Assembly (NCBI RefSeq): GCF_036365525.1
Contig: NC_090404.1
Span: 6,944,001 to 7,008,000, forward strand
DNA length: 64,000 nt
Direction: 5' to 3'
DNA from: Heterodontus francisci
Taxonomy: Eukaryota
Under the pieces are notes generated by a model that saw nothing but the letters and a program-made list of their open reading frames with translations, did not search any database and had not been told where the DNA came from. Positions within the stretch are counted from its first letter, which is position 1; every line of letters begins with the position of its first letter. The position numbers were made by a program, and so were the translations under genes. Below, one piece after another: positions 1 to 64,000 of the stretch.

Positions 1-169
1 AATTAATAACTAATGCAAACTGTTCTTACATTTTAACAGATGTCAAGCAGACACTAACTGGAATCTCCAGGAATTAGAACAAAGCACAGTGCTCTAAATG
101 TGATATAGCCAAAGCTCTACAAAAGATTATTATAGCTTTTGTGTTTTTCACAGTTTCCACAACACTAAC

Positions 170-466
170 CTGGAATTTCCTTGATCCAGACTGACTCTCC
201 GCGTCGAACCTCGCAGTAGATTTTGCTGCTTCCCACCTCTGATTCGGTGATGGTTAACTGGCTGCTCAGGGTGTAGGTTCCCTTCTTGTTCAGCACTGAT
301 GGGTAAGTCTTCAGTCCAGTGGTGATCGTCTCTTGATCTTTCTTCCAGGAAACGCTGGTGATTTGGGGGATGTAGTCCATCGCCAAACAGCCGTAGGCAA
401 CGGAGCCACCGGTGTTGGGTTGTTCACAGGAGCACAGACCATAAAGTGTTGGGGGAGACGGTGTCG
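170..466 (-). CDS. IGHM: IgM heavy chain CH1 exon, cluster A (open frame)
   Basis: Translates [16 protein letters not shown]...YGCLAMDY...VSWKK...[18 protein letters not shown], a C1-set domain with both Cys and the Trp. Acceptor cccag and donor GTTAG bound a 297-nt exon, the same size as the paralogous exon at 61724-62020. Confidence 0.96.
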
Positions 467-1204
467 CTGGGAAACAATGGCAGATTGAACAAGTTAGACT
501 CTGTGATTCTTGCTTATTAAGTAACCAGACACATCGGAATTTAACTCCAGCTAGAAACTGATTCCAATATTTTCCGATTAAAACCTTCAGCCGCATTTCA
601 GCTTCATTTAGATCCATCGTTTGGTGATAATCGCCTGTCGTTCCCCTGGTTAGGAAAACACCTCTCTTTCAGGACCTGTCACATTACAAAATTAAGAGCC
701 TTTTGAAGTCATCTCAATAAAGTACCCTCCATTGGACTGATCTGGAAGAGGAGATTCCCCACTATTTCAGCTAGTACTTATTTCTAAACCAACAGCACCT
801 TGCCAAAAAAAAAGCACTCGGCATTTATTAATTGCAGTTTTTGGAAATTTACTCTCTGCAAATTGACTGCTGGGTTTCCCCACCCCTCCACATACCACCA
901 CCACCCACCCCCCCCCACCCCTCCACCCCACGCCTACCCCCACCTCTCACCACCCCCAAATAGCGGCTACTCTTAAAAAGAGGCATCGCAATGTGTGCTT
1001 ATAAAACGAGTTTATAACCCGAAACTTGACTCCCAGGCAAAGTCCTTTCATTATTTCCCCATAAAAAAACCTACAACAAATCCTAGCATGTACATGACCC
1101 AGGATTATAAAATAATAGAAATGATAGCAGAGAAATAGGCCATTCGGTCCATCAAGCCTGTGAAAGATCACTCCAGCGATCCCGCTGACCTTCCAATTAC
1201 TAAT

Positions 1205-1371
1205 TTAAAGCAACATACTGCGGATGCTGGAAATCAGAAATAAAAACAAGAAATGCTGGAAATGCTCAGCAAGTCTGGCAGTATCTGTGGAGAGAGAAAC
1301 CGAGTTAACGTTTCAGGTCAGTGACCCTTCAACAGTGACCTGCTGAGTATTTCCAACATTTCTTGTTTTTA
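1205..1371. mobile_element. Short Penelope-derived fold-back insertion with target-site duplication
   Basis: Matches the element end at 33750-33875, has internal inverted repeats, is flanked by TTCCAATT(A/C)CTAAT and is absent from the paralog near 61030. Confidence 0.75.
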
Positions 1372-2374
1372 TTCCAATTCCTAATCTTCTTTTCTAAAGT
1401 TCCATTTTATCCAGCTATGTTGGATTCTGTTGACAGCTCTCTTTCTGATAGGACATCCCAGATCCTAACAACCCCCTGTGTAGAAAAGTAGATTCATACC
1501 CTCTTCCTTCATTCTTTTGACGCTGATTTTAAATCAGTGCCCTCTACAGTCCAACTCACTGATCTGGGCAAATTGGTTTCGAAGTTTCTGGATAAAACAT
1601 TCATTATTCAAAACACCTCTACATGACTTCATTTTAATCTTCTATGTTCCCACAACAATAAAGAACTTTAACAATAAATAGTTGAAGTCTCCTTTGAAAC
1701 ATGGACTGAATCATTTAGTACACAGATTTCAGAGGGGAATTTTTACACAACCTAGTTTCTGGAATTAAAATTTTAGATGACTCGGCATTGACTCTAGACT
1801 ATCAGTTTCCTTCTCAGTACTTGAAGATTGTGATTTGTGTTCTAGCTTTACTGAATGGATCTCTCCCGAGTTTGCTGCTCCCTCCAGCTCAATTAATAAT
1901 CCGAAATAAATCCGATTCCTAAATATCGGTCATCTGGAATGATGTTCTTGAAATGGTCCATTTAATTTTCCAAAGTATCTTCCCACCCCTCGCCAGTGAG
2001 AACTGGTGTTGCTGACTGTGTTGTTACAGACACATCTTCTTGTAGCTTGCACCGACCATAATGTGAACATCAGGAGAGGTTTCTTCTATAAATATCTGAT
2101 ATTCACATTACTTACACATTATACATCGAGTGAATATCAGTAAGTTCCAGGCAAGGGAGGACAAAAGTTCCTGAAGTGTTATTGCTGACATGGCCAACTC
2201 TCACTTCTGTTTTGTATGGACAATTCAAACACTTGAGGCTTATTGGTCAGATATTGAAAGCTCGCTCACCAAAAGGATGGAAAAGAGATTGTCGATGTTG
2301 GTGGCACAAAGGTTGGACAGATGGGCTCTCAAATGACATTAGATAACATTCCACATCAGACAACATTCAGAAAA

Positions 2375-2679
2375 TTTAGAAATACAGCACTGAAACAGGC
2401 CTTTCGGCCCACCGAGTCTGCGCCGACCAACAACCACCCATTTATACTAACCCTACAGTAATCCCATATTCCCTACCACCGACCTACACTAGGGGCAATT
2501 TACAATGGCCAATTTACCTATCAACCTATAAGTTTTTTGGCTTGTGGGAGGAAACCGGAGCACCCGGAGAAAACCCACAGGGAGAACTTGCAAACTCCAC
2601 ACAGGCAGAACCCAGAATCGAACCCGGGTCCCTGGAGCTGTGAGGCTGCGGTGCTAACCACTGCGCCACTGTGCCGCCC
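2375..2679 (-). mobile_element. tRNA-derived V-SINE (HE1-like)
   Basis: Head GGGCGGCACAGTGGCGCAGTGGTTAGC with box B GGTTCGATTC; CR1-like tail GGGCCGAAAGGCCTG. Confidence 0.85.
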
Positions 2680-2699
2680 ATTTGGGGAGCAGAATTTCG

Positions 2700-3290
2700 A
2701 AGTTCGAGAATTATACGAAACAAATTGTGAGCAGGATAGCAACAGAGTTCAGGAGGACATAGACAGACTGGTGAAATATTCAGAGACAGAGCAGATGCAA
2801 TTTAATGCGGTTAAATGTGAAGTGCTGGACATTGAGGAACAACGGGGAAAGCTAATGCAATGTAAGTGGTACTATTTTGAAGGGGGTAGAACGGTAGAGG
2901 GGCCTGAGGTGCATATTCACAATGTTTTGAAGATGGTTAAGAAAGCAAATAGAACACTTGGTCTTGTAAAATGGATTATTGAATACAAACAAGGAAGTCA
3001 TGTTAAAGCTTTGCAAGTCACTGATTAGGCTGGAGTATTTTTTGCACAATTCTGGCCATCACACTTTCGGAAGAAGGTCACGGCTTTGGGGAGAGTGCAG
3101 AGGGAGTTTACCAGGATGATGTCAGGAATGAAGGAGTTCAGTTATGTGGAGAGATTATACAAGTTGAAATGTTCTCCTTCGCTGGATACTGAATAGGCAT
3201 GTTCAAAATTATGGGATGTCTTGATGTTGCAGATAAGGAGAAACTGTTTCCTCTGGCAAGTGGGTCAGTGGTAAAATAAATAATTGGCAA
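2700..3290 (+). mobile_element. Degraded CR1-type LINE RT fragment
   Basis: QEDIDRL...QMQFNAVKCEVL; downstream QFW and RVQR-type remnants. Confidence 0.8.
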
Positions 3291-4299
3291 CAAAATGGAG
3301 TGTGGGCGGGGTGGTGGCTGCAGAAGGAGGTCTCTTTCCTGACAGAAGGTGATTTTCACAGAAGCATAGAACGGTTACAGCACAAAGGGAGACCATTCAA
3401 CCCATCGTGTCGATGCATGCTCTCTGTAAGCGCATCTGGAATGCACAAGGCACCAGGACATGTCCTAGAAGGAGACTACATTTCATGGTTATGAGGGGGG
3501 AAATGGCTTGTAGGATTAAATTGGAGAGCTCTTTCAGAGCTAACACAGGCATGGCGGGCTGAATGGCCACATTACCTACGAGAAGATTCTGTGATCCTAC
3601 CCGACTCAGTCGAGTTAGTTCTTCCAAATTCAATGGGAGGAAAGGCTTCATAAATTTGAACATCTCTGACATTTGTTTCTATTGCTTATTATAATGAAAG
3701 AGGATTTTTAAAATAAGAGGATCTGAAAGATTTAATAGAAGTGAGTCAATCAGATACCGTCGGAGACTTAAAGTTTATTGTGATTGACATTGATTGCAGG
3801 CTAACTGTATCACTTCAAAAGTTACACAGAAGCTTACTTCAGTGGCTTTGTGCCCTCTGCTGTGACCCAGTCCAATAACTGCATCTCAGAGTTTATCACT
3901 GCCTGTTATCTTTTGAAAATACTTGAACGAAATACTGGTTTTAAACATGAGATTATCATGATGGTTATTTGGAGCAGGAGTCTCGACTTTTCTCCATTTA
4001 AATCGCCAAAAGGTCTTCCAGCCTCATCAGATCAGAACAGGTGCTGTTCTCTGGAATGTTTACAGTCACTTCCTGCAACTGTTTGTTCTGAAAGCGCTCT
4101 CAAAATCAGACCAATTTCATTCAATAATTATCTGATGCTTAACATTTTTAAATATTATTAATTCATTAAAATTTGGCCATGAAAGAATATTAATACCAAT
4201 TAATATGCGTTGTTTAATCTGGGCAATGGAACGATTTATTTTTATATATCTGGGTCAAGAACTCACAAGTTCTAAGTTAGATGCAGATTAAGGATGCTT

Positions 4300-4700
4300 G
4301 GAACACTGGGGAAAACACTCTCAGGTCAGGTACAGGAAAGATAAGCGATCGAGTAAAGACCCCCTTGTACGGCCCTGTCATGAGCTGTAAGGTCAGACAT
4401 CGCAAGTGTTATATTCGGAGGAAAGCCGCCTCTACACTACACTGTCGCTCTGGGTCAGGTACAGCACTAGTTTAATATTTAAAACAAATAGTTCCCTCTA
4501 CGCTGTCCCATCAAATACATCCAGGACAGGTTGAACCAGGTTTAGGTACAGAGTAATTTCTCCCTCTACCCTTGCCTCATCAAACGGATCCAGGATAGTT
4601 ACAGTATGCATTAAGTATGCAGTAAAGCTTCCCCTACATTGCCGAATCAAACACTCCCAAGGGAGGTACATTGCTGATTACAAACTGACCAAATATCCTT
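4300..4700 (+). repeat. Degenerate ~70-bp tandem repeat in the J-C intron (paralog ~59320-59620)
   Basis: Recurring CCCTCTAC..TGTCCCATCAAAC..CCAGGACAGGTACAG..TTAG.TACAGAGTAAAG units. Confidence 0.6.
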
Positions 4701-5143
4701 CTACAGTCTGTCTGTCGTGTCTCTGAAGTGTTATTTCTGATTGTCACAGACTGGAATACTGATCTCATTGCTGAGGCGCCTCATCAAACTTAAAGTCAAA
4801 ACTTTAGGTTTCTCACAGATACAAGCTTCTTAAATAAATGGATCAAGTTGCAGGAGAACGAATCAGACTGTTTACCACCTGTAGGGAGGGCTCCTCGTCC
4901 CGACACAGTAAGCAGGCGCACAGAAACTGAACAGGCACAAACGATGCAACAATCGGGCTCTCAGCAGATAGATCTGTTCAATCTGTCAATTTCAATGAAG
5001 CTGTTTGATTCTAATTTATCAATTGTCAAATTGTGACCATTCCAAGTCTGTAAGCTCTTTGAAATTAAACTGATAGTCATTTCCAAAACTCCCTTCGACC
5101 TCCAAATGTTTCTCCCTGTCTGTTTGCAATCTTAAAAACGTGT

Positions 5144-6050
5144 ATGAAAATTCTGAAGGAGAGAATCTATCTCCACTTGGCGAGGCAAAATTTGATTAGG
5201 TTATGGTCAGCATGGCGATGTCAAATGGAATTTAACGCTGAAAAGTGTGAGGTGATACACTTTGGAAGGAATAATGTGATACGGAAGTATTCAATGAATG
5301 ACCTGACACTGGGAAGTTCTGAGGAATAAAGGGACCTTGGCGTGTTTGTCCATAGAACTCTGAAGGAAGAAGGGCAGGTTAATAGGGTGGTGAAAAAGGC
5401 ATATGGGACACTTGCCTTTCTCAATCGAGGCATAGATTACAAAAGCAGAGAGGACATGTTGGAGTTGTACAGAACTTTGGTCAGGCCACACTGGAGTACT
5501 GTGTGCAATTCTGGTCGCCACATTATAGGAAGGATGTGATTGCACTGGAGGGGGTGCAGAGGCGATTCACCAGGATGTTGCCTGGGATAGAACATTTAAG
5601 CTATGGAGAGAGGTTGGATCGGCTTGGGTTGTTTTCGCTGGAGCAGAGAAGACTGAGGGGTGACCTGATCGAGGTGTACAAGATTATGAGGGGCATGGAC
5701 AGGGTGTGAAGGGAGCATCTGTTACCCTTAGTTGAAGGGTCCATTACAAGGGGACAGTAGTTTAAGGTGAGGGGTGGGAGGTTTAAGGGGGATCTGAGGA
5801 AGAACTTACTTTTTTACCCAGAGGATGGTGACGTTCTGGAAGGCCACTGCCTGGGTGGGTTGTCGAGGCCGGTTGCCTCACATCCTTTAAAAAGTACCTG
5901 GATGAGCATTTGGCACGTCACAACATTCAAGGCGATGGGCCACGTGCTGGCAAATGGGATTAGGTAGACAAATCAAGTGCCATTAATGCATCAGTGCAGA
6001 CTCAATGGGCCGAATGGCCTCTTCTGCACTGTATTATTCTGTGATTCTGT
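5144..6050 (+). mobile_element. CR1-type LINE 3' fragment, specific to cluster A
   Basis: QMEFNAEKCEVIHFGR, QFWSPHY, (ATTCTGTG)n tail; empty site in the paralog at ~58840. Confidence 0.9.
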
Positions 6051-9021
6051 GAGAAAGTTTCCCTTAAAATGAGTACACCAAAACAATCCACATTCAGGAA
6101 ACTTTGATGTCGGTGACAGGAACTCAGTGACAGATAAAGAATTTAGCAAATCAGGAGACATTTAATTGCAAACAGATTACCCACTGGTTTGATACAATTT
6201 CAGAACTAAATGTTATCAAAAAAGCATTGAAGCAATACACAAAGTTAATTAAAATCAGCGGTGAAACCTTATCGAGCTGAGAACAGCTGAGTAAGAAATG
6301 TGTTGTTCTCTAAATTATTTTTGGACATCATTCAAAATTCTCTCCGGCCCTTGCTATTTTGCACTCATTGGACTCCTGGGAGGTCATTTATGTTTACTGA
6401 ATTAGCGCTATTATATTCTAGGTTAATATTTAGGTTACCTGATTTTACACTGTAATTTTGAGCATTAGTTAATATTAATTCAAGACCAATTTCTGTGAAA
6501 TTATCGGATTTTAATTAAATTAATATGACATTTAATCAATATTAAATAATAGACGTCATATTGATCGATGAAAACATTCAGACAAATATATTACTTAATC
6601 GAATCACAGTTCAATAATTTAAAATGAACAATAATTTCTACTTCGGCCCTGCTTTCAATCTACAAACTTGGAAACTGCGCATGTATCTGAATGTGTTGAT
6701 ATATCATAAACTCTGTCTAATCTCAGCGAGTATTTCACACGATGGATTTAAGAGTGGAATATTTTAAATAGTTTCAAGCCAGGCCAGGGTCACATCTCAC
6801 TAACTGTTCATGGGCTGTAACATCCCCTGTTTGTGAAAGCAGGACTCTGGTGTTTAAATATTGTCATAAATCTTAACCATCTAAGAAAAAAATCAAAAAC
6901 ATCCGGACAGTTTGCGATCAGGAACTGTGCTGCCTCTATTTAATCAGACAATGTTTTTATACTTTATTCTCGTAATGCACACAATCCCCGTAAATTAATT
7001 GGTAAATATATTCTGTTTTTTTTTATTGAAAGAAGCTCCAAAATGATCACTGTAAAATTGGACAGAGAATAATTCTTCCAGATCATCTGCGACATTTCAA
7101 ACTTAATGAACAAATGTAACCCAGATTTTGCTGATCAATTTAATATTTCATAAGAATTAAGCATAACTCTCAGGTATAATCTGTTCTTTGTCTATAATTC
7201 TATCCTGTGTGCAGCATACCGATGGGAGACAGGATTTTGTTACTGAATTAAAAACTAACATTAACCTTTTGTAATTAATTGAATCTGCTTGAATTTCAAG
7301 GGGTTATTTGTTTGCCTCCAGCCTTACGCAGTTTGCAAGTTTCTTCAATTTAAACAAAATCATATCTGCAATACTTTGACTGCCAGCAACTTCCTGTCTC
7401 AGGAAAATTGTTAATATTAGATTAGTGATAATTATCTCACTATCCAACAACAAATGACATTTAAGGAAGAACATGGTTTGGGCTGCACGCAAAGAATGTA
7501 ATAACCGGACAGATATATTACACTGACAAACTGCAATTTACAACTCCTATTGAAGTTAGAAGTCAAGACAAGCTGTAATTCACTTGTTTTAATCAGAAAT
7601 ATAACAATTAATTCAAAATCGTTCATCAAACTGAACACAGCACTAGAATAAGTACACTCTTATTGAAATAATTTCAAGCATAAATTAAAATTGTCTCCAG
7701 CCCATAACATTTCTGGTCACGATAATTGTGCACATGGCACCCCAGAACTGTGAAAGTCGATTAATGAATAATGAATCGATGTTAATATTAAAGCATATTT
7801 GGTTTATCTGATGAGATATTGCCGCATTAAAACTGTTTGAATTACATTAACTTTACTCTCCAATCTGCAAACCTTCTAATTATGCAGTTTGTAATTGCAG
7901 TAACATTTAACGGACTTTCACGTCACAAACCATGGCTTAATAGTTTAACCTGTAATTATCAGTTAAATTTTTAAAATGCCATGAAATATCTTAAAATATT
8001 ATTTCTCATTTCTTTCAAACAGTTTTAAACACATAGAACGTTTCAATTCGATCAGAAAACCTGCAGCCGCTCGCTCGAGATTAAACAATGTAGAAACACC
8101 AAACTGTTTCACAAATTTTACTTATTCAAAGTAACACACTCTCTTCAACAGATGAACACCAAATCACATCACTGAGGAACTGAATCCCGCCACAGTACAT
8201 TTCATGGAGAAGCAGCTTAATTCTACAAATAATACCAGCAGAATGAAATGCAATATTGCAAAAAAAAAATCTCAATGCAGAATCCACCGAGCTCGCCTAT
8301 ACCTGAACTAACTAATTATTAAAATGATCAGATATTTGAAACAATGGTCGCAGAATTGTTAGTAGACAGAACATGTTTAATAAATTATTATGAGCCAATG
8401 GCATAATCCATTGATATTGGCTGATATCACTGCATTATAATAACGAAGATTATATTAATTTAAATCTGACCAAAGCTGCAAGTTTGTGATTTATGAAGCT
8501 TTTAATTACATCAACATTTATTGTACTACATGTGAGCATTCCTGAGCAGTAGATTGACAGATGGCAATTTAATTACCACAAATATGAATCAAAATATTGT
8601 AAGACTATTCTTAACCATTGAAGCTTTCTGCCTATACTTTTATTTCAAACATATTTAAACACTTATTGTTTGCGCTAGACTAGAAAACCTGCAGCGACTA
8701 AATGTCAGCAAGATGATCAGCAGAAATGTCGAACAGTTTAACAACAGTTCGGTATTTAAAGTAGCCCAGACACACCGTCTCATCAACAAATTAACACCAA
8801 ATCACATCAAACAGTAACTGAATCCTTCAACAGCACAGCCTGTGGAGAAGCCGTTAAATTCTCTCATCCCTTTGCAGCAAAATCACATGAAATATTGCAC
8901 CAAATCTCAATACGGAATCCACCGAGTCCACATTTCAGTGAACTAAGGTATCGTTAAAATAAATAGAAATAGAAATAAAAACACAAATAAAACAGTTACT
9001 GAATAAATGAATGTTTCTTAC

Positions 9022-9069
9022 CTGCAGTCACAGTCACCATGGTCCCTTGTCCCCAGTAGTCCATTGCGT
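9022..9069 (-). other. IGHJ: JH segment, cluster A (AMDYWGQGTMVTVTA)
   Basis: WGQG motif, GTAAG donor, 23-RSS directly upstream. Confidence 0.97.
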
Positions 9070-9108
9070 CACAGTGTTACATTCCCTGGGCTGGGTCACA
9101 CAATAACT
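9070..9108 (+). other. J 23-bp-spacer RSS, cluster A
   Basis: CACAGTG (9070-9076) + 23 nt + ACAATAACT (9100-9108). Confidence 0.95.
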
Positions 9109-9434
9109 GGCTCTGCACAGAATAGAGAGAAATCCATCATTATTTTAAATATCCACAGCCCAGAGGCAAAATAAAATCTTGATGATTCTTTGTAAAATTA
9201 TAACTGCGTTAATGATTCTTTTCACTCTTTATAATTTTCCCTGATGTTTTATATTTCACACAGTAACATATCAGCAATTATTGAAATCACCAACTGATGA
9301 ATGAATAATTAATCCGTTTATCCATAATAAACCGTGCTAGGAGGACAGTGCTGCACACAAATAGAACTTCACTGTATATATCGTTGGATTGTTAAAGCGA
9401 GCACTGACCCAGACTCATCAATTAGTGCTGAGGG

Positions 9435-9503
9435 AGTTTTTGTATTGACAGTAACTGCTGTGCCACCCAGTATATCACAGTGAACCACATTGTGTAAAAT
9501 ACT
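9435..9503 (-). other. IGHD: D2 segment (ATATACTGGGTGG, 9463-9475) with 12/12 RSS, cluster A
   Basis: 3' RSS CACAGCA-12-ACAAAAACT (9435-9462). 5' RSS CACAGTG-12-TAAAATACT (9476-9503, degenerate nonamer). Confidence 0.93.
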
Positions 9504-9816
9504 GCGGTGGACTGTTAACTGCAAAATACAGAGATTAAATTCCACAGCGTCCTCAAAAACCTGATTCCGACTCCCCTCCGAGTATATCAGTAAGATAATT
9601 CAGTTTATACCCGTCATTATATTTATAAAGGGGATTTGAATACTTTTGAAGCTTCTGTACTGATTTAGCGTGACAGTCAGCACTAATTACGCAGGAGACT
9701 TTTATACATTTTTACAAATCTATATTATATTTCCCCAGTATTTTTATTTAACCCTCATTCTTTACGGACCATCTACCGTGTTAAGTGATCACTGGTTTGT
9801 GCAAACTCCCTTATGG

Positions 9817-9897
9817 GGTTTTTGTATGAGGAATTCGCTCTGTACAGCACCGTGACCCACTGCTGTACCCACAGTGACACGAACCTGCACAAATACT
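9817..9897 (-). other. IGHD: D1 segment (GGTACAGCAGTGGGT, 9855-9869) with 12/22 RSS, cluster A
   Basis: 5' RSS CACAGTG-12-ACAAATACT (9870-9897). 3' RSS CACGGTG-22-ACAAAAACC (9817-9854). Confidence 0.95.
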
Positions 9898-10281
9898 GCA
9901 CTCACTCTCTGTTCAGTACTGCCTCTCACCATTCACTTCATATAGAAATCCACTTCTGATCTAGTTCGGAATATATCCAAAAGTTTACACCACGCAGTAG
10001 GAAGTGACTCCAAGTAACTCGCTCCAGGTCTCAGTCACCTTAAAACTAGCATCTTATCCAGATCTGCAATTGCCGATACTGTTAACATTAAAAATCAGCA
10101 CAGCCAAAATTACTCATCAGTACTTCGATCAGTGTCTTAGATTTGAACCATTGAATTTTCACTGTGCTAGTTGTGTAAGAGACGGTCTCTGGTCTGTTTC
10201 TGAACACTGCCGTTAATATTGTATTTCATACAATTACTGACCGTTACATTATGATGGAAGTGGTTGAATTCCCTCTCCATG

Positions 10282-10320
10282 TGTTATTGTACGGGTCCTG
10301 CCCTGGTTCTTCTCATTGTG
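10282..10320 (-). other. V 23-bp-spacer RSS, cluster A
   Basis: CACAATG + 23 nt + ACAATAACA immediately after ...TGTGCCAGAGAT. Confidence 0.93.
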
Positions 10321-10625
10321 ATCTCTGGCACAGTAATAAATGGCGGTGTCTTCGGTCTTCAGTTTCTTCATGTCCAAAGCGAAGATGTTTTTTGAAGTGT
10401 CTTTGGACGCAGTAAATCGATCTTTAATCTCTGGGGCGTAAGCATTGTTAGATGAACTATAGTAGCTAACCAGCCACTCCAGCCCCTGTCCGGGAACCTG
10501 TCGGATCCAGTACATCCTGTAGCTGCTAAGAGTGAACCCGCTGGTTTTACAGGTCAGTCTCAGGGAGCCTCCTGGTTTCCCGGTCTCTGCCTCTGACTGA
10601 GTCAACACGACATCCGAATGGACAC
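10321..10625 (-). CDS. IGHV: VH exon, cluster A (unrearranged, open frame)
   Basis: tttttacag acceptor; [49 protein letters not shown]...[11 protein letters not shown]. Confidence 0.97.
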
Positions 10626-10731
10626 CTGTAAAAAATATTTAAAAACCCGAGGATTAACCCTGGTGAAATTATTCCTGACTCTGTAACATTCCAGAGAGAG
10701 ACTAACACTGAGACGGTAACAGTCTACTCAC

Positions 10732-10777
10732 GGGATAAGAAAACCAGCAACAGACTGAGAGAAATCGCCGACCTCAT
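10732..10777 (-). CDS. IGHV: VH leader exon, cluster A (MRSAISLSLLLVFLS)
   Basis: 46-nt phase-1 exon with GTGAG donor; splices in frame to the V exon ([10 protein letters not shown]). Confidence 0.95.
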
Positions 10778-10868
10778 CCTTCTGGCAATTCAGGGAAAAT
10801 GGTTCTGGTAAGAACTCACTGAACAAATCCACTCCCGGACTGTTGTATTGTGGTCCCAGTGACCGGCA

Positions 10869-10970
10869 TTTAAATACCCGGCAGAAGGGGGCGAGGTTAT
10901 AGGCGCCGCCTATTGATTCCCTGAGAGAGGCGGTTACTGGATCCACGTCCCACCTTCCACATCACTAACA
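10869..10970 (-). promoter_or_regulatory. VH promoter, cluster A (TATA-like TATTTAAA at 10869-10876, GC-rich upstream block)
   Basis: About 95 nt upstream of the ATG and conserved with 54698-54795. No exact ATGCAAAT/ATTTGCAT octamer seen by eye. Confidence 0.65.
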
Positions 10971-12559
10971 GAATGGACTCATATCATGACACTGGGATAT
11001 TATTAAATGTGAACTTTTTATCTGCATCCAGGGATAGCGATTTGACTTTATGGTTTTAATGCTGTATTACGTGGTAGTAAATGGAGATATTGCAGTTGAG
11101 TATGTGTTCAGTAATAAATAATTGCATTGTGGACTGTAAATTAGATCTCTTTATTTCCTCAACTCTTCACAGGGGATGTGAATCTCTCAGGTTAAATTAC
11201 ATTACCAGGGTCTAAAGTGACTGTTAATGTGTGTCAATCCATCTCTCTATATCTATCCCTTCAGTCTATACCAATAATTTGTTAGCAATTTATGCAACTG
11301 AATGCGGGATATTAGTAAAGTGATTCTATTTGCAATGTGAATAACTGTAGTTACACGATTTAAGACCAGAGTGATTAGAAACGCCTAACATTATAAAAGT
11401 ATATCTCTCTCTCTGTATTTCTCGAATTGCTCCTGACTCTGTGACTCTCAGACAGCCCTTTGAAAATTGGCTGGAAAGGAAGTCCGCTTGCTTGATAATT
11501 AAGGAGTCAGAAGTAAAATTCAGATTATTTTTCGAAAAAGGGAATCCAGTGAATGAGAACCGAAACGGCGATCAACAAATCTACTCTCCGGCACACAAAT
11601 CATTGCAGCTAACTTTAATAGCAACAGTGCAATATACACTGGTTTCAGGAGCACAGTGAATCAGGAATTCACGCCATACTACAGAATATCACAAGAATAA
11701 ACGTTTTATCAACTGTGGAAACGAATCGCAAACTGAGCATTTCTCTCCCCATTGTCTGTCTCATGTCTGGCTATGAGAGGGCTTGTTAAACAATCCAAAT
11801 CATCATAAATTAAACTGTACATTACGCAACTGTTATCAGTAATGGAGGAGTCTTTATTTGTTTGTGATTGACAGCTCTGTGAGAAAATTCAAGGAAATGC
11901 AGCGGATTCAAGGCAATTCCACCTATTTATTTATTTACTTTGCGGTTCCCAATCTCTCAATACGGAATGTCGGGTCATTAAAATCTCTCTCTGGAACTTC
12001 ATGCAATACGGAATAAATGGTCTTAATTATCTAGAATTATATTTAATTGTCGCGTGGGTCACTTTATTATTTTGAACTCCCATTTTATCATGATCTGAGC
12101 ACTAAATTTACAGAAAATCGTTCTTTTGATGTGATGCCACGTAAAATGCTTTCTTTTTTTGCAAGGGCGCCGCTGTATAAGTTAATGTTTAAATGGTTAA
12201 ATCACATATTTTCCCATTCATATTCACGCTAATCTGCCCTCACAGTATTTGGCAGCAATCCAGTCAGGGAGGCTCGAACACCCAATGTTATTTACAGGAA
12301 GCATCTGTGGGTTCTGTGCAGTAAATCAAAGAACTGTTTCCTCATTACTAACGGCTTGGCTGCAAGCCAACTTCAAATCCTTAACATCGTCAATGAAGCC
12401 TATTCATAAACAAATCTACCCAGCAACAACACTGGAGTCAATTATATTTTTTCAGTTGTGGAACTATGTGAACTGTTCCCATCTCAGAAAAGGAAATGAA
12501 TCCAGTGTCACAGCCACCCCGTTAGTAAAAACAGTCCACTGGGGAACCTGTCCAGCACA

Positions 12560-12687
12560 NNNNNNNNNNNNNNNNNNNNNNNNNNNNNNNNNNNNNNNNN
12601 NNNNNNNNNNNNNNNNNNNNNNNNNNNNNNNNNNNNNNNNNNNNNNNNNNNNNNNNNNNNNNNNNNNNNNNNNNNNNNNNNNNNNNN
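12560..12687. other. Assembly gap (128 N)
   Basis: Run of N. Both flanks are collinear with the paralogous region ~53030-53107. Confidence 0.99.
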
Positions 12688-14859
12688 GAGAGGATGCATT
12701 CTGAAATAGATAAATATGCTTGTTTATGTGGATGGAGGGACAGCTGCAGTGATGTAGGAATGGATGGATAGTTGGATGTCTGATTGTTATGTTTAAAGGG
12801 CCGATGAACAGATTGGACATATGGATAGATGGGCAGGAAATATACTGTTCTACATTCACATCTTTGTGATCGACTGCTCCTGACATGAAGCAGCCCGTTT
12901 CCTACATTTGCGTCACTCTGAAGCCTCAGTCCTTCCCGATTTTCTGGTTCATTTCTACCTCGAGGGTACCCAGAACTAATAAGATCAATTCACGAAGAGA
13001 ATTCTAGAGATGTCACTGCGGGACTGATGATCCTTCTCTGCTGCTGGTAAATTTTCGTCTCAAACATATAAAGGGAGAATATGGCTGTGTTCAGAGGAGA
13101 CGATTGTAATATTTCTGAACATGTGGTCCTTTCATGTACAACTAAGCTCTCAATATATCCTCACCCGAATTACTTCAGTCAAAGCAGAAATATAGCAAAC
13201 CATTGGACACAATGTTTTCCACTTCCCAACGTAAACACTTATTTCTCTGAGACTGTTCCAGTCATACCATTCTAAACAGCACGGATCCAAAGGTATATGA
13301 ATTGTAACGTTCTTTACCGCCATATATTCATTGTAAGTCATTGCCACAGTAAAATATATCCTGTGGGTATTACACACTGTGGTCACAATTTCAAATGTCC
13401 TTAAATCCTTTAACAACACTCCCCAGAGCCTCTCTATTCAGTCTATGAATACACTAAATGAACTGTTCACGAGTTCAGTATTTCAGTGTGATTTACTCAG
13501 GTTGATGATAGAGGGTCACTGTGATAAGAAACTAAGAAATAGGAACAGGAGTCGGCCATTCAGCCCTTCGAGCCTGGTCCGCCATTCAAGAAGATCAGAA
13601 GATCATATGGTTGTGGCCTTAACTCCACTTTCCTGCCTGTCCCCCATAACTCTTGTCTCCCTCCAACACTATGAGAACAGAAGAATTAGGCGCAGGATGG
13701 AGACATGTGGTTGGAATGGACATGATATATCAACCGGACAGAGCTGAGTCGGTGATGTTGGTGATTTCAATCACAGTTTTGAGGATAATTCTCAGGCCAG
13801 TGCTCGACAGCATGAGGTTAATGCAGAATCCTGCTTCTCAACCGGTTGCACATCTGTTTTAGGCTTGTTTAGTGTCAGGAGAACTGCAGTATGGATATAA
13901 AGCGTCCAATAAGATACCAGTGTGGAAATATTCAGTAATTAGCTTTCCCCACAAATTTCTGCTCCGAATTTATACCTTGACACCCTTTCTGAATGCTCTA
14001 AGTCCCTGCAAAATGTATTGTTCATGATGAGGTATAATTGGTGATATGTATTTAGGGGAATGGCGCCGACTTTATCATTCTTGATTGACTCCTCCCCCTT
14101 GTGGAAGAGGCTGTCTCCCACAATATAAAATTATTAATCTGGTTTGAGAACAGTTCCCATTCCCGCTACCAGGAGTAACAAACTGTCTCTGCGCCAACTG
14201 ACAGAAACAGATCGACGGAGAGACATTTCTAGATCAATCGATATTTCCCTCTTGTACAAGGAGGAGGGGTCAATCGGATTTAAGATTCAAAACAAATGAT
14301 ATTTCTCAATATTTCTGTTCTTCATCGAGTTTCCCAAACATGAGATGTTTCTCAATCCATTGATGCTTCCAACCTATTGATAGATCCACAACCATGAATT
14401 TTCTCAAACAATTGATAGTTTGCAACCAACTGATGTCTCTCCATCAATGAATCCCAATTCTTTCACCACTCTCAATCGATTGATGTATCTCAATCTATTA
14501 ATGATCACCAAATATTTAACGATTCTCAGTCCACTGAAGTTTCCTTTGTAGAAAATGGCCGACTTTGTCCACATAGCCTTTGAATTTTTGTGAAGTTCTG
14601 GATTACCTACTAAATGATTGATTGATACAGTACAATTCCAGAATGGCAGAGCTTTTCTGGTGTTGGATTCAAGGTCACACCCACAGTCAGTGTCTGTACT
14701 ACCGGTCATACAGTACATAACGGGGGGATACCTGAGAGGTCTGGACTCAGTCTGATTTAACACTGTATCGAGATCAAAAGTTCAACTGTTGAATGCCTGG
14801 AGTTCTATTTCCCTATTCCACCCTGATCTATATTTTAATTAGCATCGACACTTGATCAT

Positions 14860-15345
14860 CAGCCATAGATCAGTTGGTAGCACCTTGCCCTCTCAGGTTT
14901 CAGTTTCCAGCCCTACTCCAGGACGTGAACACAAAAATGACACTGACTCTCCAGTCGAGTGCTGCACTGTCAGAGATACCATTTTAAGGATGGGACATGA
15001 AACCGAGGCGCTGTCTGCCCTCTCAGGTGTAAAAGATCCCATGGCACTATTTCGAACTAGTGCAATGGAGTTATCCCCGGTGTCCTGATCAATATTTATC
15101 CCACAACCAACATCACAAAAACAGATTATCTGGTCATTATCGCATTGCTATTTGTGGAGGGGCCGAATGGCCTACTCCTGCTCCTAATTCGTGTGCTCGT
15201 ATGTTTGTTGTGTGAAATTGGCCACTGTACTTCCTACATTACAGAAGTGACGACACTTCACAAGTAGTTCATTGACTGCAAAGCTTTTGAGACGTCCTGT
15301 GGTCGTGAAAGGCGCTATATAAATGCAACGTCTTTCTTTTGTTCT
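14860..15345 (+). mobile_element. DeuSINE (SacSINE1-like), shared with the paralog at ~50095-50595
   Basis: Deu-domain-like GTGCTGCACTGTC...AAACCGAGG...AAAGATCCCATGGCACT; tail GGCGCTATATAAATGCA. Confidence 0.7.
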
Positions 15346-15649
15346 TTTTATTAACAACAGATGTTAAAAAAGGAGTGTTGGATTGAGCCAGGAACTCATA
15401 CACTCCTAGAATGATAAAGCTAAGAAGGAGGCCATTCAGCCTTTTAGGCCTGTGCCAACTCTTTGATAAATCGATCCAATTATTCCAATACCCACTGCTA
15501 CTTCCACAGAGTGGTGCAACTCTTTTTCAATTGGAAATATTTATTAAATTTCCTTTTAAAAGTTATTATTCAATCTGCTTCCACCATGCTTTCAGGCAGT
15601 GCATTCCAAATCATAACAATTCCCTCTTTCATTTATATTCCCCCTTATA

Positions 15650-16870
15650 TCGCCTACAGTCAGAGAGTTACTTACGGCACAGAACGAGGCCATCGGCCCA
15701 TTGAGTCCACAGAGCTATTCAATTAGCCCCATTCCCCCACGCACCCTCATAGCCCTGCAAGTCTATTTACTTCAAGTGGTCATCCAATTCCATTTTGAAG
15801 TCATTTCTATTCTTCGCTTCCACTACCCTTGTGGGCAGCGAGATCCAGATCATTCCCACCCACTGCACAAAAAGTGCTTCCTCATATTCCCCCTGCATCA
15901 CTTACCCAAACCTTCAATCTGTGTCCCCTAGTCCTTGTACCATTAGTTAATGTGAACGGTTTTTCCTTCTCTAATTTACCTAAGTCTTTCATAATCTAGT
16001 ACATTTCTGTCAAATTTCCCCCCAATCTCCTTTCTTCTAAGGAGAATAACCCCAGTTTCTCCAACCGAACCTTGTAACTAAAATCCTCCATCCCTGGAAC
16101 CATTCTGATAAATTTCTCTCAAGGACCTTCACATCCTTCCAAAGGTATGGTGATCAGAACTGGATGCAATACCCCAGTTGTGGCCTAACCAGAGCTTTAT
16201 GGAAGTTTAGCATAACTTCCCTGCTTATGTTCTCAATGCCTCTGCTTATGAAGCCCAAGATCAAATATGCTTTACTAAGAACACACTCAATATGTCCTGC
16301 CACCTTCAAAGATCGATGCACATGCACTCCAAAGTCCCTCTGTTCCAGCACAATCTTTAGAATTGTGCCATTAAGTACATATTGCCTCTCCCTATTCCTT
16401 CTGCCAAAATACATCACCACGTGCTTGTATTAAATTCCATCTCCCACTTATCTGCTCTCTCTGCTCGCCTATCTAAGTCCTGTTTATATCATCCTCACTG
16501 TTTTCCAGGCCTGAAGATTTGGTGTCATCAGCAAGTTTTGAGATTCTACTCCATTTCCACTTGAATCTGTGTCCTCTGGTTATCAACCCTTCTACCACTG
16601 GATATATTTTCAGTTTATTTATTCTATCCAGCCTCTTCATGATTTTGAATGTCTCTATGACATCCCCTTTTAACATTCTCTGCTTTCAGCAGAACAATCT
16701 CAGCTTCTGCAGCCTCTTCATGTAACTGAAATCTTTCACCCAAAGTATCATTTTCGAAAATCTTTCTGGACCCTCTTCAATGCCTCGATGTCCTTCTGAA
16801 AATTTGACGCCCCGAAATGGGCACAATACTCCAGCTGGGGCCGACTGGTGTTTTGTAAAAGTTTATCCTA
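15650..16870 (-). mobile_element. Composite CR1-type LINE fragments (paralog ~48480-49780)
   Basis: LADDTK, MYFGRRN, KALVRPQL motifs on the minus strand. Confidence 0.85.
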
Positions 16871-17649
16871 ATCCTTATTTTTCTATTGGAGTAGTCTATG
16901 GTCTAGTGCAATGAGAACTGAGACAAAAGCTAAGTTAATATCAACAGATACATGGCACGGTGTACTAATAGCTGAGACAGGATCCAGTGTAATATAAATT
17001 GACACATTATGCAATGAAATACTAAAAGATACATTATCTAGGGTAATGTAGACGGAGATGTGACGTCGTATCCTATAAACAGCGAAATCATCTTGTGCAA
17101 TAAATTTAGAGCCTTGGTCAAATTTATTAAATGATCTGAAATTACGTTTTGAATAGAAGGAAATAAAATGCTAAAACATAATTTGTGAAGATAATCATCT
17201 ATCTTTGTCGAATCCACACACACGCACATACACGCATGTGCAGTTATATGTGTGTTTGTGTGTGCTCGATTCGGTTTCGGTTATTCCGATGTCGCGGCTG
17301 AGAGCTATATAATTCAGTGGATTTTAGGACCCTGCGGCAGTCCAAACGGCTGTGCGGTGTCACAGTTCCAGACTCTGTCTGATGCAGTCAGTTAGTTCGA
17401 GGAAGGCTAAATAGAAAAGCCTACAGGAAAAACATCCTTGAACAAGAAAAAGAAACCGTGAGCAATTATCACAGTACAACACGAATACGAATTAGTAAAA
17501 TTTATCACAACAGTTTGTCACTGCGTAGTAAAAAAAAAGACATGCTCTGTTGCTCACTGTTAGTTCTGTCCTTCAATTCCAGTTTATCTCTGAAAGATTG
17601 TTACATTACTCCAGCTGAGGCTTACCAGTGTTTTGCAAAAGGTTAGCAT

Positions 17650-18490
17650 AATGATTATTTTTCTACTGGAATGGACTATGGCCGAGTGCAATGAGAACTG
17701 AGGCGCAGATTACTGCAATATAGACAGATACATGGTCCTGTCGTGCACATTACATTGCACTAAACCCTGTTTACATTACATCACACTCGGCCCTATTTCT
17801 TGTCTCCGTTTTCAATGCAGAAAAGTGTGCCTCATAGTATAATATACAAGATTCTGCCTCAGTTATTACTGTACTAGACCATCTCTCTCTCTTATATTTC
17901 CCTACCTCCTCCCTCAGTTATTAACCATGTTTCTATTTCCATTGCACTGGACCCTAACTCAGTTATCATTTGACTAAATAAATTCTCTGCTGGTATTTCA
18001 CTAGACCCTTCCTCTGTTTGTGTTGCACTAGACCCTGTGTCATTTATTACTCCATTGGACCATGTCCCTGTTTACATTACACTAGAAATTATCTCAGTTG
18101 GCACTGCTTTAGAAATCTCTTTGTTTATATTGCACATGACTCATTCTAGATTATTACGACACGAGACCATGCATCTGCTCAGATTACACTAAGCTGTGTC
18201 TCAGTTATTTCTGCTCTGGACCATATCTCTGTTTAGATTATACTAGGCCTGCTCCATCTTACTACATTAGACCATGTGCAATTATTAGTGCAGGAGACTA
18301 TTTATCTGTTTATAATACATTATGCTATTCTCAGTTATAATAGCACTAACTCATGTCCCACCTATATTGCACTAGACCATGTTGTATTTTTATATTATGC
18401 TAGGCCATGCGTTAGTTACTACTGCACGATTATACCACACTAAACCATGTCACTTCTTCTCGTAGGTTAGCTTGCGTCTCAGTTATTAAT
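17650..18490 (+). repeat. Degenerate 27-bp satellite block
   Basis: Repeats of ACTAGACC(C/A)TGTCTC(T/A)GTT(T)AT(A)TTAC. Confidence 0.75.
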
Positions 18491-19208
18491 GAATTGAACC
18501 GTAAATATATTGGAGGACGGCGAGGAGTAGATAGTGAAGGTAACAGGCTAAAAGGGAAGTTTGTGGAAACAGAAATGGTGTTGAATTCACTGAAAAGCAG
18601 CAACCGTTTTATTCCTTTGCAAAAGAGGGAAATAATAAATCAGTCATTTACAGATTTTCACATCAGGTACAGGCAGTTTCATTTTTACCATCACTTGCAT
18701 AAATCATCACACACTCGAGGTATATACCAGCAGCTACTGTGTGATGGTGAGGTGATCACTTAACAGAGACAGGTGGGTCGCTGCTTATTTCCCTCGATCT
18801 GCAATTACATTTTGAATTTAATAAATGCAAAAAGAAAGATCAGTGAAGCTAATTATTTCTATTTGTGGAATTGAAAGCAATATGATGTGTTTTGTTCACA
18901 TACACAAACACATAAATAAGTAAACACTTGCAGGTTATTTTGCTGGAAGTGTGAAGCCAGGGGCTCAATGGGCACTGTGCTAATGAAACACCCTGTTTGA
19001 ATGTCTGCATTTAGCACACAATTTTGATCCTAATTGATAATTACCACAATTGTATTTGCCTTAAAGGTGCTAAACCAGAGACCTGCAGATTTAGCTCTCA
19101 AGTGCTGATTAACCACAATTTTCTTGAAACAGTCTATGTGGGTTCCATGAACCCACTTCTAGTACAAGTGTTGGGTGGCCTGGCTGACACACAGTGACAT
19201 GTTTACGG

Positions 19209-19320
19209 ATGGCTCAGGAGCCAACTGAGAGTGTGCACAGATTCTCAGATACAGCATTGTAGGTCCTGGTGAAGGAGATCCTGGGGAGGCAGGATATCCT
19301 GTACCGCAATGGGGCAGGAC
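19209..19320 (+). mobile_element. Possible PIF/Harbinger Myb/SANT-like ORF remnant
   Basis: MAQEPTESVHRFSDTAL*VLVKEILGRQDILY resembles the RFSxxxLxxLVxxV..LF start of Harbinger Myb-like proteins; judged by eye only. Confidence 0.4.
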
Positions 19321-20479
19321 ACCACCTCATTCAACTGTCTCACTATCCTGCAGCAACTGGGGCTGCTCTGCCTGGCCTCATGTCCTCCCGTCCATTCAGC
19401 CAACCAGCAAGGTGCCAATGATCAAGTACTTCTTTTCTCCCGTTGACTTCGATAAGGTTAAGTCGCACAGCTCTTACACTTCTTGAGTGAGGCCTTCAGA
19501 GAATTTCCAAGAATAAATTTTGATAGGGTGTTGGAAAAGTCGGAAAAGTGTCCCAGAATTTCTCCGGATGGGTTTCAAAAGTCCGCTTCAAACTTCCAGC
19601 AACCAATGGACAATAAAAGGTGATGTACCTTTAAGTAGCACAGAATACCTCTGCAGCAACGTTTTACTCTCAATCAGCTGGTTGTTGTTTAGAGAGAGGG
19701 TTGGCCAAGTGCTAGTTACCAAAATGGTGTGCAGCCGATTTAATAAGCGTTAACAGAAGATTTTCAGTAACAATCAGCTGCAGACTGATCCTCCGTCTCC
19801 TAGTCCAAATGTCAACTCTTTTACCAAGACATTATCTTCCATTAAACTCAGGCTAAATCAATGTTTCAGCTAGAGATCCCACCTTGGCTCCATTGGAGGC
19901 TACATCGCACTTAAAGTATCAGGGACGTCCCCCCTCTACCATCCTCCCCCGACAATGTCTTTCAGGTGACATCATGAAACAATAGTCTCGCCTCTCCCTC
20001 TTCTCTGTTGATGTGGCTATTAAAGTTCCCATAGTTCCCACACTGTGTCCTGATCAACATTCCTCCCTTCAACCATGGTTTGACATCCTTCCATCTACAT
20101 GCAGCAAACCATTTATTAAGGTGGTGTGTCTTCTCTTGGTGTGCCTTTGCTGAGGGCTGTGAAGGCCAATCATTGAGGGGCAGCTGCTGCCACAAGTGCC
20201 ACAACTTAATCAACCAAAATCAATGAAAATACATTGACAGATGTTCAGTCACTTTGCTCTATTATTGATGTTTCTGGGCACAAATCGGCCACGTTCATCT
20301 GGAAATAGTTGCACCACACATTTTGGGACCTCTGAGAGAAGGTGATGATCTTGTACATCAATGCTAGTTGTTTCTTGGTGTATTACGACCAGAAACAGTA
20401 ACTGACATCGACATTTTCACAATAGGAGTAATGGCCAAATACAACCACCAGGTGTCAGTGAAAGCCCGATTGTTGACAT

Positions 20480-22705
20480 TACATGAAACAGGTGCTGCCT
20501 CAGTTATTACTGCACTGAACCCTGTATCTGTTTCTATTAGACTAGACTCGGTCTCAGTTTATATGAAGCTAGAGCCGGCTTCAGTCAATATTACACTAGC
20601 TGTTGTCCCTGTTTATATTACACTAGGTCATTGTCCTATTTGTATGCCGACAAACGTTGTCTCTGATCAAATAAAAAACAGCCCATGCCTCAGTTATTTC
20701 TATATTGGCCCAAACTCAAGTGTTAATATGCTGGACCATGTTTCTGCTTGTATCACACAATACCCTGTCTAGGTTATTACTGCACTAGACCACGTTTCTG
20801 TTTATATCACACAATGCCCTGTCTCTGTACTGTAATTAACCATCTCTCTGTTACGACTACATGTTACCCTGTCGCACCTATTGCTGCACTGTCCATGTCT
20901 CAGCTCATAGAAATCGAGGTCTTGTATCAGTAATTACTGCACTAGGGTCTGTATCAGTTTATAATACACAATTATCTCCATCAGTTAAAACTGCACTGGA
21001 CCTTGTCTCAGGTTTTCTTATACTAGATGCTGTTTCACTTTATACGACACTATACAATGTCCCTGTTCACATGACACAAGACTCTGTCTGAATTTTTACT
21101 GCACTCGACTCATTTTTTCTTATGCTAGATCATGCATCTGTTTGAATTACACTAGACCATGTCTGTTAATACTACACGGGACCCAATATTAGTTTTTACT
21201 GCTCTAGGCCCTGTCTCAGTAATTACTGAACCAGACCCAGTGTTGGTTTATATTACTATAGGTCCTGCATCAATAATTGGTGCACTAGGCCCTCTCTCAG
21301 TATTCCTGCACAAGACCCTGTCCCTGATCATATTGCATCAGTTATTAGTTATCAGTTATTAGTTATCAGTTATTAGTTATCAGTTATTCTCTCGGTTGCT
21401 ACTGCCCTGCACCCTGTCTCAGCTGTTACTACAAAGGACCATGTCTCCGTTTATATTAAAGTCGGCAAAGTCTCTGTTATTACTGCACCAAACCCTGTGT
21501 CTGTTTATACCACACTAAACCCAGTCTTAATTAACGATGGACTCGTCCATGTCTCCATCTATATTACACTGGACCATGCCCCTGTTATCACTCTACGGGA
21601 ACATGTCTCTGTTCGCATTCAACTAAATCCTCTCATTTCGTTAATATTGTGGTTATTTTATGCTAGGATCTCTCTCTTTCTCGATCTCTCTCTCTGTTGA
21701 TATTACACTAGATCCCCTCGCTGTTTATATTAATGTTGACCCTGTCTCTCTTCATATTACGCTGGGCCCCTTCTCTGTTTGAATGACACTATATGTAGTT
21801 TGTGTTCATATCACACAAGGCCCAGTCTCTGTTTATATTGCACCAGGCTCTTGCTCTGTTCATATGATATTAGGCTTCTCTGTTTATAGTCTATTAGACC
21901 ATGTCCCTGTGATTACTCCACTGAAACATGTCCCTTTATATTAAACTAGGTCTCTCTCTTCATTAATATTCTCCTAGACCCTGTCTCTGTTAATATTGCA
22001 CTGGACCCTCTCCGTTTATATTACATTAGATCCCGAAATCGTGCCTCAGTTTATATTACACTAGACCTGCGTCAGTTGTCACTGGATTTCGTCATGTCTC
22101 TGTTTATATTACACTAGACCCGATCTCTGTTCTTACTGCAATAGGCCCTATCTCTGTTCTTTTACACTAGATCCTGTCTCTGTTTATATTGCACTATATC
22201 CTATTACAGTTCTGAATGCAGTGTGTCCTGTCTCAGTTTATATTACACTAAGCCCTGTCTCAGTTCATATTGCATTCGACCCTGTCTCAATTATCATTGG
22301 ACTTCGCCTTATCTCTGTTCATATTGCTCTGGATCCTGTCTCTGTTTCTATTACACTAGGCACTGCCTCTGTTCATATTTAACAAGATCATGTCTCAATT
22401 TATATTACACTAGACTCTGCCTCTGTTTGTATTAAACTACACCCAGTCTCTGTTTAAATAACACGACACACTGTCACATTTTACGTTACACTCGACCATG
22501 TCTCAGTTATCAGTGTCACCATGTCTCTGTTTATATTACGCTAGACTCTGTCTCTGTACTTACTGCACTGGGCCCTGTCTCTGTTTATTTTGCACTCGAC
22601 CCTGTCTCTGTTCATATTAAACTAGACCCTGTCTCTGTTTATATTACACTAGACCCTGTCTGTATTTATGTTACACTAGATCCTGTCCAGGTTATCACTT
22701 CATGA
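20480..22705 (+). repeat. 27-bp satellite array (ACTAGACCCTGTCTCTGTTTATATTAC)
   Basis: Period visible directly, e.g. at 22621-22680. Contains a nested 14-bp repeat (ATCAGTTATTAGTT)x3.7 at 21337-21388. Confidence 0.88.
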
Positions 22706-23569
22706 GGCCATGTCTCTATGAGATGAAAAAACATTATTATCAATAATGATGTTGGATTGGAAATTGGTCTCGGGTGACAGCCCAACACAGTCGTTATGGG
22801 TTTGGCCACCCGTTCCACGCAGCGCCTGATACTTAGTTTCACGACAGTCAACGGAATTAAATATCAGGTGCTGCCTACACCGGGCAGTCAATCCGATACT
22901 GTCCTTTCTGTGCCACTGACTGGGACCAATTCCTACCTCATATATTTGTCTGTGTGGGAGAGTGCAATCCTTTTCTGTCTGAATGAATATGTTTATTCTT
23001 GTTAATAGGAATCAGCAGCTATGTGCAATTGCGAATTGCTCCAGTATTATGTGGGTAATATTTGTGTTAAAAGGATAGGATGAGTCTTGCACCGATTTCC
23101 CAGAAATGTACTGGCGTTGAAGGACAGGACTAAAGGTGAACATAGTGCACTGCACTTCACACGACACAGTGACAAACTCTGTTGTCTTGAAGTTTGCTAA
23201 TTCACTCTTGTGTTGTACTGTGAAAATGCTCAGTTTTTAATGTTCAGGATTTTTTGGCCCTGCAGGATTTTCAATTTAGCTTTCACCTGACCGAGTGATT
23301 ATGTCAGAAACAGCTTGGAACAGTGATCTCGCAGTACCGGCTGATGGGCTGCCGCAGAGTCCTAATGCCCACGAGAAATTTCTCACCTGATCAATAGCAA
23401 AAGTGAAATGGGAATACACAATGTGTTATATACACGAGTGTGTGTGTGTGCAAAATAAATCATCCTTAATTACAAGACCGTTCCACAAAGACATGTGCGT
23501 ATTTCACAGGACTTTTTCTGCATTTTATTTTCTTTTATTCAAACTGTAATTGCAGATTGCTTAATACCG

Positions 23570-24800
23570 TGGAATGTAAACAGAGATATGGGCTAGTGCA
23601 GTAATAACAGAGAGACAGGACCTAACGTGAAACTAGAAGAAACATGTCTTTCTGCAATAATAGTTGAAACAATACTTTGTACAGTAATAACTGTAAGTGG
23701 TCATGGTGTAACATGAGCAGAAGCAGGGTCAACTTTAACAATAGCAGAAACAGGTTCCTATTGAAAACTGACAGGGACAAGGTTTACAGTAATAATAATG
23801 GAAGCGGGCACTAGAATTCGAATAACAGCAGTTTTTTTTTCAAATAATAACAGTGACAAAGTTATAAGTGTAACAATTACAGTGACAGTGACTAATGCAA
23901 TAAGAGTGGAGACAGGGTCCAGAAGAAGACGTGGCTTAACTTGAGTATAACAAAGACAGTGTTTGATGCAATAATAACACAGGCAGGCTGCAGTGTATTA
24001 CTGAGCACATCACGGGATCCAGTGTGATGATAACACAGTCGTTATCCAGTGCACCAAATCGAAAGTTCGGGTCTCATCTCATAGTGCGCGTGAGTCAGAA
24101 CCTATTGAAATAATCGTAAATGCTTTGCCTAATAACAGAGTCAAGGACCACTGGAGTATGAATGAGATAGGATTAGTGTCATGACACAGGCACTGTTCTG
24201 TGTAATGGCAGCTGGGAACAGATTATGTCATCATTGTCGAATTGGTCGCCCACTCACTCCTAAATCTGAAGCTTGTGTTTTCAAGCCCCACTCCAGAGAC
24301 TCAACTATATAATCTAGGCCGATGCTCCCAGTGTTAGTATAAATGCAAGTCTTTCTGTTCTTTTGCCCACTATTTTCTTTGACTCAGAAGGAGCGAGGGG
24401 AATGGCAGACAGAGCTATTCTGCACAGTTTCTCCACCCAGCGAAGCAGGGGTTCCCAAAACATCATTGCACGTTTGACGTGCTGCCCACTCCCCCCAAAA
24501 GATATCATCACCCTTGTTTTTGTGAAGGGACTTACGACTGCAGGCCCGGGACAGACTGGGACCTGGTATAATAATAATCACAGAGGCTGGCTCCAGGGTA
24601 TCGATAACAGAGGTTGCTTTTACTGCAGGTGTTTTTACACTGAGGGAAGCATGTGCCGAATAGACACTCGACTGCAATAGGAAGAAAAGGTGCAGGGAAG
24701 CAATGATGTTTAGAGCCTAGTGCAGGCTTCTGTGTGATGGTGAGTGAAGCAGGGAGTTGTGTGATAAAATAGCAGTGGAAATATATTGACAGAGGCACTT
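23570..24800 (-). repeat. Highly degenerate 27-bp satellite in reverse orientation, interrupted by a partial DeuSINE (~24240-24360)
   Basis: GTAATAACAGAGA..CAGGG.CTAGTG-type units. Confidence 0.55.
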
Positions 24801-24954
24801 GTGACCGACACCACCTGACTAAGAGCTGATACACAAAAGGCTTTGACCATGAGGACATGACGGACTGCAGAGATTTCAGCTATCTGAGGTGACAATTATG
24901 CCTCTCTCAGAGGAACCAAAAATAATCTGTTCCTTCTCATCCTTCTGCACCTGT

Positions 24955-25385
24955 GAGCTGTGCCTCCGTTGGTAACCCTCTCACCTCCAAGTCACAATTT
25001 TCCGGGTTCCAGACCCACTCCAGGGCTTAAGCAAAAAAATCACGACTGGCACTGTAGCGCAGCAGTGAGGGGATGTTGCACTGCCAGAGGCCCCGTCTTT
25101 CAGATGGGATGTTAAACCAAGGCCCTGTCTGCTTGCTCGGGTGGATATACAAACTCCCAAGGAGCTATTTAGAAGAAGAACAAGGGAGTTATCCCTGGTG
25201 GCCTGGCCAATATTTATCCCTCAGTCAAGATCACAAAAACATATCACATTGCTGTTTGCAAATTGGCTGCTGAGTTTCCTCCATTACAATAGTGACTACA
25301 CTTCAAAAATACTTCATTGGCTGTAAAGCATTTTGAGACATCTGGTGAAAGGCACTATATAAATGCAAGTCTTTCTCTTTTTCTT
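24955..25385 (+). mobile_element. DeuSINE (SacSINE1-like)
   Basis: TGCACTGCCAGAGGCCCCGTCTTTCAGATGGGATGTTAAACC; tail GGCACTATATAAATGCAAGTCTTT. Confidence 0.72.
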
Positions 25386-26709
25386 TTTTGCAGTCCCCGG
25401 GTTACACAGGGGCTGGATCTGACAGTTCATAGAAACCAATGTTTAAATCTTCTTTTTAGGGAATTTTATGTCTGAAAAAAGTCAAACTTCAAACCTCGCC
25501 AGAGGAACATTCAGAGTGTCACAAAGTTAAGTGAGCTGTTCGATTAATCCTATTTCCCATAACACGGCCAATTTGTCCACCTTCATGTATTGAGACAATT
25601 CCCTTTGAAAGTTACTGTTCAATCTGCTTCCAGCGGCCTTTCAGGCTGTGCATTCCAGATCACAACAAATCGCTGTATTAAAACAAAATTCTCCTCATCT
25701 CCCCCTCTGGTTGTGTTGCCAAATATCTCAAATATTTGTGTCCTCTGGTTACAACCCCTCCTGCTATTGGAAACAGTTTCTCCCTATCTACTCCATCAAA
25801 AATCCTTCCGGATTTTGCACACTTCTATCAAATCTTGTCTGCTCGAAGAGGACAACCCATGTTTCCCTTTATAAAATCTATCAAAAACCGCTCATTTTTG
25901 AACATATCGATTAAATAGGAAGACACACAGATGAAGAGGGAGACAAGCGAATGAGAGACAGAAAGACTCCAAGAAAATCTGAGAGACTTAAAAAAAGGCA
26001 GAAACACGAGGTGGTGAGAGATAAAAAGCTGAGTAATAGAGGGAACAAAGAACACACAGAGAGAATTATATAAAATGAAAGGGAGAAAACGACTAGCTCC
26101 CGGTTTCAGAGAGCAGAGAGAGCTCAGTGACTGATCCACAGATACTGCCAGTTATGTCCTGGAATGGAGAATCAAATCAGAAACAACAGGTTACTTTGTA
26201 AATGTCACCACAATGTGTTCTGTGTGACTTTGAACCGATTCTGTGGACAGATATAGGCCACCTTTGCAGATGTTTCCATCAGATTGTGGCCCCTGGATTT
26301 ATTTTCTGCTCAAAAGTGAGATGTGTGGTTTGGAACCGGCAGCAGTGAAACAGGAAGTTGTGTTGCTCGAGAATGAAACAGCAGCTGTCAGTTTCATGCT
26401 ATCACCATGAACAATTTTCCTGCCTGTGAGGGTGGATTCACTCTGATAGCACCAAGAACCAGCACAAAGATTTCTTCTGGACTCAGCATTGCATTCACCT
26501 CTATTCACATTTTAAAAAATAATCATATGAGTTCATTTGGGTTTTTATGAAGGGGGAGATGGAGTCAGGATGATCACTGGGAGAAATGAGGGGAGATTAA
26601 TAAAATGCATTTTCCCCAAAGAGAATTATTCGAAAATAGGAGATTTTAAGTGAGTCAACGTCTGTCTGTACAAGCGAGAGAGAGAGAGAGGAGACAGATC
26701 TAATGCGTG

Positions 26710-27320
26710 CAGTGCAGTCTGAGGGAGAGGAGAGAGGTTCACTGAGTACAGTCTGAGAGAGAGGAGAGAGATTCAGTGAGTTCAGTCTGAGAGAGAGGAG
26801 AGAGGATCAGTGATTTCAGTCTGAGAGAGAAGAGAGGTTCACCGAGTTCAGTCTGAGAGAGAGGGAATAGGTACAGTGAGTTCAGTCTGAGGGAGAGGAG
26901 AGAAATTCAGTGAGTTCAGTCGGAGAGAGGAGAGAGGTTCAGTGAGTTCAGTCTGAAAGAGAGGACAGAGGTTCAGTCTGAGAGAGAGGAGAGAGGTTCA
27001 GTGAGTTCAGACTGAGAGAGAGGAGAGAGGTGCATTGAGTTCAGTCTGAGAGAGAGGAAAGATGTTCACTGACTGAGTTCAGTCTGAGAGAGAGAGAGGT
27101 TCAGTGAGTTCAGTCTGAAAGAGAGGACAGAGGTTCAGTGAGTTCAGTCTGAGAGAGAGAAGAGAGGTTCAGTGAGTTCAGTCTGAGAGAGAGGAGAGAG
27201 GTTCAGTGAGTTCAATCTGTGAGAGTGGAGAGAGGTTCAGTGAGTTCAGTCTGAGAGAGAGAAGAGAGGTTCATTGAGTTCGGTGCAGCTTGAGAATAGG
27301 ACAGAGGTTCAGTGAGTTCG
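26710..27320 (+). repeat. 34-bp minisatellite (GTTCAGTGAGTTCAGTCTGAGAGAGAGGAGAGAG)
   Basis: Unit starts at 27133, 27167 and 27201 give a period of 34. Confidence 0.92.
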
Positions 27321-27564
27321 GTGACAGATGTTCTCGCCTGGGTAACGGAATGGTCTGTGTGAGATGTCTTTCTCACACAAGAGCACGCAACAGAATGGGT
27401 TGTGAAAAATTGTTCTTGTTATCAGATGATTGGCAATGTTATTGCATTTTGAATAAAGCGAAATTGAATAAAATACTGAAAGACACTCGGTTGACATAAT
27501 CACTTATGCCGGTGCAAATGCATTGGAAGAATTAAGAATTATGTGTTCGAGGCAAACTGACTAT

Positions 27565-27815
27565 ACAACACCAACACCAGCCCCCACACCCCCGTCAACA
27601 TCCACATATGCACACACCACACACACACATATACTCCACACACATTGCCACCCACACAGCACACACCCATACCCACACACAAACACACATCATTCTCCCC
27701 ACACACACAGTCACTCACAACTCCACCCCACACATACAGCCACTCACCACCCCACCCCCCCCCCCACACACAAACATATACCTCATCACACACACACGCA
27801 CAGACACACACACAT
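27565..27815 (+). repeat. Imperfect (CA)n/C-rich low-complexity tract
   Basis: Seen directly; source of the His/Thr/Pro-rich spurious ORFs. Confidence 0.9.
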
Positions 27816-28364
27816 AAAACATTTTGTGTGAGCTATTTTCAGTTGCAGCTCTGAACCAGATGAGAGAGTTAATCGTCTGGGCATTAGGACCCTACGGCAG
27901 CCCATCTGGTGGTGCTGTGAGGTCACGGTTCCAGACTCTGTCCAGTCGAAGCAGTGGGTCAGGGGAAGGTTATATCGAAAATCCTGCAGGAAAAAAAAAC
28001 TGGAACATTAAAAAACAGTCAGCAATGGTCACAGTACAACATAAGTATGAATTAGCAAACCTTAACACAACAGAGTTTGTCAGTAAGTAGTGTAAAGTTC
28101 AGTGCACTATTACTCAACTTCAGTCCTGTCCCTCAACCCCAGTTCATCTCTGGGAGATTGTTACAAGATTCAGCCCATCCTTTCAACACAAATATTACCC
28201 ATAAAATACCGGAGCAATTAGAAATTGCACACAACTGTCTTCCAACCAAAAATGATTAAATCATCATACACAAATGTATGTCTTTATTTAATATTAATAT
28301 ATATGATTCTCACTGTCTACCTACCTATCTATCTAGCTATTTATCTAGCTGCCTATCTATCTAT

Positions 28365-31300
28365 AAGAACATAAGAAATAGGAGCAGGAGTAGGCCATTC
28401 GGCCCCACGAACCTGCTCCACTATTCAATAAGATCAGGGCTGATGTGATCATGGCCTTAACTCCACTTTTCTGCCTGCCCCCTTAACCATTGACTTTCTT
28501 ATAGCTAAAAATGTGTCTCAATCACCTTTGAGTGTATACAATTTTTTTTTTTTTTTTTTTAGAGATACAGCACTGAAACAGGCCCTTCGGCCCACCGAGT
28601 CTGTGCCGAACATCAACCACCCATTTATACTAATCCTACACTAATCCTATATTCCTACCAAACATCCCCACCTATCCCTATATTTCCCTACCACCTACCT
28701 ATACTAGTGACAATTTATATTGGCCAATTTACCTATCAACCTGCAAGTCTTTTGGCTTGTGGGAGGAAACCGGAGCACCCGGAGAAAACCCACGCAGACA
28801 CAGGGAGAACTTGCAAACTCCACACAGGCAGTACCCGGAATCGAACCCAGGTCCCTGGAGCTGTGAGGCTGCAGTGCTAACCACTGCGCCACTGTGCCGC
28901 CCACAATGATCCAGTCTCCACTGCTTTCTGAGGAAGAGACATCAAACACTAACAACCCTCTGAGAGAAGAAATTCCACTTCACTCCGTCTTAAATGGAAG
29001 ACCCCTTATTTTGAAACTGTGCCCCCTAGATCCAGATTTCTCCATGAAGGGAAACGTTCTCTCTGCATCTACCCTTTCAAACCCCCTCAGAATCTTATAT
29101 GCTTCAACAAGATCATCTCTTATACTTCTAAACTCCAATGAGTAAAGGCCCAACCTTCTCAACCTTTCCTCATAAGCCAACCCTTTCATCCCAGGAATCA
29201 GCCGCATGAAACCACGCTGAACTACTTCCAATGCAAGTACATCCCTCCTTAAGCAAGGAGACTAAAACTGTATGCAGTACTCTAGGTGCAGTCTCTCCAT
29301 ACCCTGTAAAGTTGCAGCAATACTTCCCTACTTTCATATGCCATCCTCCTTGCAATACGCACCAACATTCTATTTACCTTCCTTATTTCTTGCATGCTAA
29401 CTTTTTGTGATTCATGTACGAAGATACTCAGATCTCTCTGTACCACAGCATTCTGCAGCCTCTCTCCATGTAAACAATATTCTGCTTTTCTATTCTTCCT
29501 GCCAACGTGGACAACCACACATTTTTCCACATTATTCTCCATCTGCCAAATTTTTGTCCACTCTTTTAACCGACCTATATCTCTTTGCAGATAGATTGTG
29601 TCCTCCTTCCAACTTGCTTTTCTATGCATTTTCATATTGCCCACAAATTTAGCTACGATATACCCGGCCCCTTCATCCAAGTCATTGATATAGATTGTAA
29701 ATAGTTGAGGCCCCAGCACTAATCCCTGTGACACTCCGGTTTGCCAACCTGAGAATACTCCATTTATCCCGACTCTCTGTTTCCTGTTAGTTAGCCAATC
29801 CTCTATGCATCGAAACAGAGAAAATAGGAGTAGGGGAAGGCAATTCGGCCCTTCGTGCCTGCGCCACCATTCATTATGATCATGGCTGATCATCCAACTC
29901 AGTAACCTGTTCCTACCTTCGCCCCATATCCTTTGATCCTTTTAAACCGAAGAGCTATATCTTCTTGAAAACATCCAATGTTTTGGCCTCAACTGCTTTC
30001 TATGGTAGCGAATTCCACAGGTTCACCACTCTCTGGGTGAAGAAATTTCTCCTCATCTCAGTCCTGAATGGTTTACCCCATATCCTTAGACTATGACTCC
30101 TGGTTCTGGACTCCCACACCATCGGGAACATCCTGCCTGCAACTACTCTCTCGAGTCCTGTTAGAATTTTATAGGTTTCTATGAGATCCCCCTCACTCTT
30201 CTGAACTCCAGGGGATAAAATCATAACTGACTCAATCTCTCCTCATACGTCAGTCCCGCCATCCCAGGAATCAGTCTGGTAAACCTTCGCTGCACTCGCT
30301 CTATAGCAAGAACATCCTTCCTCAGATAAGGAGACCAAAGATGCACACAATATTCCAGGTGTGGCCTCACCAAGGCCCGGTATAATTGCAGCAAGACATC
30401 CCTACTCCAGTTCTCGAATCCTCTCGCTGTGAAGGCGAAAGTGGGAACAGTTTACTGAGTTGGATGATCAGTCATGATAATAATTAATGGTGGAGCAGCC
30501 GCGAAGGGCCGAATGGCCTTCTCCTGCTCCGATTTTCTCTGTTTCTCTTTGCCTTTTTTACCGCCTGTTGGACCTCCATGCTTACATTCAGCGACTGGTG
30601 TACGAGAATACCCAGGTCTCGTTGTGTATTCCCCTCTCTCAGTTTATCGCCATTCAGATAATATATTACCCCCAACACCAAGAGCTCTTATCTTGTCTAA
30701 AAAATTTTATGTGGCACCTCATCGAACGCCTTTTGGAAATCCAATGCGTGGTCTCTACTAGTTTCCTTTTATCCACCCTGCTTGTTACATCCTCAAAGAA
30801 CTGTAAAACATTTGTCAAACACAATTTCCCTTTCATAAACCATGTTGACTCTGCCTGATTGAATTACAGAGTCACAGATTCATAACGGCGAAGAAGGAAG
30901 CCAATCAACCCACCGAATCCGTTCTGGCTCTATTTAGAGCAATGCAATCAGTCCTGTCCATCAGCTCTATCCCTGTCGCCCTGAAAATTTACTTCCCTCA
31001 AGTGCCCATCCAATTTATCATTGAAATCATTCATCATCTCTGCATCCAGCATTCTCTTAGGCAGTAACTTCCAGGGCATTACCGCGCAATGTGTAAAGCA
31101 GTTCTTCTTCACATCCCCCTGTATTTCTTGCTCAAAACCTGAAATCTGTGCCCACTAGTCCTTGTACCATCATGTAATGGGAACAGCTTTTCTTGTCTAC
31201 TCCATTCATACCTGTCACACACTTCCACACTTCTGTCAAAATTACCCTCAATCTTTTTTGCTCCAATGAGAACAACCTCAGCTTCTCCAACCTAAACTTG

Positions 31301-31860
31301 GCGCTGAAATCCCTCATCTCTGGAATCATTCTCATAAATCTCCTCTGCATCCTTTCAAGGACCGTCACACCCTTCCTAAAATGTGGTGACCAGAACTGGA
31401 AGCAATACTTTAGTTGTAGCCTAACCAGAGCTTTATAGAGGATCAGCATAACTTCCCTGCTTTTGCACTCAATACTTCTATTTTGAAGCCCAAGATCCCA
31501 AGTGCTTTGTTAACTGCTCTTTCAATATACTGCCACGTTTAAAGCTCTATGCACACGATCCTCCAAGTCCCTCTGCCCGTGTGCACTTTTTAGAACTGTA
31601 CCAATTTAGTCTATATTGCCTCTCCTTACCCTTTTTGCCAAAAAGCATCACCTCACATTTCTCTGTACGAACTTCCATCAGCCACTTGTCTGCCCATTCT
31701 GCTAGCCTATCTATGTCCTGTTGCAATTAATTGGCAACAACCTCACTATCTGCCAACTGATTTTCTAAATTTCCTGCTACTACTTCTTTCAGAATGGATT
31801 CCAGCATTTTCCCATTGACAAATGACAAGCTAACTGGCCTATAGTTTCCTACTTTCCGTC
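28365..31860 (-). mobile_element. Stack of nested CR1-type LINE fragments
   Basis: WLTNRKQRVGING, LGPQLFTIYINDLD, QFWSPHF motifs and several 3' ends; bounded by (TATC)n tracts. Confidence 0.88.
28543..28902 (-). mobile_element. V-SINE (HE1-like) nested in CR1, with poly-A tail and ACAAT TSD
   Basis: tRNA-like head; T-run at 28542-28560; ACAAT at 28538-28542 and 28903-28907. Confidence 0.88.
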
Positions 31861-31919
31861 AGTCTGTCTGTCTATCTATCTAGCTGGCTGTCTATCTATC
31901 TAAGAGATGTTTTACAGTG

Positions 31920-33180
31920 CAGCCATGAATATGTAGCACCTAGTGTAATATAAGAAGAGATGGGATGGAGTCCACTCTTGACTGAGACAGGGATGTATGT
32001 AATATTACATGAGACTAGGCCTTGTGCAGTAATGACGTAGACAATGCCGAGTGTAAAATAAACAGAGATGTGGTCGAGTGCAGGAATAATCTAAACATGT
32101 TCTCATGTGATATAAACTAGGACTGGGGATGGCCTCGTGGAATATGAAAAGAAGCATGGCCATGTCAATCAGAAGTGAGCGAGGGCTGAATGTAATATAA
32201 GCAGAGACATGGTCTGGAGCAATATGAGCAGTAATGGTCGGTTTTATGGTAAACAGAAACACTGGCTACTGCAGCAATAACTGAGACAGGGCCAAGTGAA
32301 GCTAATAGAGCTACAGGACCTGGAATACGATAAACTAAGACAGGGTCTAGTGAAGCTAATAGAGCTACAGGACCTGGAAAACAATAAACTGAGAAAGGGT
32401 CTAGTGTACTCACTAATGATACTGGGTCCAGATTCATATAAACTGAGACAGGGCCTAGGATACAGGGCCTTGATTAATATAAACTGAGACAGGATCCAGC
32501 GCAGAAATTACTGATTCAGTCATTATATTAGTATGAAGTTTGACAGAGCCTAGTGCATTGATTACAGATACAGGGTCTAGATTAAAAGAAACTGATTCAG
32601 GTTCCATTGGGACATAAATAGAGATAGAGTACAGTACAATATAAACAGAAACGGGGTCCAGTTAAATATAAATAGAGACGGGATCCAGTGTAATATCAAC
32701 AGAAGACAGGCTCTAGTAAAATATATTAACAGAGATGGAATCTATTTATATATATATATATCAACAGAGACAGGGTCAAGTTTGATAAAAACAGAGACGA
32801 GGCCAGTATAATATAAACAGAGACGGGGTCTATTGTAGTATAAAGAGAGACAGGGTCTAGTTTAATAAAACAGAGATGGGTTCTATTTTAATATAAACAG
32901 AGACGGGGTCTAGTTCAATGTAAACAGAGACAGGGTCTAGTATAATATAAACAGAGATGGGTTCTATTTTAATCTAAACAGAGACAGGGTCTATTGAAAT
33001 ATAAAGGGAGACAGGGTCTAGTTTAATTAAAAACAGAGACGGGGCCAGTGTGATATAAATGGAGACAGGGTCTACAGACATATAAACAGAGACAGGGTCT
33101 ATTGTAATATAAAGAGAGACAGGGTCCAGTTTAATAAAACAGAGACGGGGCCAGTGTAATTTAAACAGAGACAGGGTCCA
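31920..33180 (-). repeat. 27-bp satellite array, reverse orientation
   Basis: GTAATATAAACAGAGACAGGGTCTAGT units. Confidence 0.88.
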
Positions 33181-33739
33181 CGTGCAGCATATGCGGAGAA
33201 GCTCCAGTGCGGTGAAGCAGCGCCCGTTTCATGTCAAGAATTAGGCTTTCACTGCCATCCACTGGCCAGAGATTGACATTGCTCCCATTGGGAAAATGTC
33301 GATGTCAGTCACTGTTTCATGCAGCAATGTATCAAGAAACAACTTGCAATGATGTACCAGCTCATCACCTTCTGTGGAAGGTACCAAAGGGTTTAAGGTG
33401 TAACTAATTCAAGATGAATGTGTCCGACTTGTGCATAGATTCTTCAGGAACAGAGTATAGTGGTTCAAATCCTGTTAATGTCTTTTTGGTGCTCTTGGTT
33501 CAAGTTGACCAGGACACAGTGTGGAATCATGGGAGCTTTAAAACCCACCTCAACAGAAAAGGGGTGGAGGAGAGATAATTGTTTCAGTTTGTCCCTGGGA
33601 AGATAGTGCCCTTTCAGCACTGCACCCATCGGAAGCCTGGTTAATACACTCAGTTTCTGAAGCTGACGTGGAATCCATAATTTACTGATTCAGAATCAGA
33701 GTCAAGCCACTTTCGCCAAGCTGCTACTTAAATGTTTAA

Positions 33740-36150
33740 TAAAAGCAAAATAATGCGGATGCTTGAAATCGGAAATAAAAACATGAAATGCTGGAACAAC
33801 TCAGCAGGTCTGGCAGCATCTGTGAAAAGAGAAGCAGAGTTAACGTTTCGGGTCAGTGACCCTTCTTCGGAACTGATATATAGAATATTAGAAAAGTCAC
33901 AGGTGATAAGCAAGTGAGGTGGGGGTGGGGCAAGAGATAACAAAGGAGAAGGTGTAGATTGGACCAGGACACATAGCTGACCAAAAGGTCATGGAGCAAA
34001 GGGAAACAATGCAAATGGTGTGTTGAAAGACAAAGCATTAGTACAGATTAGGTGTTAATGCACTGAATATTGAACAGCAGCAAGTGCAAACCTGAAAATA
34101 AAACAGTGGGTAAGTAAAATGAACAAACTAAGATGAAATTAAATAAATGCAAAAAAAAGAATGTAAAAAATGTAAAAAAGAATGTTAAAAAAAAGAGAAG
34201 AAAATATAACTAAAAAAGAAAGTAAAATGGGAGGCTGTCATGGTCTGAAATTATTGAAGTCAATGTTCAGTCCGGCAGGCTGTAGTGTGCCTAATCGGTA
34301 GATGAGATGCTGTTCCACGAGCTTGTGTTGATGCTCACTGGAACACTGCAGCAATCCCAGGACAGAGATGTGAGCATGAGAGCAGGGGGGAGTGTTGAAA
34401 TGGCAAACAACCGGAAGCTCAGGGTCCTGCTTGCGGACTGAGTGGAGATATTCCGCAAAGCGGTCACCCAGTCTGCGCTTAGTCCCCCCAATGTAAAGGA
34501 GAGCATACTGTGAGCAGCGAATACAGTATACTACATTGAAAGAAGTACAAGTAAATCGTTTCTTCACCTGGAAGGAGTGTTTGGAGCCTGGGATAGTGAG
34601 CAGAGAGGAGGTAAATGGGCAGGTATTTACCTCCTGTGATTGCAGGGGAAGGTGCCATGGGACGGGGACGAGGTGCTGGGGGTAATGGAGGAGTGGACCA
34701 GGGTGTCGTGGAGGGAATGATCCCTTCGGAATGCTGACAGGGGAAGGGAGGGGAAGATGCGACAGATAGTGGCATCACGCTGGAGGTGGCAGAAATGGCG
34801 GAGGATGATCCTTTGGACATGGAGGCTGATGGGTGGAAAGTAAGGACAAGGGGAACCCTGTCACGGTTCTGGGAGGGAGGGGAAGGGGTGAGTGTAGAGG
34901 TGTGGGGAATGGGCCGAACACCGTTGAGGGCCTTGTCAACCTTAGTGGGGGGAAATCCTCGGTTGAAAGAAAAGGAGGTCATATCAGAAGCACCGTCATA
35001 GAAGAGCAGATGCGTCGGAGACGGAGAAACTGGGAGAATGGAATGGAGCCCTTCCAGGAGGTAGGGTGTGAAGAAGTGTCGTCGAGGTAGCTGTGGGAGT
35101 CGGTGAGCTTATAACGGATATTAGTAGGCAACCTATCCCCAGAGATGGAGACAGAGAAGTCGAGGAAGGGAAGGGAAGTGTCAGAGATGGACCATGTAAA
35201 GGTGAGAGAAGGGTGGAAATTGGAAGCAAAGTTGATACAGTTTCCCAGTTCGGGGCGGGAGCAGGAAACGGCACCGATAGTCATCAATGTACCGGAAAAA
35301 GAGTTGGGGGAGGGGGCCTGAGTAGGACTGGAACAAAGAATGCTCGACATATCCCACAAAAAGACAGGCATAACTAGGACCCGTGCGGGTACCCATAGCG
35401 ACGCCTTTTACTTGAAGGAAGTGCGTGGAGTTGAAGGAGAAGTTGTTCAATGTGAGAACAAGTTCAGCCAGGTGGAGGAGGGTGGTGGTGGATGGGGACT
35501 GGTTGGGCCTCTGTTCCAGGAAGAAGCGGAGAGCCCTCAAACCATCCTGGTGGGGGATAGAGGTGTAGAGCGATTGGACGTCCATAGTGAAGAGGAGGCG
35601 GTTGGGACCAGGAAACTGGGAATTGTCAAAATGACATAGGACGTCAGAAGAGTCACGGATTTAGGTGGGAAGAGACTGGACCAGCGGAGAAAAGATAGAG
35701 TCTAGATAGGAAGAAATAAGTTCAGTGGGGCAGGAGCAGGCTGACACATTGGGTCTGCCGGGACAGTCCCGTTTGTGGATTTTGGGAAGGAGGTAGAAGC
35801 GGGCTGTCCAGGTTTGCGGGACTATGTGGTTGGAAGCTGTAGAGGGAAGATCTCCAGAGGAGATGAGGTCAGTGACAGTCCATTGGACGTTGGCCTGATG
35901 TTCGGTGGTGGGGTGATGGTCCAGAGGGAGGTAGGAAGAAGTGTCCATGAATTGGCGTTGAGCTTCTGCAAGGTAGAGGTCGGTACGCCATGCAACAAAA
36001 GCATCACCCTTGTCTGCAGGTTTGATGACCATGTCGGGGTTAGACCTGAGAGACCGGAGTGCCTCAAGTTCAGATGGGGACAGGGTAGAGTGAGTGAGGG
36101 GGGGGGCAGAGAAATTGAGATGACCAATGTCTCGCCGACAGTTTTCAATG
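33740..36150 (-). mobile_element. Penelope-like retroelement (RT + GIY-YIG), 5'-truncated and frameshifted
   Basis: VIKPADKG, MDVQSLYTSIPH, GVAMGT, RYIDD; FTCTSFNVVYCIRC...YIG.TKRRLGDRF (GIY-YIG); hammerhead-like motif near the 3' end. Confidence 0.92.
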
Positions 36151-36289
36151 AATGTTTAATGTGTTCAAGCGACATTTTATATCTGCATTGGTTAATACAG
36201 TTGCTGTTAAACTTCCGTATACTAATATCACAAATAGCAACTTCAGGATTACAATTACAAAACTGTTGATTAATGCAACTGAAATTCGT

Positions 36290-36800
36290 TGAATCATTGA
36301 ATCTGACTGGATAGAAGGAGGCCATTCAGCCCATCGTGGCAGCTGTTTGAAAGAGATATCCAATCAGTTCCACTCTCCTGGTCTTTCTCCAAAGTCCTGA
36401 CAATCTTTCCTTTTCCAGTAATTATTCAATTCCCTTTTGAAAATTCCTAATTGAATGTGTTTGCACCAACCTTTCAGATAATTCATTCCAGCTCAAAACA
36501 ACTCGCAGTATTAAAAAAAATCTCCTCTTCTTGCCCCTTATTCCTTTACCAATTGTTTTAAATCTGTGTCCTCCGGTTGCTGACATTCCTGCCAGTGGAA
36601 ACAGTATCTCACTAACAACACTATCAAAATCATTCATAATCCATGAGCTCAATTAATTCTCCCTTTAGGCCACTCTACTCTAAGGGAAACGATCCCAGCT
36701 GTTGTAACTTCTCTGCAGAACTGAAGTCCCTCATCCCTCTTCCAATTCTATCAAACCCCCTCTGCACCCTCTCCAGCGGCCTTAAAATCCTCTCTGAAAT
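36290..36800 (-). mobile_element. Degraded CR1-type 3' fragment
   Basis: TGGHRFK...RVV..WN.L motif. Confidence 0.7.
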
Positions 36801-37064
36801 GTGGATTGAAATAAATTCTGCCATTATTTCACATTCATCTTATTTCTAAAGATACATTGGCCCTTAACATTGAGGTGTGTGGTAATCTGAGTATTATTAA
36901 TATTGGTACCGATAATCTTACTTGCTTTGACACTGCAGACGGTGACTACATACTCAGCAACGTCAACCTCTGCACCGTTGATGTTTCAATAAGATCACTG
37001 TTGTGAGCTGCTGATTGGACATTTCATTGATTTAAAGACTCTTTTTAAATACAGTTGTTTATTT

Positions 37065-37790
37065 ATTCATTCATGGGATGTGGGTGTCGCTGGCTCGACC
37101 AGCATTTATTTCCCATCCCTAATTGTCTTTGAGAAGGTGATGGTGAGCTGCCTTCTTGAACAGCTGCAATCTTTGAGGTGTAGGTACACCCAGAGTGCTG
37201 TTAGGAAGGGAGTTTCAGGATTTTTACCCCGTGACAGTGATCGTGTTCCAAGTGAGGATGGTGTGTGAATTGGAGTGAACCTTGCGAGTGGTGGTGTTCC
37301 CATGCATCTGCTGCCCTTGCCCTTCTAAGTGATAGAGGTCGTGGGTTTGGAAGGTGCTGTCAAAGGAGCCTTGGTGAGTTGATGCATTGCATTTTGTACA
37401 CAGTATGCACTGCTGCCACTGTGCATCAGTGGTGAGTGAATGTTGAAGGAGGTGGTTGGGGTGCCAATCAAGCGGGTTGCTTTGTCCTGGATGGTGTCGA
37501 GCTTCTAGAGTGTTATTGGAGCTGTACCCATCCAGGCAAGTGGGGAGTCCATCACACTCCTGACTTGTCTCTTGTAGATGGTGGACAGGCATTGGGGAGA
37601 CAGGAGGTGAGTTAATTGCTGCAGATTTTCCAGCCTCTAACCTGCTCCTGTAGCCACAGCATTTATGTGGCTGGTTAGTTTCTGGTCAATGGTGACCCCC
37701 AAGATGTTGATAGCCGGGGATTCAGCGATGATAATGTCATTGAACTTCAAGGGTAGAAGGTTAGATACTCCCTTGTTTGATCTGGTCATT
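37065..37790 (-). mobile_element. Non-LTR LINE RT 3' fragment from a family distinct from the main CR1 copies
   Basis: Minus strand reads LSTIYKRQVRSVM..SPLAWMGTAPITL*KLDTIQDKATRLIG. Confidence 0.7.
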
Positions 37791-39595
37791 GTCTGTTATT
37801 GTTGTTGTAGACATGTCTCTCTTTATATTCCAGTAGGACCTGTGCTTGTTGTTCATAATGTAGAACATCTCTCTGTTTCTATTGCACAAGGCTCTGCCTC
37901 AGTTATTAAGTGGAGTTTGTTTCTGCTGATGTCAATAACCCCTATAACTGGGCTGGAGTTTAATTTTTACATTTACCAAATAAATCAGATTTGTGTCAAA
38001 CACACATTTGTTCAGTCCTTGATTACTCCAGGACAGGAGGAAACTGATTGATGTCCTGTTAGCCACAGTTCCGTTTTTGGTCCTTTTCTGCTTTCTAACT
38101 CGACATCATTCAGTTCTTGTCGCTTCAGTTACTCTCATGTACAAGTCGCAGCGCCTCTTCCCTTCCAGACTGCCTCTCCAGCCTTGAGATCCAGGGAAGG
38201 TTATCAGTAACATGCCCGGGATCACTAAACACAAAAACTCACTCTGTAAATCACTTTCAGCTATTGGACCTAGCCAATGCCTCACAGCATCTCTCGCACC
38301 TTCGATGTGTGAATAGACCATCACGCCTGCATACTCGATTTAAATGTAAACTTAAATCTTCCGAGCAAATGTATTCAACAACAGATGAACACTTCACATA
38401 ACTGGCGAAATACTCAATTACTGTGATCTGCAATGCACTGGCTGAAAGGGTGGTGGAAGTAGATTCAATAAGTTTCCAAAGGGAATTGGATAAATAATTA
38501 AAAGGAAGAGTTTGCAGGGCTCTGGGGAAAGGCCAGGGGAGTGGGACTAATTGTCAACTCTTTCAAAGATGCTGCCGGCCCGACAATGCAGCTCTCTATT
38601 GACAGCAGACAGTCTGATGTCCAACTCCCCAAGAATAAAGATCCAAACTCTCTAATAAATCAGCTTTATTTCAAACCATTTGCAGTAAGTTGGGTTCCAA
38701 TTGCCCCGCTCCCCCGTTGCCAGGATACAAACACTGTGAACGGCAGTGCCCTCTAATTATGGTCCCGAGACTGCGCTCCCTGTTTAAAGTGCTGTGGCAC
38801 TGTCTCCCTGCGGTTCAATCCTCTGCTGTCCCCACACTCGCTTCCCTTCTTTCTGGAGATCTAACTGTTGTATAATTGCACCAGCAGTTAACAGGTACCT
38901 GTGAAATCCTCCATCTGCTGCTTTCATGCAGACTTCAGCCAATTTATTTGAAGCAGGTTTTTATTAAATGAATTAACACCTGCCTAAAATGATCATCTCA
39001 GGTCTATCACACTAACATGTTAAAATGTTGTAGAATCATTACGAATCATTTTCAGACTAGAAATTTGAACGTGCCGTTTCACTTTCAGTCAGGAACAGAT
39101 CACAGTTTTACTCCAATCTCTGATTTGACAGCACATTTCCAGCATTCACCGTTGTTCATTTTGATTCTAAACACAGTTGTAAATGAGCATTCTGTTCCGT
39201 GCCAAGGATCTCAGAAACATGGAAGAGAGCGGCTGGGGACACATTTCTGACACGTCTCAGCATTAACGCACACGGGGGCTTTGCTGTCAGTCGAGAGACG
39301 AGAAAGACCAAAGTGCCGTTTGTCTGTCTCACTGTGAGCCTAAAGGACTGTGGCCAGTAGAAGTTCTGTTCTTGCCGTACGATCCTTCCCCAGATTGTCA
39401 TTTCTGAGATCCAGCCAGGTGATGTCAAACACTTAGGGGGGAAAGACAAAAACCTACAACAGTGCTTTGAAAACAAAGCTGATTTATTTCATATTTATCC
39501 GGAATATTAAACCTCAGCGAAAAAATCACTGTCAAAATGAACATGGTTCAGTTCTAGGTGTGATTAACAGCAGCAATAACAGCAGAATCCAACCC

Positions 39596-41683
39596 TTACA
39601 GTCTCTTGAGGACTCGCTGGTGTGTTCGCAGGTGGGATGACTGAGTGAACCCCTTCCCACACACAAAGCAGGTGAATGGCCTCTCCCCAGTGTGAATTCG
39701 GTGGTGATTCAGTAGGTTGGATAAATGAGTGAATCCCTTCCCACACATGGAGCAGGTGAACGGCCTCTCCCGAGTGTGAATTCGTTGGTGTGTCAGCAGG
39801 TTGGATGACTGAGTGAATTTTGTATCACAGACGGAGCAGGTGAAGGGCCTCTCCCTGGTGTGAACTCGCTGTTGATTTAACAGGTTGGATGAACGCGTGA
39901 ATCCCTTCCCACAAATCGAGCAGGTAAATGGCCTCTCCTGAGTGTCAACCTGCTGGTGTGTCAAAAGATTGCATGAACGGGTGAATCCCTTCCCACACAC
40001 AGAGCTCATGAATGGTCTATGCCCCGTGTGAAGTTGCTGATGTATCAGAAGGCTGGATGAATTCATGAATCCCTTCACACACAGAGAGCAAGTGAAAGGT
40101 CTTTCCCCAGTGTGCGAATATTGGTGTGTCAGCAGATCCTTTTTCCTTTTAAAGCTCTTCTCACAGTCAGAACAATTAGAAAGTTCAGTGTTAGAGTGAA
40201 CAAGTTGATGTGTTCGAAGGTGGGATGATTGGGTGAATCCCTTACCACAAACAGAGCAGGTCAACAGTCTCTCCCCAGTGTCACTTCTTCGATGAGAATC
40301 CAGCTGGGATGGGTAATTGAATCCCTTCCCACAGTCCCTGCATTTCTACGGTTTCTCCATGGTGTGGGTGCCCTTCTCCCGCTCCAGGTTGGATGAGAAG
40401 TTGAAGCCTCGTCCACACACGTGTGCAGTTTCTCCCCGATGTGAATGGTGGAGTGGTTTCTCAGTCTGTGCAACTGGTTAAAGCTCTTTCCACAGTCAAT
40501 GCACTGGAACACTCTGACTCGGGTTTGTGTGTGTGAGTCGGTGCTTTTCCAGTCACACTGATGTTTGAAATCTTTTCCCACAGACAGAACAAACAAACAT
40601 TTCTCCTTCCACATTCAAAGGCCGATGACATTCAGACTAGATGAATTGAGTGACTGTCAGATCTTCACCTGAAGCTTGGCTTGAGTTTCCAGTCTGAAAA
40701 TAGTAGTATATATAAATGATTTGGAGGAAAATTTAGCTGGTCTGATTAGTAAGTTTGCGGACGACACAAAGGTTGGTGGAGTTGCAGATAATGATGAGGA
40801 TTGTCAGAGGATACCGCAGGATATAGATCGGTTGGAGACTTGGGCGGAGCTTTGGCAGATGGAGTTTAATCCGGACAAATGTGAGGTAATGCATTTTGGA
40901 AGGTCTAATGCAGGTGGGAGGTATACAGTAAATGGCAGAACCCTTAGGAGTATTGACAGGCAGAGAGATATGGGCGTACAGGTCCACGGGTCACTGAAAG
41001 TGGCAACGCAGGTGGATAAGGTAGTGAAGAAGGCATTTGGCATGCTTGCCTTCATCGGCCGGGGCACGGAGTATAAAAATTGGCAAGTCATGTTGCAGCT
41101 GTACAGAACCTTAGTTAGGCCACACTTAGAATATTGCGTGCAATTCTGGTCGCCACACTACCAGAAGGACGTGGAGGCTTTGGAGAGGGTACAGAGGAGT
41201 TTTACCAGGATGTTTCCAGGTCTGGAGGGCATTAGCTATGAGGAGAGGTTGGAAAAACTGGGATTGTTTTCACTGGAACGACGGAGGTGGAGGGGCGACA
41301 TGACAGAGGTTTACAAAGTTATGAGCGGCATGGACAGAGTGGATAGTCAGAAGCTTTTTCCCAGGGTGGAAGAGTCAGTTACTAGGGGACATAGGTTTAA
41401 GGTGAGAGGGGATGTGCGAGTCAAGTTCTTTACACAGAGTGTGGTGAGTGACTGGAACGTGTTGCCAGGGGAGGTGGTGGAAGCAGGTACCATAGAGACA
41501 TTTAAGAGGCATTTTGACAAATTCATGAATAGGATGGGAAGAGAGGGATATGGGCCCCGCAATTCCTGAAGGTGTTAGTTTCGGCAGGCATCAAGATCGG
41601 CGCAGGCTTGGAGGGCCGAATGGCCTGTTCCTGTGCTGTACTGTTCTTTGTTTTTTTTGTTCAAATGCTCCTCTTCTAATACC
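39596..41683 (-). pseudogene. Tandem C2H2 zinc-finger pseudogene; last exon split by a CR1 insertion
   Basis: About 8 fingers with TGERPF linkers in ORF 39596-40264 (three missing a zinc ligand), more fingers across frameshifts to ~40610, and a tttacag acceptor at 41684-41690. Confidence 0.88.
40702..41662 (+). mobile_element. Young CR1-type LINE 3' fragment (282-aa open RT C-terminus), AAAT TSD
   Basis: SKFADDTK...QMEFNPDKCEVMHFG...QFWSPHY; AAAT at 40698-40701 and 41663-41666. Confidence 0.93.
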
Positions 41684-41989
41684 CTGTAAAAGGAGTTTAC
41701 AAATGTCATCACTGTCAGTACAGGATAGAAATTCAGAACGAACAATTCCAATTTCTATGGAACATTTTTTCCGCTCTTGCTCCCCCAAAGCTGTAAATTC
41801 CTGTCCCACACACTGTCCCTCCTCCCCGTGCAGAAAGCCAAACCCATCGCACCATCTGCAACATTTCTTTCCTCCACTGCCAGTTTTCACTCTTCCTCGA
41901 CTCTGGCTGGGTTCAGTTCCCCATCTCCGATGTGTGGAGTGAGAATCAAATCAAACTTCGTGCTCACTGGGGCCCTGAAGCCCCGCCCC

Positions 41990-42380
41990 ATTGTCTTGCG
42001 TCACCAGGATGGCCGCGCATGCCCGTGACCCCGCCCTGCCGAACATGGAGGCCTATGGCCCCGCTCCCTGGGCCTGTCACTGCAAGTAAACATTGGGCCT
42101 GTGGCCTCTTATCGGGGCCTCACGCATGCCGTCCGGCGGAACACAGAGCGGTTTCCCCGGTGGACTTTATTCGGACCCAAAAATCCTTCAGCAACTTTCT
42201 GACCTCAGCGGTGGGTGGCAGGGGCGCGGCCTCCCCATAGTTTCTGTATCTCCCTGTACCACTTCCAGGGGCCTGCTCCAGAGCTGCAGCTTCAACTGGT
42301 GATGGAGCCGAGCCTCATCCGCACCAGCGCACCGGCCTCCTCAAACAGGCAACGGGCGGGTTCCACCCCGCGGAGCCTCT
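41990..42380 (-). promoter_or_regulatory. CpG-rich island, likely promoter/first exon of the ZNF pseudogene
   Basis: Markedly GC/CpG-rich; GCGCATGC (NRF1-type) at 42015-42022; lies upstream of the ZNF on the minus strand. Confidence 0.55.
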
Positions 42381-43254
42381 GGGGAAACACACTGTGTGTG
42401 TTATTGACTGTCAATAATTGGAGAATTCACTGATCCGACTGAGATGGAGCTGAAGCGAAATTAAATCAACTGAACGAAATACGAGAGCCTGCAGACATTA
42501 ATGATTTGAATAAGGAAAGCAAACTGCCGCCCTCGCAGACAACATCAAATACAAATTTTAATTTGAATTCGTCAATGATCCTTAAAGGGACAGTACTCTC
42601 TCTCTCTCTCTCTCTCTGTCTCTGTAGTTGGCTGTTAAAGGGATAGACCGAAGTAAAGGCAGAGTGTCTCTGCTTGCCTGTGTGATTCAGGAAGTTTGTT
42701 TTAAAAAAGTGTGCAGGAAACAATTCACTCAGTCAAGCACCAACATTTACACATTGATGAGACCAGCTCGTTCATTCTGGCAAACTGTTCGAAAAATGAG
42801 AAGAGCTTAAAAAGCAAAAATAATCTGCAGACACATCAATCCATTAACTCAAGGGACAGACTGTTCACCTGCTCAGCATGAGGGAAATAAATTACTCATT
42901 TATCCGAAATGTTGAGACACTCGTGAGCTCACATGCGACTATCAGGGTCAGAATCTGCTATCAGTGCTTGCATTAATCTCACCCAGTTTGAATCGTCTTA
43001 ATTCTGACAGTTAGGATGTGTTTCTGTTGATATTAATAACCCTCAACGAGGTAGTAGTTCAATATTATGCAGAGCTAATCAAAGGCGGAAGGGTCAGATA
43101 AAAATCCTGTGATTGTCTCCAATTAGTTTATTTTTACTTTTGTGAAATACTTCACTCTTCAAAGGACTTTCTTCAAATACTGAAAGCTACCACAAATGGA
43201 GCAAAGCTCCATTAAACAACTGATCATAAACTGAAACGAAGCTCCTTCCAAGTG

Positions 43255-43515
43255 AATCCATGATTTACTTGAACTTCTTTCAATTCAGTATAGTGTATTC
43301 ACTGCTCACACTGTGGTCTTCTCTACATTGGAGAGACCAAGCCCTGACTGGCTGATTGCTTTGTGGAAAACTTCCGTTCAGTCTGCAGGTATAACTCTGA
43401 GCTTCCAGCCTCTTCCTCTGTTTCATTGGCTCAAACTGGTTCTGATAAAAGGACACAGACCTGAAATGTTAACTGTTCCTCTCTACATTGTTGCTGCCAG
43501 ACCTGCTGAGTATTG
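43255..43515 (+). mobile_element. Degraded Penelope-like fragment (GIY-YIG remnant plus terminal motif)
   Basis: CTCTACATTGGAGAGACCAAG (LYIGETK); CTGATAAAAGG...CCTGAAATGTTAAC; GCCAGACCTGCTGAG. Confidence 0.65.
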
Positions 43516-43589
43516 CACCCCACAGAGACATCACACATTGCTTCCTCCCTGGGACAGCTCAGGGTCAGACACTGAACATACTGCACCCC

Positions 43590-44757
43590 GTAAAATAGCC
43601 CGCCCATTCCAGGTATTATTCTAGTAAACATTCTCTGAATTTCTTCCAATGCATTTACATCCTTCCTTAAATAAGGAGACCAACCCGTACACAGTACCCC
43701 AGACGTGGTCTCACCAATGCCATGTATAGCTGAAACATAACCTCCCTACATTTGTATTCAATTCCCCTCGTGATAAACAATAACACATTCCATTAGCTTT
43801 CCTAATTATGTGTTGCACCGACATACTAACCTTTTGCGATTCGTGCATTAGGACACCCAGATCCCTCTGCATCTCAGAGCTCTGCAATCTCTCACTATTT
43901 AGATAAAAGGCTTCTTTGTTATTCTTCCTGCCAAAATGGACAACTTCACAATTTCCCACATCATACTCCATTTGTCAGGTCTTTGCCCACTCACTTAACC
44001 TATCTATATCCCTCTGTCGCCTCCTTATGTTCACTTCACAAGTTACCTTCCTACTTATCTTTATGTCATCAACAATCAGCAGTACCAGAATGTCTCATCT
44101 TTTCCTGATAGGTTTAATAATATTGGAAAGAGCGAAGCTATTGTCTTCGGTCCGTGCCACAACCTCCACTGCCTAACCACGGACTCCATCCCTTTCCTGT
44201 CAATTGTCTGATGCGATACCAAACGGCTCATAACCTTGGTGTCATATCTGACCCCAAGATGAGCTTCCAACAGCATATCGGCAGCATAATTCAAACCACC
44301 TATTTCCATCTCAGTCACATAAGAACTTGTAAATAAGAGCCAATGTAGGCCATTCAGCCCCTCGAGCCTTCTCTGCATTCAATATGATCAAGGCTGATCT
44401 GATTGTGGCTTTGACTCCACTTTCCTGCCTGCCGTCCCCATAACGCTGGTCAACCAAAATCTGTTTAACTCAGCCTTGACTATATTCAATGACCAGCCTC
44501 CACAACTTGCTGGGGAAGGGACAAACACAAACGACCCTCTGAGAGAAACAAATTCTTCCTCATCTCCCTCTTTAAATAGGAGACCCCTTAATTTGAAACT
44601 GTGTCCCTTACTTCTAGATTCCCCCATAAGGGGAAGCATCCTCCCAGCATCTATCCTGTCAAACCCCCTTCAAATAACAGACATTCCAATTAGATCACCT
44701 CTCAGTTGTCTAAACTACAATGAATATAAGCCAAACATGTTCCCCTATTCCTCATAA
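43590..44757 (-). mobile_element. Two CR1-type fragments (43590-44080, 44320-44757) around a plus-strand L2-like fragment (~44150-44320, resuming ~44880-44975)
   Basis: CEVVHFGRKN and SKGHSFKLRG on minus; NLGVISDPKMSF..HI.SI..TTYFHL on plus. Confidence 0.72.
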
Positions 44758-45014
44758 AACTAATGGAGACAATCCATGCACGTGTTCTGTGTGTGGACGA
44801 GGTTTCAGCCGATGGTGTGGCCTGTTGAGCCACAAGCAAAGGACAAATCCCTCGCCTTCTGACTTCGCCGCTGCATCAGCTCAACTTCATCTGAAACTTA
44901 CATCAATGCATTTATTATCTTTTAGCTCGACTATTCTACCACACTCCTCACTAGCCTGCCACATTCAACTCTCCATAAGAGTAGGATGCAGTCGGGACCA
45001 AAGTCGCAAGCTGT

Positions 45015-46740
45015 GAGTGGAGCCGGAAGACATAGTTGAGGTTTTAAATGATGACTTTTCATCTGTGTTCACCATGGAGAAGGACGATTAGGTGTAGAGA
45101 TCAGGGAGGGGGATTGTGATATACTTGAACATATTAGCATTGAAAGGGAGGAAGTATTAGCTGTTTAGCGAGCTTCAAAATGGATAAATCCCCAGGCCCA
45201 GATGAGATGTATCCCAGGCTCTTATGTGAGGCAAGGGAGGAGATAGCAGGGGCTCTGACACAAATTTTCAAATTCTCTCTCGCCACAGAAGAGGTACCTG
45301 AGGACTGGAGGACAGCGAATATGGGACCATTATTCAAGAAGGGTAGCAGGGATAAACTAGGTAATTACAGGCTCGGGAGTCTAACATCAGTGGCAGGGAA
45401 ACTATTGGAAAAAATTCTGAACGACAGGATTAATCTCCACTTGGAGAGGCAGGAATAAATCAGGGATAGTAAGCAAGGCTTTGTCAAGGGGAGATCGTGT
45501 CTAACAAACTTAATTGAATTTTTCGAGGAGGTGACGAGATGTGCAGATGAGGGGAAAGCAGTTTATGTAGTCTACATGGACTTCAGTAAGGCTTTTGCTA
45601 AGGTCCCGCATGAGAGATTAGTTAAAAAGGTAAGAGCCCATTGAATCCGGGGCAATTTGAAAAATTGGATCCAAGATTGGCTTCCTGGCAACAGGCAGAG
45701 GGTGACGGTCGAGGGTTGCTTTTACGATTGGAAGCCTGTGACCAGTGCTGTACCGCAGGCATCGGTGATGAGACCCTTGCTGTTTGTAGTGTACGTTAAT
45801 GATTTAGATGTGAATGCAGGAGGTATGATCAGTAACTTCGCAGATGACACAAAAATTGGTGGTGTCAGAAATAGTGAGAAAAGGCTTAGATTGCAGGACG
45901 ATATAGATGGGCAGAGCAGTAGCAAATGGAATTTAATCCTGAGAAGTGTGAGATGATGCATTTTGGGAGGGCTGATAAGGCAAGGGAATATACAATGGAT
46001 GGTAGGACCCTAGGAAATACAGGGAGTCAGAGGGATCTTGGTGTATTGTCCATAAATCACTGAAGGCAGCACCACAAGTAGATAAGATGGTTAGGAAGGC
46101 ATATGTGATATTTGCCTTTATCAGCCGAGACATATAATATAAGAGCAGGGAAGTTATGATGGACCTGTATAAAACGCTAGTTGGGCCACAGCTGGAGTAC
46201 TGTGCACAGTTCTGGGCACCACACTACAGGAAGGATGTGATTGCACTGGAGAGGGTGCAGAGGAGATTCACCAGAATGTTGCCTGGGCTGGAGCACTTCA
46301 GCTATGAAGAGATACTGGATCGGATAAGTTAGTTTCCTTAGAGCAGATAAGGTTGAGGGGGGACCTGATTGAGGCATATAAAATTATGAGGGGCATTGAT
46401 AGGATAGATGGGAAGAAACTTTTTTCCCTTAGCGGAGGGGTCAATAACCAGGGGGCACAGATTAAAGGTATGAGTCATGAGGATTTGAGGGGATTTGAGG
46501 AAATAGTTTTTCACCCAGAGAATGGTTGGAATCTGGAGCACACTGCCTGAAGGGGTGGTAGAGGCAGGAACCCTCACAACTTTTACGAAGTATTTCGACG
46601 AACACTGGAAGTGCCATAGCATACAAGGCTACGGGCCAAGTGCTACAAAAAAGGATTAGAATAGATAGATGCTTGATGGCCGGCACAGACACGATGGGCT
46701 GAAGGGCCTGCTTCTGTGCTGTATTATTCTATGACTCTAC
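45015..46740 (+). mobile_element. CR1-type LINE ORF2 fragment (~1.7 kb)
   Basis: KSPGPDEMYPRLL, VPEDWR, NFADDTK motifs; 3' tail. Confidence 0.92.
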
Positions 46741-47533
46741 ATCAACAACTGGCACCTGTACTCGATCACTGGTCTAAAGCCTAGCTACCCGACCAAACCA
46801 GAATACGTGTGTCAGGTTCGAGTCGAGTCAGGCATTTAAAAATAAATGCACTGGCCGAAGAGGTGGAACAGTTTCGAGGTTAATCCTGTCAACATTCAGA
46901 ATAACAGACTATAAAGGAACAGTGATCTCAAAGACAATCTCGTGCAGCATGTCTGGAGGGGATGTGTTGAATCAGGTTCAAAGGGATTTAATTATATATG
47001 TTTTCTATATTAGACAATCAAATTAAAATCTGGAACTGAGATGGGGATATGGATTGGCGTTAGATGGGAGGATTTGGATCAGCGTATTACTCCAGGAAGT
47101 GTTGCAATCAGAGTGAAATTATTTCCAAAATGATTCCTGTAATAACAGTAATCCCATTGCTATCTGTTGGTGTAAGACTAATTTAAGTATTTAAAGTGGA
47201 GACCACAGGCATGTTAGAGAATGATATCCAAAAGGAATTTGTGACCTGTCCAAGGAGATTAGTGAAGGGAAAGGAAGGGATGTGGAAGGCACCAGACACT
47301 GGAAGATTTCACTGTTTCTATTACGGTATGTCACATCTCTGTCTATATTACACACGACATCGTCTCAGTTATTACTGCACTCGACGACGACTTTGTTTCT
47401 ATTACACCAGATACTGTCTCATTTATTACTGCATTGCACAATGTGTCAATTTATACTGCACTAGATTCTGACTCAGTAATGACTAAACCGCGCCATGTAT
47501 CTGTATATATTACATTCACCCTTGTCTCAGTTC

Positions 47534-48434
47534 CGGTGGAGTAGCAGATAGTGAAGGGGACTGTCAGAGAATACAGCAGAATATCGATAGACTGGAGAGT
47601 TGGGCAGAGAAATGGCAGATGGAGTTCAATCAGGGCAAATGCGAGGTGATGCATTTTGGAAGATCCAATTCAGGAATGAACTATGCAGTAAATGGAAAAG
47701 TCCTGGGGAAAATTGATGTACATAGAAATTTGTGTGTTCAGGTCCATTGTTCCCTGAAGGTGGCAACGCAGGTCAATAGAGTGGTCAAGAAGGCATATGG
47801 CATGCTTTCCTTCATCGGACGGGGTATTGAGTACAAGAGTTGGCAGGTCATGTTACAGTTGTATAAGACTTTGGTTCGGTCACATTTGGAATACTGCGTG
47901 CAGTTCTGGTCGCCACATTACCAAAAGGATGTGGATGCTTTGGAGAGGGTGCAGAGGAGGCTCACCAGGATGTTGCCTGGTATGGAGGGCGCTAGCTATG
48001 AAGAGAGGTTGAGTAGATTAGGATTATTTTCATTAGAAAGACGGAGGTTGAGGGGGGACCTGATTGAGGTGTACAAAACCATGAGAGGTATAGACAGGGT
48101 GGATAGCAAGAAGCTTTTTCCCAGAGTGGGGGATTCAATTACAAGGGAACACGAGTTCAAAGTGAAAGGGGAAAAGTTTAGGGGGGATATGCGTGGAAAG
48201 TTCTTTATGCAGAGGGTGGTGGGTGCATGGAACGCATTGCCAGTGGAGGTGGCAGACGCGGGCACGATAGCGTCTTTTAAGATGTATCTAGACAGATACA
48301 TGAATGGGCAGGAAGTAAAGAGATACAGAACCTTAGATAATAGGCGACAGGTTTAGATAGAGGATTTGGATCGGCGTAGGCTTGGAGGGCCGAAGGGCCT
48401 GTCCCTGTGCTGTAATTTTCTTTGTTCTTTGTTC
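47534..48434 (+). mobile_element. Young CR1-type LINE 3' fragment, specific to cluster B (245-aa open frame)
   Basis: (TTCTTTG)n tail; GTTC at both junctions; empty site in the paralog at ~16915. Confidence 0.92.
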
Positions 48435-48479
48435 TCATTGCATTAGGCCATAGATTACTCGAGTTGAAAAATAATGCTT

Positions 48480-49780
48480 ATGATAAACTTTTACAAAAGT
48501 CCAGTAGGCCTCAGCGGGAGTATTGTGTCAAGTTCTGGCTACCACATTTTCAGAAAGACATCGAGAAGTTGGAGAGGGTCTGGAAAAGATTTTCTAAAAT
48601 GGCACCAGGGATGAAAGATTTCAATTACGTGGCGAGAGTGAACGAACCGAGATTGTTCCACGGAGAGCAGCGAAGATTAAAAGGAGATTTCATAGAGGCG
48701 TTCAAAATCATGAAGCATTTTGATAAAATGAATAAACTGAAAGCATTTCCAGTGACAGAAGGGTCAGTAACCGGAGGAAACAGATTCAAGGTGAACTGCA
48801 ATTTAACCAAAGGCGACATATAAATGACTTGGAGCTTGGAATACAGAGCAGAATCTCAAAATTTGTGGATGACACTAAATTTGGAAGTGTGGCAAACAGA
48901 GAAGATAATGTGAACCGCCTGCAACAGGACATAGATAGACTAGCAGAGTGGGCAGACAAGTGGCAGATGGAATTTAATACTGACAAGGGTGAGGTGATGC
49001 ATTTTGGCAGAAAGAATAGGGAGAGGCAATATATACTTAATGGCGCAGTTCTAAATTGTGTGCAGGAACAGAGTGATCTGGGGGTGCATGTGCATCGATC
49101 TTTGAAGGTGGCAGGACATATTGAGTAGTTTAGTAAAGTATATGAGATCTTGGGCTTCCTAAACAGAGACACTGAGAAGAAAAGCAGGGAGGTTATGCTA
49201 AAAATTTATGAAGCTCTGGTTAGGCCCCAACAATAGTATTGTGTCCAGTTCTGGTCACCACACTTCAGGACGATGTGAGGTTCTTTGAGAGGGTGCAGAT
49301 ATTTATCAGGATGGTTCCAGGAATTACGTATTTTAGTTACAAGATTAGATGGGGAAAACAGGAATTATTCTCCTGATAACAAAGGAGATTGAGGGGAGAT
49401 TTGAGAGAAATATGAAAGCTTATGACAGGCTTAGGACAGTTAGGCAAGGAAAACCTGTTCACATTAACTGATGGCAGAAGAACTAGGGGATACAGATTGA
49501 AGGTTGTGGGCAAGAGATGCAGGGGACTATGAGAAAGAACTTTATAATGTAGCGGGTGATAATGATCTGGGACTCGCTGCCCACCAGGGTGGTAGAAGTG
49601 GAGACAGTAAATGACTTCAAAATGAAATTGGATAGCCACTTGAAGGAAATAGACTTTCAGGCCTGCGAGGGTCGAAAGTGGGAGTGGGACCGACTGAATA
49701 GCTCTGTGGAGAGGTGGTATGGACTCAATGGGCCGAATGGCCTCCTTTAGTGCTGTAAATGACTGTGTAGCTCAATGACT
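48480..49780 (+). mobile_element. Composite CR1-type fragments predating the duplication
   Basis: Mirror of 15650-16870, including the same internal junction. Confidence 0.85.
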
Positions 49781-50094
49781 CCAGACAATATGACGGAGAA
49801 GATAAATGACAGACCAAATTGCTATGATCCGGAATGCACTGCCTGAAAGTGTGGTGGAAGCTGTTTGGTTAATAACTTTTTAAAGGGGAATTTAATAAAT
49901 ATTTCATATGAAAACAATACGTAAATATCTGTTCTGGCGTAATAGCAGGGGGCAGTAGAATAATTGGATATGTCTTTCGGAAAGCTGGTACAGTCCTGAG
50001 AGGCTGAATGACCTCCGTCTCAGCTTTATCATGCTCGGAGCGTATGATTTACTGGCTGAATCCAACACTCTTTTTTTTTACACCTGTTGTGAAT

Positions 50095-50595
50095 AAAAAG
50101 ACTAAAAGAAAACAAGTTGCATATCTATAGCGCATTTCACGACCACAGGACGTCTCAAAGGCTTTTCAGCCAATGAGCTACTTGTGAAGTCCCCTCACTG
50201 CAGTAATGTAGGAGACGCAACAGCCAATTTCCACACAAGAAAGCAGACAAATATATGAATTTGGAGCAGGAGTAGGCCACTCGGCCCCTCCACAGACACA
50301 AATGCGACAATGATAAGATAATCTCTTTTTGTGATGTGTATTGAGGGATAATATTAATCAGGGCACCGGGGATAATTTCCCAGCACTGGTTTGAAATGGT
50401 ACCATGGGATATTTTCCACCTGAGAGGGCAGACAGCGCCTCGGTTTCATGTCTCATCTGAAAGTCGATATCTCCGACAGTGGAGCACTCCACTGGAGTGC
50501 CAGTGCAATTTTTGTGCTCGTGCCCTGGTTGAGGAGTTGAAAATAGAACCTGCTAACTCAGGGGGGAGAGTGCGAGCAACCGAACCACGGTTATT
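50095..50595 (-). mobile_element. DeuSINE, paralog of 14860-15345
   Basis: Reverse-complement match at the mirrored position. Confidence 0.7.
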
Positions 50596-52194
50596 GCTAA
50601 TTAAAATACAGAACAGGGAGGAATAGGTAAATGGAACTCCAGGAATTCAACAGTTCAACTTCCAATGTAGATACAGTGTTCAATCTGACAGAGTCCGGGC
50701 CTTTCAGGCATTCCCCCAGAATGTACAGTACGGACAGCAGTGCAGGAACTGACTGTGGGCACGACCTTAAATCAAGCACCAGAATATCTCTGCCATTCGG
50801 GGAATTGTACTGTATCTTTCAACCATTTAGTAGGTAACCCAGAACTTCACAATAATCCAAAGGCTATGTGGACAAAGTGGGTCATTTTCTGCATAAGAAA
50901 CTTCCGTGGAATGTGAATTGTTAAACAATTGATAGATTGAGAAACATCAATCGATTGAGAGTCGTGAAAGGCTTTGGAATCATTGATACATCGAGAGTCA
51001 TCAATCGGTTGCAAGTTATCGATTGTTTCAGAAAGTTGGTTGTTGTGGATCGATCAATAGATTGGAAAAAATCAATGAATTTAGGTACATCTAATGTTTG
51101 GGAAACACGATGAAGGACACAAATATTGAGAAATATCATTTGTTTTGAATATGCAACTCGGTTGACAGCACCCCCTCCCCCCAACCCCACCATAAAATAG
51201 GGAAATACCTATTAATTCAGAAATGTCTCTCTGTCTATCTGTTTCTGTTAGTTAGCGCAGAGACAGTTTGTTACTCCTGATAATGGGGAATTGAGGGGGT
51301 ATGGGAATTGTGCACAAACCTGATTAATAATGCTCGATTCTGGGACACAAACTCTTATACTAGGGGGAGGGGTCAATCGGGAATCGATCAACTCAGTGCC
51401 ATTCCCCTAAAAAACGTCACAAATTGCACCTCGATATTAATAATTCATTTTGCACGGCCTTGGAACATTCGAAAAGAGTGTCAAAGTATAAAATCAGAGC
51501 ACAAATGCGTGTGGAGAAGTGATTACAGAATATTGACATACTGGCATGTTATTGGAGGCTTTATCTCCGGCAGCAGTTTCCTCCAACACCAAAGAAGTCT
51601 AAGACAGAAGTGCAACCAGTTGTGAAGCAGGATTCTGCATTAACCTCATGCTATAGAGCACTGGCCTTATAATCATGGTCAATATTGTGATTGGAATCAC
51701 CATATTCAGCAACGTCGCAGACGCAGCTCTGTCCAGCTGATGCACCATGTCCACTCTAACCATATGTATCCATCTGCTCATGTTTCTTATGGTCTTTGTG
51801 ATTGACAAGGGAGTCAAGTGTTAACGGAGGCAAACAGGAAAGTGGAGTTGAGGTCACAATCAGATCAGCCATGAACTTATTGAATGGAAGAGCAGGCTGG
51901 AGGCGCCGAATGGCCTAAGCCTGCCCCTATTCCTTATGCTGTTATCACATCAAACTGAGCACATCTCACTGAAGTACTGAATTCACACGTGCAATTCGTG
52001 AAGAATTCATTCAGTACATGAATGGACTGAATGGAGAGCCTCTGGGAAGTGTGTTTAAAGGAGTTGGGGACGTTTGAATTTGTGACCACGATGTGTAATA
52101 CCCACAGGATATATTTCACTGTAGCAATGATGTACAATGAATATAAGGCGGTAAATAAAGTTACAATTTATGCTCCTTCTATGTGGGACTGTGC

Positions 52195-52465
52195 TAGTCT
52201 CCTGTGTGGCGTTTGGAAAGTCTCCCTGTGATTGCGTGTGTTTTCGCCGGGTGCTCTGGTTTCCTCCCACAGCCAAAGACTTGCAGGTTGATAGGTAAAT
52301 TGGCCATTATAACTTGCCCCTAGTATACTACCTCGTGCAGGTGCTAGGGAAGGTGGGGATGTGGGAGGGTAATGGGATTAAAGGATTAGTATAAATGGGT
52401 GGTTGATGGTCGGCGTGGACTCGGTGGGCCGAAGGGCCTGTTTCAGTGCTATATCTCGAAATACA
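52195..52465 (+). mobile_element. 5'-truncated V-SINE (HE1-like), specific to cluster B
   Basis: GGGTGCTCTGGTTTCCTCCCACAGCCAAAGAC...GGGCCGAAGGGCCTGTTTCAGTGCT. Confidence 0.8.
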
Positions 52466-54697
52466 TTTTTCAAAAATTCATGTAGGGCAGTGGAAAAATG
52501 TATCTACTCGTTTGCTACATGTCTGCTGTGGTTGAAGTAATTCGGGTGAGTGCTTTGTTGTTCGTGAAAGGACCACATGTTCAGAAATATTGCAATAGTC
52601 CTTTCTCAACCCAGTCATAGTATCCCTCTGAGACGAAAATTCGCCATCAGCAGAGAAGGAACATCTGCACCACAGGGATACCTAAGGTTTCTCTTTGCGA
52701 ATTCAGCTCGTTAATTCCGGATAACCTAGGAATTCAAAATGATCTAGAAAATCAGGAAGGACTGAAGGCGTCAGACTGATACAAATGACATAAAGGGGCC
52801 GGTTCAGGTTAGGAATAATAGATCAGAAAGATGAGACAGCATCTTCCAGGCCCATCTCTCCATCCATCCATTCATTCTCCCATCTATGAATCCATCCATC
52901 AATCAATCTGTTCATCGGTCCTTTAAACAAAACGTTCAGACCTCCAACTATCCATGCATTCCAGCATCGCTGCATCTGTCCCTCTATCCGTGCAAGTCAG
53001 TATATTTATCTATTTCAGAAGGCATCCTCTCTCTGATGCCCTCTCTGTCTGTATACGTGTTTGTCTGTCTATCTATCTATCTGCATATCTGTTGCAATGT
53101 TATGATGTGCTGACAGATCCTCCAGTGCACTGTTGCAACTGACAGGGTGTCTAGAGTTTGGATGTATTTCATTTCCTGAGAGATGGCAACAGTTCACAGA
53201 GTTTAACAACTGATAAAAAATTGACTGCAGTATTGTTGCTGGGTAGATTTGTTTATGAATTGGCCTCATTCACAATGTTAACAGTTTGAAGTTGGCTTGC
53301 AGCCAAGCGGTCAGTAATGAGGAAACGGATCTTTGATTTAATGCACAGAATATCCAGATGCTTCCTGTAAATAATATTGGGTATTCGAGGCTCCCTGACA
53401 GTAGTTAGCTGGGTTGCTGCCAAATACTGTGTGGAGCAGATTAGCGTGAATAGAATGGACAAAAATGGAATTTAAACATTTAAACATTAACTTAATCAGC
53501 AGCGCTCTTTAAAAAAATGCATTTTACATGATATCACATCTAAAGAATGATCTTAGGTAAATGCAGTGCTCACATCACGATATAATGGGAGCTCAACATA
53601 ATAAATTGACCCAAATGTCAATTAAATATGATTCTAGATAATTAAGAACATTTATTTCGTACTGCATGAAGTCCTAGAGAGAGATTTTAATAACCCCACA
53701 TTGATATAAGTGGGACTAGCATAATAAATAAATAGATAGAATTGCCTTGAATCCGCTGCATTTCCTTGACTTTTCTCACAGAGGTGCGAATACATTCAAA
53801 CTAAAGACTCCTTTATTACTGATAACAGCTGCATAACGTACAGTTTACTTTCTGATGATTTCGATTGTCAAACTAGCCTTCTCGTAGCCAGGCAACTATT
53901 GGATAGAGAAATGCCCTGTTTGTGATCCGTTTCCACAGTAAATATTCTTGTGATATTCTGTAGCATAGCGTTGAGTCTTGATAACTGCGTTTCGGATACA
54001 AAAATATGTTGCACAGTCTGTCGCTCTTACAGTTATCTGCAATGATTTGGGTGCAGGGGGATAGATTTGCTGATCGACCTATCGGTTCTGATTCACTAGT
54101 TCCTGTTTTTCAAAAGCTGATCTGAATTTTACATGTCACTCCTTCATTATCAGGCAAGTCAACTTATTTTACAGGTAATTTTCAAATGGCTGGCTTAGGG
54201 TCATAGAATCAAAAGCAATTCTAGAAATACACAGAGAGAGAGAAAGACTTGTGTAATGTGAAGTGTTTCTATTCACTGTGGTCTTTTGTAGTGTAACTGC
54301 AGTCATTCACGCTGCAAATCGAATCACTTCTCTAATATCCCGCATTTTCTGCATAAAATTATTTAAAAAGAAAACATTATCGGGGATACTTTATTGCTAT
54401 AGATCGAAGGGTTGGATAGCAAGAGACAGAGCAACGAGCAGTCACTTTTGACGCCATTAATATAATTCAATCTGAAGCTTTGACATCCTTAGTGTAGTCT
54501 TGACGAAATAAAAGGGTTTAATTCACAGGCCACAATGCAATTATTTATTACTGAACGCATTCTCAACTGCAATATTTCCATTTAGTAACAAGTAACAGTT
54601 TGCATTCAAACCATACAGCCAAATACCTATCCCAAGAAAGAGATAAAACGTTCACATTTAATAATAACCCAGTCTAATGATATGAATCCATTCTTTT

Positions 54698-54795
54698 GGT
54701 GATGTGAAAAGTGGGACGTGGATACAGTCAAGGCCTCGGTCAGGGAATCGATAGGCGGCGCCTGGAACCTCGCCCCCTTCTGCCGGGTATTTAAA
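54698..54795 (+). promoter_or_regulatory. VH promoter, cluster B (TATTTAAA at 54788-54795)
   Basis: Mirror homolog of the cluster A promoter. Confidence 0.65.
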
Positions 54796-54886
54796 TGCCA
54801 TTCACTATCACTGCAATACAACAGTCCTGGAGCCAGTTTGCTCAGTGAGTTCTTGGCAGAACCATTTTCACCGAATTGCCAGAAGG

Positions 54887-54932
54887 ATGAGCTCGGCGAT
54901 TTCTCTCAGTCTGTTACTGGTTTTCTTATCCC
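54887..54932 (+). pseudogene. IGHV: VH leader exon, cluster B (MSSAISLSLLLVFLS)
   Basis: 46 nt with GTGAG donor. The exon itself is intact but belongs to a pseudogene cluster. Confidence 0.93.
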
Positions 54933-55059
54933 GTGAGTAAGTTTTATTGTCCGTTTCTCTCACTGTTACTGTCTCAGTGTTAGTCTCTCTCTGGAATGTT
55001 ACAGAGTCAGGAATTCTTTCACCAGGATTAATCCTCAGGGTTTTTGATATTTTTTACAG

Positions 55060-55390
55060 GTGTCCATTCGGATGTCGTGTTGACTCAGCCAGAGGCAGAG
55101 ACCGGGAAACCTGGAGGCTCCCTGAGACTGACCTGTAAAACTAGTGGATTCAATCTTGGCAACACCCGGATGTACTGGATATGACAGGTTCCCGGGCAGG
55201 GGCTGGAGTGGTTGGTTCACTACGATGCTTCATCCAGCAATAGTTACGCCCCAGAGATTAAGGATCGATTTACTGCGTCCAAAGACACTTCAAATAATAT
55301 CTTCGCTTTGGCCATGAAGAACCTGAAGACCGAAGGCACCGCCATCTATTACTGTGCAAGAAACATTACTACATTGGGTACACTGAGTGG
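55060..55390 (+). pseudogene. IGHV: Germline-joined V-D1-D2 exon, cluster B; in-frame stop at 55182-55184
   Basis: [43 protein letters not shown]...[10 protein letters not shown] runs directly into D1-like and D2-like sequence. No V RSS and no intersegment DNA are present. Confidence 0.95.
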
Positions 55391-55418
55391 CACAGCAGTT
55401 ACTGTCAATACAAAAACT
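55391..55418 (+). other. D2 3' 12-RSS, cluster B
   Basis: CACAGCA-GTTACTGTCAAT-ACAAAAACT, identical to the cluster A D2 3' RSS. Confidence 0.95.
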
Positions 55419-55723
55419 CCCTCAGCGCTAATTGAAGAGTCTGGGTCAGTGCTTGCTTTTACAATCCAACTATACATACAGTGAATTTCTATTTGTGTCC
55501 AGCACTGTCCTACTAGACGGTTTATTATGGATAAACTGATGAATTATTCATTCATCAGTTGGTGATTTCAATAATTGCTGATATGTTGCTGAGTGAAATA
55601 TAAAACATCAGGATAATGTACCAACAGTGAAAAGAATCATTAGCGCAGTTAGAATTTACAATTTTAATCTGGGATGTGGATGTTTAAAATAATGAGGGCT
55701 TTATCTCCATTCTGTGCAGAGCC

Positions 55724-55810
55724 AGTTATTGTGTCACCCTGCCCAGGGAATGTAACACTGTGACACCATGGACTACTGGGGACAAGGGACCATGGTGACG
55801 GTGACTGCAG
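55724..55810 (+). other. IGHJ: JH segment (55763-55810, TMDYWGQGTMVTVTA) with upstream 23-RSS, cluster B
   Basis: AGTTATTGT-23-CACTGTG, WGQG motif, GTAAG donor. Confidence 0.96.
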
Positions 55811-58800
55811 GTAAGGAGAAAGCTCTAAAAAAAAGCTCTCATTCAGTAACTGTTTTGTTTGTGTTTTATTTTATATTTCTGTCTATTTTAATGATGCATT
55901 GGTTCACTGAAATGTGGATTCGGTGGATTCTGTATTGAGATCTGTTGCAATGTTTTCTGTGATTCTGCTGCAAAGGGATGAAAGATTTTAATGGCTTCTC
56001 CAAATCGGTGTTGTTGAGGGTTTCAGTTCCTGATTGATGTGATTTGGTGTACATTTGCTGATGTGACTGTGTGTTTGGGCGACTTTAAATATCTAGTTGC
56101 TGTTAAACCTTATGACGTTTCTACATTGTTTAATCTCGATGACATCTAGCTGCTGCAGGTTTTCCGAACGAACACAAACAATAAGTTTGAAATATGTTTC
56201 AAATAAGTTTATAGGCTGAAAGTTTTAGAGGTCAAAAATAGCCTTACTATATTTTCATCTTTTACTGTTTGTGGTAATTTAAAAATTTTCATCTATCAAT
56301 CTACTGCTCACGAATGCTCATATGTGACACAATACATTTTGATGTAATTAAGTACTGCATAAATCACAAGTTTGCTGCTTTAGTCAGATTTACATGAATA
56401 TAACCTCATTTATTATAATGCAGTGATATGAGCCAATATCAATTAAAATGCTATAGCATCAATATTAATTTATGAAACATGTTCTTTGTACCAGTAATTC
56501 TGCTGCCATTGTTTTATATATCTCGTAATTCAGCGGCAGGCGGACTCGGCGGATTCTGCATTGAGATTTTTTTTTTTGCAGTTTTGTATTTGATTCTGCT
56601 GCAAGTGTTTGTGGAATTAAGCTGCTTCTCCATGAAAAGTACTGAGGCGGGATTCAGCCCCTCAGTGATGTGAGTTGGGTTTTACCTGCTGAGGAGAGTG
56701 TGTGTCTGTGTTCCAAAGGAAAATTTGTGAAGCTGGCGTTTCTGCTTTGTGACATTGAGCGGCTGTCGGATTTCTAATCGAATGGAGACATTTTACCTGT
56801 TCAAAACGAAAGGCAATTTTGTCAGGAAAACTGCCAGGTTTCAGAAATGAAAAAAAAACGCTTTAAGATTTTTCAAGGCATTTTTTAACTTTAATAACAG
56901 GTTTATCTATTAAACCATGGTTTGCGACGCTCTTTCAGTACGTGAAATGTTATTGCAAATACAAACTGCATACGCAGCAAGTTTGCAGATTGGAGAGTGA
57001 AATGAATGCAATTCAAATAATTATAATGCGACAATATCTCCACATATAAACCAAATATGCTTTAATATTAACATCGATTCATTATTCATTAAACTACTTT
57101 TACAATTCTGGCGTGCCACGCACATAATTACCATGACCAGAGCATTTTATGGGCTGGAGACAATTTTTAATTTATGCTTGAAATGATTGCAATAAGAGTG
57201 TACTTATTCCAGTGCTCTGTTCAGTTTGATGAGCGGTTTAGAATTAATTGTTATATTCCTGATTAAAACAGAGGAATGGCAGCTTGTATTTACTCATAAC
57301 TTAAATAGGAGTTGTAAATTGCAGTGTGTCTGTGCAATATATCTGTCTGGTTATTACATTCTTTGCGTGCAGCCCAAACTATGTTCTTCCTTAAATGTCA
57401 TTTGTTGTTGCATAGCGCGATAATTATCACTGATCTAATATTAACCATTTTCCTGAGACAAGAAGTCGCTGGCAGTCAACGAATTGTTCACATGATTTTA
57501 TTTAAATTGAAGAAACTTGCAGACTGCATCAGGCTAGAGCCAAACAAATAACACGTTGATGTTCAAGCAGATTCAATTAATTACACAAGGTTAATGTTAT
57601 TTTTGAATTCAATAACAGCATCTTGTCTCTTACAGCTGTCCGGCTCACAGGATAGAATTATAGGCAAAGGATAGTGTATACATGACAGTTATGCCTAATT
57701 GTTATTAAATATTAAATTGGTCAACAAAATCTCGGCTACATTTGAACATTAAATTTCAAATGTCGCAGATGATCTGAAGAATTGTTTTCGTCTATTTTAC
57801 AGTGATCGTTTTGGAGCTTCCTTCAACAAAAAAGCACAATATATTTAACAATTAATGTACAGGTATTGTCTGAACCACGGGAGTAAAATATAAAAACATT
57901 GTGTCATTAAATAGTGGCAGCACCGTCACTGATCGCAAACTGCCCAGATGTTTTTGATTTTTTTCTCATATGGTTAAGATTTATGACAATATTTAAACAC
58001 GAGAGTCCTGCTTTCACAAACAGGCGATATTACAGCCCATGGACAGTTAGTGAGATGTGACCCTGGACAGGCTTGAAACTATTTAAAATATTCCACTCTT
58101 AAATCCATCGTGTGAAATACACGCTGAGAATTGACGGAGTTTATGATATATCAACACATTCAGATACGTGTGCAGTTGCAAGGTTGTAGATAGAAAGCAG
58201 GGCGGGACTAAATTTATTGTTCATTTTAAATTATGGAACTATGATTCGAATTAAGTAAAAGTAATATATTTGTCTGAATAGTTTCATCTATTAATATGAA
58301 GTTTATTATTTAATATTGATTAAGGGTCATAATAATTTAATTAAAACCCCAATATTTCACAAGGTGCCAGGCAGAAACTGGTCTTGAATTAATATTAACT
58401 CATGTTTACAAACATAGTATTAAATCAGCTAACATGAAAATTAACCAAGAATATAATAATGCTGATTCATTAAACATAAATGACCTCCCACAATTGAATA
58501 GCATAATTGCCAAGAATCCAATGAGTGCAAAATCTCAAGGGCCGGAGAGAATTGTGAATTACATCTGAAAGTAATTTAGAGAACAATACATTTCTTACTT
58601 AGCTGTTCTCGGCTCGATAAGGTGTCACCACAGATTTTAATGAATTAACTTTGTGCATTGCTTCAAATCTTTTTGGTAACATTTAATTCTGAAATTGTAT
58701 CAAACCAGTGGATAATCGGTTTGCAAGTTAAACGTCTCTTGATTTTCTAAATTCTTTCTCTGTCACTGAGTTCCTGTTGCAGACATCAAATTTCCCTGAA

Positions 58801-61723
58801 TGTGAATTGTTTTGATGCACTCATTATAAGGGAAACTATATCTCACATATTTTCAAGATTGCAAACAGACAGCGAGAGACAGTTGAAGGTTGAAGGGAGC
58901 TTTTGAAATGAATATCAGTTTAATCTCAAAGAGTTTACAGACTTGGACTGATCACAATTTGATAATTGATAAATTAGACTCAAACAACTTAATTGAAATT
59001 GACAGACTGAACAGATCTGTCTGCTGAGAGCCTGATTCTTGCACCGTTTATGCCTATTCTGTTTCTGTGCACCTGCTCACTGTGTCAGGACGAGGCGTCC
59101 TCCCTGCAGGTTGGAAACAGTCTCGTTCGTTCTCTTGCATTTTAAGGAATGCAACTTGATCCATTTATTTCAGAAACTTGCACCTGTCAGAAACCTGAAA
59201 TTCTGACTTTAAGTTTGACAAGGCGCCTCAGCAATGAGATCAGTATTCCAGTCTGTGACAATCAGTAATAACTGTTCAGAGACACGACAGACGGACTGTG
59301 AAAGGACATTTGGTCAGTTGGTAATCTGTAATGCACCTCCCTTGCGTGAGTTTGATTTGGCAATGTAGAGGAAGATTTGCTGTATATTTAATCCATGTTA
59401 TAGCTGTCCTGGGATGATGAGATAGTGTAGAGGGAGCTTTATTTTATATTAAACCTGTCCTGTACCTGACCCAGAGTGACAGTGCAGTATGGAGGTGGCT
59501 TTCCACGGAATAAAGCACTTGCGATGTCTGACCTTACAGCTCATGATAGGGCCATATAGAGGGATCTTTGCAGCTTAACTGTCCTGAAACCTGACCTGAG
59601 AATGTTTTACGCACAGTGTTTAAGGAATCTCAACCTGCATCGAACTAATAAACTGTGAGTTCTCGACCCAGATATTTGAAAATAAATTGTTCCATTGCCC
59701 AGATTAAACAACGCACATTAATTGATTCTAACATTTATTCAAACCTAAATTTTAATGAATTAATAATTTTTAAACATGTTAAGTGTCTGATAATTATTGA
59801 ATGAGATTGGTCTGATTTTTAGCGCACTTTCAGAACAAACAGTTTCAGGAAGTGACAGCAACGCTCCAGAGAGCAGCGCCTGTTCTGATCTGATGGGAAG
59901 CTGGAAGTTCTTTTGGCGATTTAAATGGAGAAAAGTCGAGACTCCAGCTCCAAATAACCATCATGATAATCTCTTGTTTAAACCAGTATTTCGTTCAAGT
60001 ATGTTCAAAAGCGAATAGGCAGTGATAAACTCTGGTGAGATGTAGTTACTGTACTGGGTCACAGCAGAGGGTACAAAGCCGCTGAAGTAAGATTTTGTGA
60101 AACTTTTGAAGCGATACAGTTAGCCTGCAATCAATGTCAATCACAATAAGATTTAAGTCTCTGACAGTATCTGATTGACTCATTTGTATTAAATCCCTCA
60201 GATCCTCTTATTTTAAAAATCCTCTTTCATTGTAACAAGCAGTAAAATATATGTCACAGAGATATTCAAAATTATGAAGCCTTTCCTCCCATTAAATTGA
60301 TAAGAACTAATTCTACTGAGTCGGGTAGAATCATAGAATCTTCTCGCACGTAATGTGACCATTCAGCCTGTCATACCTGTGTTCACTCTCAAAGAGCTCT
60401 TCAATTTAATCTTACAAGCCAGCTTTTTCGTCATAACCATGCAAGTTAGACTGCTTCGAGGATATGTCCGGTTGCCTTGTGCACTCCAGATGCACTTGCA
60501 GGGAGCCTGCACGGACACGATGGGTCGAATGGCCTCGTTTTGTGCTGTAGCCATTCTATGGTTCTAAGAAAAACAGCCTCTGTCTAGAAAGATACCTCCT
60601 TCTGCAGCCACTACCCTGCCCACTGCCCACACTCCATTTGGTTTTGCCAATTATTTATTTTTGTTACTGACCCACTTGCCAGAGAAAACAATTTCTCCTT
60701 ATCTGCTATATCAAAACATCCCATAATTTTGAATGCACTTATTAGATAACCACTGAAGGAGAACAATTCGGCTTGTATAATCGCTGGTGTAGGTGTTTTG
60801 AATAATGAATGTTTTTTACAGAAATTCAGAAACCAATTTCCCCAGCTCAGTGAGTTGGTCTGTAGAGGGCACTGATTTAAAATCAGCGTCAAATGAATGA
60901 AGGAAGAGGGTGTGAATCTACGTTTCTACACAGGGGGTTGTTAGGATCTGGGATGTCCTATCAGAAAGAGAGTTTTAAACAGGATCCAAAATAGCCAGAT
61001 AAAATGGCACTTTTGAAAAGAAGATTAGGAATTGGAAGGTGAGCAGGATCGCTGGAGTGATCTTTCACAGGCTTGATGGACAGAATGGCCTCCTTCTCTG
61101 CATCATTTCTGTTATTTTATAATCCTGGGTCATGAACAGCCTAAAGATGCTCTATTGTCACTGCAGGTTTTCATGGGAAAATCATGGATTTACTTTGCCT
61201 GGTAGTGTAGTTTCATGTCTTAAGCTAATTTTATAAGCACGCATTGCAATGGCACTTTTTAAGAGTAGTCGCTATTTTGTGGGGGCGGGGGAGGGTGCTT
61301 GGGGTGGGGAGGGGGTGGAAGGGTGAGGGAACCCAGCAGTCAATTTTCAGAGAGCACATTTTCAAAAACTACAATTAACAAATACCTAGTGTTTTATTTT
61401 TGGACAAAGTCCTGTATGGATAGAAATGCATACTGTCTGAAATAGCGAAGAAACTCCTCTTTCAGTTTATGCCAATGAAAGGTACTTTATTGAGATGATT
61501 TCAAAAGGCTTTTACTTTAGTATTGTGACAGGTCCTGAAAGAGAGGTGTTATCCTGACCAGGCAACCGGCATGTGATGATCACCAAATGACGAACTGATG
61601 GAAGCTCAAAGGATTTAATGGGAAAATATTGGACTCTAGATGGTGTCAAATTCCGAGATGTCTGGTTATTTAATAATCATGAATCACAGAGTCCAACTTC
61701 TTCAATCTGCCATTCTTTCCCAG

Positions 61724-62020
61724 CGACACCGTCTCCCCCAACCCTTTACGGCCTATGCTCCTGTGCACAAGCCAACACCGGTGGCTCCGTGGCCTACGGC
61801 TGTTTGGCGATGGACTACATCCCCCAAATCACCAGCGTTTCCTGAAAGAAAGATAAAGAGCCGATCACCACTGGATTGAAGATTTACCCATCAGTGCTGA
61901 ACAAGAAGGGAACCTACACCTTGAGCAGCCAGTTAACAATCACCGAGTCAGAGGTGGGAAGCCGCAAAATCTACTTCGAGATTCGATGCAGAGAGTCGCT
62001 TTGGATCAAGGAAATTCCAG
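61724..62020 (+). pseudogene. IGHM: IgM CH1 exon, cluster B, inactivated
   Basis: Conserved Trp TGG>TGA at 61843-61845; second Ig Cys TGC>TTC at 61975-61977; splice sites intact. Confidence 0.94.
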
Positions 62021-62232
62021 GTTAGTGTTGTGGAAACTGTGGAAAAACATAAAAGCTATAGTGATCTTGTGTAGAGCTTTGGCTTTACGACATTTAGGGT
62101 ATTGTGCACTGTTCTGATGCCAGGAAACTCCAGTTAGTATCTGCGTGACAACAAATAACCTGTTAAAATAAAAGAACAGTTTGGATAAGTTATTAATGTC
62201 TTCGATAAATATCTAACATGTTTTTCTTCAAG

Positions 62233-62550
62233 ATTGCAAAGGTGACATCGTCCATCCAACTGTTATCCTCACCCAGAGTTCCAGCGAAGAAATCACAAGC
62301 AGCAGATTTGCAACTGTCTTGTGTTCAATCATCGATTTCCAGCCAGAGTCAATAACCGTGAGTTGGTTGAAGGATGGACAACCCACGGATTCGGGCTTCG
62401 CCACCTCTCCCGCCTGTGAAGTGAACGGGAACTTCTCGGCGACCAGTCGGCTGACAGTCCCGGCTGTGGGATGGTTCACCAACACGGTCTATACCTGCCA
62501 CGTCTCCCATCAAGAGGTCACCCAAAGCCGAAACATCACCGGATCTCAGG
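62233..62550 (+). pseudogene. IGHM: IgM CH2 exon, cluster B (frame open)
   Basis: [21 protein letters not shown]...[21 protein letters not shown]...[21 protein letters not shown]; AG acceptor and GTAAG donor. Confidence 0.93.
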
Positions 62551-62869
62551 GTAAGAGACACAAACCGAGAAAACTCCAGATCATTCTGTTCTCTGATGAA
62601 TAACAAATTGAACAATTTATTGGAGTTAGTACAAAGCACTGAATATTTTTCCAATTCGCCATCGTGCCTCATTCCGCTGTGAGTGCTGAATTAGAATTGC
62701 TCACGGTTCAACATGTCATCACATCACCAAAGAATGGCTCCCTCTGCTTTGATGTCAAATAGTGAGTCAGGTGGCCTTGCTTTCAGTTTTATCGTGATTT
62801 GACCGATCATATTCAGAGCGGCAATAGGTGTCTGGAACTCTTTACTGTTCACAACCTCGGGATCAAGTG

Positions 62870-63570
62870 CCAGAAAGAGCATCTTCCCTATTTAGAAAAC
62901 TGTGTTCAATTCAGGACTCATGAGCTCAGGAAGGATATATTGTCATTGGGAGTGATGCAACACAAATTGAGTAGAATGATAGCGGGGCTGAACGGGTTAA
63001 ATAAGAGGACAGGTTTCATTGACCAAACTGGTATTCCTTTGTGTACAGAAGATTAAAGGGTGATCTACTTGAGGTGTTTAAGATGTTTACTGGAGTTGAT
63101 GGAGTCGAAGGCATAAACTTCAAATTAGACTAAGGTCATTCAAGGATGATATCAGGAAAGTTATTCACACAGTGGGTAGCGGAAATCTGGAATTCTCTTC
63201 CTCAACTCGCTCTTGAAGTATGTCATCAATTCAAAATTTTCATGTCGAGATTGACAGTTTAAAGTTCGGCAAGGGTATTTTTATTTAGAGATACAGCACT
63301 GCAACAGGCCCTTCGGCACACCATGTCTGCGCCAACCAACAATCACCCTATTTATACTAACCCGTCATTCCCTACCACCTACCTACACTAGGCGCAATTT
63401 ACAATGGCCAGTTTACTTATCACCTGCAAGTTTTTGGCTGTGGGAGGAAATCGGAGCACCAACACATTCACAGGGAGAGCTGCCAAACTCCGCAAAGGTA
63501 GTGTCGAACCCAGAATCGAACCCACGTCGTTGGGACTGTGAGGCTGCGGAGCTAACCACGGTGCTATCGG
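62870..63570. mobile_element. Degraded plus-strand CR1 fragment with a minus-strand V-SINE (~63280-63570) in the CH2-CH3 intron
   Basis: LENCVQF...RKDI remnants; SINE body matches 2375-2679. Confidence 0.72.
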
Positions 63571-64000
63571 TGGACGGTTTTAAGGTACAGATCAGCCAGT
63601 GTCCACTTGGATGGCTGAGCAGGCTCAAGGGCCAAATGGCCTGTTCTTTTTCTTCTGTTTCTATTACTGCCCTCTAGTCACATGGTCTTCTGACTCCAGA
63701 CTGACATATGAGGAGTTCTCACTCATGACATACATCAGAAAACTGCCTTTCACCGTTATTGCTAATTATTCCCCACCTCAAAAAGATTCCACAGAATTGC
63801 ACTTTCCCGGCTTTTGCCCCTCCTCTGATTGGTTGCTGCATATTTTCATCCTCCCAAATATCGTGAGAAGGCGCTGGAAAATTAACGTTCTTCCCTGTTG
63901 GGTCTAAAATCCGGAATTCCATTTGACACTCGTTTTGAGCCAGTATGAATTCTATGTCTAGCTCGTGTCCTTGGGTGACAGGTGCATTATATTCAGCGGA

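What the first reader, a model, noticed from the sequence alone, without database searches (positions are those of the whole stretch)
55353..55418. Germline-joined VDD-J cluster with a readable RAG junction, beside an unrearranged sister copy
Seen: TGTGCAAGA|AACAT|TACTACATTGGGT|ACACTGAGTGG|CACAGCA-12-ACAAAAACT. The middle block matches cluster A D1 (10/13) and the last block matches D2 (9/11). All four internal RSSs and ~830 bp of intersegment DNA are cleanly gone. The D1 3' end is untrimmed and followed by AC, its palindromic complement (possible P nucleotides). Between 2 and 5 nt at the V-D1 join have no template in cluster A (possible N nucleotides). Established: germline-joined VD-J and VDJ clusters are known in horn shark and skate and are attributed to RAG activity in germ cells. 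Inference: the adjacent split paralog lets this junction be parsed, and N bases would imply TdT acted as well. V-D-D joined without D-J, the reverse of the mammalian order.
Basis: partly seen in the sequence, partly recalled or inferred. Interest (0 to 1): 0.8.

Follow-up and report, generated by a model that had tools for sequence, protein, structure and literature searches.

The report
Dead half-joined shark IgM gene cluster
A horn-shark-type antibody heavy-chain gene has its V, D1 and D2 pieces already fused in the assembled chromosome; this is real, but the layout has been known in this shark since 1988, this copy is a dead gene, and its junction cannot be read as proof of added bases.

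Summary
At 55353-55418 a shark IgM-type V exon runs straight into 29 nt that carry D1-like and D2-like cores. A 12-spacer RSS follows, then 305 bp of spacer, a 23-spacer RSS and J. The split sister cluster (minus strand, 9.0-10.8 kb) has all six RSSs, so cluster B lacks exactly 830 bp and four RSSs.

Excision exactly at the RSS borders fits RAG-type joining in the germ line. That is the known explanation for the VD-J, VDD and VDJ joined genes of horn shark (Kokubu 1988; Lee 2000).

- **P/N reading not supported.** The sister cluster is only 81-89% identical in non-coding DNA, so it is not the parent. The junction (29 nt) is 2 nt shorter than the untrimmed V-tail+D1+D2 template (31 nt). The "AC" fits equally well as D2's own 5' bases.
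There is an in-frame TGA in FR2 of V, an in-frame TGA in Cmu1, and the second disulfide Cys of Cmu1 is lost.
- **VDD-J before D-J is not unusual.** Sharks join these segments in no strict order (Malecek 2008).

The scan already noted another VD(D)-J cluster about 910 kb away in this genome. Verdict: real, already known, low interest.

The parts
54887..54932 (+). Cluster B leader exon (ATG at 54887)
   Evidence: Aligns 44/46 with the cluster A leader. RNA contigs of paralogues splice 54932->55060, GT..AG.
54933..55059 (+). Cluster B leader intron (has a 21-bp insertion relative to A)
55060..55361 (+). Cluster B V exon up to ...TACTGTGCAAGA; FR3 motif EDTA changed to EGTA
   Evidence: Translation. 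It is 89.4% identical to the V of A. The part after the stop is 83% identical in protein to HV01_HETFR.
55182..55184 (+). In-frame TGA in FR2 (WI*QVP). Cluster A has CGA (Arg) here, so this is a CpG C>T change.
   Evidence: Short-read contigs of the same sample cover this bin at single-copy depth with no other letter reported.
55362..55390 (+). V-D1-D2 junction, 29 nt: AACAT / D1-like TACTACATTGGGT / D2-like ACACTGAGTGG
   Evidence: It is 20/29 identical to the untrimmed A template GAT+D1+D2 (31 nt).
55391..55418 (+). Retained D2 3' RSS: CACAGCA-12-ACAAAAACT
   Evidence: 28/28 identical to the D2 3' RSS of cluster A.
55419..55723 (+). Unrearranged D2-J intersegment
   Evidence: 88.6% identical to that of A.
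55724..55762 (+). J RSS: AGTTATTGT-23-CACTGTG
   Evidence: 37/39 identical to A.
55763..55810 (+). J segment (…DYWGQGTMVTVTA), followed by a GT donor
61724..62021 (+). Cluster B Cmu1 exon, disabled: in-frame TGA at 61843-61845 (conserved Trp) and TGC>TTC at 61975-61977 (second disulfide Cys to Phe)
62238..62558 (+). Cluster B Cmu2 exon; open in the window
   Evidence: Pfam C1-set, E 1.8e-17.
10321..10777 (-). Cluster A leader, intron and intact V exon (split sister cluster)
10282..10320 (-). Cluster A V RSS: CACAATG-23-ACAATAACA
9817..9897 (-). Cluster A D1 (9855-9869, GGTACAGCAGTGGGT) with a 5' 12-RSS and a 3' 22-RSS
9435..9503 (-). Cluster A D2 (9463-9475, ATATACTGGGTGG) with 5' and 3' 12-RSSs
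9022..9108 (-). Cluster A J RSS (23) and J segment
169..466 (-). Cluster A Cmu1 exon, intact
   Evidence: Pfam C1-set.

Best explanation
Cluster B is a partially germline-joined (VDD-J) IgM-type heavy-chain cluster of a horn-shark-type genome, and it is now a pseudogene. Inferred mechanism: in a germ-line cell of an ancestor, the V(D)J recombinase cut a split V-D1-D2-J cluster at the V 23-RSS and D1 5' 12-RSS, and at the D1 3' 22/23-RSS and D2 5' 12-RSS. It removed both intersegment pieces (about 830 bp) and joined the coding ends with little net change in length. D2-J was left open with its 12/23 RSS pair.

The cluster has since collected disabling mutations in V and Cmu1, or was already decaying when it joined. 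The junction therefore differs from the conserved D cores through an unknown mix of end processing and later substitution.

Shown here: the anatomy, the exact loss of the RSSs, the lesions, and the divergence from cluster A. Inferred: RAG as the agent, germ-line timing, and the order of joining and gene death.
For: - The sequence and alignment show V fused to D1-like and D2-like cores. The 830 bp and four RSSs of the split paralogue are absent, and the flanks are colinear.
- Only two RSSs remain, and they form a legal 12/23 pair.
- The D1 core match is non-random, p about 0.004-0.007.
- Lesions: V TGA at 55182; Cmu1 TGA at 61843; Cmu1 Cys>Phe at 61975.
- Short-read DNA contigs of the assembly's own sample cover 29 of 30 bins at about 22x single-copy depth. 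They show no joint, and only 3 contigs lie partly on the stretch, none at the V-D border.
- Literature: cartilaginous-fish clusters partly (VD-J, VD-DJ) or fully (VDJ) joined in the germline are attributed to RAG in germ cells. [quoted passage not shown]
- The nearest named protein is the Heterodontus francisci VH HV01_HETFR, 83% identical.
Against: - Germ-line status is not proven. The only DNA run that holds the locus comes from the assembly's own individual and its tissue is unknown. Logan contigs break at paralogue branch points, so the lack of a split-form contig is weak evidence.
- The one run from another individual that I laid (X21) gave 7 uninformative reads.
- Nothing at the junction is specific to RAG beyond the exact RSS borders. 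No unambiguous P nucleotides are present.
- The primary paper (Kokubu 1988) is not held, so I rely on how later papers describe it.
Confidence: 0.86

Rival explanations
1. The join is somatic. On this view a lymphocyte VDD-J intermediate from lymphoid or blood DNA was built into the assembly, and the germ line carries the split form.
For: VDD-J is a frequent somatic intermediate in nurse shark thymocytes and occurs in B cells. The same individual gave RNA rich in IgM (X5, X7), so lymphoid tissue was sampled from it.
Against: - A single lymphocyte clone is a tiny share of any tissue and would not become the assembled path.
- Short-read contigs show single-copy depth with no competing split-form contig or loose end at 55361/55391.
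- The junction has nearly germline length, unlike the N-rich somatic junctions seen in the RNA.
- Germline joined clusters are documented for this species group.
Confidence: 0.04
2. Two RAG-independent deletions (end-joining or replication slippage) happened to remove the V-D1 and D1-D2 spacers in a decaying pseudogene.
For: The cluster is dead and free to decay. The junction bases differ from the D cores at 9 of 29 positions.
Against: Two independent deletions would each have to begin and end within a few nt of RSS heptamers, remove all four RSSs, and keep both D cores in order and a total length within 2 nt of the untrimmed template. That is very improbable by chance.
Confidence: 0.04
3. Real N (and perhaps P) nucleotides are preserved at the V-D1 border, so TdT acted together with RAG in the germ cell.
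For: AACAT matches the A template GATGG at only 1 of 5 positions, the worst stretch of the junction. Somatic junctions in this animal are rich in added bases (table 5c).
Against: - Cluster A is 11-19% diverged in non-coding DNA and is not the parent.
- The junction is 2 nt shorter than the untrimmed template, not longer.
- The cluster is a pseudogene that has taken substitutions elsewhere, including in conserved codons.
- The AC is explained by the D2 5' bases with one mismatch.
- Lee 2000 already noted that H-chain junctions are too varied to dissect.
Confidence: 0.15
4. The fused V-D-D is an archaic arrangement that was never split.
For: This was once debated for shark joined genes (Discussion of Lee 2000).
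Against: - B sits inside the same VH family as split cluster A. The flanks, leader intron, D2-J spacer and J-C intron are colinear at 81-92% identity.
- B contains both D cores in order.
- Lee 2000 showed that joined genes derive from split ones.
Confidence: 0.01

Closest known systems
Horn shark (Heterodontus francisci) partially joined VH clusters (VD-J / VDD joined), Kokubu et al. 1988 EMBO J 7:3413, as cited by Lee et al. 2000 and later reviews
   Same: The same species group and the same VH family: the leader and framework are 83% identical to HV01_HETFR. V is fused to D-derived sequence without RSSs, and J is still split behind a 12/23 RSS pair.
   Different: I could not read the 1988 paper, so I cannot say whether this particular cluster was among the clones. 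Here the cluster is placed on a chromosome, 44 kb head-to-head from a split cluster, and is shown to be dead in both V and Cmu1.
Nurse shark germline-joined NS4 light-chain genes (Lee, Fitch, Flajnik, Hsu 2000, PMC2193156)
   Same: Joined genes sit beside split paralogues. The RSSs are fully excised and the joints are compared with split coding ends to infer RAG-type processing. Some copies are pseudogenes.
   Different: There the joined and split genes are up to 99% identical, which is what made P-region inference possible. Here the only split copy available is 81-89% identical, too far for that inference. That work concerns a light-chain VJ, not a heavy-chain VDD.
Somatic VDD-J (2R) intermediates in nurse shark lymphocytes (Malecek et al. 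2008, PMC2435157)
   Same: The same configuration, made by the same two joins, showing that V-D1 and D1-D2 can precede D2-J in sharks.
   Different: Those are clone-specific, found in thymus, spleen or blood DNA, and have diverse N-rich junctions. This one is the assembled chromosomal form at single-copy depth.
Nurse shark IgM1gj and other fully joined VDJ clusters
   Same: A germline product of the same process in IgM-type clusters.
   Different: Those are fully joined, in frame and expressed in neonates. This one is only partly joined and cannot encode a chain.

Membership tests
Cartilaginous-fish IgM-type heavy-chain cluster | Leader, split leader intron, VH exon, J and Cmu exons in one short unit | tested here: met
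   Leader 54887, V 55060-55361, J 55763-55810, Cmu1 61724-62021, Cmu2 62238-62558. All are colinear with cluster A. Best named hit is HV01_HETFR.
Partially germline-joined (VD-J / VDD-J) cluster | V coding end fused to D-derived sequence with no RSS between them | tested here: met
   29-nt junction with D1 (10/13) and D2 (9/11 or 10/12) cores. No true RSS lies between 55361 and 55391; the scan's only other hit there is a weak overlapping by-product.
Partially germline-joined (VD-J / VDD-J) cluster | J still separate, with a legal 12/23 RSS pair | tested here: met
   CACAGCA-12-ACAAAAACT at 55391-55418 and AGTTATTGT-23-CACTGTG at 55724-55762.
Partially germline-joined (VD-J / VDD-J) cluster | The joined form is inherited: present in non-lymphoid or germ-cell DNA and in other individuals | tested here: inconclusive
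   Contigs from the same individual agree with the assembly at single-copy depth and show no split form. The tissue is unknown. The run from another individual (X21) did not cover the junction.
RAG-mediated germline recombination product | Deletion endpoints coincide with the heptamer borders of a split relative, and all internal RSSs are removed | tested here: met
   830 bp and four RSSs of A are absent. Junction length is within 2 nt of the untrimmed coding ends.
RAG-mediated germline recombination product | P nucleotides (hairpin footprint) at a coding joint | tested here: inconclusive
   AC after ...GGGT could be a P addition, but it aligns equally well as D2 5' bases. Four parses score equally.
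TdT involvement | Bases at the joint that no germline coding end can template | tested here: inconclusive
   AACAT is untemplated by A, but A is 11-19% diverged. The other split clusters of the genome could not be searched with these tools.
Functional Ig heavy-chain gene | Open V and C reading frames with the conserved Cys and Trp | tested here: not met
   V TGA at 55182-55184; Cmu1 TGA at 61843-61845; Cmu1 Cys>Phe at 61975-61977.

The most novel reading that the evidence does not exclude
The 4-5 bases at the V-D1 border (AACAT) are true non-templated additions preserved in inherited DNA. If so, TdT as well as RAG was active in a shark germ cell. A genome-wide comparison of joined and split IgH clusters in this assembly could then settle the heavy-chain junction question that Lee et al. 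2000 left open.
Probability: 0.15. Interest if true: 0.45.

Novelty: already known. Interest (0 to 1): 0.15.

Why it matters
Germline-joined shark Ig genes are the classic evidence that the V(D)J recombinase can act in germ cells and reshape the genome. This locus is one more example, in the species where the phenomenon was first found, and it is a dead copy. On its own it teaches little. Its modest value is as a mapped, fully sequenced case: the joined and split clusters lie head-to-head 44 kb apart on one chromosome piece. It could enter a genome-wide census of joined and split clusters. With much closer parent-offspring pairs, that census could show whether heavy-chain germline joints carry P or N bases.

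Tried and rejected
1. **P-nucleotide reading of AC.** Rejected as undecidable. Global alignment of the junction to GAT+D1+D2 gives four equal-scoring parses with a 2-nt gap and no insertion.
2. **A remnant of the D2 5' heptamer in the junction** (CACTGAG against CACTGTG). This needs an internal 10-nt deletion of D2, and the ungapped D2 match (10/12) is simpler. The "CACTGAG-22-nonamer" hit is a by-product that overlaps the real 12-RSS.
3. **Inverted D use.** Reverse complements of D1 and D2 score lower than the forward matches.
4. **Expression of cluster B.** The RNA runs X5 and X7 show huge numbers of V-to-J junction contigs, but at 95% likeness these come from paralogues. Contigs crossing 55183 carry the paralogues' TGGGTCCGACAG rather than the TGA, and the few D2-J spacer contigs have 3 mismatches in 75 nt. 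I found no B-specific transcript, but the output lists only the best-supported records.
5. **Another individual.** Targeted-capture run X21 gave only 7 partial reads.
6. **The primary 1988 paper.** Not held by PMC id or DOI. Only the abstracts and reference lists of the 1993 and 1995 J Exp Med papers are held.
7. **The closest split parent.** No tool here searches this genome beyond the window. The scan's notes give no D or V-tail sequences.
8. **A long identical run across the D2 3' RSS as a sign of conversion.** About 40 nt are identical between A and B. A run of about 35 nt is expected anyway at 88% identity over this length, so I make nothing of it.

The N run at 12560-12687 was left as it is.

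Full report
**What is there**

The window holds two IgM-type heavy-chain clusters of a cartilaginous fish. Cluster B lies on the + strand. Its parts are:

| Part | Coordinates | Note |
|---|---|---|
| Leader exon | 54887-54932 | |
| Leader intron | 54933-55059 | |
| V exon | 55060-55361 | ends ...TACTGTGCAAGA |
| Junction | 55362-55390 | 29 nt, AACATTACTACATTGGGTACACTGAGTGG |
| D2 3' RSS | 55391-55418 | CACAGCA-12-ACAAAAACT |
| D2-J spacer | 55419-55723 | 305 bp |
| J RSS | 55724-55762 | AGTTATTGT-23-CACTGTG |
| J segment | 55763-55810 | followed by a GT donor |

Cluster A lies on the minus strand and has the full split layout:

| Part | Coordinates | Note |
|---|---|---|
| V | 10777-10321 | tail ...GCCAGAGAT |
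| V RSS | 10320-10282 | 23-nt spacer |
| D1 | 9869-9855 | GGTACAGCAGTGGGT, between a 12-RSS and a 22-RSS |
| D2 | 9475-9463 | ATATACTGGGTGG, between two 12-RSSs |
| J RSS | 9108-9070 | 23-nt spacer |
| J | 9069-9022 | |
| Cmu1 | 466-169 | |

The two clusters are head-to-head and 44 kb apart. Between them lie tandem repeats, reverse-transcriptase fragments and a C2H2 zinc-finger ORF.

**Check of the observation**

- The pairwise alignment is colinear from the 5' flank to the end of V, and again from the last bases of D2 onward.
- Relative to A, cluster B lacks 845 bp minus the 15 nt of D1, that is 830 bp, together with four RSSs.
- An RSS scan of all 64 kb finds only the RSSs of A plus two in B, apart from one weak overlapping by-product inside the B junction.
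- The D1 match is reached by 0.4% of shuffles of the 18-nt interval and by 0.7% of random sequences.

- In the V reading frame, FR2 reads W-I-stop-Q-V-P. The TGA at 55182-55184 sits where cluster A has CGA, so this is a CpG transition.
- The conserved FR3 motif EDTA has become EGTA.
- The J-C intron of B is colinear with that of A, which places Cmu1 of B at 61724-62021.
- Cmu1 of B has an in-frame TGA at 61843-61845 in place of the conserved Trp.
- Cmu1 of B also has TGC>TTC at 61975-61977, which removes the second disulfide Cys.
- Cmu2 (62238-62558) is open in the window and is a C1-set domain.
- A note of this scan (s1-872600) reports further lesions downstream, beyond my window. I did not test those.
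- Cluster A is open in V and Cmu1 and keeps all its RSSs.

**Can the junction be parsed?**

Cluster A is not a close relative of B. Identity between them is:

| Region | Identity |
|---|---|
| 5' flank | 84.8% |
| Leader intron | 91.5% |
| V exon | 89.4% |
| D2-J spacer | 88.6% |
| First 1 kb of J-C intron | 80.7% |

Against the untrimmed A template (V tail GAT + D1 + D2 = 31 nt), the 29-nt junction aligns with one 2-nt gap and 20/29 identities. Four placements of the gap at the D1/D2 border score the same.

- **The "AC".** The best D2 match is in fact 10/12 (TACACTGAGTGG against TATACTGGGTGG), sharing the T with the end of D1. No P bases are needed.
- **The V-D1 border.** This is the one poorly matching stretch: AACAT against GATGG, 1/5. 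It could hold N bases. It could equally reflect a parental V tail or D1 5' end that differed from A. It could also reflect substitutions after joining, in a gene that has visibly decayed.
- **Junction length.** The junction is slightly shorter than the germline coding ends laid end to end. The somatic junctions in this animal's RNA instead hold 11 to 34 varied letters between V and J (table 5c).

Lee et al. 2000 made the same point. [quoted passage not shown] Their P-region inference for light chains relied on joined and split genes up to 99% identical.

**Germ line or somatic?**

I laid four runs on 54400-56400.

- **X1 (DNA, probably the assembly's own sample).** It covers 29 of 30 bins and the unique flanks sit at about 22x. 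No joints were reported. Only three contigs lie partly on the stretch, at 55517, 55771 and 55776, and none leaves the sequence at the V-D or D2-RSS borders. No other letter was reported at the V TGA.
- **Weight of this evidence.** It agrees with the assembly and argues against a mixture with a split allele. It is not proof. The tissue is unknown, and de Bruijn contigs stop at paralogue branch points.
- **X21 (another individual).** It gave 7 uninformative reads.
- **X5 and X7 (RNA).** They hold very many V-to-J contigs from paralogous, somatically rearranged clusters. I saw none specific to B.

A somatic VDD-J clone, frequent as a class in nurse shark thymocytes, would be far too rare individually to become the assembled path. 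I put the somatic or artefact reading at about 4%.

**Mechanism**

Excision exactly at the heptamer borders, loss of all four internal RSSs, both D cores retained in order, and a legal 12/23 pair left at D2-J together form the footprint expected of two V(D)J-type joins. The published explanation for such clusters is RAG activity in germ cells. This step is inferred, not shown. The order of joining and gene death is unknown.

**Comparison with what is known**

- The best named protein match of the V region is the Heterodontus francisci VH HV01_HETFR. It is 83% identical to both A and B, with a nearly identical leader.
- Other agents' notes call the genome horn shark.
- Reviews state that shark IgH clusters may be partly (VD-J, VD-DJ) or fully (VDJ) joined in the germline, citing Kokubu 1988.
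[quoted passage not shown] The "reverse of the mammalian order" is therefore expected in sharks.
- This scan has already noted another VD(D)-J IgM cluster about 910 kb away (s1-873876, judged ordinary) and several fully joined VDJ clusters in the same genome. I did not check those.

**Verdict**

This is a real, correctly described junction of an already known kind, in the species where the kind was discovered, and in a dead copy. The added claims (a readable junction, P and N bases, TdT) are not supported by the one split copy available. They remain testable with a genome-wide census of clusters. Interest is low.

Noticed in passing
window 61724-62021: Cmu1 of cluster B has an in-frame TGA (61843-61845, replacing the conserved Trp) and TGC>TTC (61975-61977, loss of the second disulfide Cys). 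The constant region of the joined cluster is therefore dead as well as its V.
   Followed up: yes
window 55771 and 55776 (loose ends of DNA contigs of run X1): Two 255-nt DNA contigs of the same individual run into this J from other sequence. One reads ...CACTGTG ATATCCTGGGT ATTTC then J, which is a D2 with its 5' heptamer joined directly to J. They look like other clusters of this genome with D-J or VDJ already joined.
   Followed up: no
window 39596-40614, minus strand: ORFs encoding at least six tandem C2H2 zinc fingers (Pfam zf-C2H2, E 3e-43) lie in the spacer between the two IgM clusters. The 84-bp direct-repeat family at 39607-40446 is the finger array.
   Followed up: partly
window 29282-29893 (-), 35181-35585 (-), 40721-41569 (+), 47619-48356 (+): Retroelement debris fills the 44-kb spacer. 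Two ORFs have weak RVT_1 matches, below the Pfam cut-off. Two mutually similar ORFs of 245-282 aa have no Pfam match; they belong to direct-repeat families D5-D8, which also hit 5222-5774 in the J-C intron of cluster A.
   Followed up: partly
window 21388-22717, 32546-33172, 26677-27334: There are long arrays of 27-bp and 34-bp tandem repeats between the clusters. Their nature is unknown.
   Followed up: no
window 54400-56400, RNA runs X5 and X7: RNA of the same individual holds hundreds of different V-to-J junction contigs with D1 (GGTACAGCAGTGG) and D2 (ATATACTGG[A/G]TGG) cores and many added bases. This is a ready sample of the somatic CDR3 repertoire of this VH family.
   Followed up: no
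window 12560-12687: A run of 128 N (assembly gap or mask). I left it untouched.
   Followed up: no
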